Positions 1 through 64,000 of a stretch of 64,000 nucleotides of DNA are shown piece by piece. Position numbers and translations under genes: made by a program. The notes beneath the pieces were generated by a model. That model made no database searches. It was not told the DNA's origin and worked only from the letters and a program-made list of their open reading frames with translations. Positions within the stretch are counted from its first letter, which is position 1, and each line of letters starts with the position of its first letter. The DNA comes from Phoronis australis (lineage: Eukaryota; Animalia; Phoronida), in the NCBI GenBank assembly GCA_002633005.1, contig NMRA01000715.1, positions 120,776 through 184,775 on the forward strand, in the 5' to 3' direction.

Positions 1-202
1 TCAAAACAGCTAAAAGAAGTCTTGTAGCCTGGCACTACAAGTTTCAGTTAAAAACACTATGATGAGAAGACTGACACACGAGAGCTTTTTGTCAAGGTGT
101 GTGGACATGTGAACAATTTAAATAATCTAATAAGTATTAACCAACTAAGTTGAGTAATTTTAGCATGTGGGCGATGAATTCTGAAAGTGTCAGAGACCAG
201 GA

Positions 203-256
203 TTAGTAAGGGTTAGTAAGGGCTAGTAAGGGCTAGTAAGGGCTAGTAAGGGTTAA
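203..256. repeat. 10-bp minisatellite (T/C)TAGTAAGGG x~5
   Basis: Directly visible tandem copies ttagtaaggg/ctagtaaggg. Confidence 0.9.
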
Positions 257-1227
257 TAATAAATGTAGGTCAGCACATCATTTGTTTTGTAACAATCATA
301 TAGTAGACTGTAGAAGCTTGAAACACACATTTATAAAGTGATAACACTAACCACTACCAACACAAAGTAAAACAACAGGTAGAAGCACACTGACGTTAGT
401 AGCATTATTACTAACAGCATTACAAGTCTGACTTTAGCTCAACTGTATTCTAGTTAACATAGAGTGGTTAGAAAATCAGATGGCTTCCCCAAATAAATGT
501 ACATCCCTATAATACGCTGACTTTCAAAAATAACTTGAAACTGTGAATTTTAAGCAAAATATGAAACACGAAAGTACAATTTTCAAAAACAGATCATTAC
601 TTCTTATTCAGGCCCAATTTCAACATGTAGTGTCTGGTATGGCATATAAACACTAAGTAGCATTCCACAGCCACACACAGGGGTATCAGAAATGGTAAGC
701 TATGAAAGGGGGCATCGCAAAGGGTACTCCATGAAGGGGACGCATCACATTCCTATAACCCAATCTACGTCCAGAAGGTGGCGATATGCGAGGTAGCAAG
801 TAGTTTGGCTGCAGCCATCTTGTATGCAGAATTGAGAACAACACTGTCATGCCTTCAACAAATTTTTGTGAAAGAAATATTGGCACAAACATACTTATTG
901 AAGATTGATGAGGGATGTGGTAAACACAGTGGGAGTTGTGAATATGTTAGAATGCTCCAACACAAGAGGGCACAGAACTACTACTGATCCATCCAGTGAT
1001 TGGTAGACATATGCTGAATTTTATAAACATCCTGTAAATAATATGGCTGAAGGAAATACAGATGGTAGATTCCTAGACAAGGAAGGCAACTATATGTACC
1101 TCCACTGAGGTTCATGAAATTTGCAACTGAAACAATATTTGATTGACACTTGCACGGCAACAAGTGTAATCCTCTTTAGACAACAGTGACCTCTAGTAAC
1201 AGCAGCAGGCAAAAAGGGTGGACTCAC

Positions 1228-3042
1228 TGAATGGAAAAGAATGCTTTCTCACAGATTCCCATGAGGCAGGTGGCAATAGCCAGTGTGTAGATAGCCATCC
1301 CCCAGTAGCGATGCACACTCATGTACGACTCCCGCGCATTCTGACTCAGTTTGGGGAACAGGTAGGCAATGAATCCACACAGAAACTGAAATGAACACAC
1401 AGAGTTTCGTGGAACCAATCATGGCTATAGTAAAGTGCTCTTAGGGCACCCAAAGCATAGAGAAACGAAGGAAAATATAACACTGACATCTCATGTTGTT
1501 TATAAGAGGTAATAATGAACTGTTAGAAATTGTCAGTTTGAGACTAACAATTCTATAAGCCATTGTCAGTTCAACATTAGACTGATATCATTTTTTGTTA
1601 TTACGTACCTGTAGGCCGAACAATATGACTGTGGACAGTCCCATCCAGCTATGGAGAGAGTAGAGGTTAGGTATAGGAGGATTGTGCAGGTTGTGAGAGT
1701 CAAACACAGCCACTAGAGCCACGATGACAAAGACAACGACCAGTAGCTGGATACACAAGTGCAATATTTTGGTGACAGTCTTTGGCCAGTTACGGAACAC
1801 TCTGTAGACAAGCATGGCTGCAAGATATAACATTGGTGGTTCGTTACTCATGGTAGTCTACATTCGCCAGTTACGGAACACTCTGTAGACAAGTATGGCT
1901 ACAAAAGTTGGTGGCTCATTACTAGTAGGCTACTTTTCTCACGGTCTTACATGTAAGTGTGCACGAGCAGGGCTTAAGACATAGCATTGGTGAACTGGTT
2001 ACAAGGGTACTTTGAAGACAGTCATTGGGAATCTAAGGGTACTCTGTAGATAAACATGACCATAACACATAGCAATGCAGAAGATCATTAGGGTAGTTTG
2101 AAGATGGCCATGGAAACATATCAGACCATGGCTGTTATATCTGGTAGTAATTACTTTTTACATAGCCTTGTTGAGTACATAGGGCACTCTGGTTATTATC
2201 ACACAGACACTAGACATGAAGTTGTCAAAGTTTATAATACCACCCCCAGGACGCTGAGTGAAAGTCTTTGGTCAGATATGGAAATAGAATGCAACACAAC
2301 CAAATGCTCTGAAGCAAGGCAAGACGGTAATGTATGACATAACAATGTTGAAACTTATAAAGAGACTGTGGTGTTTTGGATGTTTGTTTTAGCTTAATGA
2401 CTGAAAACATAGTCATGTATCTGAGAAATACTGCTCTGATATGAGATAAACCCATTTTTTCTCATGTTTGATCCTCCAGTATGTACATGCATTTCATAGC
2501 CTGAACATCTGAACACACCATCCTGTCATCTTGCTTAACATTCAGCAAACCTCCCAGGCTCCCTCTAACATTTTGCTCTAGATTTCAGTGTTCATTTTTC
2601 ACACCAATGATTAACAATAGTTATTGCAGAGACTGCCCACAATCAAGCCCCAAATATGGCTGACACATTACGTGACAGTGTGGATTAAGCGGTCAAGGAC
2701 CCTTCATAGAAAGTTGTCTTCATACCTACCATCAGGCAACATGTTTACAATGACGAAAATGTTAACAACAAAATGCTTTAATGACTTCAGGACACTGAGA
2801 AGGAAAGTCCAAACGTTACCGTCGCCATACAGGAAGACGAATCCCAGCACCATGAACAGTGGGTGATAGTTGAACTCGATGGCAGGATTTTCCCTCCAGG
2901 CAAACCCCCCTCTATAGACACCCATCCATACAGCCACAAGTATGACGGAAATGAGTCCAAACACCTGGGAGGCACACACCTGCCAGACGAACGCCCAGAG
3001 GCTACGGGGCTGGGACCCTTCCAGAGAGTCATACTCATCCAT
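1228..3042 (-). CDS. Cytochrome b561 family (CYB561/CYBRD1/CYB561A3-like, ascorbate-dependent transmembrane reductase), partial: 3 coding exons
   Basis: Exons 3042-2820 (ATG MDEYDSLEG..., acceptor ttccag just upstream, donor gtaacg), 1817-1609 (cag/gtacgt) and 1385-1228 (cag/gtgagt) splice in frame. Family motifs FNYHPLFMVLG, K..H...Q, VFDSHN..PIPNLYSLHSWMG and HRYWG supply the four haem-ligating His. The terminal exon was not identified and probably lies left of the window. Confidence 0.93.
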
Positions 3043-5200
3043 CACTGGAAAGACCAAATAATATTGTTAGGCAAATGAGAAAGTCAAGGAGGTCTGCAAG
3101 TCTGAAAGAGATGAGAACTTCAGACGACTAAGATTATTCATTATTGGGACCAGAAATCAGGGAAAGGCTAATAGAAAAAAATTCTTTGCTAGTTGTGAAA
3201 TTTATACTATTTTTCAGACATGGAACCTAGAAAAATGTCTAAGTTTGGCTTACGTTGGAACATCATATCCCAGAAATGGTTGATTGTATTTAAATGGAAC
3301 TTTCACAGTGCTTTATAGACTGTCGTTCCATTTTAGCATAAGAGGGTATCAAAACAGTGCTTTTATGATTTTCATGAAAAACTCACAAGTCGCATCAAAG
3401 AATGTTACAAAATGACATTTACTTACAGCAACAATAGTTTTGTCTTGAACATTTATACCGAACATGAACTTGGTCAAGTTATTGATCAATACCATTGTTT
3501 TGGAAATTGCAACCAACGTTCCTTAAATTTGCCAAATTTCACTAAAAAGACATAGTCACAAGACCTAATCAATAGCAGATTGGTAAAAAGTCAAAAACCA
3601 AAATCTTTCTCCTTAAATTCAGATACTGAATTAAAGTCTATTGAGTTTATACTCAAGAGATTAAATACAAAGGCATCCATAAGGTCATACACAATGGCAA
3701 CAGAAAAAAAAATGTCCTACTCTTCACACAACATCGAAGGAAATAATAAGCCCAAGTCTCTTCTTTCCTTGCACAGCAAAGAGAAATGGAAAATCCAGTT
3801 GTAAACTGAAATAGACTGAAACCAGTAAATGTCTATAGGGCCATATCTTTACATAACTGTCAGGACTAATATCCAGAGGGCTTGAAATCAAAACACCAGG
3901 ATATATGGGCATTAAGATGAACAGTTGACTTGTGCAGGGGTAGGCTTTCAACATTTATGGCATACAAGCTTATTAAGAATGTGCACCTGACTTCCACCTT
4001 GAAAGTCAAGCCCATAATGGGCAGTCTTTAATAACTTCCTTTTCAAGTGGCACTAATCTCCATCACTGTCTAGCCTTAGGAAGATATTCAGCACAGTGCT
4101 TATAGGTGCCTAGACCTAAACTAAGTGAATACTACCTACATACTGTTAGTCTCTGGATGTGGTAGAGAAAGGAAACTGCCAGCTTAACTGGTGATTAATG
4201 ATGTAAGTAATTAATATACCAGGCAACAATCTGACACACAATGCACAAAACTATATAAAGCATGCTGATCAAAAAATCAATATTCAGTGAAGTAAAGTAA
4301 ACAGGCTCTCCCACAGACCTTATTACATGTAGGTAGTTATTACAGTCTTAGCATGCCAGGAAATGATCAGGCAAATGGCAAAAGACCTTTTGGGACAAGC
4401 AGGGTGCATTTCTGTCCTACTTCCCTTGGTATGTGATTGTCTGAACCTGCCACTAAACAGCACAAATTAACCAAAGATTTGTAAGACCTTGTGTTGGTTT
4501 TTCATGAGCAATGAGATTATAGATCTTAGCAGTTCATGCAAAAGATGGTGATTTTGACCTATTTTTTGCTGAAGTAGTCTAGGAAATTTGCAAGTAGTTT
4601 ATTAAATGGATTAGGAAAAAAATGCCATGCACAAATACACGGGGAGGGGCTCACAAATGGGACCATGTACAAAAAACACTTAACACTCAATAAGACTGTA
4701 ACTTCAACAGTCAGCTAGTGCCTCAATTTGCACCAATCTGCAACCAGTACTTCCCACATGACAATATGTGCCGGCATTGTTTAAACTTTTGCTGAAAGCA
4801 GACTCCATCAAAGACATTTGGACTGAAGTTGTATCACAGCTACCAAACATACTTGGAATATAAAAGGATCTTCACATGACATTAAAAATGTTTTGTTTTT
4901 TGCCGTAAAAACAGATCTGTTATGGTTAGTTCTTCATGCAAAAAAGGAATATTTTAAAAACAATGCCAAATGGCAGTTGATGGGAGCTGTGCACGAGCCC
5001 AGTATTTGAAAGTTAATTGAATCTGATCAACCATTTCCAAAAAGTTTTAACATGATGTTCCAAACTTAGCCAAATTTAAATTTGGACATTTTCTTGAATC
5101 TCGTATAATTTCAACTGGCCTATATTACAAAAGTACAGTTCAACAAAGCTGCTTATCGACCAACACTGATAGGCAACATGGATACTGTGAAGAGTGTACC

Positions 5201-8123
5201 CCACCCATTGTGTCATTAAATTTTCAATCACACACTATGATTGCATCATGTCAGCACCCACAAAGTAGAGATGTTGTGGCCATAATACTTTGTATGGTAC
5301 ATACACATTGCAATGAAACACAATCAGCTGGGATTGTCAATCAGTGTAAAGGGTCTAGCATATTCAGGCAGTCATTCCTCAAAATTCCAGCCAGGATGCC
5401 CTAAACCCATAACCTAGACCAGCAAACATCATATACTGGCACAAATCCCAGATCTGTGCTACAAATCTCCACAAACTCACCAAAAACGCTCTAAACCCAA
5501 TGACCAAGTCCATTCCCAGGGACCCACTTGACCTCACATGAACTGTTCAACAGGAGCTGGAGTTTGGTCTCCAGGTACACAACATTAAAGTCCTGTGTGT
5601 GGAGTAAAGGGGTGTGGCATTGGAATTTGTACTGGAGGTTTGATATTTAGTTATATAGTCTGGGTTTTAGGGTCTGTAGGAGGAACAGATGGGTGCAGCT
5701 GTGCATTGTAACATAATAGGTTCATGACAATGTGGTTAGCACTTAATATCAGGTGAGGTAACTGGATTAAAGTGAGCCAAAAAGATGGTGTGAATTTCAC
5801 TTACCCTCTGAACACTTGGTGTTCACCCAAACTCAAACTGGTGTTATAAGAGAAAGCTATGTCATATAACCAAACCCATTTCCTAAGGCCTTACCTCAAA
5901 TATGCCCAGACAATAAATAAGGAGACTTGTAAGATACAAGCAAATGGAGCATCACAAAGAGTGCTTCCACAGCAGACTATGTCATTATGTTAGTATTGTT
6001 GTAATGTCTGGGTTCTGGACCCTGGGCTCTTGGTGTTGCATAACACTTTACAGGTAGCTATATAATCCTGTATTTTAAATTGTGGAGTTAGAATTGAACA
6101 ATTTTAACTAGAGTAAAATCAACAGGGTAATTTTTAGAGGCATAAAACAAATAGCAGTGGTNATCTCCCATATTCCATTTGGCAGTACTCAAAATCACAA
6201 TGTCAAAATTCAACAAAACCATAACTAATTAACAACCTTTCTTTTGTCCCAGAGCATCTTTCAGACAACTTCTTGACAGTTGTTGAACAGAACAAACATT
6301 GATTTTACTATGCGCTCCTTCATGGAAAAACTGGGCTTTCTTAATTGTGCTGTGCAATTTTCAATAAACTGATGTATTCTTGAAACTGTTACCTCAGCAG
6401 TGCAGGCTAAAGGTTAAAATAAGCACTTACCTGGAGCTAGACAAGAATCTCTCTGAAATTGGTTTAAGGATAATTCCTACAATCCTCTAGTGATATCAAC
6501 TAATCACTCACATGAACCTCACGTGTCCAGTTATACAATATCTATTCTTATATTGTCAACATTTGGTAGTGGTAAAATTGTACTACGTACCTTTTTATCA
6601 ATGAATTAAACAGTGGGGTGAATTTGCCAAGTCATGCTGGAAACTAGCTCAATAGAATACCAGCAAAACAGTGATAACAGGGAAATTGTATTAACGAGAT
6701 GTCAGTGAGAATGTGAGAGTGTGTGAATGAAGAACTGCCCGTGCAGCAAGGAAATATTTTTGTTATGAGGACTGCTTACTAGAACTTTTGATGATTATCT
6801 AGCTTCTTACCACATGCAAGAGATACAAAGTCATCGATGTGTTCGGTTTTGCATAAAACAGACATCTTAAGACACATTAAGTGAATTCCTGACAATACAT
6901 TTGCAGGTCTTCTAAGCAATTTTTGTCAGACAACAGGATGTAAGTTGAGTGTGTATGATGATGGACACAAGTGACGGATGTATACTCTGAATTTTTTAGT
7001 ATTGTAGGTTCTCGCTAAAGGGGACTTTTCATATTCATTTGGCACTCTCTAGTGTAATGAGAGCATGAACATGAGTTCCGACTGATACCGACTCAGATTT
7101 GATGGACAGAAATTCAATTACTACATAGTGGTTCATTAATTTAAAAGCAGGGGAATGAATCCCAATTTTCCACTGTTTGAATATTTTATGTTCAGTAATT
7201 TATTATAGCTTTTTGACATCGACTCGGATCAAAATTCTGACGCTTTATAAGCTGCAGTCATTGGCTTTGCCATCACGATACTTCTTTGCAGTGGGAAATG
7301 TATGAAATATGATGTACATGTTCATCCATGGATATTGCAAAAAGTCTGCCTTCTTTGTAAGACAGTAGTACATCCCTCCGCACAGCACTGAATTTCAATA
7401 TGGCACGGCTACTTTGAATGTTATGAAGAACAATTCAAACTTGTGTATTTAAGCTATATATTGGTCTTTTGCTAAAGATTCAATTTTTAATTAAAATACA
7501 CTGACTGACCTTTCACCTGAAATCATCAGCTCCAGTAAGCCAATGGTGGGTATTACTAGATTTTAATTTTTCAACACAACTTGGTTAGATACAAAACAAC
7601 TGGTTCTGTTTGGTTTAGTTAACTGCAAAGGGCATTCATATTTTGATCCAAGACAAAGGTGGTGTCTTGCAGTGTAAACACAGACACTAAATTATATCAA
7701 AAAGAAGATTTTGATTTTGGAATATGTGGAGATCTCTAATAAAATACTCAAATGCTGGTCGTTTTTAGTAATTAGCTTGGTTAGCTTTTCATTCAGCTTT
7801 TTAACTCGATGAATAAACAAGCTTTAGTCCAATAATATATACCATGTATTATACATTGCAAAGTTAATAAAATTGGTTTCATTACAATCATAACAATGAC
7901 AAAAATATGATATCTGCACCTGATGACAAGGTAAAAAACAATATTTTCAATGCTTTCATACAAAATAAATACATAACCACAACATAAGACAATGTGTCGT
8001 GTAAAACATGGGTAGAAATGTCCATTCCAAACATTACAACAGGCGAGTCGAGCTAAGTTCCTTGGGTATGCTATGCTCAGAAAACCATATGTTAAACACT
8101 TATTCATATCACATTTTAATGCT
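5201..8123 (+). repeat. Direct duplication copy 1 (~2.9 kb) of 11180-14150
   Basis: Colinear near-identical sequence from ccacccattgtg to ttaatgct, with scattered SNPs and small indels. A single n at 6162 replaces ~45 bp present in copy 2. Confidence 0.95.
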
Positions 8124-8124
8124 A

Positions 8125-8949
8125 CACATAGTGTACTTAATTATCGGACGGAACCTAAATATCGGACATTTCATAGAATCTTACTTGAAGCATAATCTGA
8201 GAATTAAATGACACCAATTTTTGTTCCGTTGTAATGCATTCAATGTCCGGCACCGTCTCGTTTTTTTTACAGCGTTGCCTCATTTTGATTTCACCGAGAG
8301 AGGGTGCAATTTAGACCCCCAAGTCGGCCTCAAAAATGGACGATCGCATAAATCGGTTATAAAAGTTGAAAATAAAATCTTTTTCCACAATGAAACCATC
8401 TCATTGAACTGACAATATGTCACTGTTCCATTTTTTCGTTTGTTTTTAAACTCAAGTCTAACCCCGACCGCGCACGTGCGGGTGTCATATCAAGAAGCCT
8501 AAGTGATACTAAAAACTGCACTGAGTTTGCACGTGCTTTAGTCGTCTGCACTAATTCATCGAAACGACTTGGCGCCGTCATCAGATTTCATTTCATGGAT
8601 AATTTTGTTGCGAATGGACCTGGGTTCTAGCTGCATATATGTCAAAAATTTGGAGCTGAAATTTGGCGACAAGGTGCCCGCGGCCATTACGTGGTTAGTC
8701 AGTTTTCCGCGGTGTGGCGTATGGAGAAACATGGTGTCCGATATTTAGGTTCTCCGAAGGTTTGGTTGTTGTGTTTTTTGAAGATCAGCCGGAACATAAA
8801 TGTGGCTTTCAGTGACAAGATATAGTAACAGAACAATTCCGTGAAGGTAAATCTTTATTTCAGCAAAGAATTTACTACAGTCCGTAATATTTTCAATTAA
8901 ATATAATGCAAAATGTGCCAAAACGTCCGATAATTAGGTCACTTGACTG
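8125..8949. mobile_element. Non-autonomous Tc1/mariner-pogo-like DNA element (MITE), TA-flanked
   Basis: Imperfect TIR cacatagtgtacttaattatcggacg versus the reverse complement of the right end, cagtcaagtgacctaattatcggacg. TA on both sides (8123-24, 8950-51). Internal inverted copy of aacctaaatatcggaca (8151 and 8735-8751). CpG-rich relative to flanks. Confidence 0.8.
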
Positions 8950-9650
8950 TATATGAATTCCGTCTGTTTTGCATTACCACAGAAAACCAGGGTCTCTGAA
9001 GTGAAGTAAGCAATTATTGATAGAAATATTTAAGAAATTCAACACTACAATTCATGAACTCTACCCTTGATTGTCAAAAAGTTTCTTGTTTACTAAATGT
9101 ATCCTGATTGTTCTGCATATGTATGTATACTGATATTTATCAATCAACAGATAACAATTGTCTGCAGATGTTGGGTGAATTTGTTTGCAGTTTCATGTTT
9201 AATTTTGTGTACAAGTTAAATTAATTTGTATTCTAGCTGTAAGCTTATATCTTATTGTCCCATAATGCCTTTTCATGTTATTTATCGATAACACTTTTTA
9301 GTCTACCTTTTCCCAGAATTACAAACTAATACATGACATTGAGCTTGTCTGAGAATCGAGGCAATGTCTCTAACACGTCAATCGAGTATCATCACAAGAC
9401 TCACACCTGGGCACAGTTAAAAGCGTTCCTGTATAACATTCGCTTGCCGTTTCCATTCGAGTAGTCCCAAGTCAATTGCTCTACACACTTTCTTAGTTGA
9501 TTTGGTTACAATAAAGTCGGGTAGAAAACCCAAGAAAGGGTTTGCTTTACTACAGTTCAGTCTTAAAGTAACAAATATCACCTTACGTCATTCACAGATA
9601 TGGTGGAGCGGAGCCAGGGGACAGAACAGTGGTAAGTGATGAAAGGAAAC

Positions 9651-9836
9651 TGTCCTGTCTGATTGGGATGGTGAGGCAGTTTGTCTGCACGTTGGATGGG
9701 TATGCTAGGGGTTGTCCTGTTTTATTGGGATAGTGAGGGAGTTTGTCTGCACGTTGGATGGGTATGCTAGGGGTTGTCCTGTCTTATTGGGATGGTGAGG
9801 GAGTTTGTTTGCACGTTGGATGTGAATGCTAGGGGA
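9651..9836. repeat. 62-bp tandem repeat x3
   Basis: tgtcctgtc..attgggatggtgagg.agtttgtctgcacgttggatgggtatgctagggg repeated at 9651, 9713 and 9775. Confidence 0.92.
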
Positions 9837-9899
9837 AGATGACGTTTTGTAGACCGAGCTTGTTGCTTACATTTGGTTAAAGGGAAATTATCCATGTTA

Positions 9900-11330
9900 T
9901 ATCTGAAAACAAAATTGACATTAATGTTGGATGGGGTACACTTCTTGAAGCTGTCGGCTTTGATCTGGGCTATAAAGCAACAAAATGCGTTGTGTTTTTG
10001 TGATTTTGTATCCAATTGCCAATTCTCGTTGTTTGTCAGACATTCCGTGAGACCAAGGTTGGTGACTTAACCAGTTAAACACGCTTAAAAGACTGCCATT
10101 TATAGGTTGAAGTTCTTTGAAACAGCACTGATGCCACTGTGATCTCTGAGGTTGTGAATAAGATTCCACATTTCGGCTGATCTCAGTAAACCACTTTTCT
10201 AATGGACAGTGTTACTTTAATGGAAGACAGTNNNNNNNNNNNNNNNNNNNNNNNNNNNNNNNNNNNNNNNNNNNNNNNNNNNNNNNNNNNNNNNNNNNNN
10301 NNNNNNNNNNNNNNNNNNNNNNNNNNNNNNNNNNNNNNNNNNNNNNNNNNNNNNNNNNNNNNNNNNNNNNNNNNNNNNNNNNNNNNNNNNNNNNNNNNNN
10401 NNNNNNNNNNNNNNNNNNNNNNNNNNNNNNNNNNNNNNNNNNNNNNNNNNNNNNNNNNNNNNNNNNNNNNNNNNNNNNNNNNNNNNNNNNNNNNNNNNNN
10501 NNNNNNNNNNNNNNNNNNNNNNNNNNNNNNNNNNNNNNNNNNNNNNNNNNNNNNNNNNNNNNNNNNNNNNNNNNNNNNNNNNNNNNNNNNNNNNNNNNNN
10601 NNNNNNNNNNNNNNNNNNNNNNNNNNNNNNNNNNNNNNNNNNNNNNNNNNNNNNNNNNNNNNNNNNNNNNNNNNNNNNNNNNNNNNNNNNNNNNNNNNNN
10701 NNNNNNNNNNNNNNNNNNNNNNNNNNNNNNNNNNNNNNNNNNNNNNNNNNNNNNNNNNNNNNNNNNNNNNNNNNNNNNNNNNNNNNNNNNNNNNNNNNNN
10801 NNNNNNNNNNNNNNNNNNNNNNNNNNNNNNNNNNNNNNNNNNNNNNNNNNNNNNNNNNNNNNNNNNNNNNNNNNNNNNNNNNNNNNNNNNNNNNNNNTAA
10901 TTGATATTAAAATCGGCATTGGTATTATTAAAGGAACTTTTGATCTTTTGTTTGCTGCTCTTGGTCTGTCAAATGCTTTGGAGAAATTATGAGATGCATT
11001 GGTAGGAAAGCTAAACTTTGAAGTGTCTAAGAAGTAGGTCACACCAGTGCAGTGTGCAGTTTTAAACCATATATAAATACCTCCAGCATGACCATTGTTA
11101 TGGGTAGACACAAAACAATGTCAATAACTGACATTCAACATTTGCGTCGAGTTTGGAATTTATAATGTGGAGAACACTGCCACCCATTGTGTGATTAAAT
11201 TTTCAATCACACACTTTAATTGCATCATGTCAGCACCCACAAAGTAGAGATCTTGTGGCCATAATACTTTGTATGGTGCATACACATTGCAGTCAAACAC
11301 AATCAGCTGGGATTGTCAATCAGTGTAAAG
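9900..11330 (-). mobile_element. Degenerate non-LTR retrotransposon (CR1/L2-group LINE) ORF2 remnant spanning the gap
   Basis: Frameshifted minus-strand fragments resemble APE endonuclease motifs (GHAGGIYIWFK ~11070-11100; ADFNIN ~10900-10918). After the gap comes a W...EMWNLIH.LRD...WQSFKR..VTNL linker typical of these ORF2s. Recognised by motif memory only. Confidence 0.5.
10232..10897. other. Assembly gap (N run)
   Basis: Run of n characters. Confidence 1.
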
Positions 11331-14150
11331 GGTCTAGCATATTCAGGCAATCATTCCTCAAAATTCCAGCCACGATGCCCAAAACCCATAACCTAGACCA
11401 GCAAACACCATATACTGGCACAAATCCCAGATCTGCGCTACAAATCTCCACAAACTCACCAAAAATGCTCTAAACCCAATGACCAAGTCTCTTCCCAGGG
11501 ACCCACTTGACCTCACATGAACTGTTCTACAGGAGCTGGAGTATGGTCTCCAGGTACACAACATTACAGTCCTGTATGTGGAGTAAAGGGGTGTGGAATT
11601 GGAATTTGTACTGGAGGCTTGATGTTTAGTTATAGTCTGGGTTTTAGGGTCTGTAGGGGGAACATATGGGTGCAGCTGTGCATTGTAACATAACAGGTTC
11701 ATGACAATGTGGTTAGCACTTAATATCAGGTGAGGTAACTGGATTAAAGTGAGCCAAAAAGATGGTGTGAATTTCATTTACCCTCCACTTGGTGTTCACC
11801 CAAACTCAAACTGGTGTTATAACAGAAAGCTACATCATATAGCCAAACCCATTACCTAAGGCCTTACCTCAAATATGCCCAGACAATAAATAAGGAAACT
11901 TGTAAGATACAATCAAATGGAGCATCACAAAGAGTGCTTCCTAAAGCAGACTATGTCATTATGTTAGTGTTGTAATGTCTGGATTCTGGACCCTGGGCTT
12001 TTGGTGTTGCATAACACTTTACTGGTAGCTATATAATCCTGTATTTTAAATTGGTGTGGAGTTGGAATTGAACAGTTTTTGCTTAAATCCTAACTTGAAT
12101 AAAATCAACAGGGTAATTTTTAGAGGCATAAAACAAATAGCAGTGGCGGCTTTTGGGGGGGGGGAGGCACTAGGGAGCCACGGCCGTCCATAAAAATCTC
12201 CCAGATTCCATTTGGCAGTACTCAAAATCACAATGTCAAAATTCAACAAAACCATAACTAATTAACAACCTTTCTTTTGTCCCAGAGCATCCTTCAGACA
12301 ACTTCTTGACAGTTGCTGAACAGAACAAACATTGATTTTACTACGCGCTCCTTTATGGAAAAACTGGGCTTTCTTAATTGTGCTGTGCAATTTTCAATAA
12401 ACTGATGTATTCTTGAAACTGTTACCTCAGCAGTGCAGGCTAAAGGTTAAAATAAGCACTTACCTGGAGCTAGACAAGAATCTCTCTGAAATTAGTTTAA
12501 GGATAATTCCTACAATCCTCTAGTGATATCAACTAATCACTCACATGAACCTCACGTGTCCAGTTATCTATTCTTATATTGACAATATTTGGTAGTGGTA
12601 AAATTGTACTACGTACCTTTTTATCAATGAATTAAACAGTGGGGTGAATTTGCCAAGTCATGCTGGAAACTAGCTCAATAGAATACCAGCAAAACAGTGA
12701 TAACAGGGAAATTGTATTAACGAGGTGTCAGTGAGAATGTGAGAGTGTGTGAATGAAGAACTGCCCATGCAGCAAGGAAATATTTTTGTTATGAGGATTG
12801 CTTACTAGAACTTTTGATGATTATCTAGCTTCTTATCACATGCAAGAGATACAAGGTCATGTGTTCGGTTTTGCATAAAACAGACACCTTAAGACACATT
12901 ATGTGAATTCCTGACAACACATTTGCAGGTCTTCTAAGCAATTTTTGTCAGACAACAGGATTAAGTTGAGTGTGTATGATGATGGACACAAGTGACGGAT
13001 GTATGCTCTGAATTTTTTAGTATTGCAGGTTCTCGCTAAAGGGGACTTTTCATATTCATTTGGCACTCTCTAGTGTAATGAGAGCATGAAAATGAATTCC
13101 GACTGATACCGACTCAGATTTGATGGACAGAAATTCAATTACTACATAGTGGTTCATTAATTTAAAAGCAGGGGAATAAATTCCAATTTTCCACTGTTTG
13201 AATATTTTATGTTCAGTAATTTATTATAGCTTTTTGACATCGACTCGGATCAAAATTCTGACGCTTTATAAGCTGCAGTCATTGGCTTTGCCATCACGAT
13301 ACTTCTTTGCAGTGGGAAATGTATGAAATATGATGTACATGTTCATCCATGGATATTGCAAAAAGTTTGCCTTTTTTGTAAGACAGTAGTACATCCCTCC
13401 GCACAGCACTGAATTTCAATATGGCACGGCTACTTTGAACGTTATGAAAAACAATTCAAACTTGTGTATTTAAGCTATATATTGGTCTTTTGCTAAAGAT
13501 TCAATTTTTAATTAAAATACACTGACTGACCTTTCACCTGAAATCATCAGCTCCAGTAAGCCAATGGTGGGTATTACTAGAAGATTTTAATTTTTCAACA
13601 CAACTTGGTTAAAGATACAAAACAACTGGTTCTGTTTGGTTTAGTTAACTGCAGAGGGCATTCATATTTTGATCCAAGACAAAGGTGGTGTCTTGCAGTG
13701 TAAACACAGACACTAAATTATATCAAAAAGAAGATTTTGATTTTGGAATAAGTGGAGATCTCCAGAAAAAATACTCAAATGCTGGTCGTTATTAGTAATT
13801 AGCTTGGTTAGCTTTTCATTCAGCTTTTTAACTCGATGAATAAACAAGCTTTTGTCCAATAATGTATACCATGTATTATACATTGCAAAGTTAATAAAAT
13901 TGGTTTCATTACTATCATAACAATGACAAAAATATGATATCTGCACCTGATGACAAGGTAAAAAACAATATTTTCAATGCTTTCATACAAAATAAATACA
14001 CAACCACAACATAAGACAATGTGTCGTGTAAAACAAGGGTAGAAATGTCCATTCCAAATATTACAACAGGCGAGTCGAGCTAAGTTCCTTGGGTATGCTA
14101 TGCTCAGAAAACTGCATGTTAAACACTTTTTCATATCGCATGTTAATGCT
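11180..14150 (+). repeat. Direct duplication copy 2 (~2.97 kb) of 5201-8123
   Basis: See copy 1. Here the left end continues into the LINE remnant and the right end abuts the 3' flank of the piggyBac ORF. Confidence 0.95.
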
Positions 14151-14291
14151 GTATTAGTATACCGGGTATAAATGATTGTACTTATTATCCATACTAACCA
14201 AAACTAAATTTTGATATTGTATGACATAACTATGGTCTAATTTTCACATCCACAGGTATTTCAAGGTGTGTCCAGGTGTGTCAAATTGCAG

Positions 14292-16052
14292 TTATGCATC
14301 TTCAGCACCTTGCTGTTCATCGTAATATGCTTTTTCGTAATTCCTATAGCTATGATACAACCTGAAGCATGGCACAACACACAGTGTCTTTTTACAGACA
14401 TTGCACTGGTAAGACGATTCTCTACCGGGCCTTTTTCGCTTCTCCCCTACTCTTGATAAACGCTTCCGTTCAGCAGGTTGACACACAGCACAGGCTCGAG
14501 AAATGTTTTTCTTAGTACCTGTGCCTACGATACGCTCTGGGAAGTGTTTACCATGAAGACGGAGAAGAGGCTCACCCGAGGATCGCCTACCGACAAAAGA
14601 AGAAGGATGTATTACATCGTCATCAACAGATGCAATTATGCCACTAATTAGTTTTTGCCTGAACTGACGATGCAGCAGTGGAACACGATCAGAGGTTACG
14701 GATTTGTACACCAGATACGCATTCAGTACAGATAATGATAAAACATGAAATATGACCCTCTTCCACCATTTAAGGGTTCGAGCATTAAAGGTAGAATAGC
14801 TGACCATTTGGTCAGAGCGATCTACTCCACCCATGAATTTATCATATGTTATCACTACTGCTGGCTTCTCTATAGGGGTTTGGTCACGTGGATTTGTTTT
14901 GCCAGTTGTTATTTTGCTACCTTTATCAACAGTTGTTAATAAATAGACTACTTTTCTGTCATGGAATTTTACGAGTAATAAGTTATTGTTATGTACACAA
15001 AATATATCTCCCTTATTGAGTTTCTTTTCTTTCACGAATTGGGGCACACCGCGTCGATTTTGACAAAGAGTTCCTGTAGCACCGCATCCTAACTTCCACA
15101 GATCTTCATAAAGTTTGATGGAACTATAATAATTATCCATGAATAAAATATAGCCTTGCCCAAAGTATCCTCGCATCAAATCCATTACTAGATCATATGT
15201 TGCTCCGTCTTCAGAAGGGGGTGTTTCGCTTTTGCCAGAATACAGTTTGAATTTTGAACAATATCCAGTTACAGCATCACAAATCTTGTAGGCTTTTATT
15301 CCATATTTTTTTGGTTTGTCAGGGTTATACACTCTAAAAGATAAATTTCCTTTCCAAGGCACCACTCCTTCGTCTAATGAGAGCTGCTGATGTGGTGTAT
15401 ATACAGAATGAAAGCGGGAAATAATGTTCTGGTATAATGATCCAAGTTTGTGCAATGGGTTGAATCCAGGTAGGCCACGGCGAATTTGGTTGGCATCATC
15501 TGCGAGGTGGAAAAATGACATAAGCAGCCAAAATCTGTCCCGAGACATACATTTTCGAAAAAAAGGAGTTTCGCAAACCTCATCAGTTGTCCAGTATGAA
15601 GACAAATCCAGTTGGACAACTAGTCCCATCGCGATTGTCATTGCGAGAAACACCTTCATTTCCTGCCAGGTCGTATCTCGCCACTTTTTAAGCCGGGAAT
15701 TCCCCTTCAACTGATCTTGATTTTTAGCGAGTTCGTCAGCGGCGTACCTGTTAGTTTCTGCAGCCATCTCTCTAAAATCATCGTCAGTGACGAATAAGTT
15801 AAAAAAATCGAGCGGCTGGGGATCTTCAGGCAGCTGAATTCCCGTAGCTAAACCAGGAGTCGCGGAAAACCCCAGATAGGTGGGGTCGCGATCGCCTTCA
15901 ATCCAATCTGCCTTGGGGCCACCAGGCAAGTCCAGTTCGTCATCGGACGAATCTTCATTATTTTCACTTTCAAACCCTTCAAATTCCTCTCCACTTTCAG
16001 CATCATTAAAGATTTCGGTGAAGTTTCCAAATTCAGGTAAGTCAGACGCCAT
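14292..16052 (-). CDS. piggyBac transposase / PGBD4-like protein, 586 aa, uninterrupted
   Basis: Acidic N-terminus. Catalytic DDD motifs SLDEGVVPWKG, FMDNYYSS and MGGVDRSDQ, plus KPKKYGIK, MSRDRF and KWWKRVIFH. C-terminal Cys-rich domain RACAVC...SSYQCNVCKKTLCVVPCFRLYH. First ATG at 16052 (MASDLPEF); the ORF track starts at an upstream TTG. Confidence 0.96.
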   Translation of the reverse strand: MASDLPEFGNFTEIFNDAESGEEFEGFESENNEDSSDDELDLPGGPKADWIEGDRDPTYLGFSATPGLATGIQLPEDPQPLDFFNLFVTDDDFREMAAETNRYAADELAKNQDQLKGNSRLKKWRDTTWQEMKVFLAMTIAMGLVVQLDLSSYWTTDEVCETPFFRKCMSRDRFWLLMSFFHLADDANQIRRGLPGFNPLHKLGSLYQNIISRFHSVYTPHQQLSLDEGVVPWKGNLSFRVYNPDKPKKYGIKAYKICDAVTGYCSKFKLYSGKSETPPSEDGATYDLVMDLMRGYFGQGYILFMDNYYSSIKLYEDLWKLGCGATGTLCQNRRGVPQFVKEKKLNKGDIFCVHNNNLLLVKFHDRKVVYLLTTVDKGSKITTGKTNPRDQTPIEKPAVVITYDKFMGGVDRSDQMVSYSTFNARTLKWWKRVIFHVLSLSVLNAYLVYKSVTSDRVPLLHRQFRQKLISGIIASVDDDVIHPSSFVGRRSSGEPLLRLHGKHFPERIVGTGTKKNISRACAVCQPAERKRLSRVGEKRKRPGRESSYQCNVCKKTLCVVPCFRLYHSYRNYEKAYYDEQQGAEDA

Positions 16053-16100
16053 TCTTAAAAGTGGAAATATTGTATCGGAGTAATTCCGTGAAAAGGTCAA

Positions 16101-16125
16101 CCTAGAGGCAAAAAATTAAAATTGT
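16101..16125 (-). promoter_or_regulatory. 3' splice acceptor upstream of the transposase ATG
   Basis: Minus strand reads ttttaattttttgcctctAG|gttgacc: pyrimidine tract plus AG, 49 nt before the ATG. Confidence 0.65.
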
Positions 16126-17674
16126 GACTAAACTTATATTTTTGGTCTCATCTGAAAGCCCAGTCTCTCTAGTTTCATGGCCCATATTCAACTGTCCAAT
16201 ATTTGAGGTCACTTGACCCAAAAAATTAGCTGACATTATTTAATGCATCACTTTAAAATTGAAAAGAAGGAATGAGTTAAAGAGCTGTGGATATAAAGAT
16301 AATCATACTAACGACTAAATAACGACCAACATTTGACAAGTTTATTAGCTCCACATATTCCTAAATCATAATCCTAAATGTAACTGTATCTTAATTAATG
16401 TCTTGTTTTCAAACTGGAAGACAACACAGTGTCTTGAATGAATGCCAATATGAAGTTGATGCTGTCAATTAAACCATGCTGAGCAAGTGGTCTGCTGGAC
16501 AATTTGTTATGACAAGATACTGAAGTCCTGTTTACGAATACTTTTAAACATCAACTTTGAGCATACGTCAGAACTATTAAAAACATAGCCCAGAAAATAA
16601 GTTTGCACAAGCTGAGGGTGAGTTTTAATTTAAAAAAAAAAAATAATTAAAATGCGTTTTTATTACAAAGATCAGTAGTAATTTTTAAACTTGATTTCAC
16701 ATTTTATACTTTGACAATCACATTTACTTATTAACTTTAAACTATATTCTACTTAATGCATAAAAACAGTTTTCCTGCTAACCAACAGTCCTTAAATACA
16801 AAATGGTTAGTCTCATTCTCTTTGAAGCTCAGTGAGGATTTTAGGAGGTTTTTTATCATTAATCAATGTATTGAGAAGTTAAAATCATGGAGTGCATTCC
16901 CACGATAGGCCTACTTGTGATGACTTTGTCAAAAGGTCAATCGGTGCATTTTGATTGAAAAACATTGAATCAGAAGCAAAAGACCAATTCGGCTTAAGTA
17001 CTGCAAAAGTTAGAATTTTTGTGAATTGATATCTTAGTTACAACAAACAATTTAATACTAAAATTCAGAGTGTACATCCTTTATGTATGTCCCTCACACT
17101 CACTCCACTTACATCGACAAAAATTTCTTAGAAAATATCATCAAAAAAATTAATGAGTTGTACTTTGCAAACATTCCACTAAATCATCATATAAAACAAA
17201 AATTGTAACTAAATGCGTCTCACAGAAACTTAATGTTGAATTTTTTTTTCAAAAATTCAAATACTCTGCGTACGTCCATCACAGCCATTTAGAGACTATT
17301 TTCTCAGTCAGGAAAAAATAGGAGAAAATTTGATACATGTTTTGAAAGCTATAGATGAGATCTAACAATTGATGTATTATTTATTATTATTTTCCTTTTT
17401 TTTGTATCTTCAACATCTCTTGACCAATCTGACTGAAATTTGTTATATGAACAGATCTTTTCAAGCACTACCAGCATTACGAACCCATTTCTTGCTATGA
17501 CTAACATTCTCACGATATTCGAGATTTACTTATCAGATGACTGCTCTTTTGTTGACTAAATTACACAGGCATCCTCAGCTTTTGATCGTCCCCAATACAC
17601 TATATAATACTACAAGGTATGACACTCTGGAGTAGAAATTCCACGGGTGCTTCACTTCAGTTGTCCAAAGCAAG

Positions 17675-18147
17675 CATAAAACTCAAAAAAATTACACAAA
17701 ACAGAGGTTCCACAAACCAAGAGGAATAGTTCTTTCTCCTAATACCATTTACGGTGTCCTGCTCCACCGAGTTCGCAAGAAATTCGCGGTCAAAGCACAA
17801 AAATCTTCCCAAAAACCACGTCCGGAGCAACTCCTTGGTCCCACGCGCAGGCTACGGAATTAATCAATGAGTTACGGATGTACGATAATTGCCAATTCAT
17901 CACGGAAAGTCATGGCATCGACAACTCGGCTATTGCCATTCATCCGTAACTCATCCGATTATTCCATACCCTACGCGTAGAACGAAGGAGTTGCTCCAGA
18001 CGAGCTCTTTGGGAAGATTTTTGTGCTTTAACCGCGAATTTCTTTTGAACTTGGTGTGAGCAGGACACTGTAAATGGTATTGGGAGAAAGAACAATTCCT
18101 CATGGTTTGTTGAACCTCTGTTTTGTGTAAATTTATTGAGATTTATG
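17675..18147. repeat. Long inverted repeat / hairpin 1 (arms 17675-17880 and 17941-18147)
   Basis: Arms of ~206 bp are reverse complements, with about 23 substitutions and 3 small indels by manual alignment. Confidence 0.97.
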
Positions 18148-18724
18148 AATGATTTTGGTATCGTTGCATTCCTCAGACATCTGGCTATCCGTACAAATGC
18201 TTTTCACGACCTTCAATTACTCTAGTCTATAACTACGCTGTTCCGAACTCGGTCCACTTTACTCTTTAGCCACGCACATCGTGAAATCGGCAGCCATTTC
18301 AGGGAACTTACTGTATCTAGCGATATCTATCGGCGATTTGCTACAACACACGCTGTTCCTTTTTCATCAGTCAACGTCATTGGTTGATTTCGTCAATTAT
18401 TAACGACAATCGTTATTAATCATCGTACGTCTGCTATCGTCATCACCTTCGTCGTCTCTCTCACGATCGTATCTGTCATCATCATGTTATCGTCGCCCAT
18501 GTTGACTGATGAAAAAGGAACAGCATGTGTTGTAGCAAATCGCCGATAGATGGTGCTAGATATAGTAAGTTCCCTGAAATGGCTGCCGATTTCACGATGC
18601 GCGTGGCTAAAGTGGACCAAGTTCAGAATGGCGTAGTTATAGACTAGAGTAATTGAGGGTCGTGAAAAGGAATTGTACGGATCGCCAGATGTCTGAGGAA
18701 TGCAGCGATACCAAAATCATTCAT
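18145..18724. repeat. Long inverted repeat / hairpin 2 (arms 18145-18375 and 18501-18724)
   Basis: Arms of ~225-230 bp are reverse complements, with about 15 substitutions and one 7-nt indel. It shares ATG (18145-18147) with hairpin 1. Confidence 0.97.
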
Positions 18725-19180
18725 TTAGACCTACATTTAGTGGATTTACTTGCAATAAGTTAGGGTTCATTATATCCGACTAGTGCCGCTCACCTTTAAA
18801 TTTTTAATTTCTTTCACCACGTGTCGTTCTTCAGAGCACTTTCATTATATATTTTTGTTGTGACAGTCAAACAAAGTCTGCCCAAGATGCTTGTCAAGTG
18901 GCATTTGCCTATTAGACGAACGGTTTGGACTCTCGATTCTCACTCTCAGGCTGGAAAGTGAGAATCCCACCCCCCGGCCCGGTTTACTCTAGCCAGTCAC
19001 TAAAAGAGTCAGTCATTCAGTGTCGGCGAATTTTTCAACAGATGTTTCGTCCTTTCATTTACAAATGTTGGCCACTATACCTTTCAACTTCATTGTTTGT
19101 TCAGGACAATCGATAAAAGTAACATTAATCCACGTTAATTACAGAACCGAACTTTAACACGAAAACTGGTGTCTGTAGAT

Positions 19181-20240
19181 ACTCACCGACTGTCACCCGT
19201 CGCAGACGTTCGAGTACAAAATTGCAGAGCAATATGTAGGTCTACAGGCAATATGTTCCGGAGTATGAATTATACGATCGATTATTAAATAAAATTAAGG
19301 GTATGATATCATTGATAAAATGTGGGATTTAAAGTAAAATAAATGCTCTTTCCACAACATATGGCATGAAAGAAATCAAGATAGACCACTGAAGTGAAGA
19401 CAAAACCCAGTTGGTTTAAATTGATCAATCGTCGAATACTAATTTATTCCTGAATAAACACAAATCAACGTGCGTGGGTGCTACTAGTCTCTAAATCTTG
19501 CAAAGGATCAGATTTTCAGGTGGCCGAACGGTTTGAACGTTAAGACTCTGGTTCGATTCTTAGCCTAAGCAAACCTGAGGTCCGTACTAAGTAACCAGGT
19601 AGTTAGCTGTATGAAGACTACACAGCTTAGCACCAAGGCAAGTTTAAAGACTTAGACTGCACCGTCTCTCGCTGGCCTCTCAGACTCAGTTCAGTAGAGG
19701 TGGTGAAACTAGGAGCTTTATACGCCATGAGCTTTTCAGCGAATTTTCCCTCACACCCAGTGGCGGATCTACGGTGGGGGTTCAGGGGGTTTATCCGTCC
19801 ACACTTCCAAAGTAGGCAAGCATTTTAGATGGATCCACCGCTGAAAGAGCAGTTCTACAGCTGATTACTTTAGGTTAACTAGCTTCTTTACTCTAAAATA
19901 TGTTTTGATTTAATTTAAGGGAAATACTGTGGTGCCGCAACCTTGATATTCAGGCGAATTGACGTGCAACGTTTTTACCTCACCTGTCATGCTGTGTCAT
20001 TCTGTTACACTCCACACGTTTGTAACTGAGTCATGTATAGTAAAGTTGTCTTGCGCAATATCATACAGTGTAAAATACATGTAATATTTTTGAAAAAAAT
20101 TCTTTTCCCGAAGAATTGCTATTGTGTCGGGCGCCGTGATCTGGTCGCGACTCCGTTTGTTCATCATATCATGAGATAACCCTTGAAACCATCTACTTTG
20201 CAGACTAATCGCATCAAGTCTACAATTTGAAAGTAATCAG
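19181..20240. promoter_or_regulatory. Probable divergent promoter region with non-coding first exons
   Basis: Minus-strand donor tcg|GTGAGT at 19187/19186. Plus-strand candidate donors at 19599 (cag|gtagtt) and 20233 (aaa|gtaatc). Locally CpG-retaining. Both flanking CDSs begin right after a splice acceptor, so upstream UTR exons are required. Confidence 0.45.
19758..19843. mobile_element. Very short CAGTGGCGGATC-type MITE remnant
   Basis: Termini cagtggcggatct / ggatccaccgctg are imperfect inverted repeats, with the same terminus as 32794-33807. No TSD seen. Confidence 0.6.
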
Positions 20241-20503
20241 TTAAGCAAATGAATATTGTAAATCTTGGTGGGATTTGGGATAAAAACTCATGCTGATGTA
20301 CTGGTGCAAGCTTTCTTTTGTGGATTAGTTTTTCATAGGGTAGAGGATGTATTAGCAGTACCCTCGCTCAGCTCAGGGGAAAGGTGTGCCTTCTGAGATC
20401 AATTTTTTAATGGTCTATACCAAAAATTCCACATTGTTATCTAACTTTTAGTTTGTTTTGCTGATTTAAAGTTCTGTTTTTGGTTCCAGTGGATCCTTTG
20501 AGA

Positions 20504-23500
20504 ATGAACATGAAGATGATCAAGTTGAACAACAATTGTATGATGCCCCTTATTGGTTGTAAGTAATCGTCTCTGTGTTCTGCTGTGAACCCTGGATTAT
20601 TGTTTCACTCTGTGCTGTGCTTAGAACAATGAGTCCTTTTAACTTTGTGCTATACTGAGAACAATTTGCTGTATTGTGAATGATGAGTCATTGTTTCATT
20701 CTGTGCTGTACTGCTGTCAGCAATGAGCCATTGTTCATTCTGTGTTGTGAACGATGAGCATTTGTTTCATTCTGAGCTGTGCCATCAGCAATTATCCATT
20801 GTTTCACTCTGTGGTAGAACTAGTAAGTGGTGACGTCTTAATCAAAAGTTGTTTTGTGTTTGAAGGTGGGTTAATTTATAGATCTTCATTGATTTTTATA
20901 TTGTCGCTTAAATTATTTTATCAAATATACATGCTCCAAACGTACGTACCAAACTTTCTTCCTGCCTCCTATGTGACATGTTGCTTTGTGATAGATTATG
21001 TACCTCTGTTCTCTATGTCATCTCACTGTGCACTTCTGTTCTCTGTGTCCCCTCACTATGCACCTCTGTTCTAAGTGTCACCTCTCTATGCACCTCTGTT
21101 CTCTGTGTCACCTCACTATGCACCTCTGTTCTAAGTGTCACCTCTCTATGTTGTTTCAAAAGTTGTTTGCCACAAGTAATGGGAGCTTTGCCAAATATTT
21201 TTTTGTGCCATTACCAAGTTAACAATAGTCTGAGTAAAACTTAATCATTTTTGTGGGAAAATTTGACAAATTGTCTACCATATTGTGTGCCAGGAGGCAT
21301 TACTAAGTACCGGTATATGTAAAGTTTGGAAACTTATCTCACAATATTTGCTGACCTAAATGTTAAGTACAGTATTAGCACAGTTTTAAAATGTCCCTTC
21401 ATGTATCCATCTGCAGGGCCCACTTGCATAAAAATTACAGGCTGCATAGCAACAGTGACGTCGCATTATCACTCATCACGTTGTTATTGTTGAACAATGT
21501 GCCTGACGTCATGCAACAGTCAAACTTATCCAGCAGATAATTTCCAGTTTTCAATGCAACCCAATCCTGATAATGACTGGTTTTTATTTTCAGTTTAAAG
21601 TACCTCACGTTTTTTAGATTAGGTATTTTTAACGGAAATGTAAATAAAGAAATAGGTAATATGTTTTCATTCCAGTGGGCACATACAAAGTAACAGGGGA
21701 GATAATGTATTCAGTGTTGGAAGCTGCCTTGAGGTCTGGTTATAGAGCAATTGGTGAGTTGACTGAAAATAACCACCTAGGCACGGTGACAGTCAGACAG
21801 ATATTTAACAAACAACGGTTGTGTCACTGGTTACAACACTGTGTCACTGGTCATAGCACTGCGTCACTGGTCACAGCGTTGCATCACTGGTCACAGCGTT
21901 GCGTCACTGGTCACTGCGCTGCGTCACTGGTCACTGCGCTGCGTCACTGGTCACTGTGCTGCGTCACTGGTCACAGTGCTGCATCACTGGTTACAGCGCT
22001 GTGTCACTGGTCACAGGGCTGCATCACTGGTCACTGCGCTGCGTCACTGGTCACAGGGCTGCATCAATGGTCACTGCGCTGCATCACTGGTCACAGCGCT
22101 GCGTCACTGGTCACAGGGCTGCATCGTTGGTCACTGAGCTGCGTCACAGGTCACAGCGCTGCGTCACTGGTCATAGCGCTGCATCACTGGTCACAGCACT
22201 GTGTCACTGGTCACAGGGCTGTGTTACTAGCTACAGTGCTGTCTCACTCCTTGCGCTCTACGTGAAAATTTGATGTCACAATTTCAGTTGCACTACTTGT
22301 AAGACATAAACTTCGTAGCTCGATCATTTTGATGGAATGTGTCTTTGTTCACCAATTTATTTGATGAGTGTTATAACAAACTTTTAAAAATGAAATCTCA
22401 GCAGCCATATTTAAATATTCACATTCAAGTTTCTACACTGACAGTGGTTGACAGGGACATCATTAATACCTTTCACAAATTGCCCGAATCTTAACTGCAG
22501 GTGTATGAACATAGAGAAATCACCGAAATACTGAAATCTCAAGTGAACGGTTTCCAGTCCCAATTTAAGGGAATTTTGATTTATAAATTGACTACATCTA
22601 TGCAATTATTTCCAGAAAAATTTCAAAACTATTCTAATTTGTTTTCAGATACAGCTTGGGGTTACAGGAATGAATCTTTCATAAGTCAGGAACTGGCTAA
22701 ACTTTTGCCGTCAATGAATTTGAAAATGTCGGACATTTTCCTGACTAGCAAGCTTCGTGAGTATGACAGTTTGACGATTTGCCCAAATAAAGTAATTGTG
22801 CATGCTATGTCAAGAGTCTGAACGAACCATGTATGTTGGTCAATGCAAACTGCTTTCCAACACTGCCAACTCTGGCCCTTAGCCACCATGATGGTCGTAA
22901 CCAACTCACAATTCACAGCATGTAGTGTTTACATGTTGTGAATCATGGTGAATAAACAGATATTAATATCAAAATATTAATTAATATTCAATAAGCACAC
23001 CAGTCCTGTACAAACATAATTTAGACACAGTTCTTAATTTTCTGATTTACACGATTTTCAATGTAAGACTTAAGGCATATACCATGATTATTCTAACAGC
23101 TCGAGATTTTTCGTAACGAGTTCACTCTTTGTTGAATTGTTTTTCAGTTATAGGAAATATTTTAAAAAATGATTTAATATTGTGCAACAATATGTTTTGG
23201 GTAATTTAGAATATACAGCTGCAAAAGTGTGATTCACTAATAAACAACAAGGACGAAATTGTGACAATCTCACCATCTGCCAGGACTGGTTTCAGTGCCA
23301 ATAGCTGGCTTATTAGCTCTGTTCCTCTGTAGTCATTTATGTGTTCATCAGATGTTGTGCAGTCTGGTGCATAGAACTGTTTAAAAAACTCAACACTCGT
23401 TATGGTTTGTCCATGTGCAGTGCACTGGGTGGGTGCATGTCAAGGTGCACTGGGTAGGCGCATATCAAGGTGTACTGGGTGGGTGCATATCAAGGTGCAC

Positions 23501-26500
23501 TGGGTAGGCGCATATCAAGGTGTACTGGGTGGGTGCATATCAAGGTGCACTGGGTGGACACATATCAAGGTGCACTGGGTGGGTGAGTATCAAGGGGCAC
23601 TGGGTGGGTGCATATCAAGGTGCAGTGGGTGACCACATATCAAGGTGCACTGGGTTGGCACACACCAAGGTGTACTGGGTGGCCACATATCAAGGTGCAC
23701 TGGGTGGCCACATATCAAGGTGCACTGGGTGGGCACATATCAAGGTGCACTGGGTGGGCACACACCAAGGTGTACTGGGTGGCCACATATCAAGGTGAAC
23801 TGGGTGGCCACATATCAAGGTGCACTGGGTGGCAGCATATCAAAACTCTTGCTTTTGATGAATGGTCACATTCTTTTGCAAGTGTTGTACAGCACATTTG
23901 TTTAACATTTTTTACGGATTTAATTGATAATCTCTTGGTGAACCAATGGATAAGTATCAGGGATGTGTATAACACTGACCATCAGCTATCACATGCAAGT
24001 CCAATAATTTGTGACTGCTTGTTATTTTTTGCTTTTAGCCCCTAAACACCACGGCTATGAGCAGTGTGTGAAGAGTTGCCTAGAGTCCCTGGACAACTTA
24101 CAGGTGCCATGTCTTGACCTTTACCTCATACACTGGCCTGGGGCGCCTAAGATGAAACTAGATGACCCACGACACGCTCAACTGAGGTGGGAGAGTTGGA
24201 AGGCTATGGAGGATCTTGTTACACAAGGTATTCGACACATTATAAATTACGCGATACCTCTCTGAATTAGACTGTGCAGTTGTTGCCCTCACATTTTCTG
24301 CATAATTCAACTGTATGGAGAAAGTGTTGATTGCGGAGAATTTGTGCTGCTGCACTAATCGGCAAACAATCGGTAGCATATGCTTGCAGAGGCACGTGAC
24401 TAGTACACGGGATGATAGTCACGGTAATGTTTTTTCTTGAACGGCAGGACCATGGCCCACTTGTGCCCCCCCCATTCCCATGGCAGTGATGTTAGTTATA
24501 CCAAGGGACATTTGAAATCTCACATCCAGGACGCAGTATGGTGGACAAGTGATATTCAATTGTCTCATTTTTTTAAGAACATACTTTGTCTTGTGGTCTG
24601 TTTCATAAAAAGTGACTTAAATCAGACCTCTGTAATGGGGTTATCGTCAGATAATGTTTTGAAAACCTCCAGGTACTGACGATAGTGATAATCGTCTTTA
24701 GTTTGAATGCCTTCAGGCATTGTCAATCATGTAATCATCTTTACTTTGAAACCCTGCAGGCATTGTCAATGACCATAAGGATCTTAAGTTTGAAAAAAAT
24801 TAAAAGTTAAATTACGCCAATTCTCTTTGTCCAAAATTAATAAAATTCTCTTTTACAAACGTGTTCAAGTTAAGTGTTTGTTTCTAATATAAGTATGAGG
24901 AAAAGGAGTGTTTTCTTAATTGAATAGATTGAGTTAACTCTTTTTCTCCAAATATAGGCAAGATCAAGTCGATCGGAGTATCAAACTACACACAGAGACA
25001 TCTGGAGGAGTTATTGTCTTTCTGTCGGATAAAGCCTGCTGTTTTACAGGTAGTTTTTCTAATGTCTGATCTCTTTAATATGTTTTCATAAAAATTGACA
25101 CAAGGAAATTCATTTTCCATCCCAAAAAGTGGTAAATACCTGCAGAAATTTTAGACGTCTTCCTCAGTGCATACTAGGGGGCGCTGTACACAGGATGTTG
25201 TTATGTGTTGTGCTGATTATGTGCTACAGGTATTTACCACTTTTTGGAAAAATGAATTTCCCTGTGTCAGTTGTTATTCACTGTGCTGATGAAACTTCTT
25301 GAAGATATTTTCGTATAAGGTTTAGTTATTTAAACTGTCCATGCTGACCAAAATTATTTCATCTTCTAAGATGATGCTCCGAATCTCATTATGGCAGGGG
25401 CATGTACCTGGTGAATTTATTTCAGAGTCCATTGCACATTACAATTACCTGACTTCTCTGTATTGCTTTTTTATTATTATCTCTGATCTGGATGTGAGCA
25501 GCTGTATGTGAAACTATTAAAATTTTAGTGCATGCTCTTATGTTCGGAAATCTCAGGCGGTCAACTGATTTCTGAGGACTGCCGATCCTGCATCGAGGGG
25601 TGGATGCCAAACACAAGATTTGAAAACAGCAAAAATGGCCACGTCGTACTGTCGTAAATGTGACCCATTCCATTGCGTGCACCTTTGTAAATTAAATGTA
25701 CATTCACACATTCATTCTCTACTCAGTTCCTCCTGCCGACGAATGAACATGCAATGCAGACAACCCCATGGACTGGCGGCACAAATTTTCACCGATCTTG
25801 TCAAATTTTTGCCAATGAAACAAGTCCGGCTTCTGAGTGTCTGTTAACTTCCTCTATTTAAGCACGTGTCTGATGTGTGCTGAATGCTGTTGTGGCAAAT
25901 GCACTGATTTAACGTAATAAACGGAATAATTTTGAATCAAAGGTAATCAATTTTGGAAAACGGATATTAATTTAAAGTTTTGAAGTCAAAACGAATTTTG
26001 CAATGAATTTATAGGGAATTATTGACTGACTTTGATACTCGCAGGGGTGACTTCGTGGCAACTTTCCCAGTGCAGGTCGCCAGTGGAATCTCAGATTGTG
26101 TTTGGCGACCTGTTTGTGATATAAACAGATATAGTGTCCTGTAGGCCTGGGACGCCCTCTTTGGTGATTATGTGACACGTACACAATTTGTCATATATGC
26201 TCCTCTACTGTCACAACTGAGAGAACCATCCATGCCTGATGTGCACTAGAGATGGACACGGTGACATGTATTGCCCTCTGTTATCAGGTGGAGTATCATC
26301 CCCATCTAGTGCAGACTGACCTTGTTGACTTCTGCAGACAAAACAACATACACTTCCAAGCATACTCTTCTCTTGGTACTTCTGCTGTTGATAACAAGGT
26401 AAGTGCAACTCCTTAGGTTCTGCAAACACTCTCCAGTGACTGTTGTTTTAAGTTGCTGGTGCTGAGTTTAGCAAGTTAGATGCCCATTGGCTAAAATTCA

Positions 26501-28178
26501 AATTAAAACAAATTTCTTGTATGCTCTACACGAAATGAATTGCGATTTTTGATCTGGGTACCACAAAAATTCCAAAGCTATCTGCCATCGCATGCTTTAA
26601 CGATATTCACAGAAAAAAATAATCAGCGTGCCTAGAAAAATCTGAAACATTGTCAAGTGCTAATTACCTGAACTTGACCTTTACCGAGTGCATGGTGATA
26701 GGATTACAAATAGAATGGTCGAATTGGCTCTGTAGGAAAAGTGAAAACAAACAACGAACTTGCCAAGGTTTTATTCATTAAAAACATTGCGTTACTGATA
26801 TTTATGTTCGATCGTCAAAGTCTGATAGCCATATTTCAGTTTCAATTCCGCCCTTTGGTCGTTCTGGGAAATACATGGCATATCATTCTTTGTGATGAAT
26901 ATTCTTGAGACATAATGGTCATAAAATTGGCTTACTTTTGTGGAAATGAAATGAAGACAATGTTTGTTGAGAAACTTCAAAACTTTGTAAAAACTCATAA
27001 AATCCTGTCTAGTTTTAATTCTAACATTTTAAAACCAGTCATAAAGCTTAAAAAACAAGGGTTCAGCATCTTGAAAACAAAATGAATGATGTCAGCACTC
27101 AGATGTCATGCTGTTGAGTACAATAGAAAAGGACTGGTTTTATACTGGGAGAACTAAACTTGTTTACTTAAAATACTAGGTTCTAGCAGCTTTTGCAAAA
27201 GGAATTGTATTTTGAAGCTTATCTTTGTTGCAGCTACTGTCTGACCACACAGTTAAAGAGATTGGTAAAAAGTATCAGAAAACAGCTGCCCAAGTATTGC
27301 TACGCTGGGCTGTGCAGCAAGGAATTGGTAAATGTCATTTAGTTCTTGTACTTACAGTTCAACCATGACAAACGTCTTGATGTCAATCTCTCCAGCAGTT
27401 TAATCACCACTTTTCATATAGTGTTTGAAGAACTGTTGTGACATATGACTTAATCAGATGATTGACAGATGGTGCGATTCCAGATGAGTGACAAATGGTG
27501 GGACTCCATGAAAGTGTCGTATTTGATTCGTTTTTCATTTTGAACTAGAAGTCATTTTCTGAAGTTTTTTGAAAAGTACATTATTTCAAAACTTTCATGT
27601 GAATTTTTGGTTTTACTGTCTGTATTTGCATGCCTCTTTCAGATCACGGCAGTTACACGAATGTTAGCCATTTATAAAATATATTTAAGAAGAAACAGTT
27701 TCCTCGCTAGTTCATAATGACAACTAGTTCGTTGACAGGCAGGCACCGTTGGCTACGTTTCATTATACAGTAGTCGTATGTTGGGCCAATGTTTGGTTAC
27801 TTGGGCAGTTTGCTCACACGCCGACAGTAGTGGGATATAACGTGCCCACATTTTGAGAAGCAGTTTGATGCTCATAATTCAGTGGAGAAAACTGGTTCTC
27901 AAATGTTGGCACGTTTTATCCCTCGATTGCCTATCCGTCAACTAAAAGGTTTGCATATTCGACTATCAGGAGAATGTAGTCAGATTATTTGTGAAGTAAG
28001 CTGGCAATTGTAGAACCTTTTTTTATTTTCAGGGGTAATACCCAAGTCATCTACCCCAGCTTACATCCAACAGAATATTGACATTTTTGATTTTGAATTA
28101 TCACCAGAGGATATGAACAGAATATCAAGGCTTGATCAAGGTACCCATTACTGTTGGTATGCCAAGGACATTTTATGA
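20504..28178 (+). CDS. Aldo-keto reductase (AKR1/AKR5-like NADPH-dependent oxidoreductase), 8 coding exons, 290 aa
   Basis: Exons 20504-20558, 21676-21753, 22649-22756, 24039-24227, 24958-25049, 26288-26398, 27234-27327 and 28033-28178, all GT-AG, total 873 nt in frame. Motifs MPLIGLGT, GYRAIDTAWGYRNE, FLTSKL, LDLYLIHWP, KIKSIGVSNY, QVEYHP, AQVLLRWAVQQG and IPKS. Catalytic D-Y-K-H tetrad intact. Confidence 0.96.
20998..21150. repeat. 30-bp minisatellite x~5 (intronic)
   Basis: tatgcacctctgttctctgtgtcacctcac and variants. Confidence 0.9.
21818..22224. repeat. 21-bp minisatellite x~19 (intronic)
   Basis: gcgctgcgtcactggtcaca(g) unit. Confidence 0.95.
23420..23843. repeat. 24/25-bp minisatellite x~17 (intronic)
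   Basis: caaggtgcactgggtgg(g)c/tgcatat unit. Confidence 0.95.
25096..25269. mobile_element. Small palindromic MITE with central CTCF-like motif
   Basis: ~45-bp inverted arms tgacacaaggaaattcattttcc..caaaaagtggtaaatacctg / caggtatttaccactttttggaaaaatgaatttccctgtgtca, with actagggggcgctg at 25173-25186. Confidence 0.75.
27832..27921. repeat. Short inverted repeat (~33-bp arms), likely MITE core
   Basis: ggatataacgtgcccacattttgagaagcagttt vs aaactggttctcaaatgttggcacgttttatcc. Confidence 0.75.
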
Positions 28179-28183
28179 TATCA

Positions 28184-28277
28184 GATAGCAGTCAGTTTGT
28201 AGAGGAGATGATATCGGATACCAATCTGTCTGTAGAGGAGATGATGTCGGATAGCAATCAGTCTGTAGAGGAGATGA
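28184..28277. repeat. 33-bp tandem repeat x3 immediately after the AKR stop codon
   Basis: gatagcaatcagtctgtagaggagatgat.tcg unit. Confidence 0.88.
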
Positions 28278-29197
28278 CTAGGCTACAGCCTGTCATCGGG
28301 AAAAACAGAAATACAAGAGACCTTCAGTCCATCTGATGTCAGCTTACACGGATACCCAACCCCGATCTGTTGGAGTACACTCCAAGCTGGTTTTGTGGTG
28401 TTCCTCCAGTAGTGCTGCCCATGAATGACAAAATGCTTAGTCAACTGAAACCCTTTCACACCCTGGAGTAACTTATCTAAAGCGTTGGTCACACTGGCAG
28501 ATTGAGTAAACTTCGTATTACGCAAGTGTCAAATTTGCTCCAAAAATTTGAGGATAGACAGTGGTAACAGAATTGTTTTTCAAAGCTACGAAATTGTAGT
28601 TATTATCTGTTAACGACCAAAAATGCAGTTTAGACTTCTTTTAAATACACACAGGAATTGTTGTCATTGTGAAGAGTTATCATTTAAAGTGCTACCCTAA
28701 CAATGTCTTCAGTGGTACTTTTGGGTGTACTATTACTAATTACTGATCAGATACATGTAGTTTTTCTCAGTTCATTTCTGATATGGTAATTAATACAGGT
28801 GATATTTCAGTTATACACGCCTGTCATGGGTATTTAGAAGCAGTTTTTATGAAGCCCTGTTGGATGCTTACCTGTGCTGTTATGTAATTCGGGTTGTTCC
28901 TTATAAGTATTGGGGGCTAAAATCCACGTCAGACGGGCTTTAAAAATTCAGGTGTGAGTGTTAAACTAATGCGGGCATTAACCCAAACGAGTCTGATATC
29001 CTTATCATGAACAGGTGAAAGTATTTCAAATTCTTTAAGAATAAGAAACCAACACATTTTGCAGGTCACTCCAACTTGCAACAGTGGGCTTGGCAGCTCC
29101 ACCGTGTCTGCTTTATGTAAAGTGACCTGTGACTTAAGTCTGCAGCCAAGTGTAAGGCGTATTGAAATGAACCCTTAATTGCAAGTTGCTCATATAA

Positions 29198-30165
29198 TTT
29201 TTATGCCCTACATAGTTATATTATGTGGTCGCATATTGCCGTCATCTCTGGATGTCTGTCGTCCGGCATCCGCAGCTGTATCTCCTGAACCCCTTGCAGG
29301 ATCTTGATGAGATTTGTCAGATGTGTTCCTAGAGCTAACGACAAATAACGACAAATTTCGAACCTATCCGACTACTGTTGTGCCCCCTAGTGACAGTTAT
29401 TGTTTTTGCATTTACTTCTGTATCTTCGGAGGTCCTCAACGGATTTTCATAAAATTTGGTGAGATGATGCTATCCTCCTGTTTTCGGATGGATTCGAGGT
29501 ACTTTGCGCCACCTAGTGGTCATTTTCACTGTTTTCGGTGTCCACCCTTCTATCAAGCAAACTGCTCTAGGTACGATTTTCAAAATTGGCATATACGTTC
29601 TTACTGTGAAGAGTGCGGCTGACGATAATTTGCCCACGACTTTGACTACTGTGGCACCTACTAGTGGCAGTTATTAATGTTTGTTTTTGCACCTATGACT
29701 GTATCTCCTAAATGCTCTACAGGATCTTCATTGAGTTTTGCTGGTGTATTTATTTGAAGTTTACAACAGAGGACTGTTTTCGAGTTTGTTTTTTGGCGTT
29801 TGGCCCCTCTGTCAGCCAAACCAATCTAAGGATGACTGTGGAAATAATTATTGGCATGTATGTTCCTAATGTGAAAAGGAGGTCTGACGATTTTTTGACG
29901 ACTTCATCTACTGTGGCACCTCTTAGTGGCAGTTAAGTTTTTTGCGCCCATAGCCACCTAGTGGCAATTTTATTTTTTTTTTGTTTTCCTCTCAGAAGTT
30001 CCTTGAAGCATTTTTATGAAATTTGGTAAAAACTTTGATGACACATACCAGTTTTCAGATGGATTCAGCCCACTTTGCGCCATCTAGTGGCCATTTTTAT
30101 GATTCACATAAACCATTTGGGGTGCATTTCTTGGCGCATTTCAGTGCCAGAGGGTTGCTCTTGTT
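29198..30165 (+). mobile_element. Helentron-associated non-autonomous element (HINE / DINE-1 / pearl-like), copy 1
   Basis: Starts ttttatgccc + short hairpin + gtc-rich tract, has internal degenerate tandem units, and ends ggcgcatttc...gttgctcttgtt. Homologous to 36503-38117. Confidence 0.75.
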
Positions 30166-30421
30166 ATAAAATATTTCTAAACTTGAATATGCTTACAAAT
30201 TACATAGCAAGAACTTTATTCAGTGATGGGAAAGTCAAACTTTCTCAGGTGTCTCTTTGTGAAACAGGCCCGACAGGTACTTCTGTTTTGACACATTGAG
30301 CCAGACAGTGGCTGGTACTCAATGTTTTATAATTTGAATATTTAAAAAAACCAAGCTGTTGGACCCATGTGGTTCTATAATAAGGTAGGTATTAAATCTA
30401 CACACCATACCCACAGATATA

Positions 30422-30464
30422 CATGTGTGTGAGTGCGCGCGCGCGTGCGTGTATGTGTATACAC
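30422..30464. repeat. Alternating purine-pyrimidine (TG/CG) microsatellite
   Basis: catgtgtgtgagtgcgcgcgcgcgtgcgtgtatgtgtatacac. Confidence 0.85.
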
Positions 30465-30612
30465 ATTTAGTGGATTTTGGTAGCAAGGCTTCTCATAGAA
30501 GACCTTCGCCTTGGTTGTAGGGCGCTTTCGCCGTTATTAATGTTTTGGTAAAACTTTACCTTTGGCAAAATGAATAACATCAGGACATGTTTATGCATTT
30601 AACAATAGGGTG

Positions 30613-31206
30613 TTAAATTTCTTTGGGATTAAGTCCGAATTCCAAAAGATTTTTCTTAGTCTTCAGGTGAATCAGTGCCACCTCGTTGTCCCATCGTGTC
30701 TTTGATTTGGACAGCTTCTCCTCCAAAGAATCTAGTGCACTTTCAAACACCGACTCATACGCCAGAGTCATTTGGTTAATCAAATTTTTCAAGCGCGCTA
30801 TGTCTTCGTCTTTTTCACGCTCCATTTTGTTCTGGGCCTGTATCGTCTGCGTCAGTTCGTTTTGTGTTTTTTCTAACTTTGTTCTCGTTTCGTCAAGTTC
30901 CGCTGTGAGTTGATCGATTTTGTTGCCCATTTGGCTTTGCATCGTCATGTACAGTCGCGTCAAGTCAGAGCAGACTTCTTTATTGTCGTCTTTTATAGAC
31001 TTCAGTTCTATTTTTGCATCCGACATTTCTTGTTGAAGGATTGCTTCACCTTTTATAGCGCGACGTGCGTTGATTTTTCGCACAGCAAGCTGGTCACGGA
31101 GTGCGACGATTTCTACTCTAGTCTTTTGCAACTGTTCTTCAAGCTGTTGTTGAACATCGTTAACTGCCGCCTTTTTCTTCTTGCCCTTTGTGGGTTTCGG
31201 GGGCAT
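30613..31206 (-). CDS. CCDC153: Coiled-coil domain-containing protein 153 (dynein regulatory complex subunit DRC12)-like, 197 aa, single coding exon
   Basis: MPPK..KGKKKK N-terminus; ALRDQLAVRK..ARRA, YESVFESALDSL..KL, WD and FGLNP motifs. Length and coiled-coil character match my recollection of CCDC153. Confidence 0.85.
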   Translation of the reverse strand: MPPKPTKGKKKKAAVNDVQQQLEEQLQKTRVEIVALRDQLAVRKINARRAIKGEAILQQEMSDAKIELKSIKDDNKEVCSDLTRLYMTMQSQMGNKIDQLTAELDETRTKLEKTQNELTQTIQAQNKMEREKDEDIARLKNLINQMTLAYESVFESALDSLEEKLSKSKTRWDNEVALIHLKTKKNLLEFGLNPKEI

Positions 31207-32793
31207 TTTTGTTCTTTTTGGCTGTGCGCTGTGACCTGTGTGAACTGTTTATCTGAAGTATTCTCAAGTTTGACAGCACGTAGCTTCATCATATTGACCA
31301 CGTGCATATTACACAATTTTGACATGGTGACGCGCCTCAGCATTTGTGACCCACTAGTTTCAAGGGAAGTTCATTTAGATGCAATATGACTGGGTAGTAA
31401 ACAGACAGGTGACTTGAGCTAGCACAACTGTATAATGACAATGTGTTCACCCAGTTTACTCGGCATATTAATACAAAATCAATGATTGAGCGCAAATTTT
31501 CGTCGCCAATTCTTAGCCTTCCGAACTGCGGAATTAACCATTAAAAAGTCGCTACACGTGTTCTGCAGCTGAACTGGTGTTAGATGTGATAGGCTTCAGT
31601 ACTATGGTCGGCGATAGCCATCAATGAGTGAAGGTAGCATACAGAGAATAAGTGCACGATCGTAGTGCTTAATTTTGTATAACTTAGATTTGTTTGGAGA
31701 AGGGTCATATAGATCAGGGCAGAGGGTTTGGGGGACTTGGTGGCGGACCAGGTGGCCACTAAGAGTTGCTTGCGCACCTTTGTAAGTGCCGAAGAAAACC
31801 GTTTGCTTCAGTGACTGGGGTTTGTCCTACATTTCCCCATAACAATATCAGTGTCCTACTTTTTCATTAATTTTGTTATTAAGATACCCCTATTCTTCCC
31901 TATTTAGTACTGCTAAACAAAAACCCGTAAATTCGTCACTTGTTTACCGTGTAAACACCAACTGTTCCAGAAGGTCCACTGCTATTTTGGTTGTTTCCGA
32001 CTGCTGTTGAAGTGAATGGAAATTTAGTCCCGGCTTTCGGATGTAGACCACTTACTGCTATCGGATCCCGGAGAATTATTTTTGCCCATGTTTCATCGCG
32101 CATCAAATCTGACACGGCGTCAAGCCAACTTGTTCTGCTGAGAGCCAGGTCTCGAGTTGCCTCTGGGTCTCTGGTGAATCAAACAAATGTTTGTGTGTAG
32201 TTGGAAAACGGCCAGGCTTAATCAAACTGTTAGCCTGGGGCTTGGATCACTGTTTGTATTACCCGTATAATACAATTTTCATACAAGGTACTCTAGATTT
32301 CAAAATTTTGTAATTTACTGGAAAATTACGAGAACAATAGGCCTTACCTGCATGAGAAAAGATCTTTCAGTAGATGTGGATGTGGACATTGGAAAAAAAT
32401 GCCATTATAGTGGATTCAAAGTAGTTTTTTCGAAACCTTCAACTACACCCGAGAGCTCATAGGACTATGGTGTCGCCGACAGTGCCACTAACATGTACGT
32501 GCAACGCTTCCAAATGAAGGCGTCGCAACGGCCGGACGAAGGCGTCCAACTGCTAGTCGCCGGCCAAATCCCCGTCGACCATAACGAGGTCTTGCCAAAG
32601 CAGTCACCAGGTGGCGAGATCGTCTGGTATACGTGTCGGCTCACCTTATCCAAGAACTGACAAACAACATGTGGACAGTGACGAATGGAAATAGTTCGAC
32701 AGATTGAGGCAATGTACGCGAGAAGAGGAAGTAAAATAAAGAAGCCGTACATGTAAGCGCGGGGATGGTCCCTTGGAATTGTTACAGGCGATA

Positions 32794-33807
32794 CAGTGGC
32801 GGATCTAGGATATCACAAGGGGGGGGGGGCCAACATTTTGTCCGGCTGGAAGCATTTGCGCAAACTGAACCACAATTGTAGATGCGCATAGCACCGAATG
32901 GGGGGAGGTCGGGAGGGGGGTTTGCCCCCCTCCCGCCCAGGAAATTTTTCTGTTTTTACCTCTAAAAATCAAGCATTTGCCTTGATTCCTGAAGTATTAT
33001 CCAAGAAAAAAAGGCGAAAAAAAAAACACGGAGAACGTGTCAAACAGGAAAAAAATGCATGTCTCAAAGACTCGAACTCACGACCTAGAGGGTAGCGCGC
33101 GCGTACGTTACCACTACACCACCACGATTTAACTACAACTCTCATACTAAAAGACTTACTTGTTTATGGGCCACAGCGTTTGCGCGCGTAACCTACTTCT
33201 TTTTGTAATGCTTATTACACGTTTTATATTTTGTGCCATCAATTCTTAACAAATTTGTCGTATTTGAAATAGTCTTCAAATGCCCAAAAGACCAAATCCA
33301 TTTTTCGTGTTGGCAATAATGACGGGATTGCTTTGGAAACCGTCTTAAGATAAGGTTTGACAAAGAGAGTATTGCGAGTTTCTGAGTGATTCACTAAGGC
33401 TTCGATTAAAATTCACATCTTACCAGCAGCTTCTGTTTTTTCATCGCCACTCAGGTTCCATTTTCTTTAAAAAATGAAGTAAAATTTCTTCATTGTACAG
33501 TGGAGCAGACGGAAACGGAGTCGTAGTGCACAGCGCCGCTGCCGGTCGCCTAGGATATCGCGGGAGATTCTATACTTAGCCATAGTTCCGTTACGAACGC
33601 GCCGTGTTCCGAATTTGACACTTGAAATTGGATTTGAGCCCCCCCCCCAACACTAAAACTGCACACATTTAAATCTCTTTTCATCCGTATAATTTTAATT
33701 ACCGGGGTTAATTAATAAACTCACCATTTCCGTACGCTCTTACTGTTTTATTTTTTTTTGCGGCAGCCAAGGGGGGGGGGGCCGGGCCCCCCCTAAATCC
33801 GCCTATG
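32794..33807. mobile_element. hAT-like non-autonomous element with 5-bp TSD (CGATA)
   Basis: TIR cagtggcggatctagg / cctaaatccgcctatg, G/C runs inside both ends, cgata at 32789-93 and 33808-12. Confidence 0.85.
33054..33125 (-). pseudogene. tRNA-like (Pol III A/B box) sequence carried inside the hAT-like element
   Basis: Minus strand gtggtggtgtagtggtaacg...ggtcgtgagttcgagtc: A box and B box, but no clean cloverleaf. Confidence 0.55.
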
Positions 33808-35470
33808 CGATAATGTCGTGCCTTTTTCGTCTGTCACAGAACGACTGACCTAGGCTAATAAGGAATACACACTGACGTTGACTTAGGCGAAGTGAATGCA
33901 TGCTATGGTTGTTATGAGGTTATGATCTCCCGCCAAGTATAGTGTATTGTCTGTACCAATCCAATGCGATAGATGGCGCTAGCTTACATTGTAGTCCAGC
34001 GTAAACTACTGCCAACCTTTACTTTTATCTGGTCGGTCATCTACCCATGTTATCACATGCGGGTATTATCATTTGAAAAAACATGACACTAGCTTGTTAT
34101 GTGAGGCATCAGAAACAATTCCATATATCGCATTTATGTTGTTGATAACCTGCTGCTTCCCAACTTCATCCGATAACCGAGATTTCCCAGGAGTTTTCCA
34201 CGGCCAAGGTTTCTCAAGCCATTGTCGCAGTGATTTTCCACTCGCCTGAGTCAGCCTGAGAGCACATGCAAGACGAAACTCATATTTGTACCCCTAAAGC
34301 AACGGCATCGCTCTCGTTGAATTGTTAGCAATACACTGCTTCACTTTAGCGAATTGGCGGCGCACCACAGGGGGCTGGGAGGGCCCCCACTTTTTTCAGT
34401 GCTGCGCCACCCATGTATCGCCCATTACCAATGTCTCAACTTCACCTTGGCAGCCGTACTCTGGCGAATCCCCGCGGGTGACAAGCAATTTAATCATGAG
34501 TCCGCATGACGCAATATCAATCAGTCATATCAAGCCCAAAAAACTTGTAAATGGCCAAATAGCATAAGGCTAGTCACGTGTCTGGTCTGTTCCTCCTCGC
34601 TTGGAAACATGTACCAATAATCATTCAAAAACGCGCTTTCTTTGATTCATCGATTTCATCAATTTGTGCCATATTGATCGTCACCAATTGGTGCAATTTT
34701 TAATCTGTATTGCTTAAGTGTTTGAAGGTATTCATTAACAGCTCTGACCAGAATGATTCAACTCTGATGCAAGAGTTGGTCCAATGTTTGTTATTGCCTG
34801 TGGCTGAGTTCTTTACCATTTACACAGCAAATTACTAGGACTCAACACGCTCGGTTATTTTTCTTGTTTCTGCTAAAAACGTAGACGGTAATAACTGTTC
34901 CTGTCTTACGTGAGTTATCCTTGTTGGTTGTAAAGTCAGTGTGATAATGAAAAAGTGAAGCATTTTTAATTCAGTTTTTACACAATTGTGTGAACTAAGA
35001 TTGGTGTATAATGTAACGTAAGACTATATCGACAAGTCCGTGTATTTAGCTAAGTGTCTACCAAACTGTCGAATTTAACTCGGTGAAAATGTTTAACTGC
35101 AATTGGGAAACAGTGCACAAAGCATACTAGTGTCCAGCGTTCGAAATACACGCTGGCCCGGTGTTCCAGGTTCAGTGGATTTGCCGTCGGGACAGTAACT
35201 TTTTAAGTTAACTTCGAACCTGCGCCAGTAAATTTTCTGACTAACTGGCCCGGCGGGCCAGCACATTTATTTGGTGAAAGTTACATACAACGCTGATCAG
35301 ACATTTCTGAGGTATGGAGTAAAAAATTTGCCAAATTATTCGGGCTTTACATAACCTTAAAATGTTCGTGTTCATGTTTGTTTTTGGTTGAGTTTGTAGA
35401 TGCTTTTACAGTTTTTAGAGCAGCGAATGTTTAAAGATGTGTTCAGGAGAATATTATCGTCTTTAGTATC

Positions 35471-35866
35471 AATTACGATTTTCTGGTTATCTTAGGTTAA
35501 TTTTCAAGTTAATTAAATTTCTCCGGGTTCTTAATAATTCAATGCGTGCCTCATTCCGGAAATGACGTTCACGGCTCGAACCGTTCCCTGCGGATATTGT
35601 TGATCGAATACTATTTTCCTAACATTGCCGTAATTTCTCGGACGGGTTTTGCCATCCACTTCTCTACTCTCAGGGAGCTCATAATGCTTGCTTTCCGGTA
35701 CGCAACAACTTAATTTCATGACGCACCCAACGTAAAACCCAATCTGAAACGGGTGTAAGCAAAGATGGCAAAGAATGATTCGAGCCCCAAACTACGCATG
35801 AATAATTAGAACCTAGGGAATTTAATTAACTTAAAATTGTCTAGGGTAACCAGAAATTCGCAATTT
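35471..35866. mobile_element. MITE-like element with ~75-bp imperfect inverted arms
   Basis: 35471-35548 is the imperfect reverse complement of 35793-35866 (ttctggtta.c.tag...aatttt.aagttaattaaatt...ggttct). Confidence 0.7.
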
Positions 35867-36502
35867 AACCAATAGTGATATTTAAAACGGTTTCCTTCCT
35901 CTTCAAATTTTGCCGTGTTTTTTGATATAGTTTTACAGATCACGTATTTATTTAATTCGGTGTCACTTTGAGAAGTATAACTGTCTTTAACTTGAATTGT
36001 GAAACCACTACATGAAGTCCGTTAGATCTGCGTTTTTTGTAAAGTAATTTACTCTACAAATCTTCTTTTGAACTTTACCTGTCATCCCAGGTCCAGTATT
36101 TAGTTTTTAAAAATGTTTTGCGTCTTATAACTTCAAACTTTGCCGTTAGTTTTAACTTTTTTATAGAATTGTATTATTCTCACTTTGCTTACTTCCAAAA
36201 TTTAACTTGGTTTGAGTTATAATTAGTTATAATTTAATTTATTTGCGCTGTCTTAATATTAGTGGTCTCTGATTTTAAAGATATCACTAAATTGGCTTGC
36301 AATGGGCACACAAAAGTACCCTTGATGTTAATCTGTTTGTTACATGGTTCCGAAAATTTGTAAAACATATTTGGGGTGTATACTACAGGATTTATACAGG
36401 GTACATGTAAATTCCCCGGCTCGCTTGGTAAAAAGTACCGCACAACTGTGCCACGTCGACGGAAAGCGTTACAGCGACTGCTTGATATTTTTTCAGATCG
36501 TC

Positions 36503-38117
36503 TTTTATGCGCCACATATTTATAATTATGTGGACACATTATGCCGTCATCTCTGTCCGTCCGTCCGTTCCTCCGTCTGTTCGGCGTCCGTCCGGCGTCC
36601 GCTGCTCTATCTCCACAACCAGTTGACGTACGTTCATGAAATTTTGCGTTGTGTTCCTTTCATAGATGGGACGGCATGAGCGAAGTTTTGGATGGATCCA
36701 ACTACCGGTGTGCCCCCTAGTGGCAATTTTAGTTTTTTACGTTTACCTCTGTATCTTCAAAGGTCCTCAACATATTTTCACAAAATTTGATATTTGCTGT
36801 ACATGTACATGTAGGCATCTGTTAGTGAGACGACGGTATCTTCCGGTTTTCGGATGCATTTGACGTATTTTGCACCACCTAGTGGCCATTTTTACTCTTT
36901 TCGAGTCTGTTTTTTAGGGTCCGCCCCTCTTTGAAACTAAACGCTCTGAGCATGGTTCTGAAAATTGGCATGTATGTTCGTACTTTGAAGAGGACGGCTT
37001 CGACTACTGTGGCGCCTCCTGGTGGCAGTTTTTTTTTGCGCCTATGTCTCTATCACCTAAACCGTTTGTAGGATCTTCACTAAATTTAGTAAGTGCGTAT
37101 ATATGATGATGACAACGGACGACGATGACTTTTGGACAGATCTGACTACTGGTGTGCCACCTAGTGGCAATTTTATTTTTTTCCTTTTACCTCTGTATAT
37201 TCAAAGGTCCTCAACGTATTTTCTTAAAATTTGGTGTACATGCTTCTGTTAGTCAGATGACGCTATATTTTCGTTTTCAGGTGTATTCGACCTAGTTTGC
37301 GCCACCTAGTGGCCATAATTACTGTTTTTGAGTCTGTTTTTTGGCGCCTCCTAGTGGCAGTTTCGTTTTTTTTTTCTCTGAAACCGTTTGCAGGATCTTT
37401 ACTAAATTTAACAAGTGTGGTTATATGATGTTGGCAACGGACGACGACGATTTTCGAATGGATCTGACGACTGGTGTGCCCTCTGGTGGGAATTTTAGTT
37501 TCACGTTTACCTCTGTATCCTCAACGGATTTTGATAAAATTTTGAATACGGGCATCTATTGGTGAGGTGACGCCATCCCCCCGTTTTCCGACCTAGTGGC
37601 CATTTTTGCTGTTTTCGAGTCTGTTTTTTTGCGTCTATCCCTCTATCAACCAAATGATTCTGAGGATGATTTTGAAAATTGGCGTATGTGCTCTCAGTGT
37701 GAAGAGGACGGTTGACGATGAAAACTTTGACTACTGTGACGCCTCCTAGTGGTACTTTTGTTTTGTTTTGCGCCCATAGCTGTATCTCCTAAACCCACTG
37801 CCGGATCTTTATTAAGTTTAATTTGTAAGTGTATGTATATGAAGCTAACAGGCGGATCCAATGAACAGTGTGCTTCCTAGTGGCAATTTCATTTTATTTT
37901 ATTCTGTTTTCCTTTGTTTCTCTGAAGTTCTGCGACGGATTTCTATCTTTGGTGTATAGCTTTCTATTAAAAAAGGAATGACATGTTCCCGTTTTCGGAT
38001 GGATTGTACGTTTTTCGCCGTCTAGCGGCCATTTTCTGACACAAATAAACAACCCTAAAAGCACACCATTTGCGATGCATTCGTTGGCGCATTTCAACGC
38101 TCCGCGTTGCTCTTGTT
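36503..38117 (+). mobile_element. Helentron-associated non-autonomous element (HINE / DINE-1 / pearl-like), copy 2
   Basis: 5' ttttatgcgcc + hairpin ccacata..tatgtgg + (gtcc)n. Internal ~140-160-bp tandem units. 3' subTIR ggcgcat (38086-92), 3' palindrome caacgc-tcc-gcgttg, terminal cttgtt. Confidence 0.82.
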
Positions 38118-40574
38118 AATCTCAAGAAGCGCCATCTATTAAACAAATTCACTTTGCAAAATCAGCCTCGTGCTGCGCGATGGCAAAAGTTCAGTTTGGC
38201 CGAGTGGTTTTAACCCACATGAAGTAAATTCCCTTCCTCCTCAGTCATTTTGCTATCATCAAGAAATCTCTTATCAGTTAACTATTTTGTAAATACCACA
38301 TCTCATTTGTAAGTCTTCAAACTGTCATTACCCGTTCACGGATAATTAGCCCGGCGTGACTGATATCTGGTTTTATAATTTTCACCACGTGTACTGTTGC
38401 TTAATTCCTACCTTCATGTGCAGTAACACTGAACAAATGTTCTCAATTTCTGGTTTCTACGTGCATGGTTGGCATTTTTGTTAAATGTCAACATTTCGGG
38501 AATTTTTGTAGAAAGTTGCCAAAAAATTCGAATCGAAATTACGTGAATTTGGTTTTAGACCGACAACCAGCTGCTGACTAATTTAATCACGTTTTATCGA
38601 ATGAAATTCAATAGCGGCGGTATTATATTAGTGATCCTGTTGTCATTAAGACGAATAGAATCGTGTTTGATAATTAGATTGATTACTGGTATTGTTAATT
38701 TAAATTGCACAGCGAGCACACGGAAAGACATTTTTCCATTGAACTCTTTAGTAATTGCTTATTACAAATACTACTGGGAGGCAAAATACATTTTGTTCAT
38801 AAAACCGGTATAGATCAGCGTTCACAGGGGGCGCTTCGATTGTCTGCGGACAAAAGTATTTCAAAATTTGTATTTCACGGTTTGAATTTTCATTGTTTAT
38901 AGTTTCAGGTTTGTGCACAACTTTGTGTGTATTTACACAGTTCTACGTTTGCTGTAACAGTAATCTTCAATAGTAAATTGTCTTGACTAAAGCTGTTCTT
39001 CATCAGCTCGAACTGTGTACTCGTTCGGTTTTGTGAACGTCAGACAATTAAACGGTTTTAAAAAAGGAGTCATTGTGTGGCGATCAGAGCTATCATGTTT
39101 AGGCTATGTGTACCAGCCTTAATGATTTTCTTAATGATCCATGACGTGCACCGGATCTTTTTTCTTCGGTTAATGTTATAAGTAACAATAATAGCCGTTT
39201 GAGACAAGCTGGGAAATAGTAGCCCATCTGTGGAACCTCAGTTGTAATTGACTTTTCCGAGTTCGGAGAATTGGTTTTGCGTCAAACGATGAATTCTTGA
39301 ATTTCCCTCATTGCAACTCGCAAAATGGAAGGCATGAATCCGCCAGGTGTCAGACATTTGTTGTGCGCTGTCAATCGTAGCGATTTTTTACACTGTGGCA
39401 TTTTGATATTTTTTTCTGGAAAAGTTCAGAGCAATTTCACTAACAGAGAACTATAGGATCGATCTGGCACGAAACATCCCGTCTGCCAGACAGTGACACC
39501 TGTTGGCGTCACCTTCACGACTTAGCACCTGGACTTGTAATGTCACTGTGTAATGAATCTATGGAACTCCGGTCCTGCTACTTTGGACACATACACATAT
39601 CATCTGATTCCTAATAATGCGCGTATTAAACTTGCCGTGCACCCGCCCTATTTATTACGTTTAACCAACGCGAAGTACTGATTTGATCACGTGGTATATG
39701 ATGTGAACACCCAGACGAGTAAGTTGCATTGACACGCATCACCTGAGCAGACTTGACTTTAGTCGTAAGTCGTCCATGAACTGTAGGAGAACATTTCGTG
39801 AGTACTTTCACATGGTAATTTGTGTTTTTCCTGTATAACTAAAAGAAATATTTGTAACCCATTGCTTAAAAAGTGTCCATGTTTAAGGCCGTATAATTTT
39901 TCGGAAAAGGAGTTTATGAATTAAAATTGTCACATGTGTTGAGCTGTAAATGACGACATAAACAGCTGCATTAGCCAATCACAGACAGGATTCTCCCCAT
40001 GATAGATGGAGACTACTCTACCTCGGGTACCAGAATAAGAAACCATTGATGGACTACTTTTTAAATACCTTTAAAACGGTTTACCGCAAATTACTTAATT
40101 AAGCTTAAATCTGGTCATGAAAGGTAGACAATAAAATTCTGTTTTTATGCCAAACGTACATCAGGGTCTTATTTTCGTAGTGTAAGTTTCCAGGAGTTTG
40201 AAAATTTAATGCAGGGGTTGAGGACTCGTAAAGAGTTCGCTTGAGTTAGGAAATTGTGTTGATTTCTGTTTCTTTTTAAAAAAACTTTGTCTGATTGAAA
40301 GGCCATCATTTGGAAGTTCATTTTATTTTAACAAGTTTGGAATAATATTTATTTTGTGCAGGTTTATATTTTAATGAATACAAAAAGTGTTTTGTGGTCA
40401 GTGTCGGATTTTGGCCTGAATTGTGAAAATCAATTTTAAGTTAAAATCTCGGTACAGAAATCTCACTGCTGATTAATTTCCTAAATAATTAATCACGCGT
40501 AATTGACGAATTGATTGACATGTGCCCAACGTAATGAATTTTGTTGTTTTTTCAAATGATTACTAATGCTTACA

Positions 40575-40743
40575 ACAGGTATAGCCATGGTCACGAAAGG
40601 TATGGCCATGGTTACGGCGGGTATGGCCATGGTCACGCCACAGGCATGGCCATGTTACGACAGGTATGGCCATGGTTACGACAGGTATGGCCATGTTACG
40701 ACAGGTATGGCCATGGTTACAACAGGTATGGTCATGGTTACAT
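40575..40743. repeat. ~21-bp minisatellite x~8
   Basis: gacaggtatggccatggttac unit with length variants. Confidence 0.92.
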
Positions 40744-42559
40744 GTACGTAATGAGGCTAATTAGTCTTAGTTGAAGTTTATCAACTCACCAAGCGTAGTT
40801 CTATTGGTGTGCTATTTATAGAGGCATACATAAAAACCGTTGTTACCAAGACTACTTTTAACAAATATATTACTGAAAACATACTTTGCCATGAACATTG
40901 TTTGAAAAGCGTCGATTCTTATTTAGCTTTACGAGAAGACAATTTCCATTACGTCTAAATGTAATACTATTATTGAGCAATAGTCAACAGTTTAGGGGTG
41001 CAATTCTAATAACTGGTTAATCGTATGATCCAAAAATATTTTGGGCAATACAGGGCCACGACAGTAATCAATGTCTGTCGACTACATGCTGCATTTTACA
41101 CGTGCTTATGTACTTATATTCACTTCATGGTTAGACACTGATGACATTTGGCGTTCGCATGTAGATGTCAACGCTGACATTTGGAGCTGACGGCTAATTC
41201 CAAATTGATGCATTTAAGCTAAATCACTGTTCTGTGCTTGAAACATCTTGATATTTAATTACTAGCAACTGAAGAAAAGCATTTCACAATTACTCTTAAT
41301 CGTATGCCAGAGAACTGTCGTGGGAAGACAACCACCTATGCTTGCGCACCGATTGTCACAGTTGTCTCAGTAGCCGTGCTCAGTAGCCTACCTAACTCAC
41401 TAAACTTGAACCGCCACGACTCCGTTAAAATTCACATCCGAAATGAGTTGATGCTTACCCCCATCTTCTTGTGGGGTCTTGTTGGGTGACCATGTTGTGT
41501 TTACTTTTTATGTTCTAACAATCAATTTCGCCCAACCCTACAGTCGTGCGATTAATTGTCTTAATTACCCATTGTTGTTAAATCGGTCGACTTACTGCAG
41601 CGCACGTTGCACAAATCCACCGTTTGTGCTACCCGGGGGCGGTGACGTTGTCTGGTCACAGCTTGCTGGCCGGAAGTACTAACCAGTTCACAATGTTCGT
41701 TAACCCTGCCTTATTTGTCACATGTTATTGCAGTAAATGAAAGTACGCTGCGGTTGATGGTTAGCAAAGATACCGTACCTCTGAGTTCCATGTGAGACCG
41801 GCCAGGATAAGAAAGGAATACACTTGTTTGAGTGGTATTTTGTATTTACTTGTCAAATGAAATATCACGAGATGTTCTGGTGCAACTTCGACCAAGCACT
41901 GCCACCTTCAGGTGTACCAACTAAGTAGTCTTAATGTTATACATTGTACATGTATTTGTAGCACTGTAACCATGATCGTCTTAACTGTATCATGCAGATA
42001 CTACATGTAATGGGAACTTGCCCCGGGGCCACACGACCACTGGGCCTCCACGACGATCCATGTTCGATTGGACTTGTGGTCATAGTTAGTCTAATGATAA
42101 AAACTTACTCACCGGATTTACTACTGAACAAACCCGGAGGCTACAATTAGTGGCGCGCTCACACAAATCACCACCAGGGCCCCCGCGTTGTAGTCACACT
42201 GTGACCCCGCACAACTGTATCGCAGTGTTTAGAAAACCTTACATGTACGTTATTTTTGTTTGTAGAGTTGCGTTCACAGAAATTTCTTCGAGAGTGCGAC
42301 TCTTCACATATAAAAATTGTGTGTTCAGAGGCAGTCGGTGGTAATCGCTAAAGACATGCATAGAATCTTTTCCAACAGACACTTCAATTGTTTTAATTAT
42401 GAATTATGAGACGTTAATAATGTAACCTCGAAAAGGGAGTTGTTCATAATAACGCTTCCACTACTTTTGTGTTTTGGCCTTGAAACTGCTGTTGTTTACG
42501 CCATATGATGCGAGTCTGGTATTTGCCGGAAGTTCAGTGTTTAAAAATTCGCTGAACAA

Positions 42560-43825
42560 AAGGAGTTCCATCGAAATTAGAACCCCAGAATAAAACAGAC
42601 TTTTCGGAGTCGAAAACAGACTCCCACACCTTCAAAACAACTAACCAGTCCGAAAAACACGAAGCTCGAACTTTAAACTACAGCAAGCTCGGGGATCGGA
42701 CAGTACATCCGGGTACCGAAACACCGCTCCTGCACTTTTTTCAAACTGATTGTTTGTATCAAGAAAATAGTACCGTAGTATCTATAAAGTGCTTTCTCAG
42801 TGTTCATACGGCATGTATCGATTTCACATTTTGATGGAAACAATTCCTGTTTTAAATGCCGGTGGTTGTGATATGTTGTTTTACTATATGAGAATTTTTG
42901 ACAACGTGTGAACGATTGGCCAGTAGCTCAACCGTTATTCTACTGCTAAGTTTGTGGTGCGATCTTTTGCACCGGCTTTCAGCGCCGTGAAATAGTGCGT
43001 CACCTATTGGCCATTTTTCCTCCAATTCTGCGATCAACTGTTCATCTTCCACGAGGTTGCGTACACTGCCACAACATATCGGAACTGGGTTCATTTCCTT
43101 ACAAGTTTTAATACCAGCAAACCGAATTTCAGAACAATTTTTGCAGCAGTGATCCGCCAAAAAGAGTGAATACAGTGAGAAGTGTTGAAGTGTACTTTTT
43201 TGAAAGCAAAAACGGTGAAATCAGCGACGTTGCTGGTCTTTTGAGTGAATAATTCTACTCGGTCTATTTCCAAATCCGGAAATTGGTTGTGCCGGAAATA
43301 ATGTACATGTACTCTCCTCAAGTAAATCGACGAACCTTAAAATGCGGCTAGTTGTGAAAACATTTAAAGAAATTAATCAACAATGGCACTAGAAAGCCGA
43401 AATAATATTTATGTTTTTCATTTTCGAAAACATTTTATTCGGAAAAAACTATTGAATAATCGGAAACTTACTACTGAAATATTGACCGAGATAACGTGTT
43501 GAGAGTATATATCATGTTGAAATTCGCCCGCAGACAAATTGCACGAGTTTTACCGATAAAAATTAAATAACGAAGTCAATATAATATAAGTTACATTTTC
43601 TGTTAACAAAATTTAACAAATAACTGCAGAAAATAACTGGAAAGTACTTGTAGATGCTTTAATTCAAAGTTTGAGGCTGCAGACATCGTCTCAGAAAATT
43701 TGAAAAATTGTCCTGTTAGGGTTTTTCTTTTTGGGCTGCTTAGCTGTTTTCAAGGTATGGGAGTCTGTTTTCTACTTCAGGATACCTGTTTTACACCGGG
43801 ATTCCAATTTCGATGGAACACCCTG
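42560..43825. mobile_element. Internally deleted DNA transposon with ~100-bp imperfect TIRs
   Basis: ggagttccatcgaaattagaacccc..aaaacagactcccacaccttcaaaaca (42561-42660) is the imperfect reverse complement of 43720-43823 (right end reads cagggtgttccatcgaaattgg on minus). Short Cys-containing minus ORFs lie inside. Confidence 0.75.
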
Positions 43826-45005
43826 AGACTCAAGTCGACCGTTTGGAGTTGAGCATACACCTACGCAGCGCGTGCGCACTTCTGATGTAGAAAACTAGGT
43901 ACAGGGTAAACAAGCCATCTTGACATTGTCGCTATGGGAACCCAATTATAAAATGCAGATTTCTCTTAAAAGAACGGGCAAATGGCGAAACTAGCGCTTG
44001 ATAACAAATATATGTCACCGGCAATCGAGGTTGTACTGACGCAGAAGTGCACAGATTATTCATGAAGTTAATTTTTATCTCCCGGTTCTTGACTTCGCTG
44101 GTCAACCGATGTCAAGACGATCGGTGAAAGCCACAAACAATTTGCAACTGCAAGAAGTGAATGTTTCATGCAAATGCTTTGTTTACTCCACATAAAAACG
44201 TTATGAACAGTGTTGAGTGACTTGATATGGGGCAATCAGAAACTCAATTCAAATGCAGTCTCTAAATTACGTTGAGACTTGTGGAAAGGTCTGTCTTAGG
44301 TCACGTGTCCATCATCGCTATTTTGAGATCTAATTCCATCATTTGTTTCAATTGCAGATTACACTCCATCACTGGTTCCGTCTTACTGTTGTCAAAACAA
44401 TAGGAAATAAGATTCAAATACTAATTACTGCCATATGTGTTTAATTGTTTTTATGCAATTAGTTAATGATCCTATTACATCATTTGCTTTTATGAAATGA
44501 CTCACGCATGAGTGACGCCTCAACAAATATGCAGTAAAATCTCACAGATTAAATCTGAAATAATTATCAAACTTGGCCCACTTGTTCGTTTTCGGAAAGT
44601 TTCTGTACTGTATATTGGATTGGTGTCCACCAGCCTCGTCTCCAAGCCTCAAGATGACGCTGGGTGTCCACAAGTTCTCAAAACCTTGTTGGTGGCAAGG
44701 GTAGGGAACTTAAACATGGTCAGAATTTATTTGGTACCGCCCATCTTCAATAGTAAGTTTGGAAAACTGAAAACTCTCTAGTCCGCCGTATTCTGTTCTA
44801 AAACGGTGAGGTCGGAGTAGCTTTCCGAGACATCGAACTCGAAATTATTTAGAACAGCTGTATGTTACGGACGATGTAAAGGAGTGAGAAGTCCAGATTC
44901 GCACTTGATAACCCTACTAGATTCTAGCTACTAACTCTTCTAAAAACTCTAGATTTCGAGCTCCTCCTCGAACTCATAGCTTTAATTTTGGAGTTATGTG
45001 GAATA

Positions 45006-45263
45006 CATGCGCGCACCCGGGGGGGGGGAGCTCGAACGAGCCCCCATTTGGCGAAGTGGGCAAGACTGAGGTCCGCTTGTGAGAAAAAAAAGTCCGAGTA
45101 AATGAGACAAAAGTCCCCTAAACAAGCACAAACGCGCAATTCACAGTGGTGCACCCGGTTTTTTTGTTTTTTTTTTATTTTAGTCCGCCGGCTATTTTGT
45201 AACCAAGAGGTCCACTACATTAGGAATTCGAGCCCCCCATATTGAAGGCTGGGTGCGCGCATG
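45006..45263. mobile_element. MITE with CA..TG termini and 5-bp TSD (GAATA)
   Basis: TIR catgcgcgcaccc / gggtgcgcgcatg, gaata at 45001-05 and 45264-68, internal cgagccccc repeats. Confidence 0.88.
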
Positions 45264-48200
45264 GAATAAAGGGTTGCGCAACCAATCACGTAAATCGTAA
45301 TATACCCGAGCACATAATAATGGAGAAGTATTTTGATTGCGTAGTGAAGTAGAACAGAAACCCTTAAAAATGAGTTCGAGTTTGAATCCGAGTAAAACCA
45401 ATAGACCCCAGACCCAGTGCCAGGTTGCATGAATAATTTCCAAATGTCGACAAACGTCCGTAATCTGTGGCTCGTTCGTGTCTTTGTTAAATAAAACATG
45501 TTATGTTTTTTCAACTATCTTATCTTTATTCTGAGCTCTGCTGACCAAGGACACTTTGATATAATACATATGAAAACTTGTTTCAATTAAATAGGAAATA
45601 ATTTCTTAAATTAGGAGCTACATGTATGCATGAAAATTCCTTATTTATTTTCAATAACATGGAAAGTTCAATGCAGAGGAAGTGACGAAGATAAAACAGC
45701 AGTAGAACGACTAAACAGTGCTTGAACAAGTCGACAAATGTGATGCAAAGTTAGGGAACCCACATGTAGCTTAGAGCCGATTTGGGACTGTTTCGTTCAA
45801 CCGCGGCCACAGATATGTACGTCTGAGCTTGATAGAGTTTGTCAGGGTAGACCTGACGTATTCAAAACATCCCTGTTCAGCTGAATGTGTATTGTCAATG
45901 TTTGTTATTCTACCTACCCTAACACACAGGTGTTTAAAGATAACAGGAATGGCCGAGGCGGTAAATTAATTACAGTGTTTGACCAACAAATGTTTGTGGT
46001 GTTGTGTTGGCGTGTCTTTTACAATAAGAACTTGACAACTGGGGTCAGCGGAGGTGAGGAATTTTGTATATGTCGCCGGTAAGGCACAGTCAACAGCAGA
46101 AGCGCGCTCGTGGCGGAGAACGACAGGAGATAAATATATCCATTTTCACAACGCCTGCGCTGTGCATGTGTGTGTGTGTGATACCAATTACATTAATTTC
46201 CAAATTATTAGCACACCATAACTCACTGGACACTTCACTGCCGTTCGTTGAATTTTAACATCGACAAACAGGCGGTATTTATGACCCATAGTCAGTTTAC
46301 ATGAGCGATGTAAAAACTAACCTAAAATCTTGCCTTGTCATCAGTCGCTATTTTCGTCAGAATTTTTTAGTGCGCCATGTGTTACATTTTGCACATCGGA
46401 AATATATTTGCATGCCCGAAGAAGATTCCATTAGTAACTAATTTCCTATAAGAAGTATTGGTATTGTATTTGGTGCATTTGAGTATCATTCTGGCCGGCT
46501 ATCGATCCTTAATGTTAATATACTAGTGCAAATGAATTCATTCGCTAATGGACCGGCATCAAAATAGATTATGCTTTTAGAGGGAATACTTGAATGTAAA
46601 TCAGTGACAACACTTCTCAGTAAAGAATTTAACGGCTATTATGTATTTTGTGATTCATGTGTGAACATTTCTGCATTAGCCCCTTTTTAGTGAAAAGACC
46701 GCCCGCACCCATTGTAACGCATTTTCTGTCCAAAGCCGGGACCATACGAAGTCGATTAGTGTCTGTTGGCCGGACGGGCGGAGTGTCATTTGTGGCCAAA
46801 ATAGTTTAATGTAGTTCCACAAGATGTCACTGAGGTAAGATATGTTTGCAATTTAAACTAAAACTTCTCGTGATACTCCTGAATTTGCTATTTCCTAATA
46901 TACGTCGCCATAGGATCGCGTTCTGTTCCCCATTGTAGTCTTTGCGAAACCACTATATCTGGTTTAAACAATGCCTAAACAAACGTGCGCTCAAAGAAAT
47001 ATTAGAAGCAACTATTACGATAATGTCTAGGAACAATTAGTGTAACGTTACCAACGTCAAGACCTCCCTGGTAGGTGGTTAATGTAGAGGTTAAATTCAT
47101 GAATAAAGTGTAAATTTAATATTAATAAGTCTCTGACTCAAAGTTTTCTTGGAAGCCATGTGTGTCTTCAGCCATCGGTAGGCGTTAGTAAGATTAGAGG
47201 GCTCCGAGAGTCAGCACGGACCGAGGAGTATAGAATTTCGTATTCTAAACAAATGGTTTTCCTTCTGAAATTCGCCCTAGCTAACTTAAAGATCTGCGCG
47301 TGCAAAATGACTGAGATGTTGGTTTCCTCCTCAACCTTCTTGAAAATGGCAATGTGGTAGTGGAATAATTAGTTTACTTGTCTTATGGAATTTATATATG
47401 TCCATTGAACGTAAGTCTGGCGAATGTCACTTTATCGTCATCGCATAACGGTCTTTGTTACCTGACTGACGAACGGATGAAGGTTCAATTGACAACAGCC
47501 TGGAACTCGATAAATGCTGGTGGAGGGTGGCGATTAAGACAGAACAGCGCCCACACTTCATGTACTCTGCACAACCGCGATTGTGTGTTTTAGGGTGTTT
47601 TTTATTTACTCAATCATAAACAGTTATTATTTTGTGTTTATTTATTTGCTCACCGCAAAAGCATTACAATTTCAGCTAATTATTGGGATCACTGGGCAAG
47701 AGCATGCCCGAAGCCGATCCACCCTCCGTTGCGTGGTAGATTGTGGCGTTCAGTTCAGAAGCTGTGGAGTGAACAACGTTTATCAAAGCTGTAATCTTTA
47801 TATAAACTCTAAACATGATAACAACACTTCAATGTCTTCCTCCATACATGGCAAAGGAAATAATGAGACTGAATGCGTCTTTTATTCGCGGCAATTCACT
47901 CGTAAAATTCATTTTTTAAGCCGCCGATGATTCAGTGCGCTCGAGTCTACGATTGACGGCCTAAACAAAAAGAATATCCTCGACGCCTGCGTTTGTGCTT
48001 AACGAACCAAGCACTGTTGTTTTCGATTTATTAGAAAGACTTACTCAGATAATTAGACCGATATCGTGTATCGTGCATACTGCTATCACCGTGAGTGGTC
48101 GTTGCTTTTACCGTCAAGTGATTAGTGTGCAAGTTGTCCGTGCATTGTTGAGGTGTACTACAGTAGTTTCGTTCCAAAGGCGTTTATCACGTGAGTTTTT

Positions 48201-49091
48201 TAATTTGACTAGAGAAAACGTTGATTGGTAATAATATAGATTTTGATGAAAATTTCAGCCAACGGTGGCCCATCAACCAGTTTCGGAGTTCTTGAGAAAT
48301 TGCTCTCGGTAGAAAACGTTTTTGTAAGCGACCAGCAATTTAAACTCGACGGTGGTGGTACTCCTATAGTCCGTTTGTGACGTGCCACTCACCGGGCTGA
48401 CTTTTCACGACCAGTTTTTCCACAATAGAGTACCATTTCCGACAAAACTCTCGGTTCATTTCCCTCCAAAGGGCCCAACATTTAAATAGTAGGATACTCT
48501 AGACAACGTTTCCTATCCAATTTTAAAACTCAATGGAAATTTTTTACTATAACTTCGGTCGTTTTAGGCTCAATGGGTTAAAAAATAGCAGCCCAAGAAT
48601 CCCCGTGAATTGACCCTTACTAAAGGGTTGAGTTCCAACAACAAATGGTGGCATTTTCATCGAAGCTCCTTTCAAACGGGTCACTTCTTCCGAGCCCACT
48701 CTCGAAATGGGTGGGTTTCCTATTTTACAGCTGCCACCGTCAAAAACATAGCCGGGTATAAAATGGTGAAAAGTGACTAAACTTGGCATGATCGCCTGAA
48801 GAGAAACAAGCGACATCTAGTATGATACGCACAAGTTTTATGTATCGTGGCGATTTCTAATTAGCACTACTTATTGGTTAGTATTTTGTTTTTGAGTATC
48901 ATTAATTAGTTCCTGTAAACCCTGAGTCAGTGACTGTAGCTCTAGGCCAGTGCGTGCGTACCTGGAGCGGTAATAGATATTTTCATTTATGTTCTTGGAT
49001 ACAATTAGACAGTTTTAGTTGTAGAATTATTTTAAAACATAGTTGCGAAGTGTTTTCATCTGGAACTGCCTCTCACTCTGTTTATCTCGCG

Positions 49092-49426
49092 AAATGGTCA
49101 GTTTGTCCAATCGCATCTTGTAGCAAATGGTCAGTTTGTCCAATCGCATCTTGTAGCAAATGGTCAGTTTGTCCAATCGTATCTTGTAGCAAATAGTCAG
49201 TTTGTCCAATCGCATATTGTAGCAAATGGTCAGTTTGTCCAATCGCATCTTTTAGCAAATGGTCAGTGTGTCCAATCGCATCTTGTAGTAAATGGTCAGT
49301 TTGTACAATGGCATCTTGTAGAAAATGGTCAGTTTGTCCAACCGCATCTTGTAGTAAATGGTCAGTTTGTCCAAGGGCATCTTGTAGCAAATGGTCAGTT
49401 TGTCCAATCGCATCTTGTAGCAAATG
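49092..49426. repeat. 33-bp minisatellite x~10
   Basis: aaatggtcagtttgtccaatcgcatcttgtagc unit. Confidence 0.96.
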
Positions 49427-52196
49427 CCTAGTCTCTGAATACAGTCGCAAAAGCATGCTGCAGTGGCCGAGTTGCATAAAATAATAGAGAGCATTATTAT
49501 GAAAAATTACTCGAATGTTGTTTTTTCCTCGTTCTTATTAAATTAGGGCGATATATTTTACAGTGAGAATGTATTTCGAACGTTTTGATTGGAATTTAAT
49601 TAATCTTTACCGGTGTGTTGACCCTCGCCTTGACCTTCAGGGTTTAACAAGTGCGTGTAGCGTAAGATTGTTGCGATAAAACGATATTTTGAAGGAACAA
49701 TGTATGTACATGAGAACTGTACTGAGAAATTATCTGAAGAAAAATGATTCATATCACGTGATTAGTCACATGTTACACCACCGCTTATGTCTGCGGGTTT
49801 ACAGCCCACGTTGCCTTCTCCTTTTTGACTTTGAATAGGATTATGGCGTGGTGCATGTTATTATTTAGTGTGCTTGTTGACTTGTGATTATTCCTTAGAA
49901 ATTATTAAACTTCTTTTTTGGAAAAAAGCACATAATTAATCGATGTAGTGTTGCGAAACAGCCCCGACGTATTACATGATTGACCTACTTTAAAGAAAAC
50001 ATTTGAGTTGAAAATCAGTAACCACTTTAGTCCTTATCCGACATTTTTAATTCGTCTTGACCATAAAGGAGGCACAGAACAGTTCTCGCAGGGGTTTATC
50101 TATCAGAACACACGTCATTGGACTCTTCACCCTTTCTTCACTCTGTCAAAAACTGCATGCAAATAAAAAAAGTTTTGAGTCATTTCACACCACAAGCCCT
50201 ACAGATGAGCACAGAAACTTTATTCTTTCTTGTATTTTTGACCCTTTCACTCCCACTGAAAACCAAGCTAGACTAAGAAATATAGGGGTAAAAAAATGCA
50301 AAATCGGCACTTTTCACCCCAAAACCACCACTTCCTTGCCGATGCTCGTCTAAAGCCAACATTAGATCCCGAAAGCAAATTTCCTACCGATTCTAAAAAT
50401 GTGGTCGAAAAGTACTGTCAACTACCAACTATTTTTTTTGCAAATCTGGCTTGTTTGAGTGCTACCTGAAATCGCGGTCAATTTCTTCGTTGCTACATAG
50501 CAATGCACAAATGCAACAGTGCAGATACCAATCAAGTGGCCTTTTTTATTCTCAGCATGTTCACGAACACAAACAAACCACATTCAGTGAGCCTACATGC
50601 ACTGCCTACCTACAAAATGCCCCCAGACTTGGCCTAACCTCAAAATTTTAGCTGTTCAGTGCCACCTAAACTCATTTGTCAGGAAGGAGCCGACAGATGT
50701 CGCAGTGACGAATTGAAGGCTGGTGCTATAACAAGGCTTCATTAGCGAAGTTCAACGGTCGTTTTGTTGCGCCACTGGCACACCCCCTTTCCAAAATTAA
50801 ACTTAACATATTTACTGTCAAGTCTGTGAAAAACTATTGTTTCCCTGTGAAAGAAATGTGAGAAGAGGTTTTGGCAACGTTTTGTTTGTGTTAATGGGAT
50901 GATGCTTTAACTGGCATTTAAGCAGACGAACTTGGATTAGAATGTGACGTCAGTGTTGCAGCGTTGGATCTACTGCTGGATCGTGTGTCATCTACATGTA
51001 TATGAAGGGCTTTGTTATTGTATTCACATTTCTTGTTGGTGTATATATTATTCATGGTCGAACAAAGAGAACATAGTTTATAAATATACTGCTAATGTAC
51101 ACAATATTATTCCCTGAATGTTCCCGTGTCCATGGGCTCAACACTGCGTAGGAACTTGATATCCCCCTTGTCGAAGATGATTTTCTGCCTGAACTGGCAC
51201 TTCCGGCTTTGAGATTTATATTGAGACTCTATCTCGTGGGGCATTTGTTTGTGTAGCTTAATCAGCGTACAAAAAGTAATGTTAAGATAAGGTTAAATGT
51301 CTTTGAGACAAAAGGAGTGAGGTATGTACCCGATTCGATGGTTCTTTATTGCCTTTTTATGAAATTCAATTCCAACGTGAAGATGTCGGCACCTGCGAAA
51401 AATGCTTAGTTATGTCGCTGTAAGGTGGTGGTCCGGCTATTTTCTATGGGAAATAACTTGGCACGGTCTTGTGTTACTTTGCGTAACATTTTTTAGGTAA
51501 TTGATTGTTCATGGTTGCACAGTTGTGTTTGTTGTGTCTACGCTGCATGGGCATGCAGTCTAACTGTAAGGGTGGCACGATGGAAATATAGAGACAACCG
51601 CCGCCAAACGTAATGGAGGGCGTAGTCGTGAGGAAAAAGCCTTTACACATCTGCATTTCTTTTTCTTGTTTAAAGAATATTATTAAATTCATGAAGTTAA
51701 CAGTCATAGACAACCCATGCATTACATTACGCTTCAACCGTTCTCTCCAGGAATGGGAGGACAGTTGTGTAGCATGTTATCATGTGCGGCTTGTTTGATA
51801 ATGGTTTATGAATGTTAAGTGCACTTTCGGCGTTGCGCTTCTAATACAATGCGTGTAAAACGAATAGATTACAAACCAGACTGCCGACTTAACCCCGCAA
51901 ACAAGCGCATGCGCCTGTATGTGGAACAATGCGGTTTGTCCGCAATATCTTTTCCCACTCAACTGCTCTGCGTATGCGTCTATGTTCCGCAATTACTCCA
52001 GTGCGATTATTGGCGCACCTTGGTTTATTAAAAGCAAGTATTTTTTTTAATTGCAGGCGGTCTGATACACGTTGTACCAGACGTGCGCAGGCCTCGCATG
52101 TGGGCCCATTGCACGGATCACCTGGAAATATTTTTATGCTTTATTAATATATGGTTAAAACCGAGCTGAGGAGCTAGAAACCTGGCTCAAGGGTTT

Positions 52197-52275
52197 GGCA
52201 GTGTGACCTGGTGGGACTCGAGCCCACGACCTCGAGTAAAGAAAGCGGGCCCTTATCAACCAGGCCACACTGCCT
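52197..52275 (-). mobile_element. tRNA-derived SINE head / tRNA pseudogene
   Basis: Minus strand ggcagtgtggcctggttgataagg (A box) ... ggtcgtgggctcgagtcccacc (B box), closing with a complementary cacactgcc. Confidence 0.6.
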
Positions 52276-55200
52276 CCTCTAAAAGCAGACAATACCGAAC
52301 CATTTTATTTCACACAGCGTGTGGCGTCAGTAGCACTGGGTGAAATAAACAGGTTAGAGTAACTGTTAAATACTAAAACATATTTTAAAAACTAGTAGTT
52401 TAATTTTTAATTTTTAATAAAACCTTCAGCCTTGATCTTCGATAAAATTAGACTTGGCTCCAACTCAAACCATAGTGAGCCGCATATAGGCATTTAGGTG
52501 CAGCTCCACGATTATGGGCGTGCGCTCTAAGGTAAAACTATCGCCGCAGTTATTCAAATATAGCGAATACTTTTTATCTGCGCGTTTTCTAAACAATGGA
52601 AGGAGTGGGGACACGCCACATTTGAGGTGAAGATTAATCTTTTACTTGGGCGACACAGACTGTGTTACACTAGCCCTGTAAATAGGGGAATTAAAATAGT
52701 TGTCATCTAATCCTCGCAAATGGATTCCCTTCAAATATCTAGTTGCTGATCAATTATTTGCAAAGGTAAACGTTTTGACACTCAGTAAAACTGTCGGACC
52801 CATCCAGATCAAGAGACTACCCGAGTAAAAGGGAAGTCCAACTTATCAGAGTGCACTAAATATTTACGAGGACTAACTTTACTGATTTAAAGGGACAATA
52901 TCGCTTTTACTGCAGAAAAAAACATTTTTGTACTTATTGTTTGATATGGCAGCCTTTTTGAAGTTGAGAGCTTTGACAAGAGTTATAAAATAATAACACA
53001 CACTGCGTTTCTGTGATTTTGTTACAAATCGCCGATCATTCGCTGAAATCTAGCCTAGTAGCTTCAACCGTTAAATACTCCTAAAATAACACTCTGCCAT
53101 TTATCAAACATTAGACTGTGGCCGCGAAGATCCCGTGCTCGATTCCGTGTTGGGTCAGATTTCAACGAGAAAATCACTTTTTTTCATCGACTTGTACGTG
53201 CCCGACTTATACAAGTTATTGTAAGTGAATCAAAGAAGGTGTTATGAAGACCAGTTACATGTAACTCAAAGGGTCGTGCACAAGTTTATTTATTAGTAAT
53301 ATTAAAAAATGATCGATCGAACATTCATCCGGTCGTCATTTACAGAACATTATTAATTAATGTAAAGCATTGCTTTAATTGTATATCAGAAATATCGGGA
53401 TAGAACACTGACTGCCCGTTGGTGTTGCTATCGTTTTTTTTTTTCGGTGTAAAACGTTGTAGATATAAGAGGCGAATTCCAAAACACGCCCTTTTCACTA
53501 ATTTATCAACGAGCACTTATGTATTATGCGTTTATCGGAACACTTTTCAGATCACACTCAACGAGCCGGTTCGCCGATGGCTACAGGAAAAAGGCTATTA
53601 ATTTCACTGTTAACGACAAATACCTTTAAACTTCGTAATCGCAGGCTACCAGGCGGATTAAATCCAAATTCACGCTCCGTCAGTAAACAGGACAAGTAGT
53701 GCATCTTGTGATCTATAGTGTCATCGAACATAGGTTGTGATGTATTGTGAACGTTGGTCAGAAGTAATCGTTGTTAACGCACTTCTTAATTGAATTTTAC
53801 TGCCCCTGTGGCTAATTGGTTCACACTTTACAAAGCTGCGCCTGTTAGTGAGGAAGTTACGTGGATTGATACATCTTCGTTGGAGTCGTCGCTTGTTTAG
53901 TTGTGTAATTGTGAAAACAATGTCGGCTTATGTTGTGTTTCCAGAGAAATGTAGAGTCCATTATACTTCTTGAAACTCGGACATTGGTTGATTCTTCGAA
54001 TACTTCAAACCTATGTAACTGCTTGCAGCCTGAATGTCTGCCTACCTTTAATGTATGCTTGAGCACACAGCTTCGATAATTTGAAAAACATTGATACTGG
54101 TCGTTTTCGCCGTGAAATGGAGTTATGGGATGCGAGAACACATATCAGCTGGATTGGATTGCCGATTGAATGCTAATGACTGAACGATCTAGCTCACAAA
54201 AGACTATAAATCTCGTGAATCTGCATTGAAGAAAAAGACGAACCTGTTCAGCACTCGAGCGGTTTGAAAAGAGTGAAATCCATGAGAAAGAATCACGCAA
54301 AATCTTCGTAACGCAACTTAGTGACTGAATTGTCACGTGACTTGTGCGACGGAGGACTGGAGACAGTGTACTGTACGCGGCTGAACGGCATTCGTTGTAG
54401 AAGCAAGTTTATTCATCTTAGACAGGAATTATTTTGTTAGCCTATTGTGGGCTCCCGCTATGGATGTAACCTTTATGCCAACAGTCATTTCTACTGTGAA
54501 ATGAAATCCAGTATTGCTCGGAGATCATTTGTGGATTAATTAATCGGACCCTTTAATGATGGAGATAAAAAAGGACTTGCACGGCGCCATCCAGGCACTT
54601 GCGACTTTATTAACAGTACTAGGTAAGTTGTCATTGTTGTAAATCTAGTGAATATCAGATAGTTATGTAGAGTACAACAAACAGTTTTACATACAGTACA
54701 TGTGTATGTATCCCGAGGCAGTTTGACAAAAAGCCGCAAAACGTTTGTTGTTTTACGAGATTGACTAATTTATAAAAATGTGATTATTACTTTGTATTTT
54801 AGATTGCTGTGACTTTAAAAAACACGATGATTTTTAGTTTGGTTTTGTTGTGTAGCTTTAAATTATAGCGTGCGTCATCAAATTTCACAATAACGTCATA
54901 TACACAAGAGCATGTGTAGTGTGTTGAGGCAAACTAAACTGTTTTCCTCATCTCAATAATATAGCATAACGGTAAACTGGTGACATGCTGCATGGCACTC
55001 GTCATCTCGAACTATTGGCGCTCCTTCGCAAAGGCCATTGAAATTACGCATTCTTGTATGACAGTGTTTGAACTAAAACAGCTAAAAATAATTCGGTGGT
55101 CCCCTATTTTCGTTTCATAGCAGAAAAGAAGGTCATCCAAATAAAGCAGTAAGGAGGAAACGCTGTAACTTCTTGCGATCATTAACCCGTCGGAAAATAC

Positions 55201-57549
55201 ATGTACATGTAGGTCGCAAGCTCGTCGCACAAAGATCGGTAGATTGGCGTATCCAATGTTCAGTTGGTTTTTCTTTCTCAGTTTAAGAAAATGCCAAGAA
55301 TCTATTGGTAACCAGCTGATGTGCGCCCAATGTACGATACCCATGCGACGTGTATTGTCATATCCAACAAAGATGCAAAAAAGTAAAACCATAGCAGTGT
55401 CTCCTAGGCGATAACCGTGCGACGTGCTTACTCCTGTCGCATGACCGCAAGTTAAACAATACCTGGCGACCCCCATACGACGTCAAACGATAAACACCGA
55501 GGTAATCAAAACCTAAAAACGTTTACTTACGTCGACGTCATAAAATCAGTAAACCGGAAAAACAAGTACGCATGTTCAAACATAAAACAGGAATCGTGTC
55601 ATGGAATTAATCGTTTCTCAAAAGGATTTTAACCATTAACTTTCAGTAATCCAAAGGCATGCAAGCTTCACGCTTTTACCAGAGGTGTCTGTGAAAACGT
55701 CTGTAACGAAGATACTTATTTGTAGACCCCCCACTTGGTTTTGCAGACTGCTAGTAGGCAAAGGCCAAAAAGTCAAATTTTTAGAAAAATTCAAAGATGA
55801 ATTATATTAGTATCAAACTCCTTGAAGAATGTTTTATGTACTATTCATTATGCTTTCAAAACTATACACGAAGTGGTAAGAGTATGGACGGTAGGTAAAA
55901 ACGACCGTTTCCATCCGTGCACACTTTGCACGGTAATAAAAAATGCTAACAATCTGGAAGGTGGACTAGTCACTGAATCCAACGTTCCTTGTTGTGGAGT
56001 CAAAGCCGCGTAACAAAGGAAAGCGCCATCGCACGGCTCGATTTAAATCTGACTCCCATTATATTCTTATGTTTTTGTTTTATTTTTATTCATAAATTGG
56101 CTTAAACATCTGCGCACATCTAATTGTTTCTAATATCGGTGCAAATCGAGCACTTTTCTGTTTGTGCTCCGCCGCTTCCATGAGGTTTGGTTAAAGTATA
56201 GTTAGTTGGCTTGTTAATTTCAATTATGAATTCCATTCTGAAGAGATCGGTGGTCAAACTAAGATTTCAAACTCTTCTGAATTGTCCCAATAACATTTTT
56301 ACCCTAAAGAACAGTAACTTTGTCGTTTCACTTAGGATTTTTTCAAATCCTTTTCCACAAAGAGTGCGTAACCGTTGAACTGCGACATAAAATGAAAGTT
56401 TCGTATCGTGCGGATATATATTGGTGACTGCATGAACTTTTTTAAAACGACACCGTGACCGGTGTTGTCTTGGGAGGTGTTTCCCGACTCTTGATCAAGC
56501 GGATCTCAATTCGTCTGCCGTATCCGACAGCGGTAACGATTAGAAGGCGCATTGAGCGAACGTTCTCAGCCAACTTCTCCATTCCAATTGGGAATATTGA
56601 CGGAGATGCTAAGTGCGCCGAACAAAGCTAATTTCACAAAGATCTTTGTTTAATTTCCGCAGGAATTACCAGTAGTTGATTTGTGTTAATTGAAATTTGT
56701 AATTTGCTAAAACTGCTGCGAATACCTTTTAGTTAAATCATGATAGACAAATGTATGTAAGTAAGGTTTCAACTGCAAATGAAAGGAATTCTGTGCATTG
56801 TTTGTATGATGGTGGACAAATACCGTGGAATGAGCCAAACAAATCAAAATACACGGAGCACATGCATTTCTTTATGAATGAGTTGTTAACCAGAATTGGC
56901 ACGTGTGAGGTATTCTCACGGGGCCTTCACATAATTTGTGTGTTCTGTGGATTGTGTGTTTTAATGAAAGGTGATGTATTCATTGTAACCCACGCTTCAA
57001 TGACCGTTAGATCTGAAAGGATTGCGCTTGTTTGAAGTAATACAGTGAACTTCTCAAGTGTTTCAGTAGTACCATTTTACGAATGCACCATAAGGGGCTG
57101 GGGTGCTATAGCCCTCACTTATTTTAGTGTTGCTCCGCTCATGTGTTTGTTCTCAAACCGGCTCACTGCCTCCTTCACGTACACCTGTAAACTACCGCTG
57201 AAGCAATAGGTCGTACAAATCACTTGTATACGAAACAGTAACTTAATATTTTCAGCAGTCGATGGGAGACGCGCGTCTATTTTAGTGAAGTTTTCTGTCA
57301 TTCTAGTTAGAATATTTCTCTGACTGAATTCACGCCATTGTAACAAATTGGACCGTACGTAGTTACATTCTGGTCTTCTACAGGTGCAGCGAAACTGACC
57401 CGCGCAAAATTTGTGATAATTTGTATTTTGAACAATTTGATTTTACTTTCGGATATGAAGTGCACAGCCTAACTTCAAAGGCTGAATTTCGCCCTGTTTA
57501 ACTGGGTAATAACAAAAGTCGAATTATTCCTATTACTCTCATCAAACCC

Positions 57550-57772
57550 CACTCATCATGTTCCTTACCATGTACCCGACTCAACATGTTCCTTACCATG
57601 TACCCGACTCAACATGTTCCTTACCATGTACCCGACTCATTTTCCTTACCATGTACCCAACTCATCATGTTCCTTACCATGTACCAAACTCAGCATGTTC
57701 CTTACCATGTACATGTACCCGACTCATCATGTTCCTTACCATGTACTCGACTCATCATGTTCCTTACCATGT
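57550..57772. repeat. ~28-bp minisatellite x~8
   Basis: actcatcatgttccttaccatgtacccg unit. Confidence 0.94.
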
Positions 57773-60700
57773 TAAGATTCTGTTTCTGTCACCAACTCAA
57801 GTCACAGGCAAAGAATGCGAACATGCACACTCGAATTCGCAATTTTTGCCTGTTGACCAATTCAAATAAGTTTATCTTTGTACTCTTGCCGGTGATGGAA
57901 GAGCAAACTTACCCTGGTGAGACTCCTATCACGGTAAGGCATATTATGGGACCGGTTTTATGGATGCAAAATGCCTAAATAGACACCCCCCTCTTTTTAG
58001 CTAGCTAAACAATTAGGCAAAATGCAACTTAATTCTATCAGTGAACAACTGTCCCCTATGGCGTGTGACGTCATGGCACATGATCCCAATCACAGAAATT
58101 GACTCGTTGTGTACACTGTTAATTAAATACTTATAACCAATAGATATGATAATCATTTAGATAAACTACATATGTTATTTTCGAACAGTAATGGAGTACT
58201 AGCACCACAGCCATATTCTGTGTATATTTAATGAGTGGCGTTTACAGGAATTTTTATCCTAGCCTTGAGATAAACAGACAATATTTGCAGACGTTTTCTG
58301 CCCCGGGCGGAACGGAAAAAGAATTACAAGCGGCTTTGTCAGTCACAAGCGATCTGTGACGGTATATCTTAACCGCCTTTCCAGGTGAAAGACAAATCCA
58401 GGATGCAAGTATTTTGCCTGTGCCCATTAGCACAAGTGTGTGTTGCTCTGACGAAGTTCGGGTTGCGTTCACAGATTCAGCGACAAAAAACGATTCAAAT
58501 ATATTCCAAAGAACAGTTTTGCTAACCTCTCAAAACAACTTGCTCTCCGCTACTTCCGTCAAATAACTGCGAATATGAGAGAGTGTATTAAAATAGTAAA
58601 CTGACAACGTTTCGGTGTCTTCAATCAATTTCTGTCATTGGAAATACTCAATGCATGCCTGTGCTTCTGTGCACGGTGTACCATTTCACCTTTTAGAACG
58701 CTTGGCTTCGTTGAAGACTGTATTGGGGACAAGGTGATCACATAACAGCAGTCTTGCTGAAAGGTTCGAAGCCCCGTAATGCTCGTCCAAAACTCTAAAT
58801 ACAGTGTACATCAGACGTTTCGCTTTTAACAATCACCGCGCATGAGTTGTTTCTTAGGGTCTTTACCGCTGGTCCGAGCTCTACCCCTTGTGTTTTTCGT
58901 CACTGAAATGCAGTAAAACTTATGAATGTATACGACTCAAACTCATGGCACACTAGAGGGGGCGTCACGTTGCCAATACCTAACGAGGCTGATAGTAAAT
59001 GATAAAATAAAGTTGGAGAGCTCTATCTAATTAGCTGCATAAACAAACGTGGGCAATTTGTGGTATGGTTATCTGACGAGCTGTCTGCGAGTGATTAAAG
59101 TGTACTCAAACTTAATCAATCGAAAACATTATCAATTTGTATTTAGTCAGAAGATGGGTCTCGGTTGATTCGGAGAGACGTAGGCCAACACGACTGATCA
59201 TCAAGTTTTTTAGCCTCATTAACCGTCGAATTATTGAAGTTTCCAACTGGTTAGCCTAGTAGGCGGGAGAACGCTAAGAACATGCAAACCGCACGACGTC
59301 TTGTTCTGTGTTGTGTAACTCTTAAGTTAACGTGCATGTTCCGCAGATCCGATACACTCGCGAAAACGCAAAATCGCCCAAGAGTGCGTGAAATATCACC
59401 ATGTCTTACAAGCGAATGGCGTGATCAGTCTAGCTTTCCTCGCATAATTCTTGCGTCTAAGAGCTTAAAGATGTTTTGTCTCATTAAAACTGTGAATACT
59501 TAAATTTGTAGCAAAGGCCACCTTGTAACTTCCTGGTGGACTGTGTGTACAGGTATAATCAGGAAAAGAAACAATGCGGTTTCGAAGAAAACTCCACAAG
59601 TGATATACATGTACTTAAAAATAACTGTGAACCCCAGTAATTTCAAATATTACACAATCCTTATTTGATAGTGAAATGAACAAATAATATAAACTATGCC
59701 TTGTTTCATTAGGGTAACGATGACATATTGCCATACTCATTTACATAAAAATAGTCTCGCAAAGCGAGACTTTCGCGAGATTGTAAATGGTGACTGGATT
59801 TTGGATGGTTTCCGGCACACCGGAAGACCCGTTTTTTGTAAAATAGTACTTCATTTGCATATTCACAATTTAATAAGATAGAGCATCTTTAACCCAGGTC
59901 AATCGTCACTTGTCAATGATTTGTCCGTCCGCTCTTCAGTTTCGCGTGAGGAGTACAGAAACGCTTTTGCTGACAATACATTTCTTAAAAAATGAACAAT
60001 CTCCTTCTCCGAACATCGCCCTCCTTGACACGACTAGTGGAGACGCCTTGTGTGTGTCCGAAAGTCAGCCATGGTGGGTTCCGTCAATTCAATTTTCAAC
60101 GTGCAAACCGAAAATTGGATACTTGATCTTTATTCCAAAATTATGTCTGATGTGCAAAATGCATCGTGATTCACGTCAATCATCCAGTGGTGTAACGTTG
60201 CATAAACCTTTGCGTAGGGCCTGGTGCATAGTGCTTGCGCAAGAACTGCGCACATTCTGTGTCTGCTTTTTTATGCAGCAAGTATGCGAACAATTTTTAA
60301 GACTCTAGTAAAATGGCTAATTTCGGAACATCGTGTCTCAGAAAGGTCGGCTCGAATTCATACGAAACTTTGAGATATTACCCTTTATTCACTGTTAGGA
60401 ATTATGTTTAGAATGTTACGCTTTTTGCATGAGGACCTAGGCAATCAAAATATAGGACTTTGATGATTGCATGTAAATAATTACAAGCAACGAAAAATAA
60501 ATGACAATTGTAACAGCGTTTTTGATAGTTCATCTTGAACAAGTTATGTCAGAAGAAATTTGGCCATATTTTTGTTGCTATTATGAATGGATCGTTGTTT
60601 TTGCTAAATTTTACGAAAAGACATGGTCACGTGACCCAATTAATCGGAGATTAGTGCAAAGATGAAAATTCAGTCATTATACCTTTAGAAAATATAAACT

Positions 60701-63302
60701 TGTACTGAGTTGAAATCTACAGTTTTGATATTTTTAGCTAAATACGCAGACTTGCCGAGAAGGTATCATGAATTCTTAAAGCGTCTACGTAGCCTCTTCT
60801 GTTGATTTAAACCACTTTCACATATAAAATTGATTTCAAGTTGTTCGGGCTTACTCACATGAGAAGTGATTGATGGCTTTTCAATTCGTTATTCGTTGAT
60901 ATCTCACTTGGTGTATATTTTGACACGCCGTGACAAGCAAGCCGTATCTCAAGCCGTAACAAAGTGTGGGTTTTTGAATTCTTAACGAAGCAACAACTGG
61001 AAACCAAATTTGTAACGGCACTTGGTGTAATTAAAATGTTGTCTTTGTGACGGAAGGTATGTTTATAGCCGCTTGTATTCAGTGTTGTGCCGCTCTATCT
61101 CGCGAAAAGCCATACTCCATTGCGTACATGTATTACTTGACATACAGTAGGTCAGAGTTGACAAAGAGTAGGACTGCAGTAACACGAGGCGATTCTACGG
61201 TTGGTGTAAAACACCCTTGATGCTCACGCGCGATATTTTGGCATTCACTAATAACGATCCATTTGTTACTTTCACTTTGGTTAAATCCCATTTTGTATTG
61301 CTTAGGTTACTAAACAGTACGGCTATGCGGATAACCTGGTGGGACCGGCAGGAATATGGCCTCGGTCTCGACTGCATTTTATTCTTTCAGAAGAGAGTGT
61401 TCACAGATGGACGGTGGATAATTGTTTTAATGAGTACGATGAAACTGTCAGAAATTAACTATATTGTAGACTCATCTACGTTAGGTGAGACGGTAATGCA
61501 ATTCCCAGTGAGTTGACGCACTATAAAGCCAGTATTGTCGCGGTTGCACCATATGGCACGTTTTTTAACTCCCCTGAGTCGTCAGCTGCCGGTCTACAAT
61601 GGGTATTATTTGGTCAACAAAGTAAATTGTTGCTATTTCAAAACATGTGACCGAAGAAACTTTTTATCCACATTTGTGTAACGAGCAAGAGTCTATTTTC
61701 AGGATATAGGTGAAGCATCTCAACTGATTGGCAGTTTTGAATAAAATAATGAAAAGCAGACAGTTAACATGTTAGTCAGTTCTAAGTTAAGCCTACCAGT
61801 TTTACCAGCACGGTAAAACATGTTAGGCTCGAACGCTGAAGGTGTACTCTGAAATCAGAAATTCTTACATGTACGTCGGGAAAGAAAGCACTGGCTTCGC
61901 AAGTCTCTCCGCGCAGCCAGACCCTCACTGGTAGCTTGTAATGTTGAATTCGCTGGAGTCGAAGTTGCCGAATAAGACGGTTATAATTAATATAGAACTG
62001 GATTTTTCGTATTACGTGGAACCGAGTTATAATCTTTGACTCGGGTACAAAAAATCCCCTAAGATTATTCGCTGTCCCAGAAAAAATCTGATTCGCGATC
62101 ATTGTTAGAGAACACGAGAACATTAGGGTTTGTAGCCGTAACAAAGATGACGACTCACTCCGATTTTTTAACATACAAACATGTTCGGTTTAATTTTAGG
62201 CGTTTATTTACCAAAAACATAAAACACGACACGCTGCTACACTTTTGTCGTGTTAGATCTAAGATCATGATCGTGAGCAATTATGACTCGTACTGCATCG
62301 AGTGATGTCTCCTGACAACGTGTTACATGTTTATTTTACATATACTCATTGAAAGTGAAAGTTCGATGGAAATTTAAGTCTTGTTCTTTCTCACCCAGAT
62401 TCGATGACCATTTAATCCCATCACGTGATCTCACGTTCTTTTTAGTAGCCAGAACTATTTCCCCTATTTATGTTTATCTTATTTTCCTCTATCTTTTATT
62501 GTTTTAAAGGTGGGCGTGGTTTCCGCGGAAAAATCAGTACCCATAATGCATGAGTCAGCTATCGATCACTGCAAAGGCCATTTTAGGTGGTGGTGGTGCA
62601 TCACCAAAAATGAAAATTAAAAAATCAATTATAGTTAAATTAAAAAAAAAACATCCGGGCTTAAGTTTCCACTGAATTCGTTAAAACCCGTTTTATGAAG
62701 CGGAGTAACGAAAAAAGAGCGCATACTTCGAATACCTGATCATTGTATAGTGAACAAATGACGTAGAGAAAGAGTAGGAACAGTGAAGTGTCTGACAGCG
62801 TAATAGATACCACTTAAGCGTATTAACACAATTCTTCCTTCGTGACATGTTCGAGGTTCTCTACCGAAAGTTCATGACATGGCTACACGAATTCCATGAC
62901 CATATAAACGAAGACTCCGGACGAAGCTCATAAAACACTGAGGAACAAAATTAGGCAATCCTCTGTCAGTTGGTATTGAGAAAGCGTTAGTAAAAAAATA
63001 AGTGTTTTTAACTTTCGTTAAGTTATCGACAAATACCAGTTAATGGCTTCACATGAATTCGCGATTTTCAAAGAGTCTGGTCTTCATTATACCACAAAAT
63101 TACGATGCTAATGGAATCAATTCGTTATCATTTGTGTCATCGTGTGAATTAATCGGACGTTTAGTCATTAGATACAAGAAATCATGAGCAGGAATAATAA
63201 CTAGATCAATTCTTTGATTTCTTTGAGATGCAGCTTTCATTCGCAGTTTTACATTTGTTACACGAGGAACTTAATTTTGCTCGGAAATTTTGCTAAAGAA
63301 AG

Positions 63303-63365
63303 CCGTTACAGTTACTACCGTTACAGTAACTACCGTTATAGTTACTACCGTTACAGTAACTATCG
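63303..63365. repeat. 15-bp minisatellite x4
   Basis: ccgttacagt(t/a)acta unit. Confidence 0.88.
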
Positions 63366-64000
63366 TTTGCGAAGGCGACTTTTCCTTTTACACCAATTTT
63401 GCTCATGTTACTATCAAAAGATGTTCATAAAATAGAACGTAATTAAATCGCTTCTCAAAGTCCCAGCGTAATCTTGACATATGATTTGGAAAATGTTGAC
63501 AATTATGAAGATCTCCGTTAGGTCATCAAACGCGGATTAACAGTTGTAACAATCAGTGAGCATGAAAGTAAAACGCGACTGGCAAATGTTATCGGCACGG
63601 CTAATGCTTGACACTTGAAACTATTGTTTAAGATGTACATTTTGTGCTCTGCGAGATATCTTGCTGTATCATCGTGTGTCACGTAGATCGTTGATGGTAA
63701 ATTGATGTAAGTGCCATTATGCAAATACAATAAAAATGTTTTATCCAGCTAATAGTCTACTCCAAGTGTCTCGCTTTCACTCGTAAGATTCTTTAGCCGT
63801 GGAATTCCATGTCTCCCTGATGTTGTTACGAATATGATACACTTTCAATTCATTTTCATACAAACCTCAATAATTATTTCAAGTCATAATTTTTATTCGC
63901 TCTCGGTTCAGATACATAAAAACGAGCGAGTCTCTTGCTGCAGCATCCGACACCAGACCGAGAATTTCTGGCTCGTGCCTCATCACCGCACTGAAACTGA

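Follow-up and report, generated by a model that had tools for sequence, protein, structure and literature searches.

What kind of molecule leaves behind a stretch of animal DNA that reads as one linearised copy of a rod-like circle of about 1 kb? The question is raised by a 1050-bp double hairpin at 17675-18724 of a 64,000-nucleotide piece of the Phoronis australis genome (contig NMRA01000715.1, positions 120,776 to 184,775, forward strand; hereafter the window, meaning this whole stretch), in which a sequence-only reading had seen an integrated circle, joined at a CAT trinucleotide and perhaps derived from a viroid-like RNA or a DIRS-like retroelement. We find the double hairpin to be the inner part of a wider repeat copy, 17564-18788, which we predict with a probability of about 0.6 to be a non-coding, non-autonomous retroelement copy of the Penelope-like or retrozyme type, with a unit of ~1.26 kb that has been opened within a hammerhead-like motif.

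The window resembles an animal scaffold, with a piggyBac-like ORF, minisatellites and a gap of 667 N. The piggyBac-like transposase frame (14292-16115, minus strand) is open over 607 codons (PF13843, E 7e-85), and high-depth repeat DNA at ~16900-17300 may be the end of this piggyBac-like element or another element. The gap is flanked by a direct duplication of 3 kb (5201-8123 and 11180-14150, 94% identical), which is either a tandem duplication or an uncollapsed haplotype. Elsewhere in the window are a short exon-like stretch (~21660-21760, plus strand) followed by a 20-bp minisatellite, whose motif presumably resembles the start of an aldo-keto reductase; two degenerate repeated modules (29199-29954 and 36503-37850) with a CCACCTAGTGG motif and a TCCG microsatellite, which we take to resemble non-autonomous Helentron-associated elements; and an uninterrupted 211-codon coiled-coil frame (30613-31248, minus strand), which we assume to be CCDC153-like and whose Pfam matches are weak and confined to the coiled coil.

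The double hairpin is made up of the following parts, for all of which strand is not applicable except where given:

17675-17880: arm A of hairpin 1, whose pairing goes on imperfectly to 17893
17881-17940: spacer x, with the true loop at ~17894-17927
17941-18147: arm A' of hairpin 1, pairing with A
18145-18147, plus strand: ATG common to A' and B, which we read as microhomology
18145-18375: arm B of hairpin 2, pairing with B'
18376-18500: spacer y, rich in TCG/TCA and repeated in other copies
18501-18724: arm B' of hairpin 2, pairing with B

Arm alignments gave 182 matches and 23 mismatches for A against A', and 209 matches, 15 mismatches and one 7-nt indel for B against B'. They bear out the layout and register first proposed for this locus (A-x-A' followed by B-y-B'), as well as the 3-nt ATG overlap of A' and B and the CAT at both ends of 17675-18724; in sequence, the B'-A join is, as had been claimed, nearly the reverse complement of the inner junction. 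The arm coordinates also stood, and the extent of hairpin 1 had been drawn too short: its pairing extends imperfectly to 17893/17928, leaving a loop of ~34 nt. Because the BLAST E-values of the arms are as low as 1e-133 and 5e-89, the double hairpin is not a product of chance. Folding of the circularised 1047-nt sequence, which had been suggested as a check, does yield a rod, with 84-85% of the bases paired and energies of -694 (plus strand) and -720 (minus strand) kcal/mol. Within the window there is no further copy of the double hairpin. Six of the 23 mismatches between A and A' place A opposite A, and at five of these arm A has the letter that is rare in the read sets, a transversion skew between A and A' in 17675-17880.

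The outer limits of the element were read from four contig sets (X1-X4), which come from one sample with the same species label and were compared over 16700-19700; statements about the family refer to contig and read matches as listed. The left CAT (17675) is bridged by diverged contigs covering 17629-17782 (X4) and 17609-17707 (X8), and the majority loose-end letters at this site read CAC, not CAT. The right CAT (18724) is bridged over 18631-18787 (X1), 18647-18787 (X3) and 18599-18776 (X8). Both CATs are internal positions and not element ends, contrary to the earlier claim that the element starts and finishes with CAT and that similarity stops there. On the left, loose ends accumulate before 17564 in 101, 96, 86 and 35 contigs (X1-X4) and in 144, 150 and 169 RNA reads (X5-X7), with low agreement among the loose-end letters (0.36-0.41). 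At the right end, two long pieces of contig (X1 and X3, possibly one locus) stop at 18787, beyond which both continue for more than 1 kb unlike the window. Since the CATs are bridged and similarity stops at 17564 and 18787, the element comprises at least 17564-18788, and its unit is opened 111 nt to the left and 64 nt to the right of the CATs. This adds the following features:

17564-18788, hammerhead sense on the minus strand: wider element copy of 1225 bp, delimited by loose ends, piece ends and an 18788->17564 joint
17564-17674, minus strand: T, the 3' terminal segment of 111 nt, set off by depth and contiguous with A in other copies
18725-18788, minus strand: R, the 5' terminal segment of 64 nt, contiguous with B' in other copies and joined to 17564
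17557-17562 and again 18797-18802, plus strand: TAAATT, a weak candidate target duplication in AT-rich DNA, which may be chance

The TAAATT duplication is only 6 bp long and lies 8 bp off the right end. T and R have neither terminal inverted nor terminal direct repeats in common (one 7-mer complement and no direct 7-mer). Segment T, which we take to resemble a Penelope pseudo-LTR end, is common to a much larger repeat family than the whole stretch; further loose-end clusters lie at 17600-17610 (17606) and 17815, and other subfamilies share with the element no more than its final 43 or 250 bp. On the opposite side, the single-copy contigs of X1-X3 all start at 18795, 6 nt past the last repeat base, and the gap of 18789-18794 may be a presence/absence difference or filler DNA.

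The two ends of the element meet in a head-to-tail joint, in which 36 letters lie between 18788 and 17564. The joint occurs in X2 (depth 13) and X3 (depth 13.7), both from the same sample; 1225 plus 36 gives a unit of ~1261 nt. On the minus strand, T ends in CUGAGGA, one U and then GCCUGUG, the 36 joint letters end in ACAGG, AC and GAAA, and R starts with C after GAAA, followed by seven bases and GUC. We posit, as a component of the preferred reading, that the element ends carry the two halves of a putative Penelope-type hammerhead-like core, with these parts read from the sequence:

17564-17578, minus strand: 5' half of the hammerhead-like core, its partner half lying in the 36-letter joint
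17578-17572, minus strand: CUGAGGA box
17571, minus strand: extra U
17570-17565, minus strand: 5' arm of helix II
18780-18778, minus strand: candidate cleavage-site GUC in R, with a candidate short helix III

Helix II across the joint is CCUGU/ACAGG, and the two core boxes are 40 nt apart. Marks of the Penelope type are present in U 17571, G 17570 (minus strand) and the C before GAAA in the joint; Cervera and de la Pena (PMC4209133) assign to Penelope hammerheads an additional base that separates positions 9 and 10.1, together with a G10.1-C11.1 pair, and Craig et al. (PMC8557442) describe Naiad elements with cores that do not fit stem descriptors and have halves 35-50 nt apart. CTGANGA motifs occur 47 times in 63.3 kb on both strands. 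Of 795 such motifs in the shuffled window sequence, 3 had a 5-bp helix and GAAA 12-60 nt downstream, in a test devised after the joint had been seen. The majority letters beside 17564 in four DNA and three RNA runs resemble, by eye, the adjoining end of the 36 letters, so that these are probably the family's own loop II; the letters also suggest that many copies end slightly further into this loop. One RNA loose-end cluster (34 reads, X6) represents a related end in which the first core box is kept and the helix start is different. No helix I was found beside GUC (the flanking bases are G and G), T-R pairing is no better than in shuffles (fraction 0.10-0.44), helix III is not palindromic and the cleavage site is atypical. 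Rfam gave no hammerhead in the window (0 matches at the gathering score, for the window sequence as it stands) and three weak matches on the element (E 1.4-3). The loose-end letters near 17564 include CTAG, which is also a possible Helitron-type end. A hammerhead-like motif with both core boxes, an extra U, a 5-bp helix II and GUC was also noticed in an IMG/VR contig (L001, 2501-2542); the contig is unrelated, and its motif has no Rfam match.

The longest open frame on the element (98 aa) had 0 matches in phmmer, Pfam and the Atlas, and Pfam gave no match below E 0.19 for 11 of the 22 frames listed. With one in-frame stop, the 98-aa frame extends to an ATG near the right end:

18423-18770, minus strand: unsupported 116-codon frame, with its ATG 8 nt after GUC and one in-frame TGA

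As judged from its sequence, this frame is a possible ORF remnant. Pfam, phmmer and Atlas searches found neither a reverse transcriptase (RT) or endonuclease remnant nor an Oblin or delta antigen ORF, and a GIY-YIG ORF is absent; the sequence-only reading, too, had recognised no Oblin, delta antigen, RT or recombinase coding sequence. A tblastn locus (L002; 40% over 30 codons, with the E-value calculated against 27 pre-selected stretches) was taken as chance. Motif scans returned 0, 1 and 0 matches in viral contigs (the single match being L001), 0 and 0 in metagenome contigs and 0 and 0 in prokaryote genomes; phage blastn gave no match, and collection scans found no autonomous partner or helper element. 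The supplement of PMC8557442 had 0 matches for the 13-nt terminal motif and one unrelated match for its 9-nt form; line breaks and cut cells may conceal some matches. Descriptions of a non-autonomous Penelope-like element with long palindromes, or of an endogenous rod-like viroid in an animal, were not found in sources outside Repbase and most subscription journals. The supplementary consensus set of a retrozyme preprint (bioRxiv 10.64898/2026.07.22.740005) may hold similar elements.

Parts of the stretch are repeated in the genome and have spread as dispersed repeats. In X1, where the unique right flank matches at ~99% with a depth of 38.7, the summed contig depth, which is a sum and not a copy number, is 126,916 over 17508-17608 and still high across proximal A and A', whereas distal A, x, y and B' have ~3,000-13,600; at 18720-18820 it is 23,998. 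The rough ratios of these sums (again not copy numbers) to the flank are ~3,300, 2,700, 120-350 and 620. The parts thus differ ~5- to 30-fold in depth, with T and proximal A far above R, B and y, and the stretch could therefore be composite. Near loop y, the arms reach 8,675 (18350) and 3,006 (mirror position 18526) against 5,998 (18385) and 6,710 (18481) in the spacer (X1); taken together, arm depth is about twice spacer depth, as expected if hairpin 2 is multi-copy. Variants at sites 18385, 18436 and 18481 of spacer y occur in 15-25 contigs (X1), a contig piece ends exactly at 18501, and RNA depth is continuous over both arm-spacer borders. Hairpin 2 is probably multi-copy. At hairpin 1, x (17930) is joined to A' in one contig that has a deletion, and the x-A' border is covered by 40-45 RNA reads matching 17920-17965. 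The A'/B junction is bridged by none of the 32 pieces listed (10,279 more exist), among which the closest match to A' (5 differences; X1, X2) diverges at 18147 and stays unlike for the next 52-53 letters. We put the odds that the whole double hairpin is multi-copy at about even.

Three raw RNA runs (X5-X7; library selection unspecified) were read to 18-19% each, and gave 1,247 matching records in 12.75 million, 1,077 in 11.31 million and 792 in 11.05 million. Of the matching reads, 81-84% continue into unlike sequence, which fits read-through of scattered fragments. RNA had been proposed as a place to look for both polarities and for reads across the B'-A join; both orientations do occur, and the B'-A joint (18724->17675) is not among the 15 of 128 DNA and 15 of 22 RNA joints listed. 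Nor is an end-to-end joint among the 15 of 22 RNA joints listed (X5-X7), and read ends do not pile up at the predicted cut (18777/8) in these runs; with the library selection unspecified, a non-polyadenylated circle may have been missed. A>G and T>C changes stand to the reverse changes as 85:68, 81:58 and 89:47 in RNA (X5-X7), and as 64:66 (X1) and 50:61 (X4) in DNA, which has no excess; the regions and thresholds of the RNA and DNA comparison differ and the DNA is not matched. The excess is clear only in X7 (Fisher p 0.009 against X1) and hints weakly that the hairpins (17480-18880) undergo A-to-I editing.

Under the preferred reading, a Penelope-like RT/GIY-YIG protein acting in trans would use the RNA of the unit, tandem or circular, as its template, beginning at a fixed site in or near loop II, with insertion into AT-rich DNA. 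Each end of a monomer copy would then retain one half of the core, and head-to-tail joins would come from copying that runs on. According to PMC11167929, Penelope-like RT starts internally, at sites that coincide with the ends of genomic copies, with no need for ribozyme cleavage, and in the one element studied in vitro the start lies downstream of the hammerhead, not in loop II. The window copy is one of two or more that retain 11 nt 5' of the predicted cut. This suggests a circular or multimeric template, of the kind that PMC4209133 and PMC7761336 propose for Penelope-like elements.

The same unit may explain the register of the hairpins. The plus-strand order of the circular or tandem unit is B'-R-loop-T-A, and the inner A'B is its antisense without R-loop-T (~210 nt). 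An antisense copy that loses its middle leaves arms that stop matching exactly at the loss, so the register needs no circle joined at CAT. The hairpins would thus represent an inverted duplication of the junction-spanning B'-R-loop-T-A, from which the hammerhead segment was lost, with the deletion of the ~210 nt taking place at a microhomology of 2-3 nt, CA(T). An overlap of 2-3 nt at a deletion is ordinary microhomology. One route to this product would be inverted dimerisation of the junction region and then a single deletion; alternatively, a break between x and y, with fold-back synthesis on each of its sides, would yield the same. An intron as the source of the missing 210 nt was considered and rejected, since neither strand has GT..AG at the ends (by eye). 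Of the integrated circle that had been claimed, what survives is mobile DNA that looks like an opened copy of a circular or tandem unit; its place and family were wrong, and the listed joints (15 of 128 DNA, 15 of 22 RNA) include neither a circle joined at CAT nor the 17674->18725 joint of the proposed empty site. More speculatively, and in our view doubtfully, the inner antisense copy could serve as a splint, with two 220-bp hairpins drawing the element ends together and so rebuilding the split hammerhead. The monomer would thereby close into a viroid-like rod or cruciform circle that Penelope-like RT copies from loop II; these would be animal retrozyme-like circles of ~1.26 kb, 3-7 times the usual size, and a device like the DIRS internal complementary region would have evolved independently in a Penelope parasite.

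By analogy, the element would work most like an animal non-LTR retrozyme, and we do not file it as a member because its unit is too large and its ribozyme status is only putative. Metazoan non-LTR retrozymes have units of 170-400 nt (Cervera & de la Pena 2020, PMC7229834), and retrozyme consensus sequences span 51-972 bp in a tandem search that stops at period 1000 (Li et al. 2026, the preprint cited above). Like these, the element is non-coding, has GC below 50%, strongly self-paired RNA and a presumed dependence on Penelope-like elements, and would have a type I hammerhead-like motif where units meet. Besides the monomer, a head-to-tail form is represented by one joint in two runs of one sample, with no array seen. 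Unlike them, its unit is ~1.26 kb instead of 170-400 nt (up to ~970), it contains two long near-exact inverted duplications, its copy is opened inside the ribozyme, and it displays no canonical helix I and no abundant circular RNA in the three RNA runs. It shares with Penelope-like elements a hammerhead-like motif made atypical by one additional base ahead of helix II (PMC4209133), tandem and inverted structures, in insertions that often lack clear target duplications (PMC8557442), an AT-rich flank and a sharp common 3' end with variable upstream parts (here the ends at 17564, 17606 and 17815). It differs from them in lacking an RT or GIY-YIG ORF, in having the inverted copy, which usually flanks the unit, inside it and without the terminal segment, and in ends that lie in helix/loop II and not in the tail downstream of the ribozyme (PMC11167929).

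The strongest competitor, which we consider unlikely while giving it real weight, is a one-off composite: T-A-x and y-B'-R would be fragments of related Penelope-type repeats, the inner A'B would have arisen a single time, here, when fold-back synthesis and joining at microhomology accompanied insertion or the repair of a break, and no double-hairpin family would exist. It would account for the uneven depth of the parts, for the missing A'/B bridge among the 32 pieces listed (the closest listed A' contig diverges at 18147), for a contig piece that covers 17780-17926 and then turns unlike for 36 letters, and for a variant pair (18350/18526) common to B and B' and absent from most contigs. Fold-back inverted duplications with microhomology are, moreover, a known repair product (PMC11724301, PMC4689423). 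The 2:1 arm-to-spacer depth near loop y and the piece ending at 18501 indirectly suggest otherwise, as do the contig joining 17930 to A' and the RNA reads over 17920-17965.

We regard as improbable a non-autonomous rolling-circle (Helitron/Helentron-type) or other DNA element with palindromes, in which the hammerhead-like core would be incidental: CTAG occurs at 18780-18783 and ~8-11 nt outside 17564 (in the majority loose-end letters), and a head-to-tail joint without clear target duplication would suit it, but there is no 5' TC end, there are no subterminal inverted repeats between T and R, no GC-rich 3' hairpin is seen by eye, and the complementary helix II arms and both core boxes across the joint would be left unexplained. 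Far less likely still is a tyrosine-recombinase circle of the DIRS type, joined and integrated at CAT; in DIRS1-type elements the trinucleotide circle junction is formed by the termini. The complementarity of A'B to B'A with a 3-nt overlap does recall the DIRS internal region complementary to near-end sequence, which according to PMC6681497 matches the extreme termini of elements with terminal inverted repeats. Here, the complementarity ends 111 and 64 nt short of the real termini, terminal inverted repeats, RT and recombinase are lacking, other copies pass through both CATs (with CAC in the majority at the left), and neither 18724->17675 nor 17674->18725 is among the joints listed, so that we consider the DIRS-like option of the sequence-only reading largely refuted. 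Its other option, an endogenised viroid-like RNA, has next to no probability in our estimate. Obelisks and delta-like agents are rods of ~1 kb, a size and fold that the element has, and some invertebrate delta-like RNAs have a hammerhead-like motif as well (PMC7761336). Against this, the arms are 89-93% exact inverted copies with no G-U bias on either strand (11 versus 12 of 23 transition mismatches), the rod probably stems from inverted duplication at the DNA level, the ribozyme motif is in one polarity only, the parts belong to dispersed genomic repeats with no encoded protein and no protein match, the RNA reads are sparse, in both orientations and 81-84% partial, and viral and metagenome contigs have no match (the unrelated L001 aside). 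An assembly or amplification chimera, for which the 667-N gap of the scaffold and the unbridged A'/B junction among the 32 pieces listed might speak, is just as hard to credit: the arms differ by 7-11%, which argues against a fresh fold-back chimera with its identical arms, variants uncommon in the read sets are present in both arms, and an assembler would not join sequences over as little as 3 nt.

Were the full double hairpin unique to this locus, it would be an ordinary rearranged repeat. If the retroelement reading that we prefer is true, a large, hairpin-rich form would be added to the animal retrozyme-like elements, and the shared end of its very many copies would map where, with respect to the hammerhead, Penelope-like reverse transcription starts, a question still open for Penelope elements. 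The element would also illustrate how inverted duplication can turn ordinary retroelement DNA into a rod of viroid size, which calls for caution in rod-based searches for viroid-like agents.
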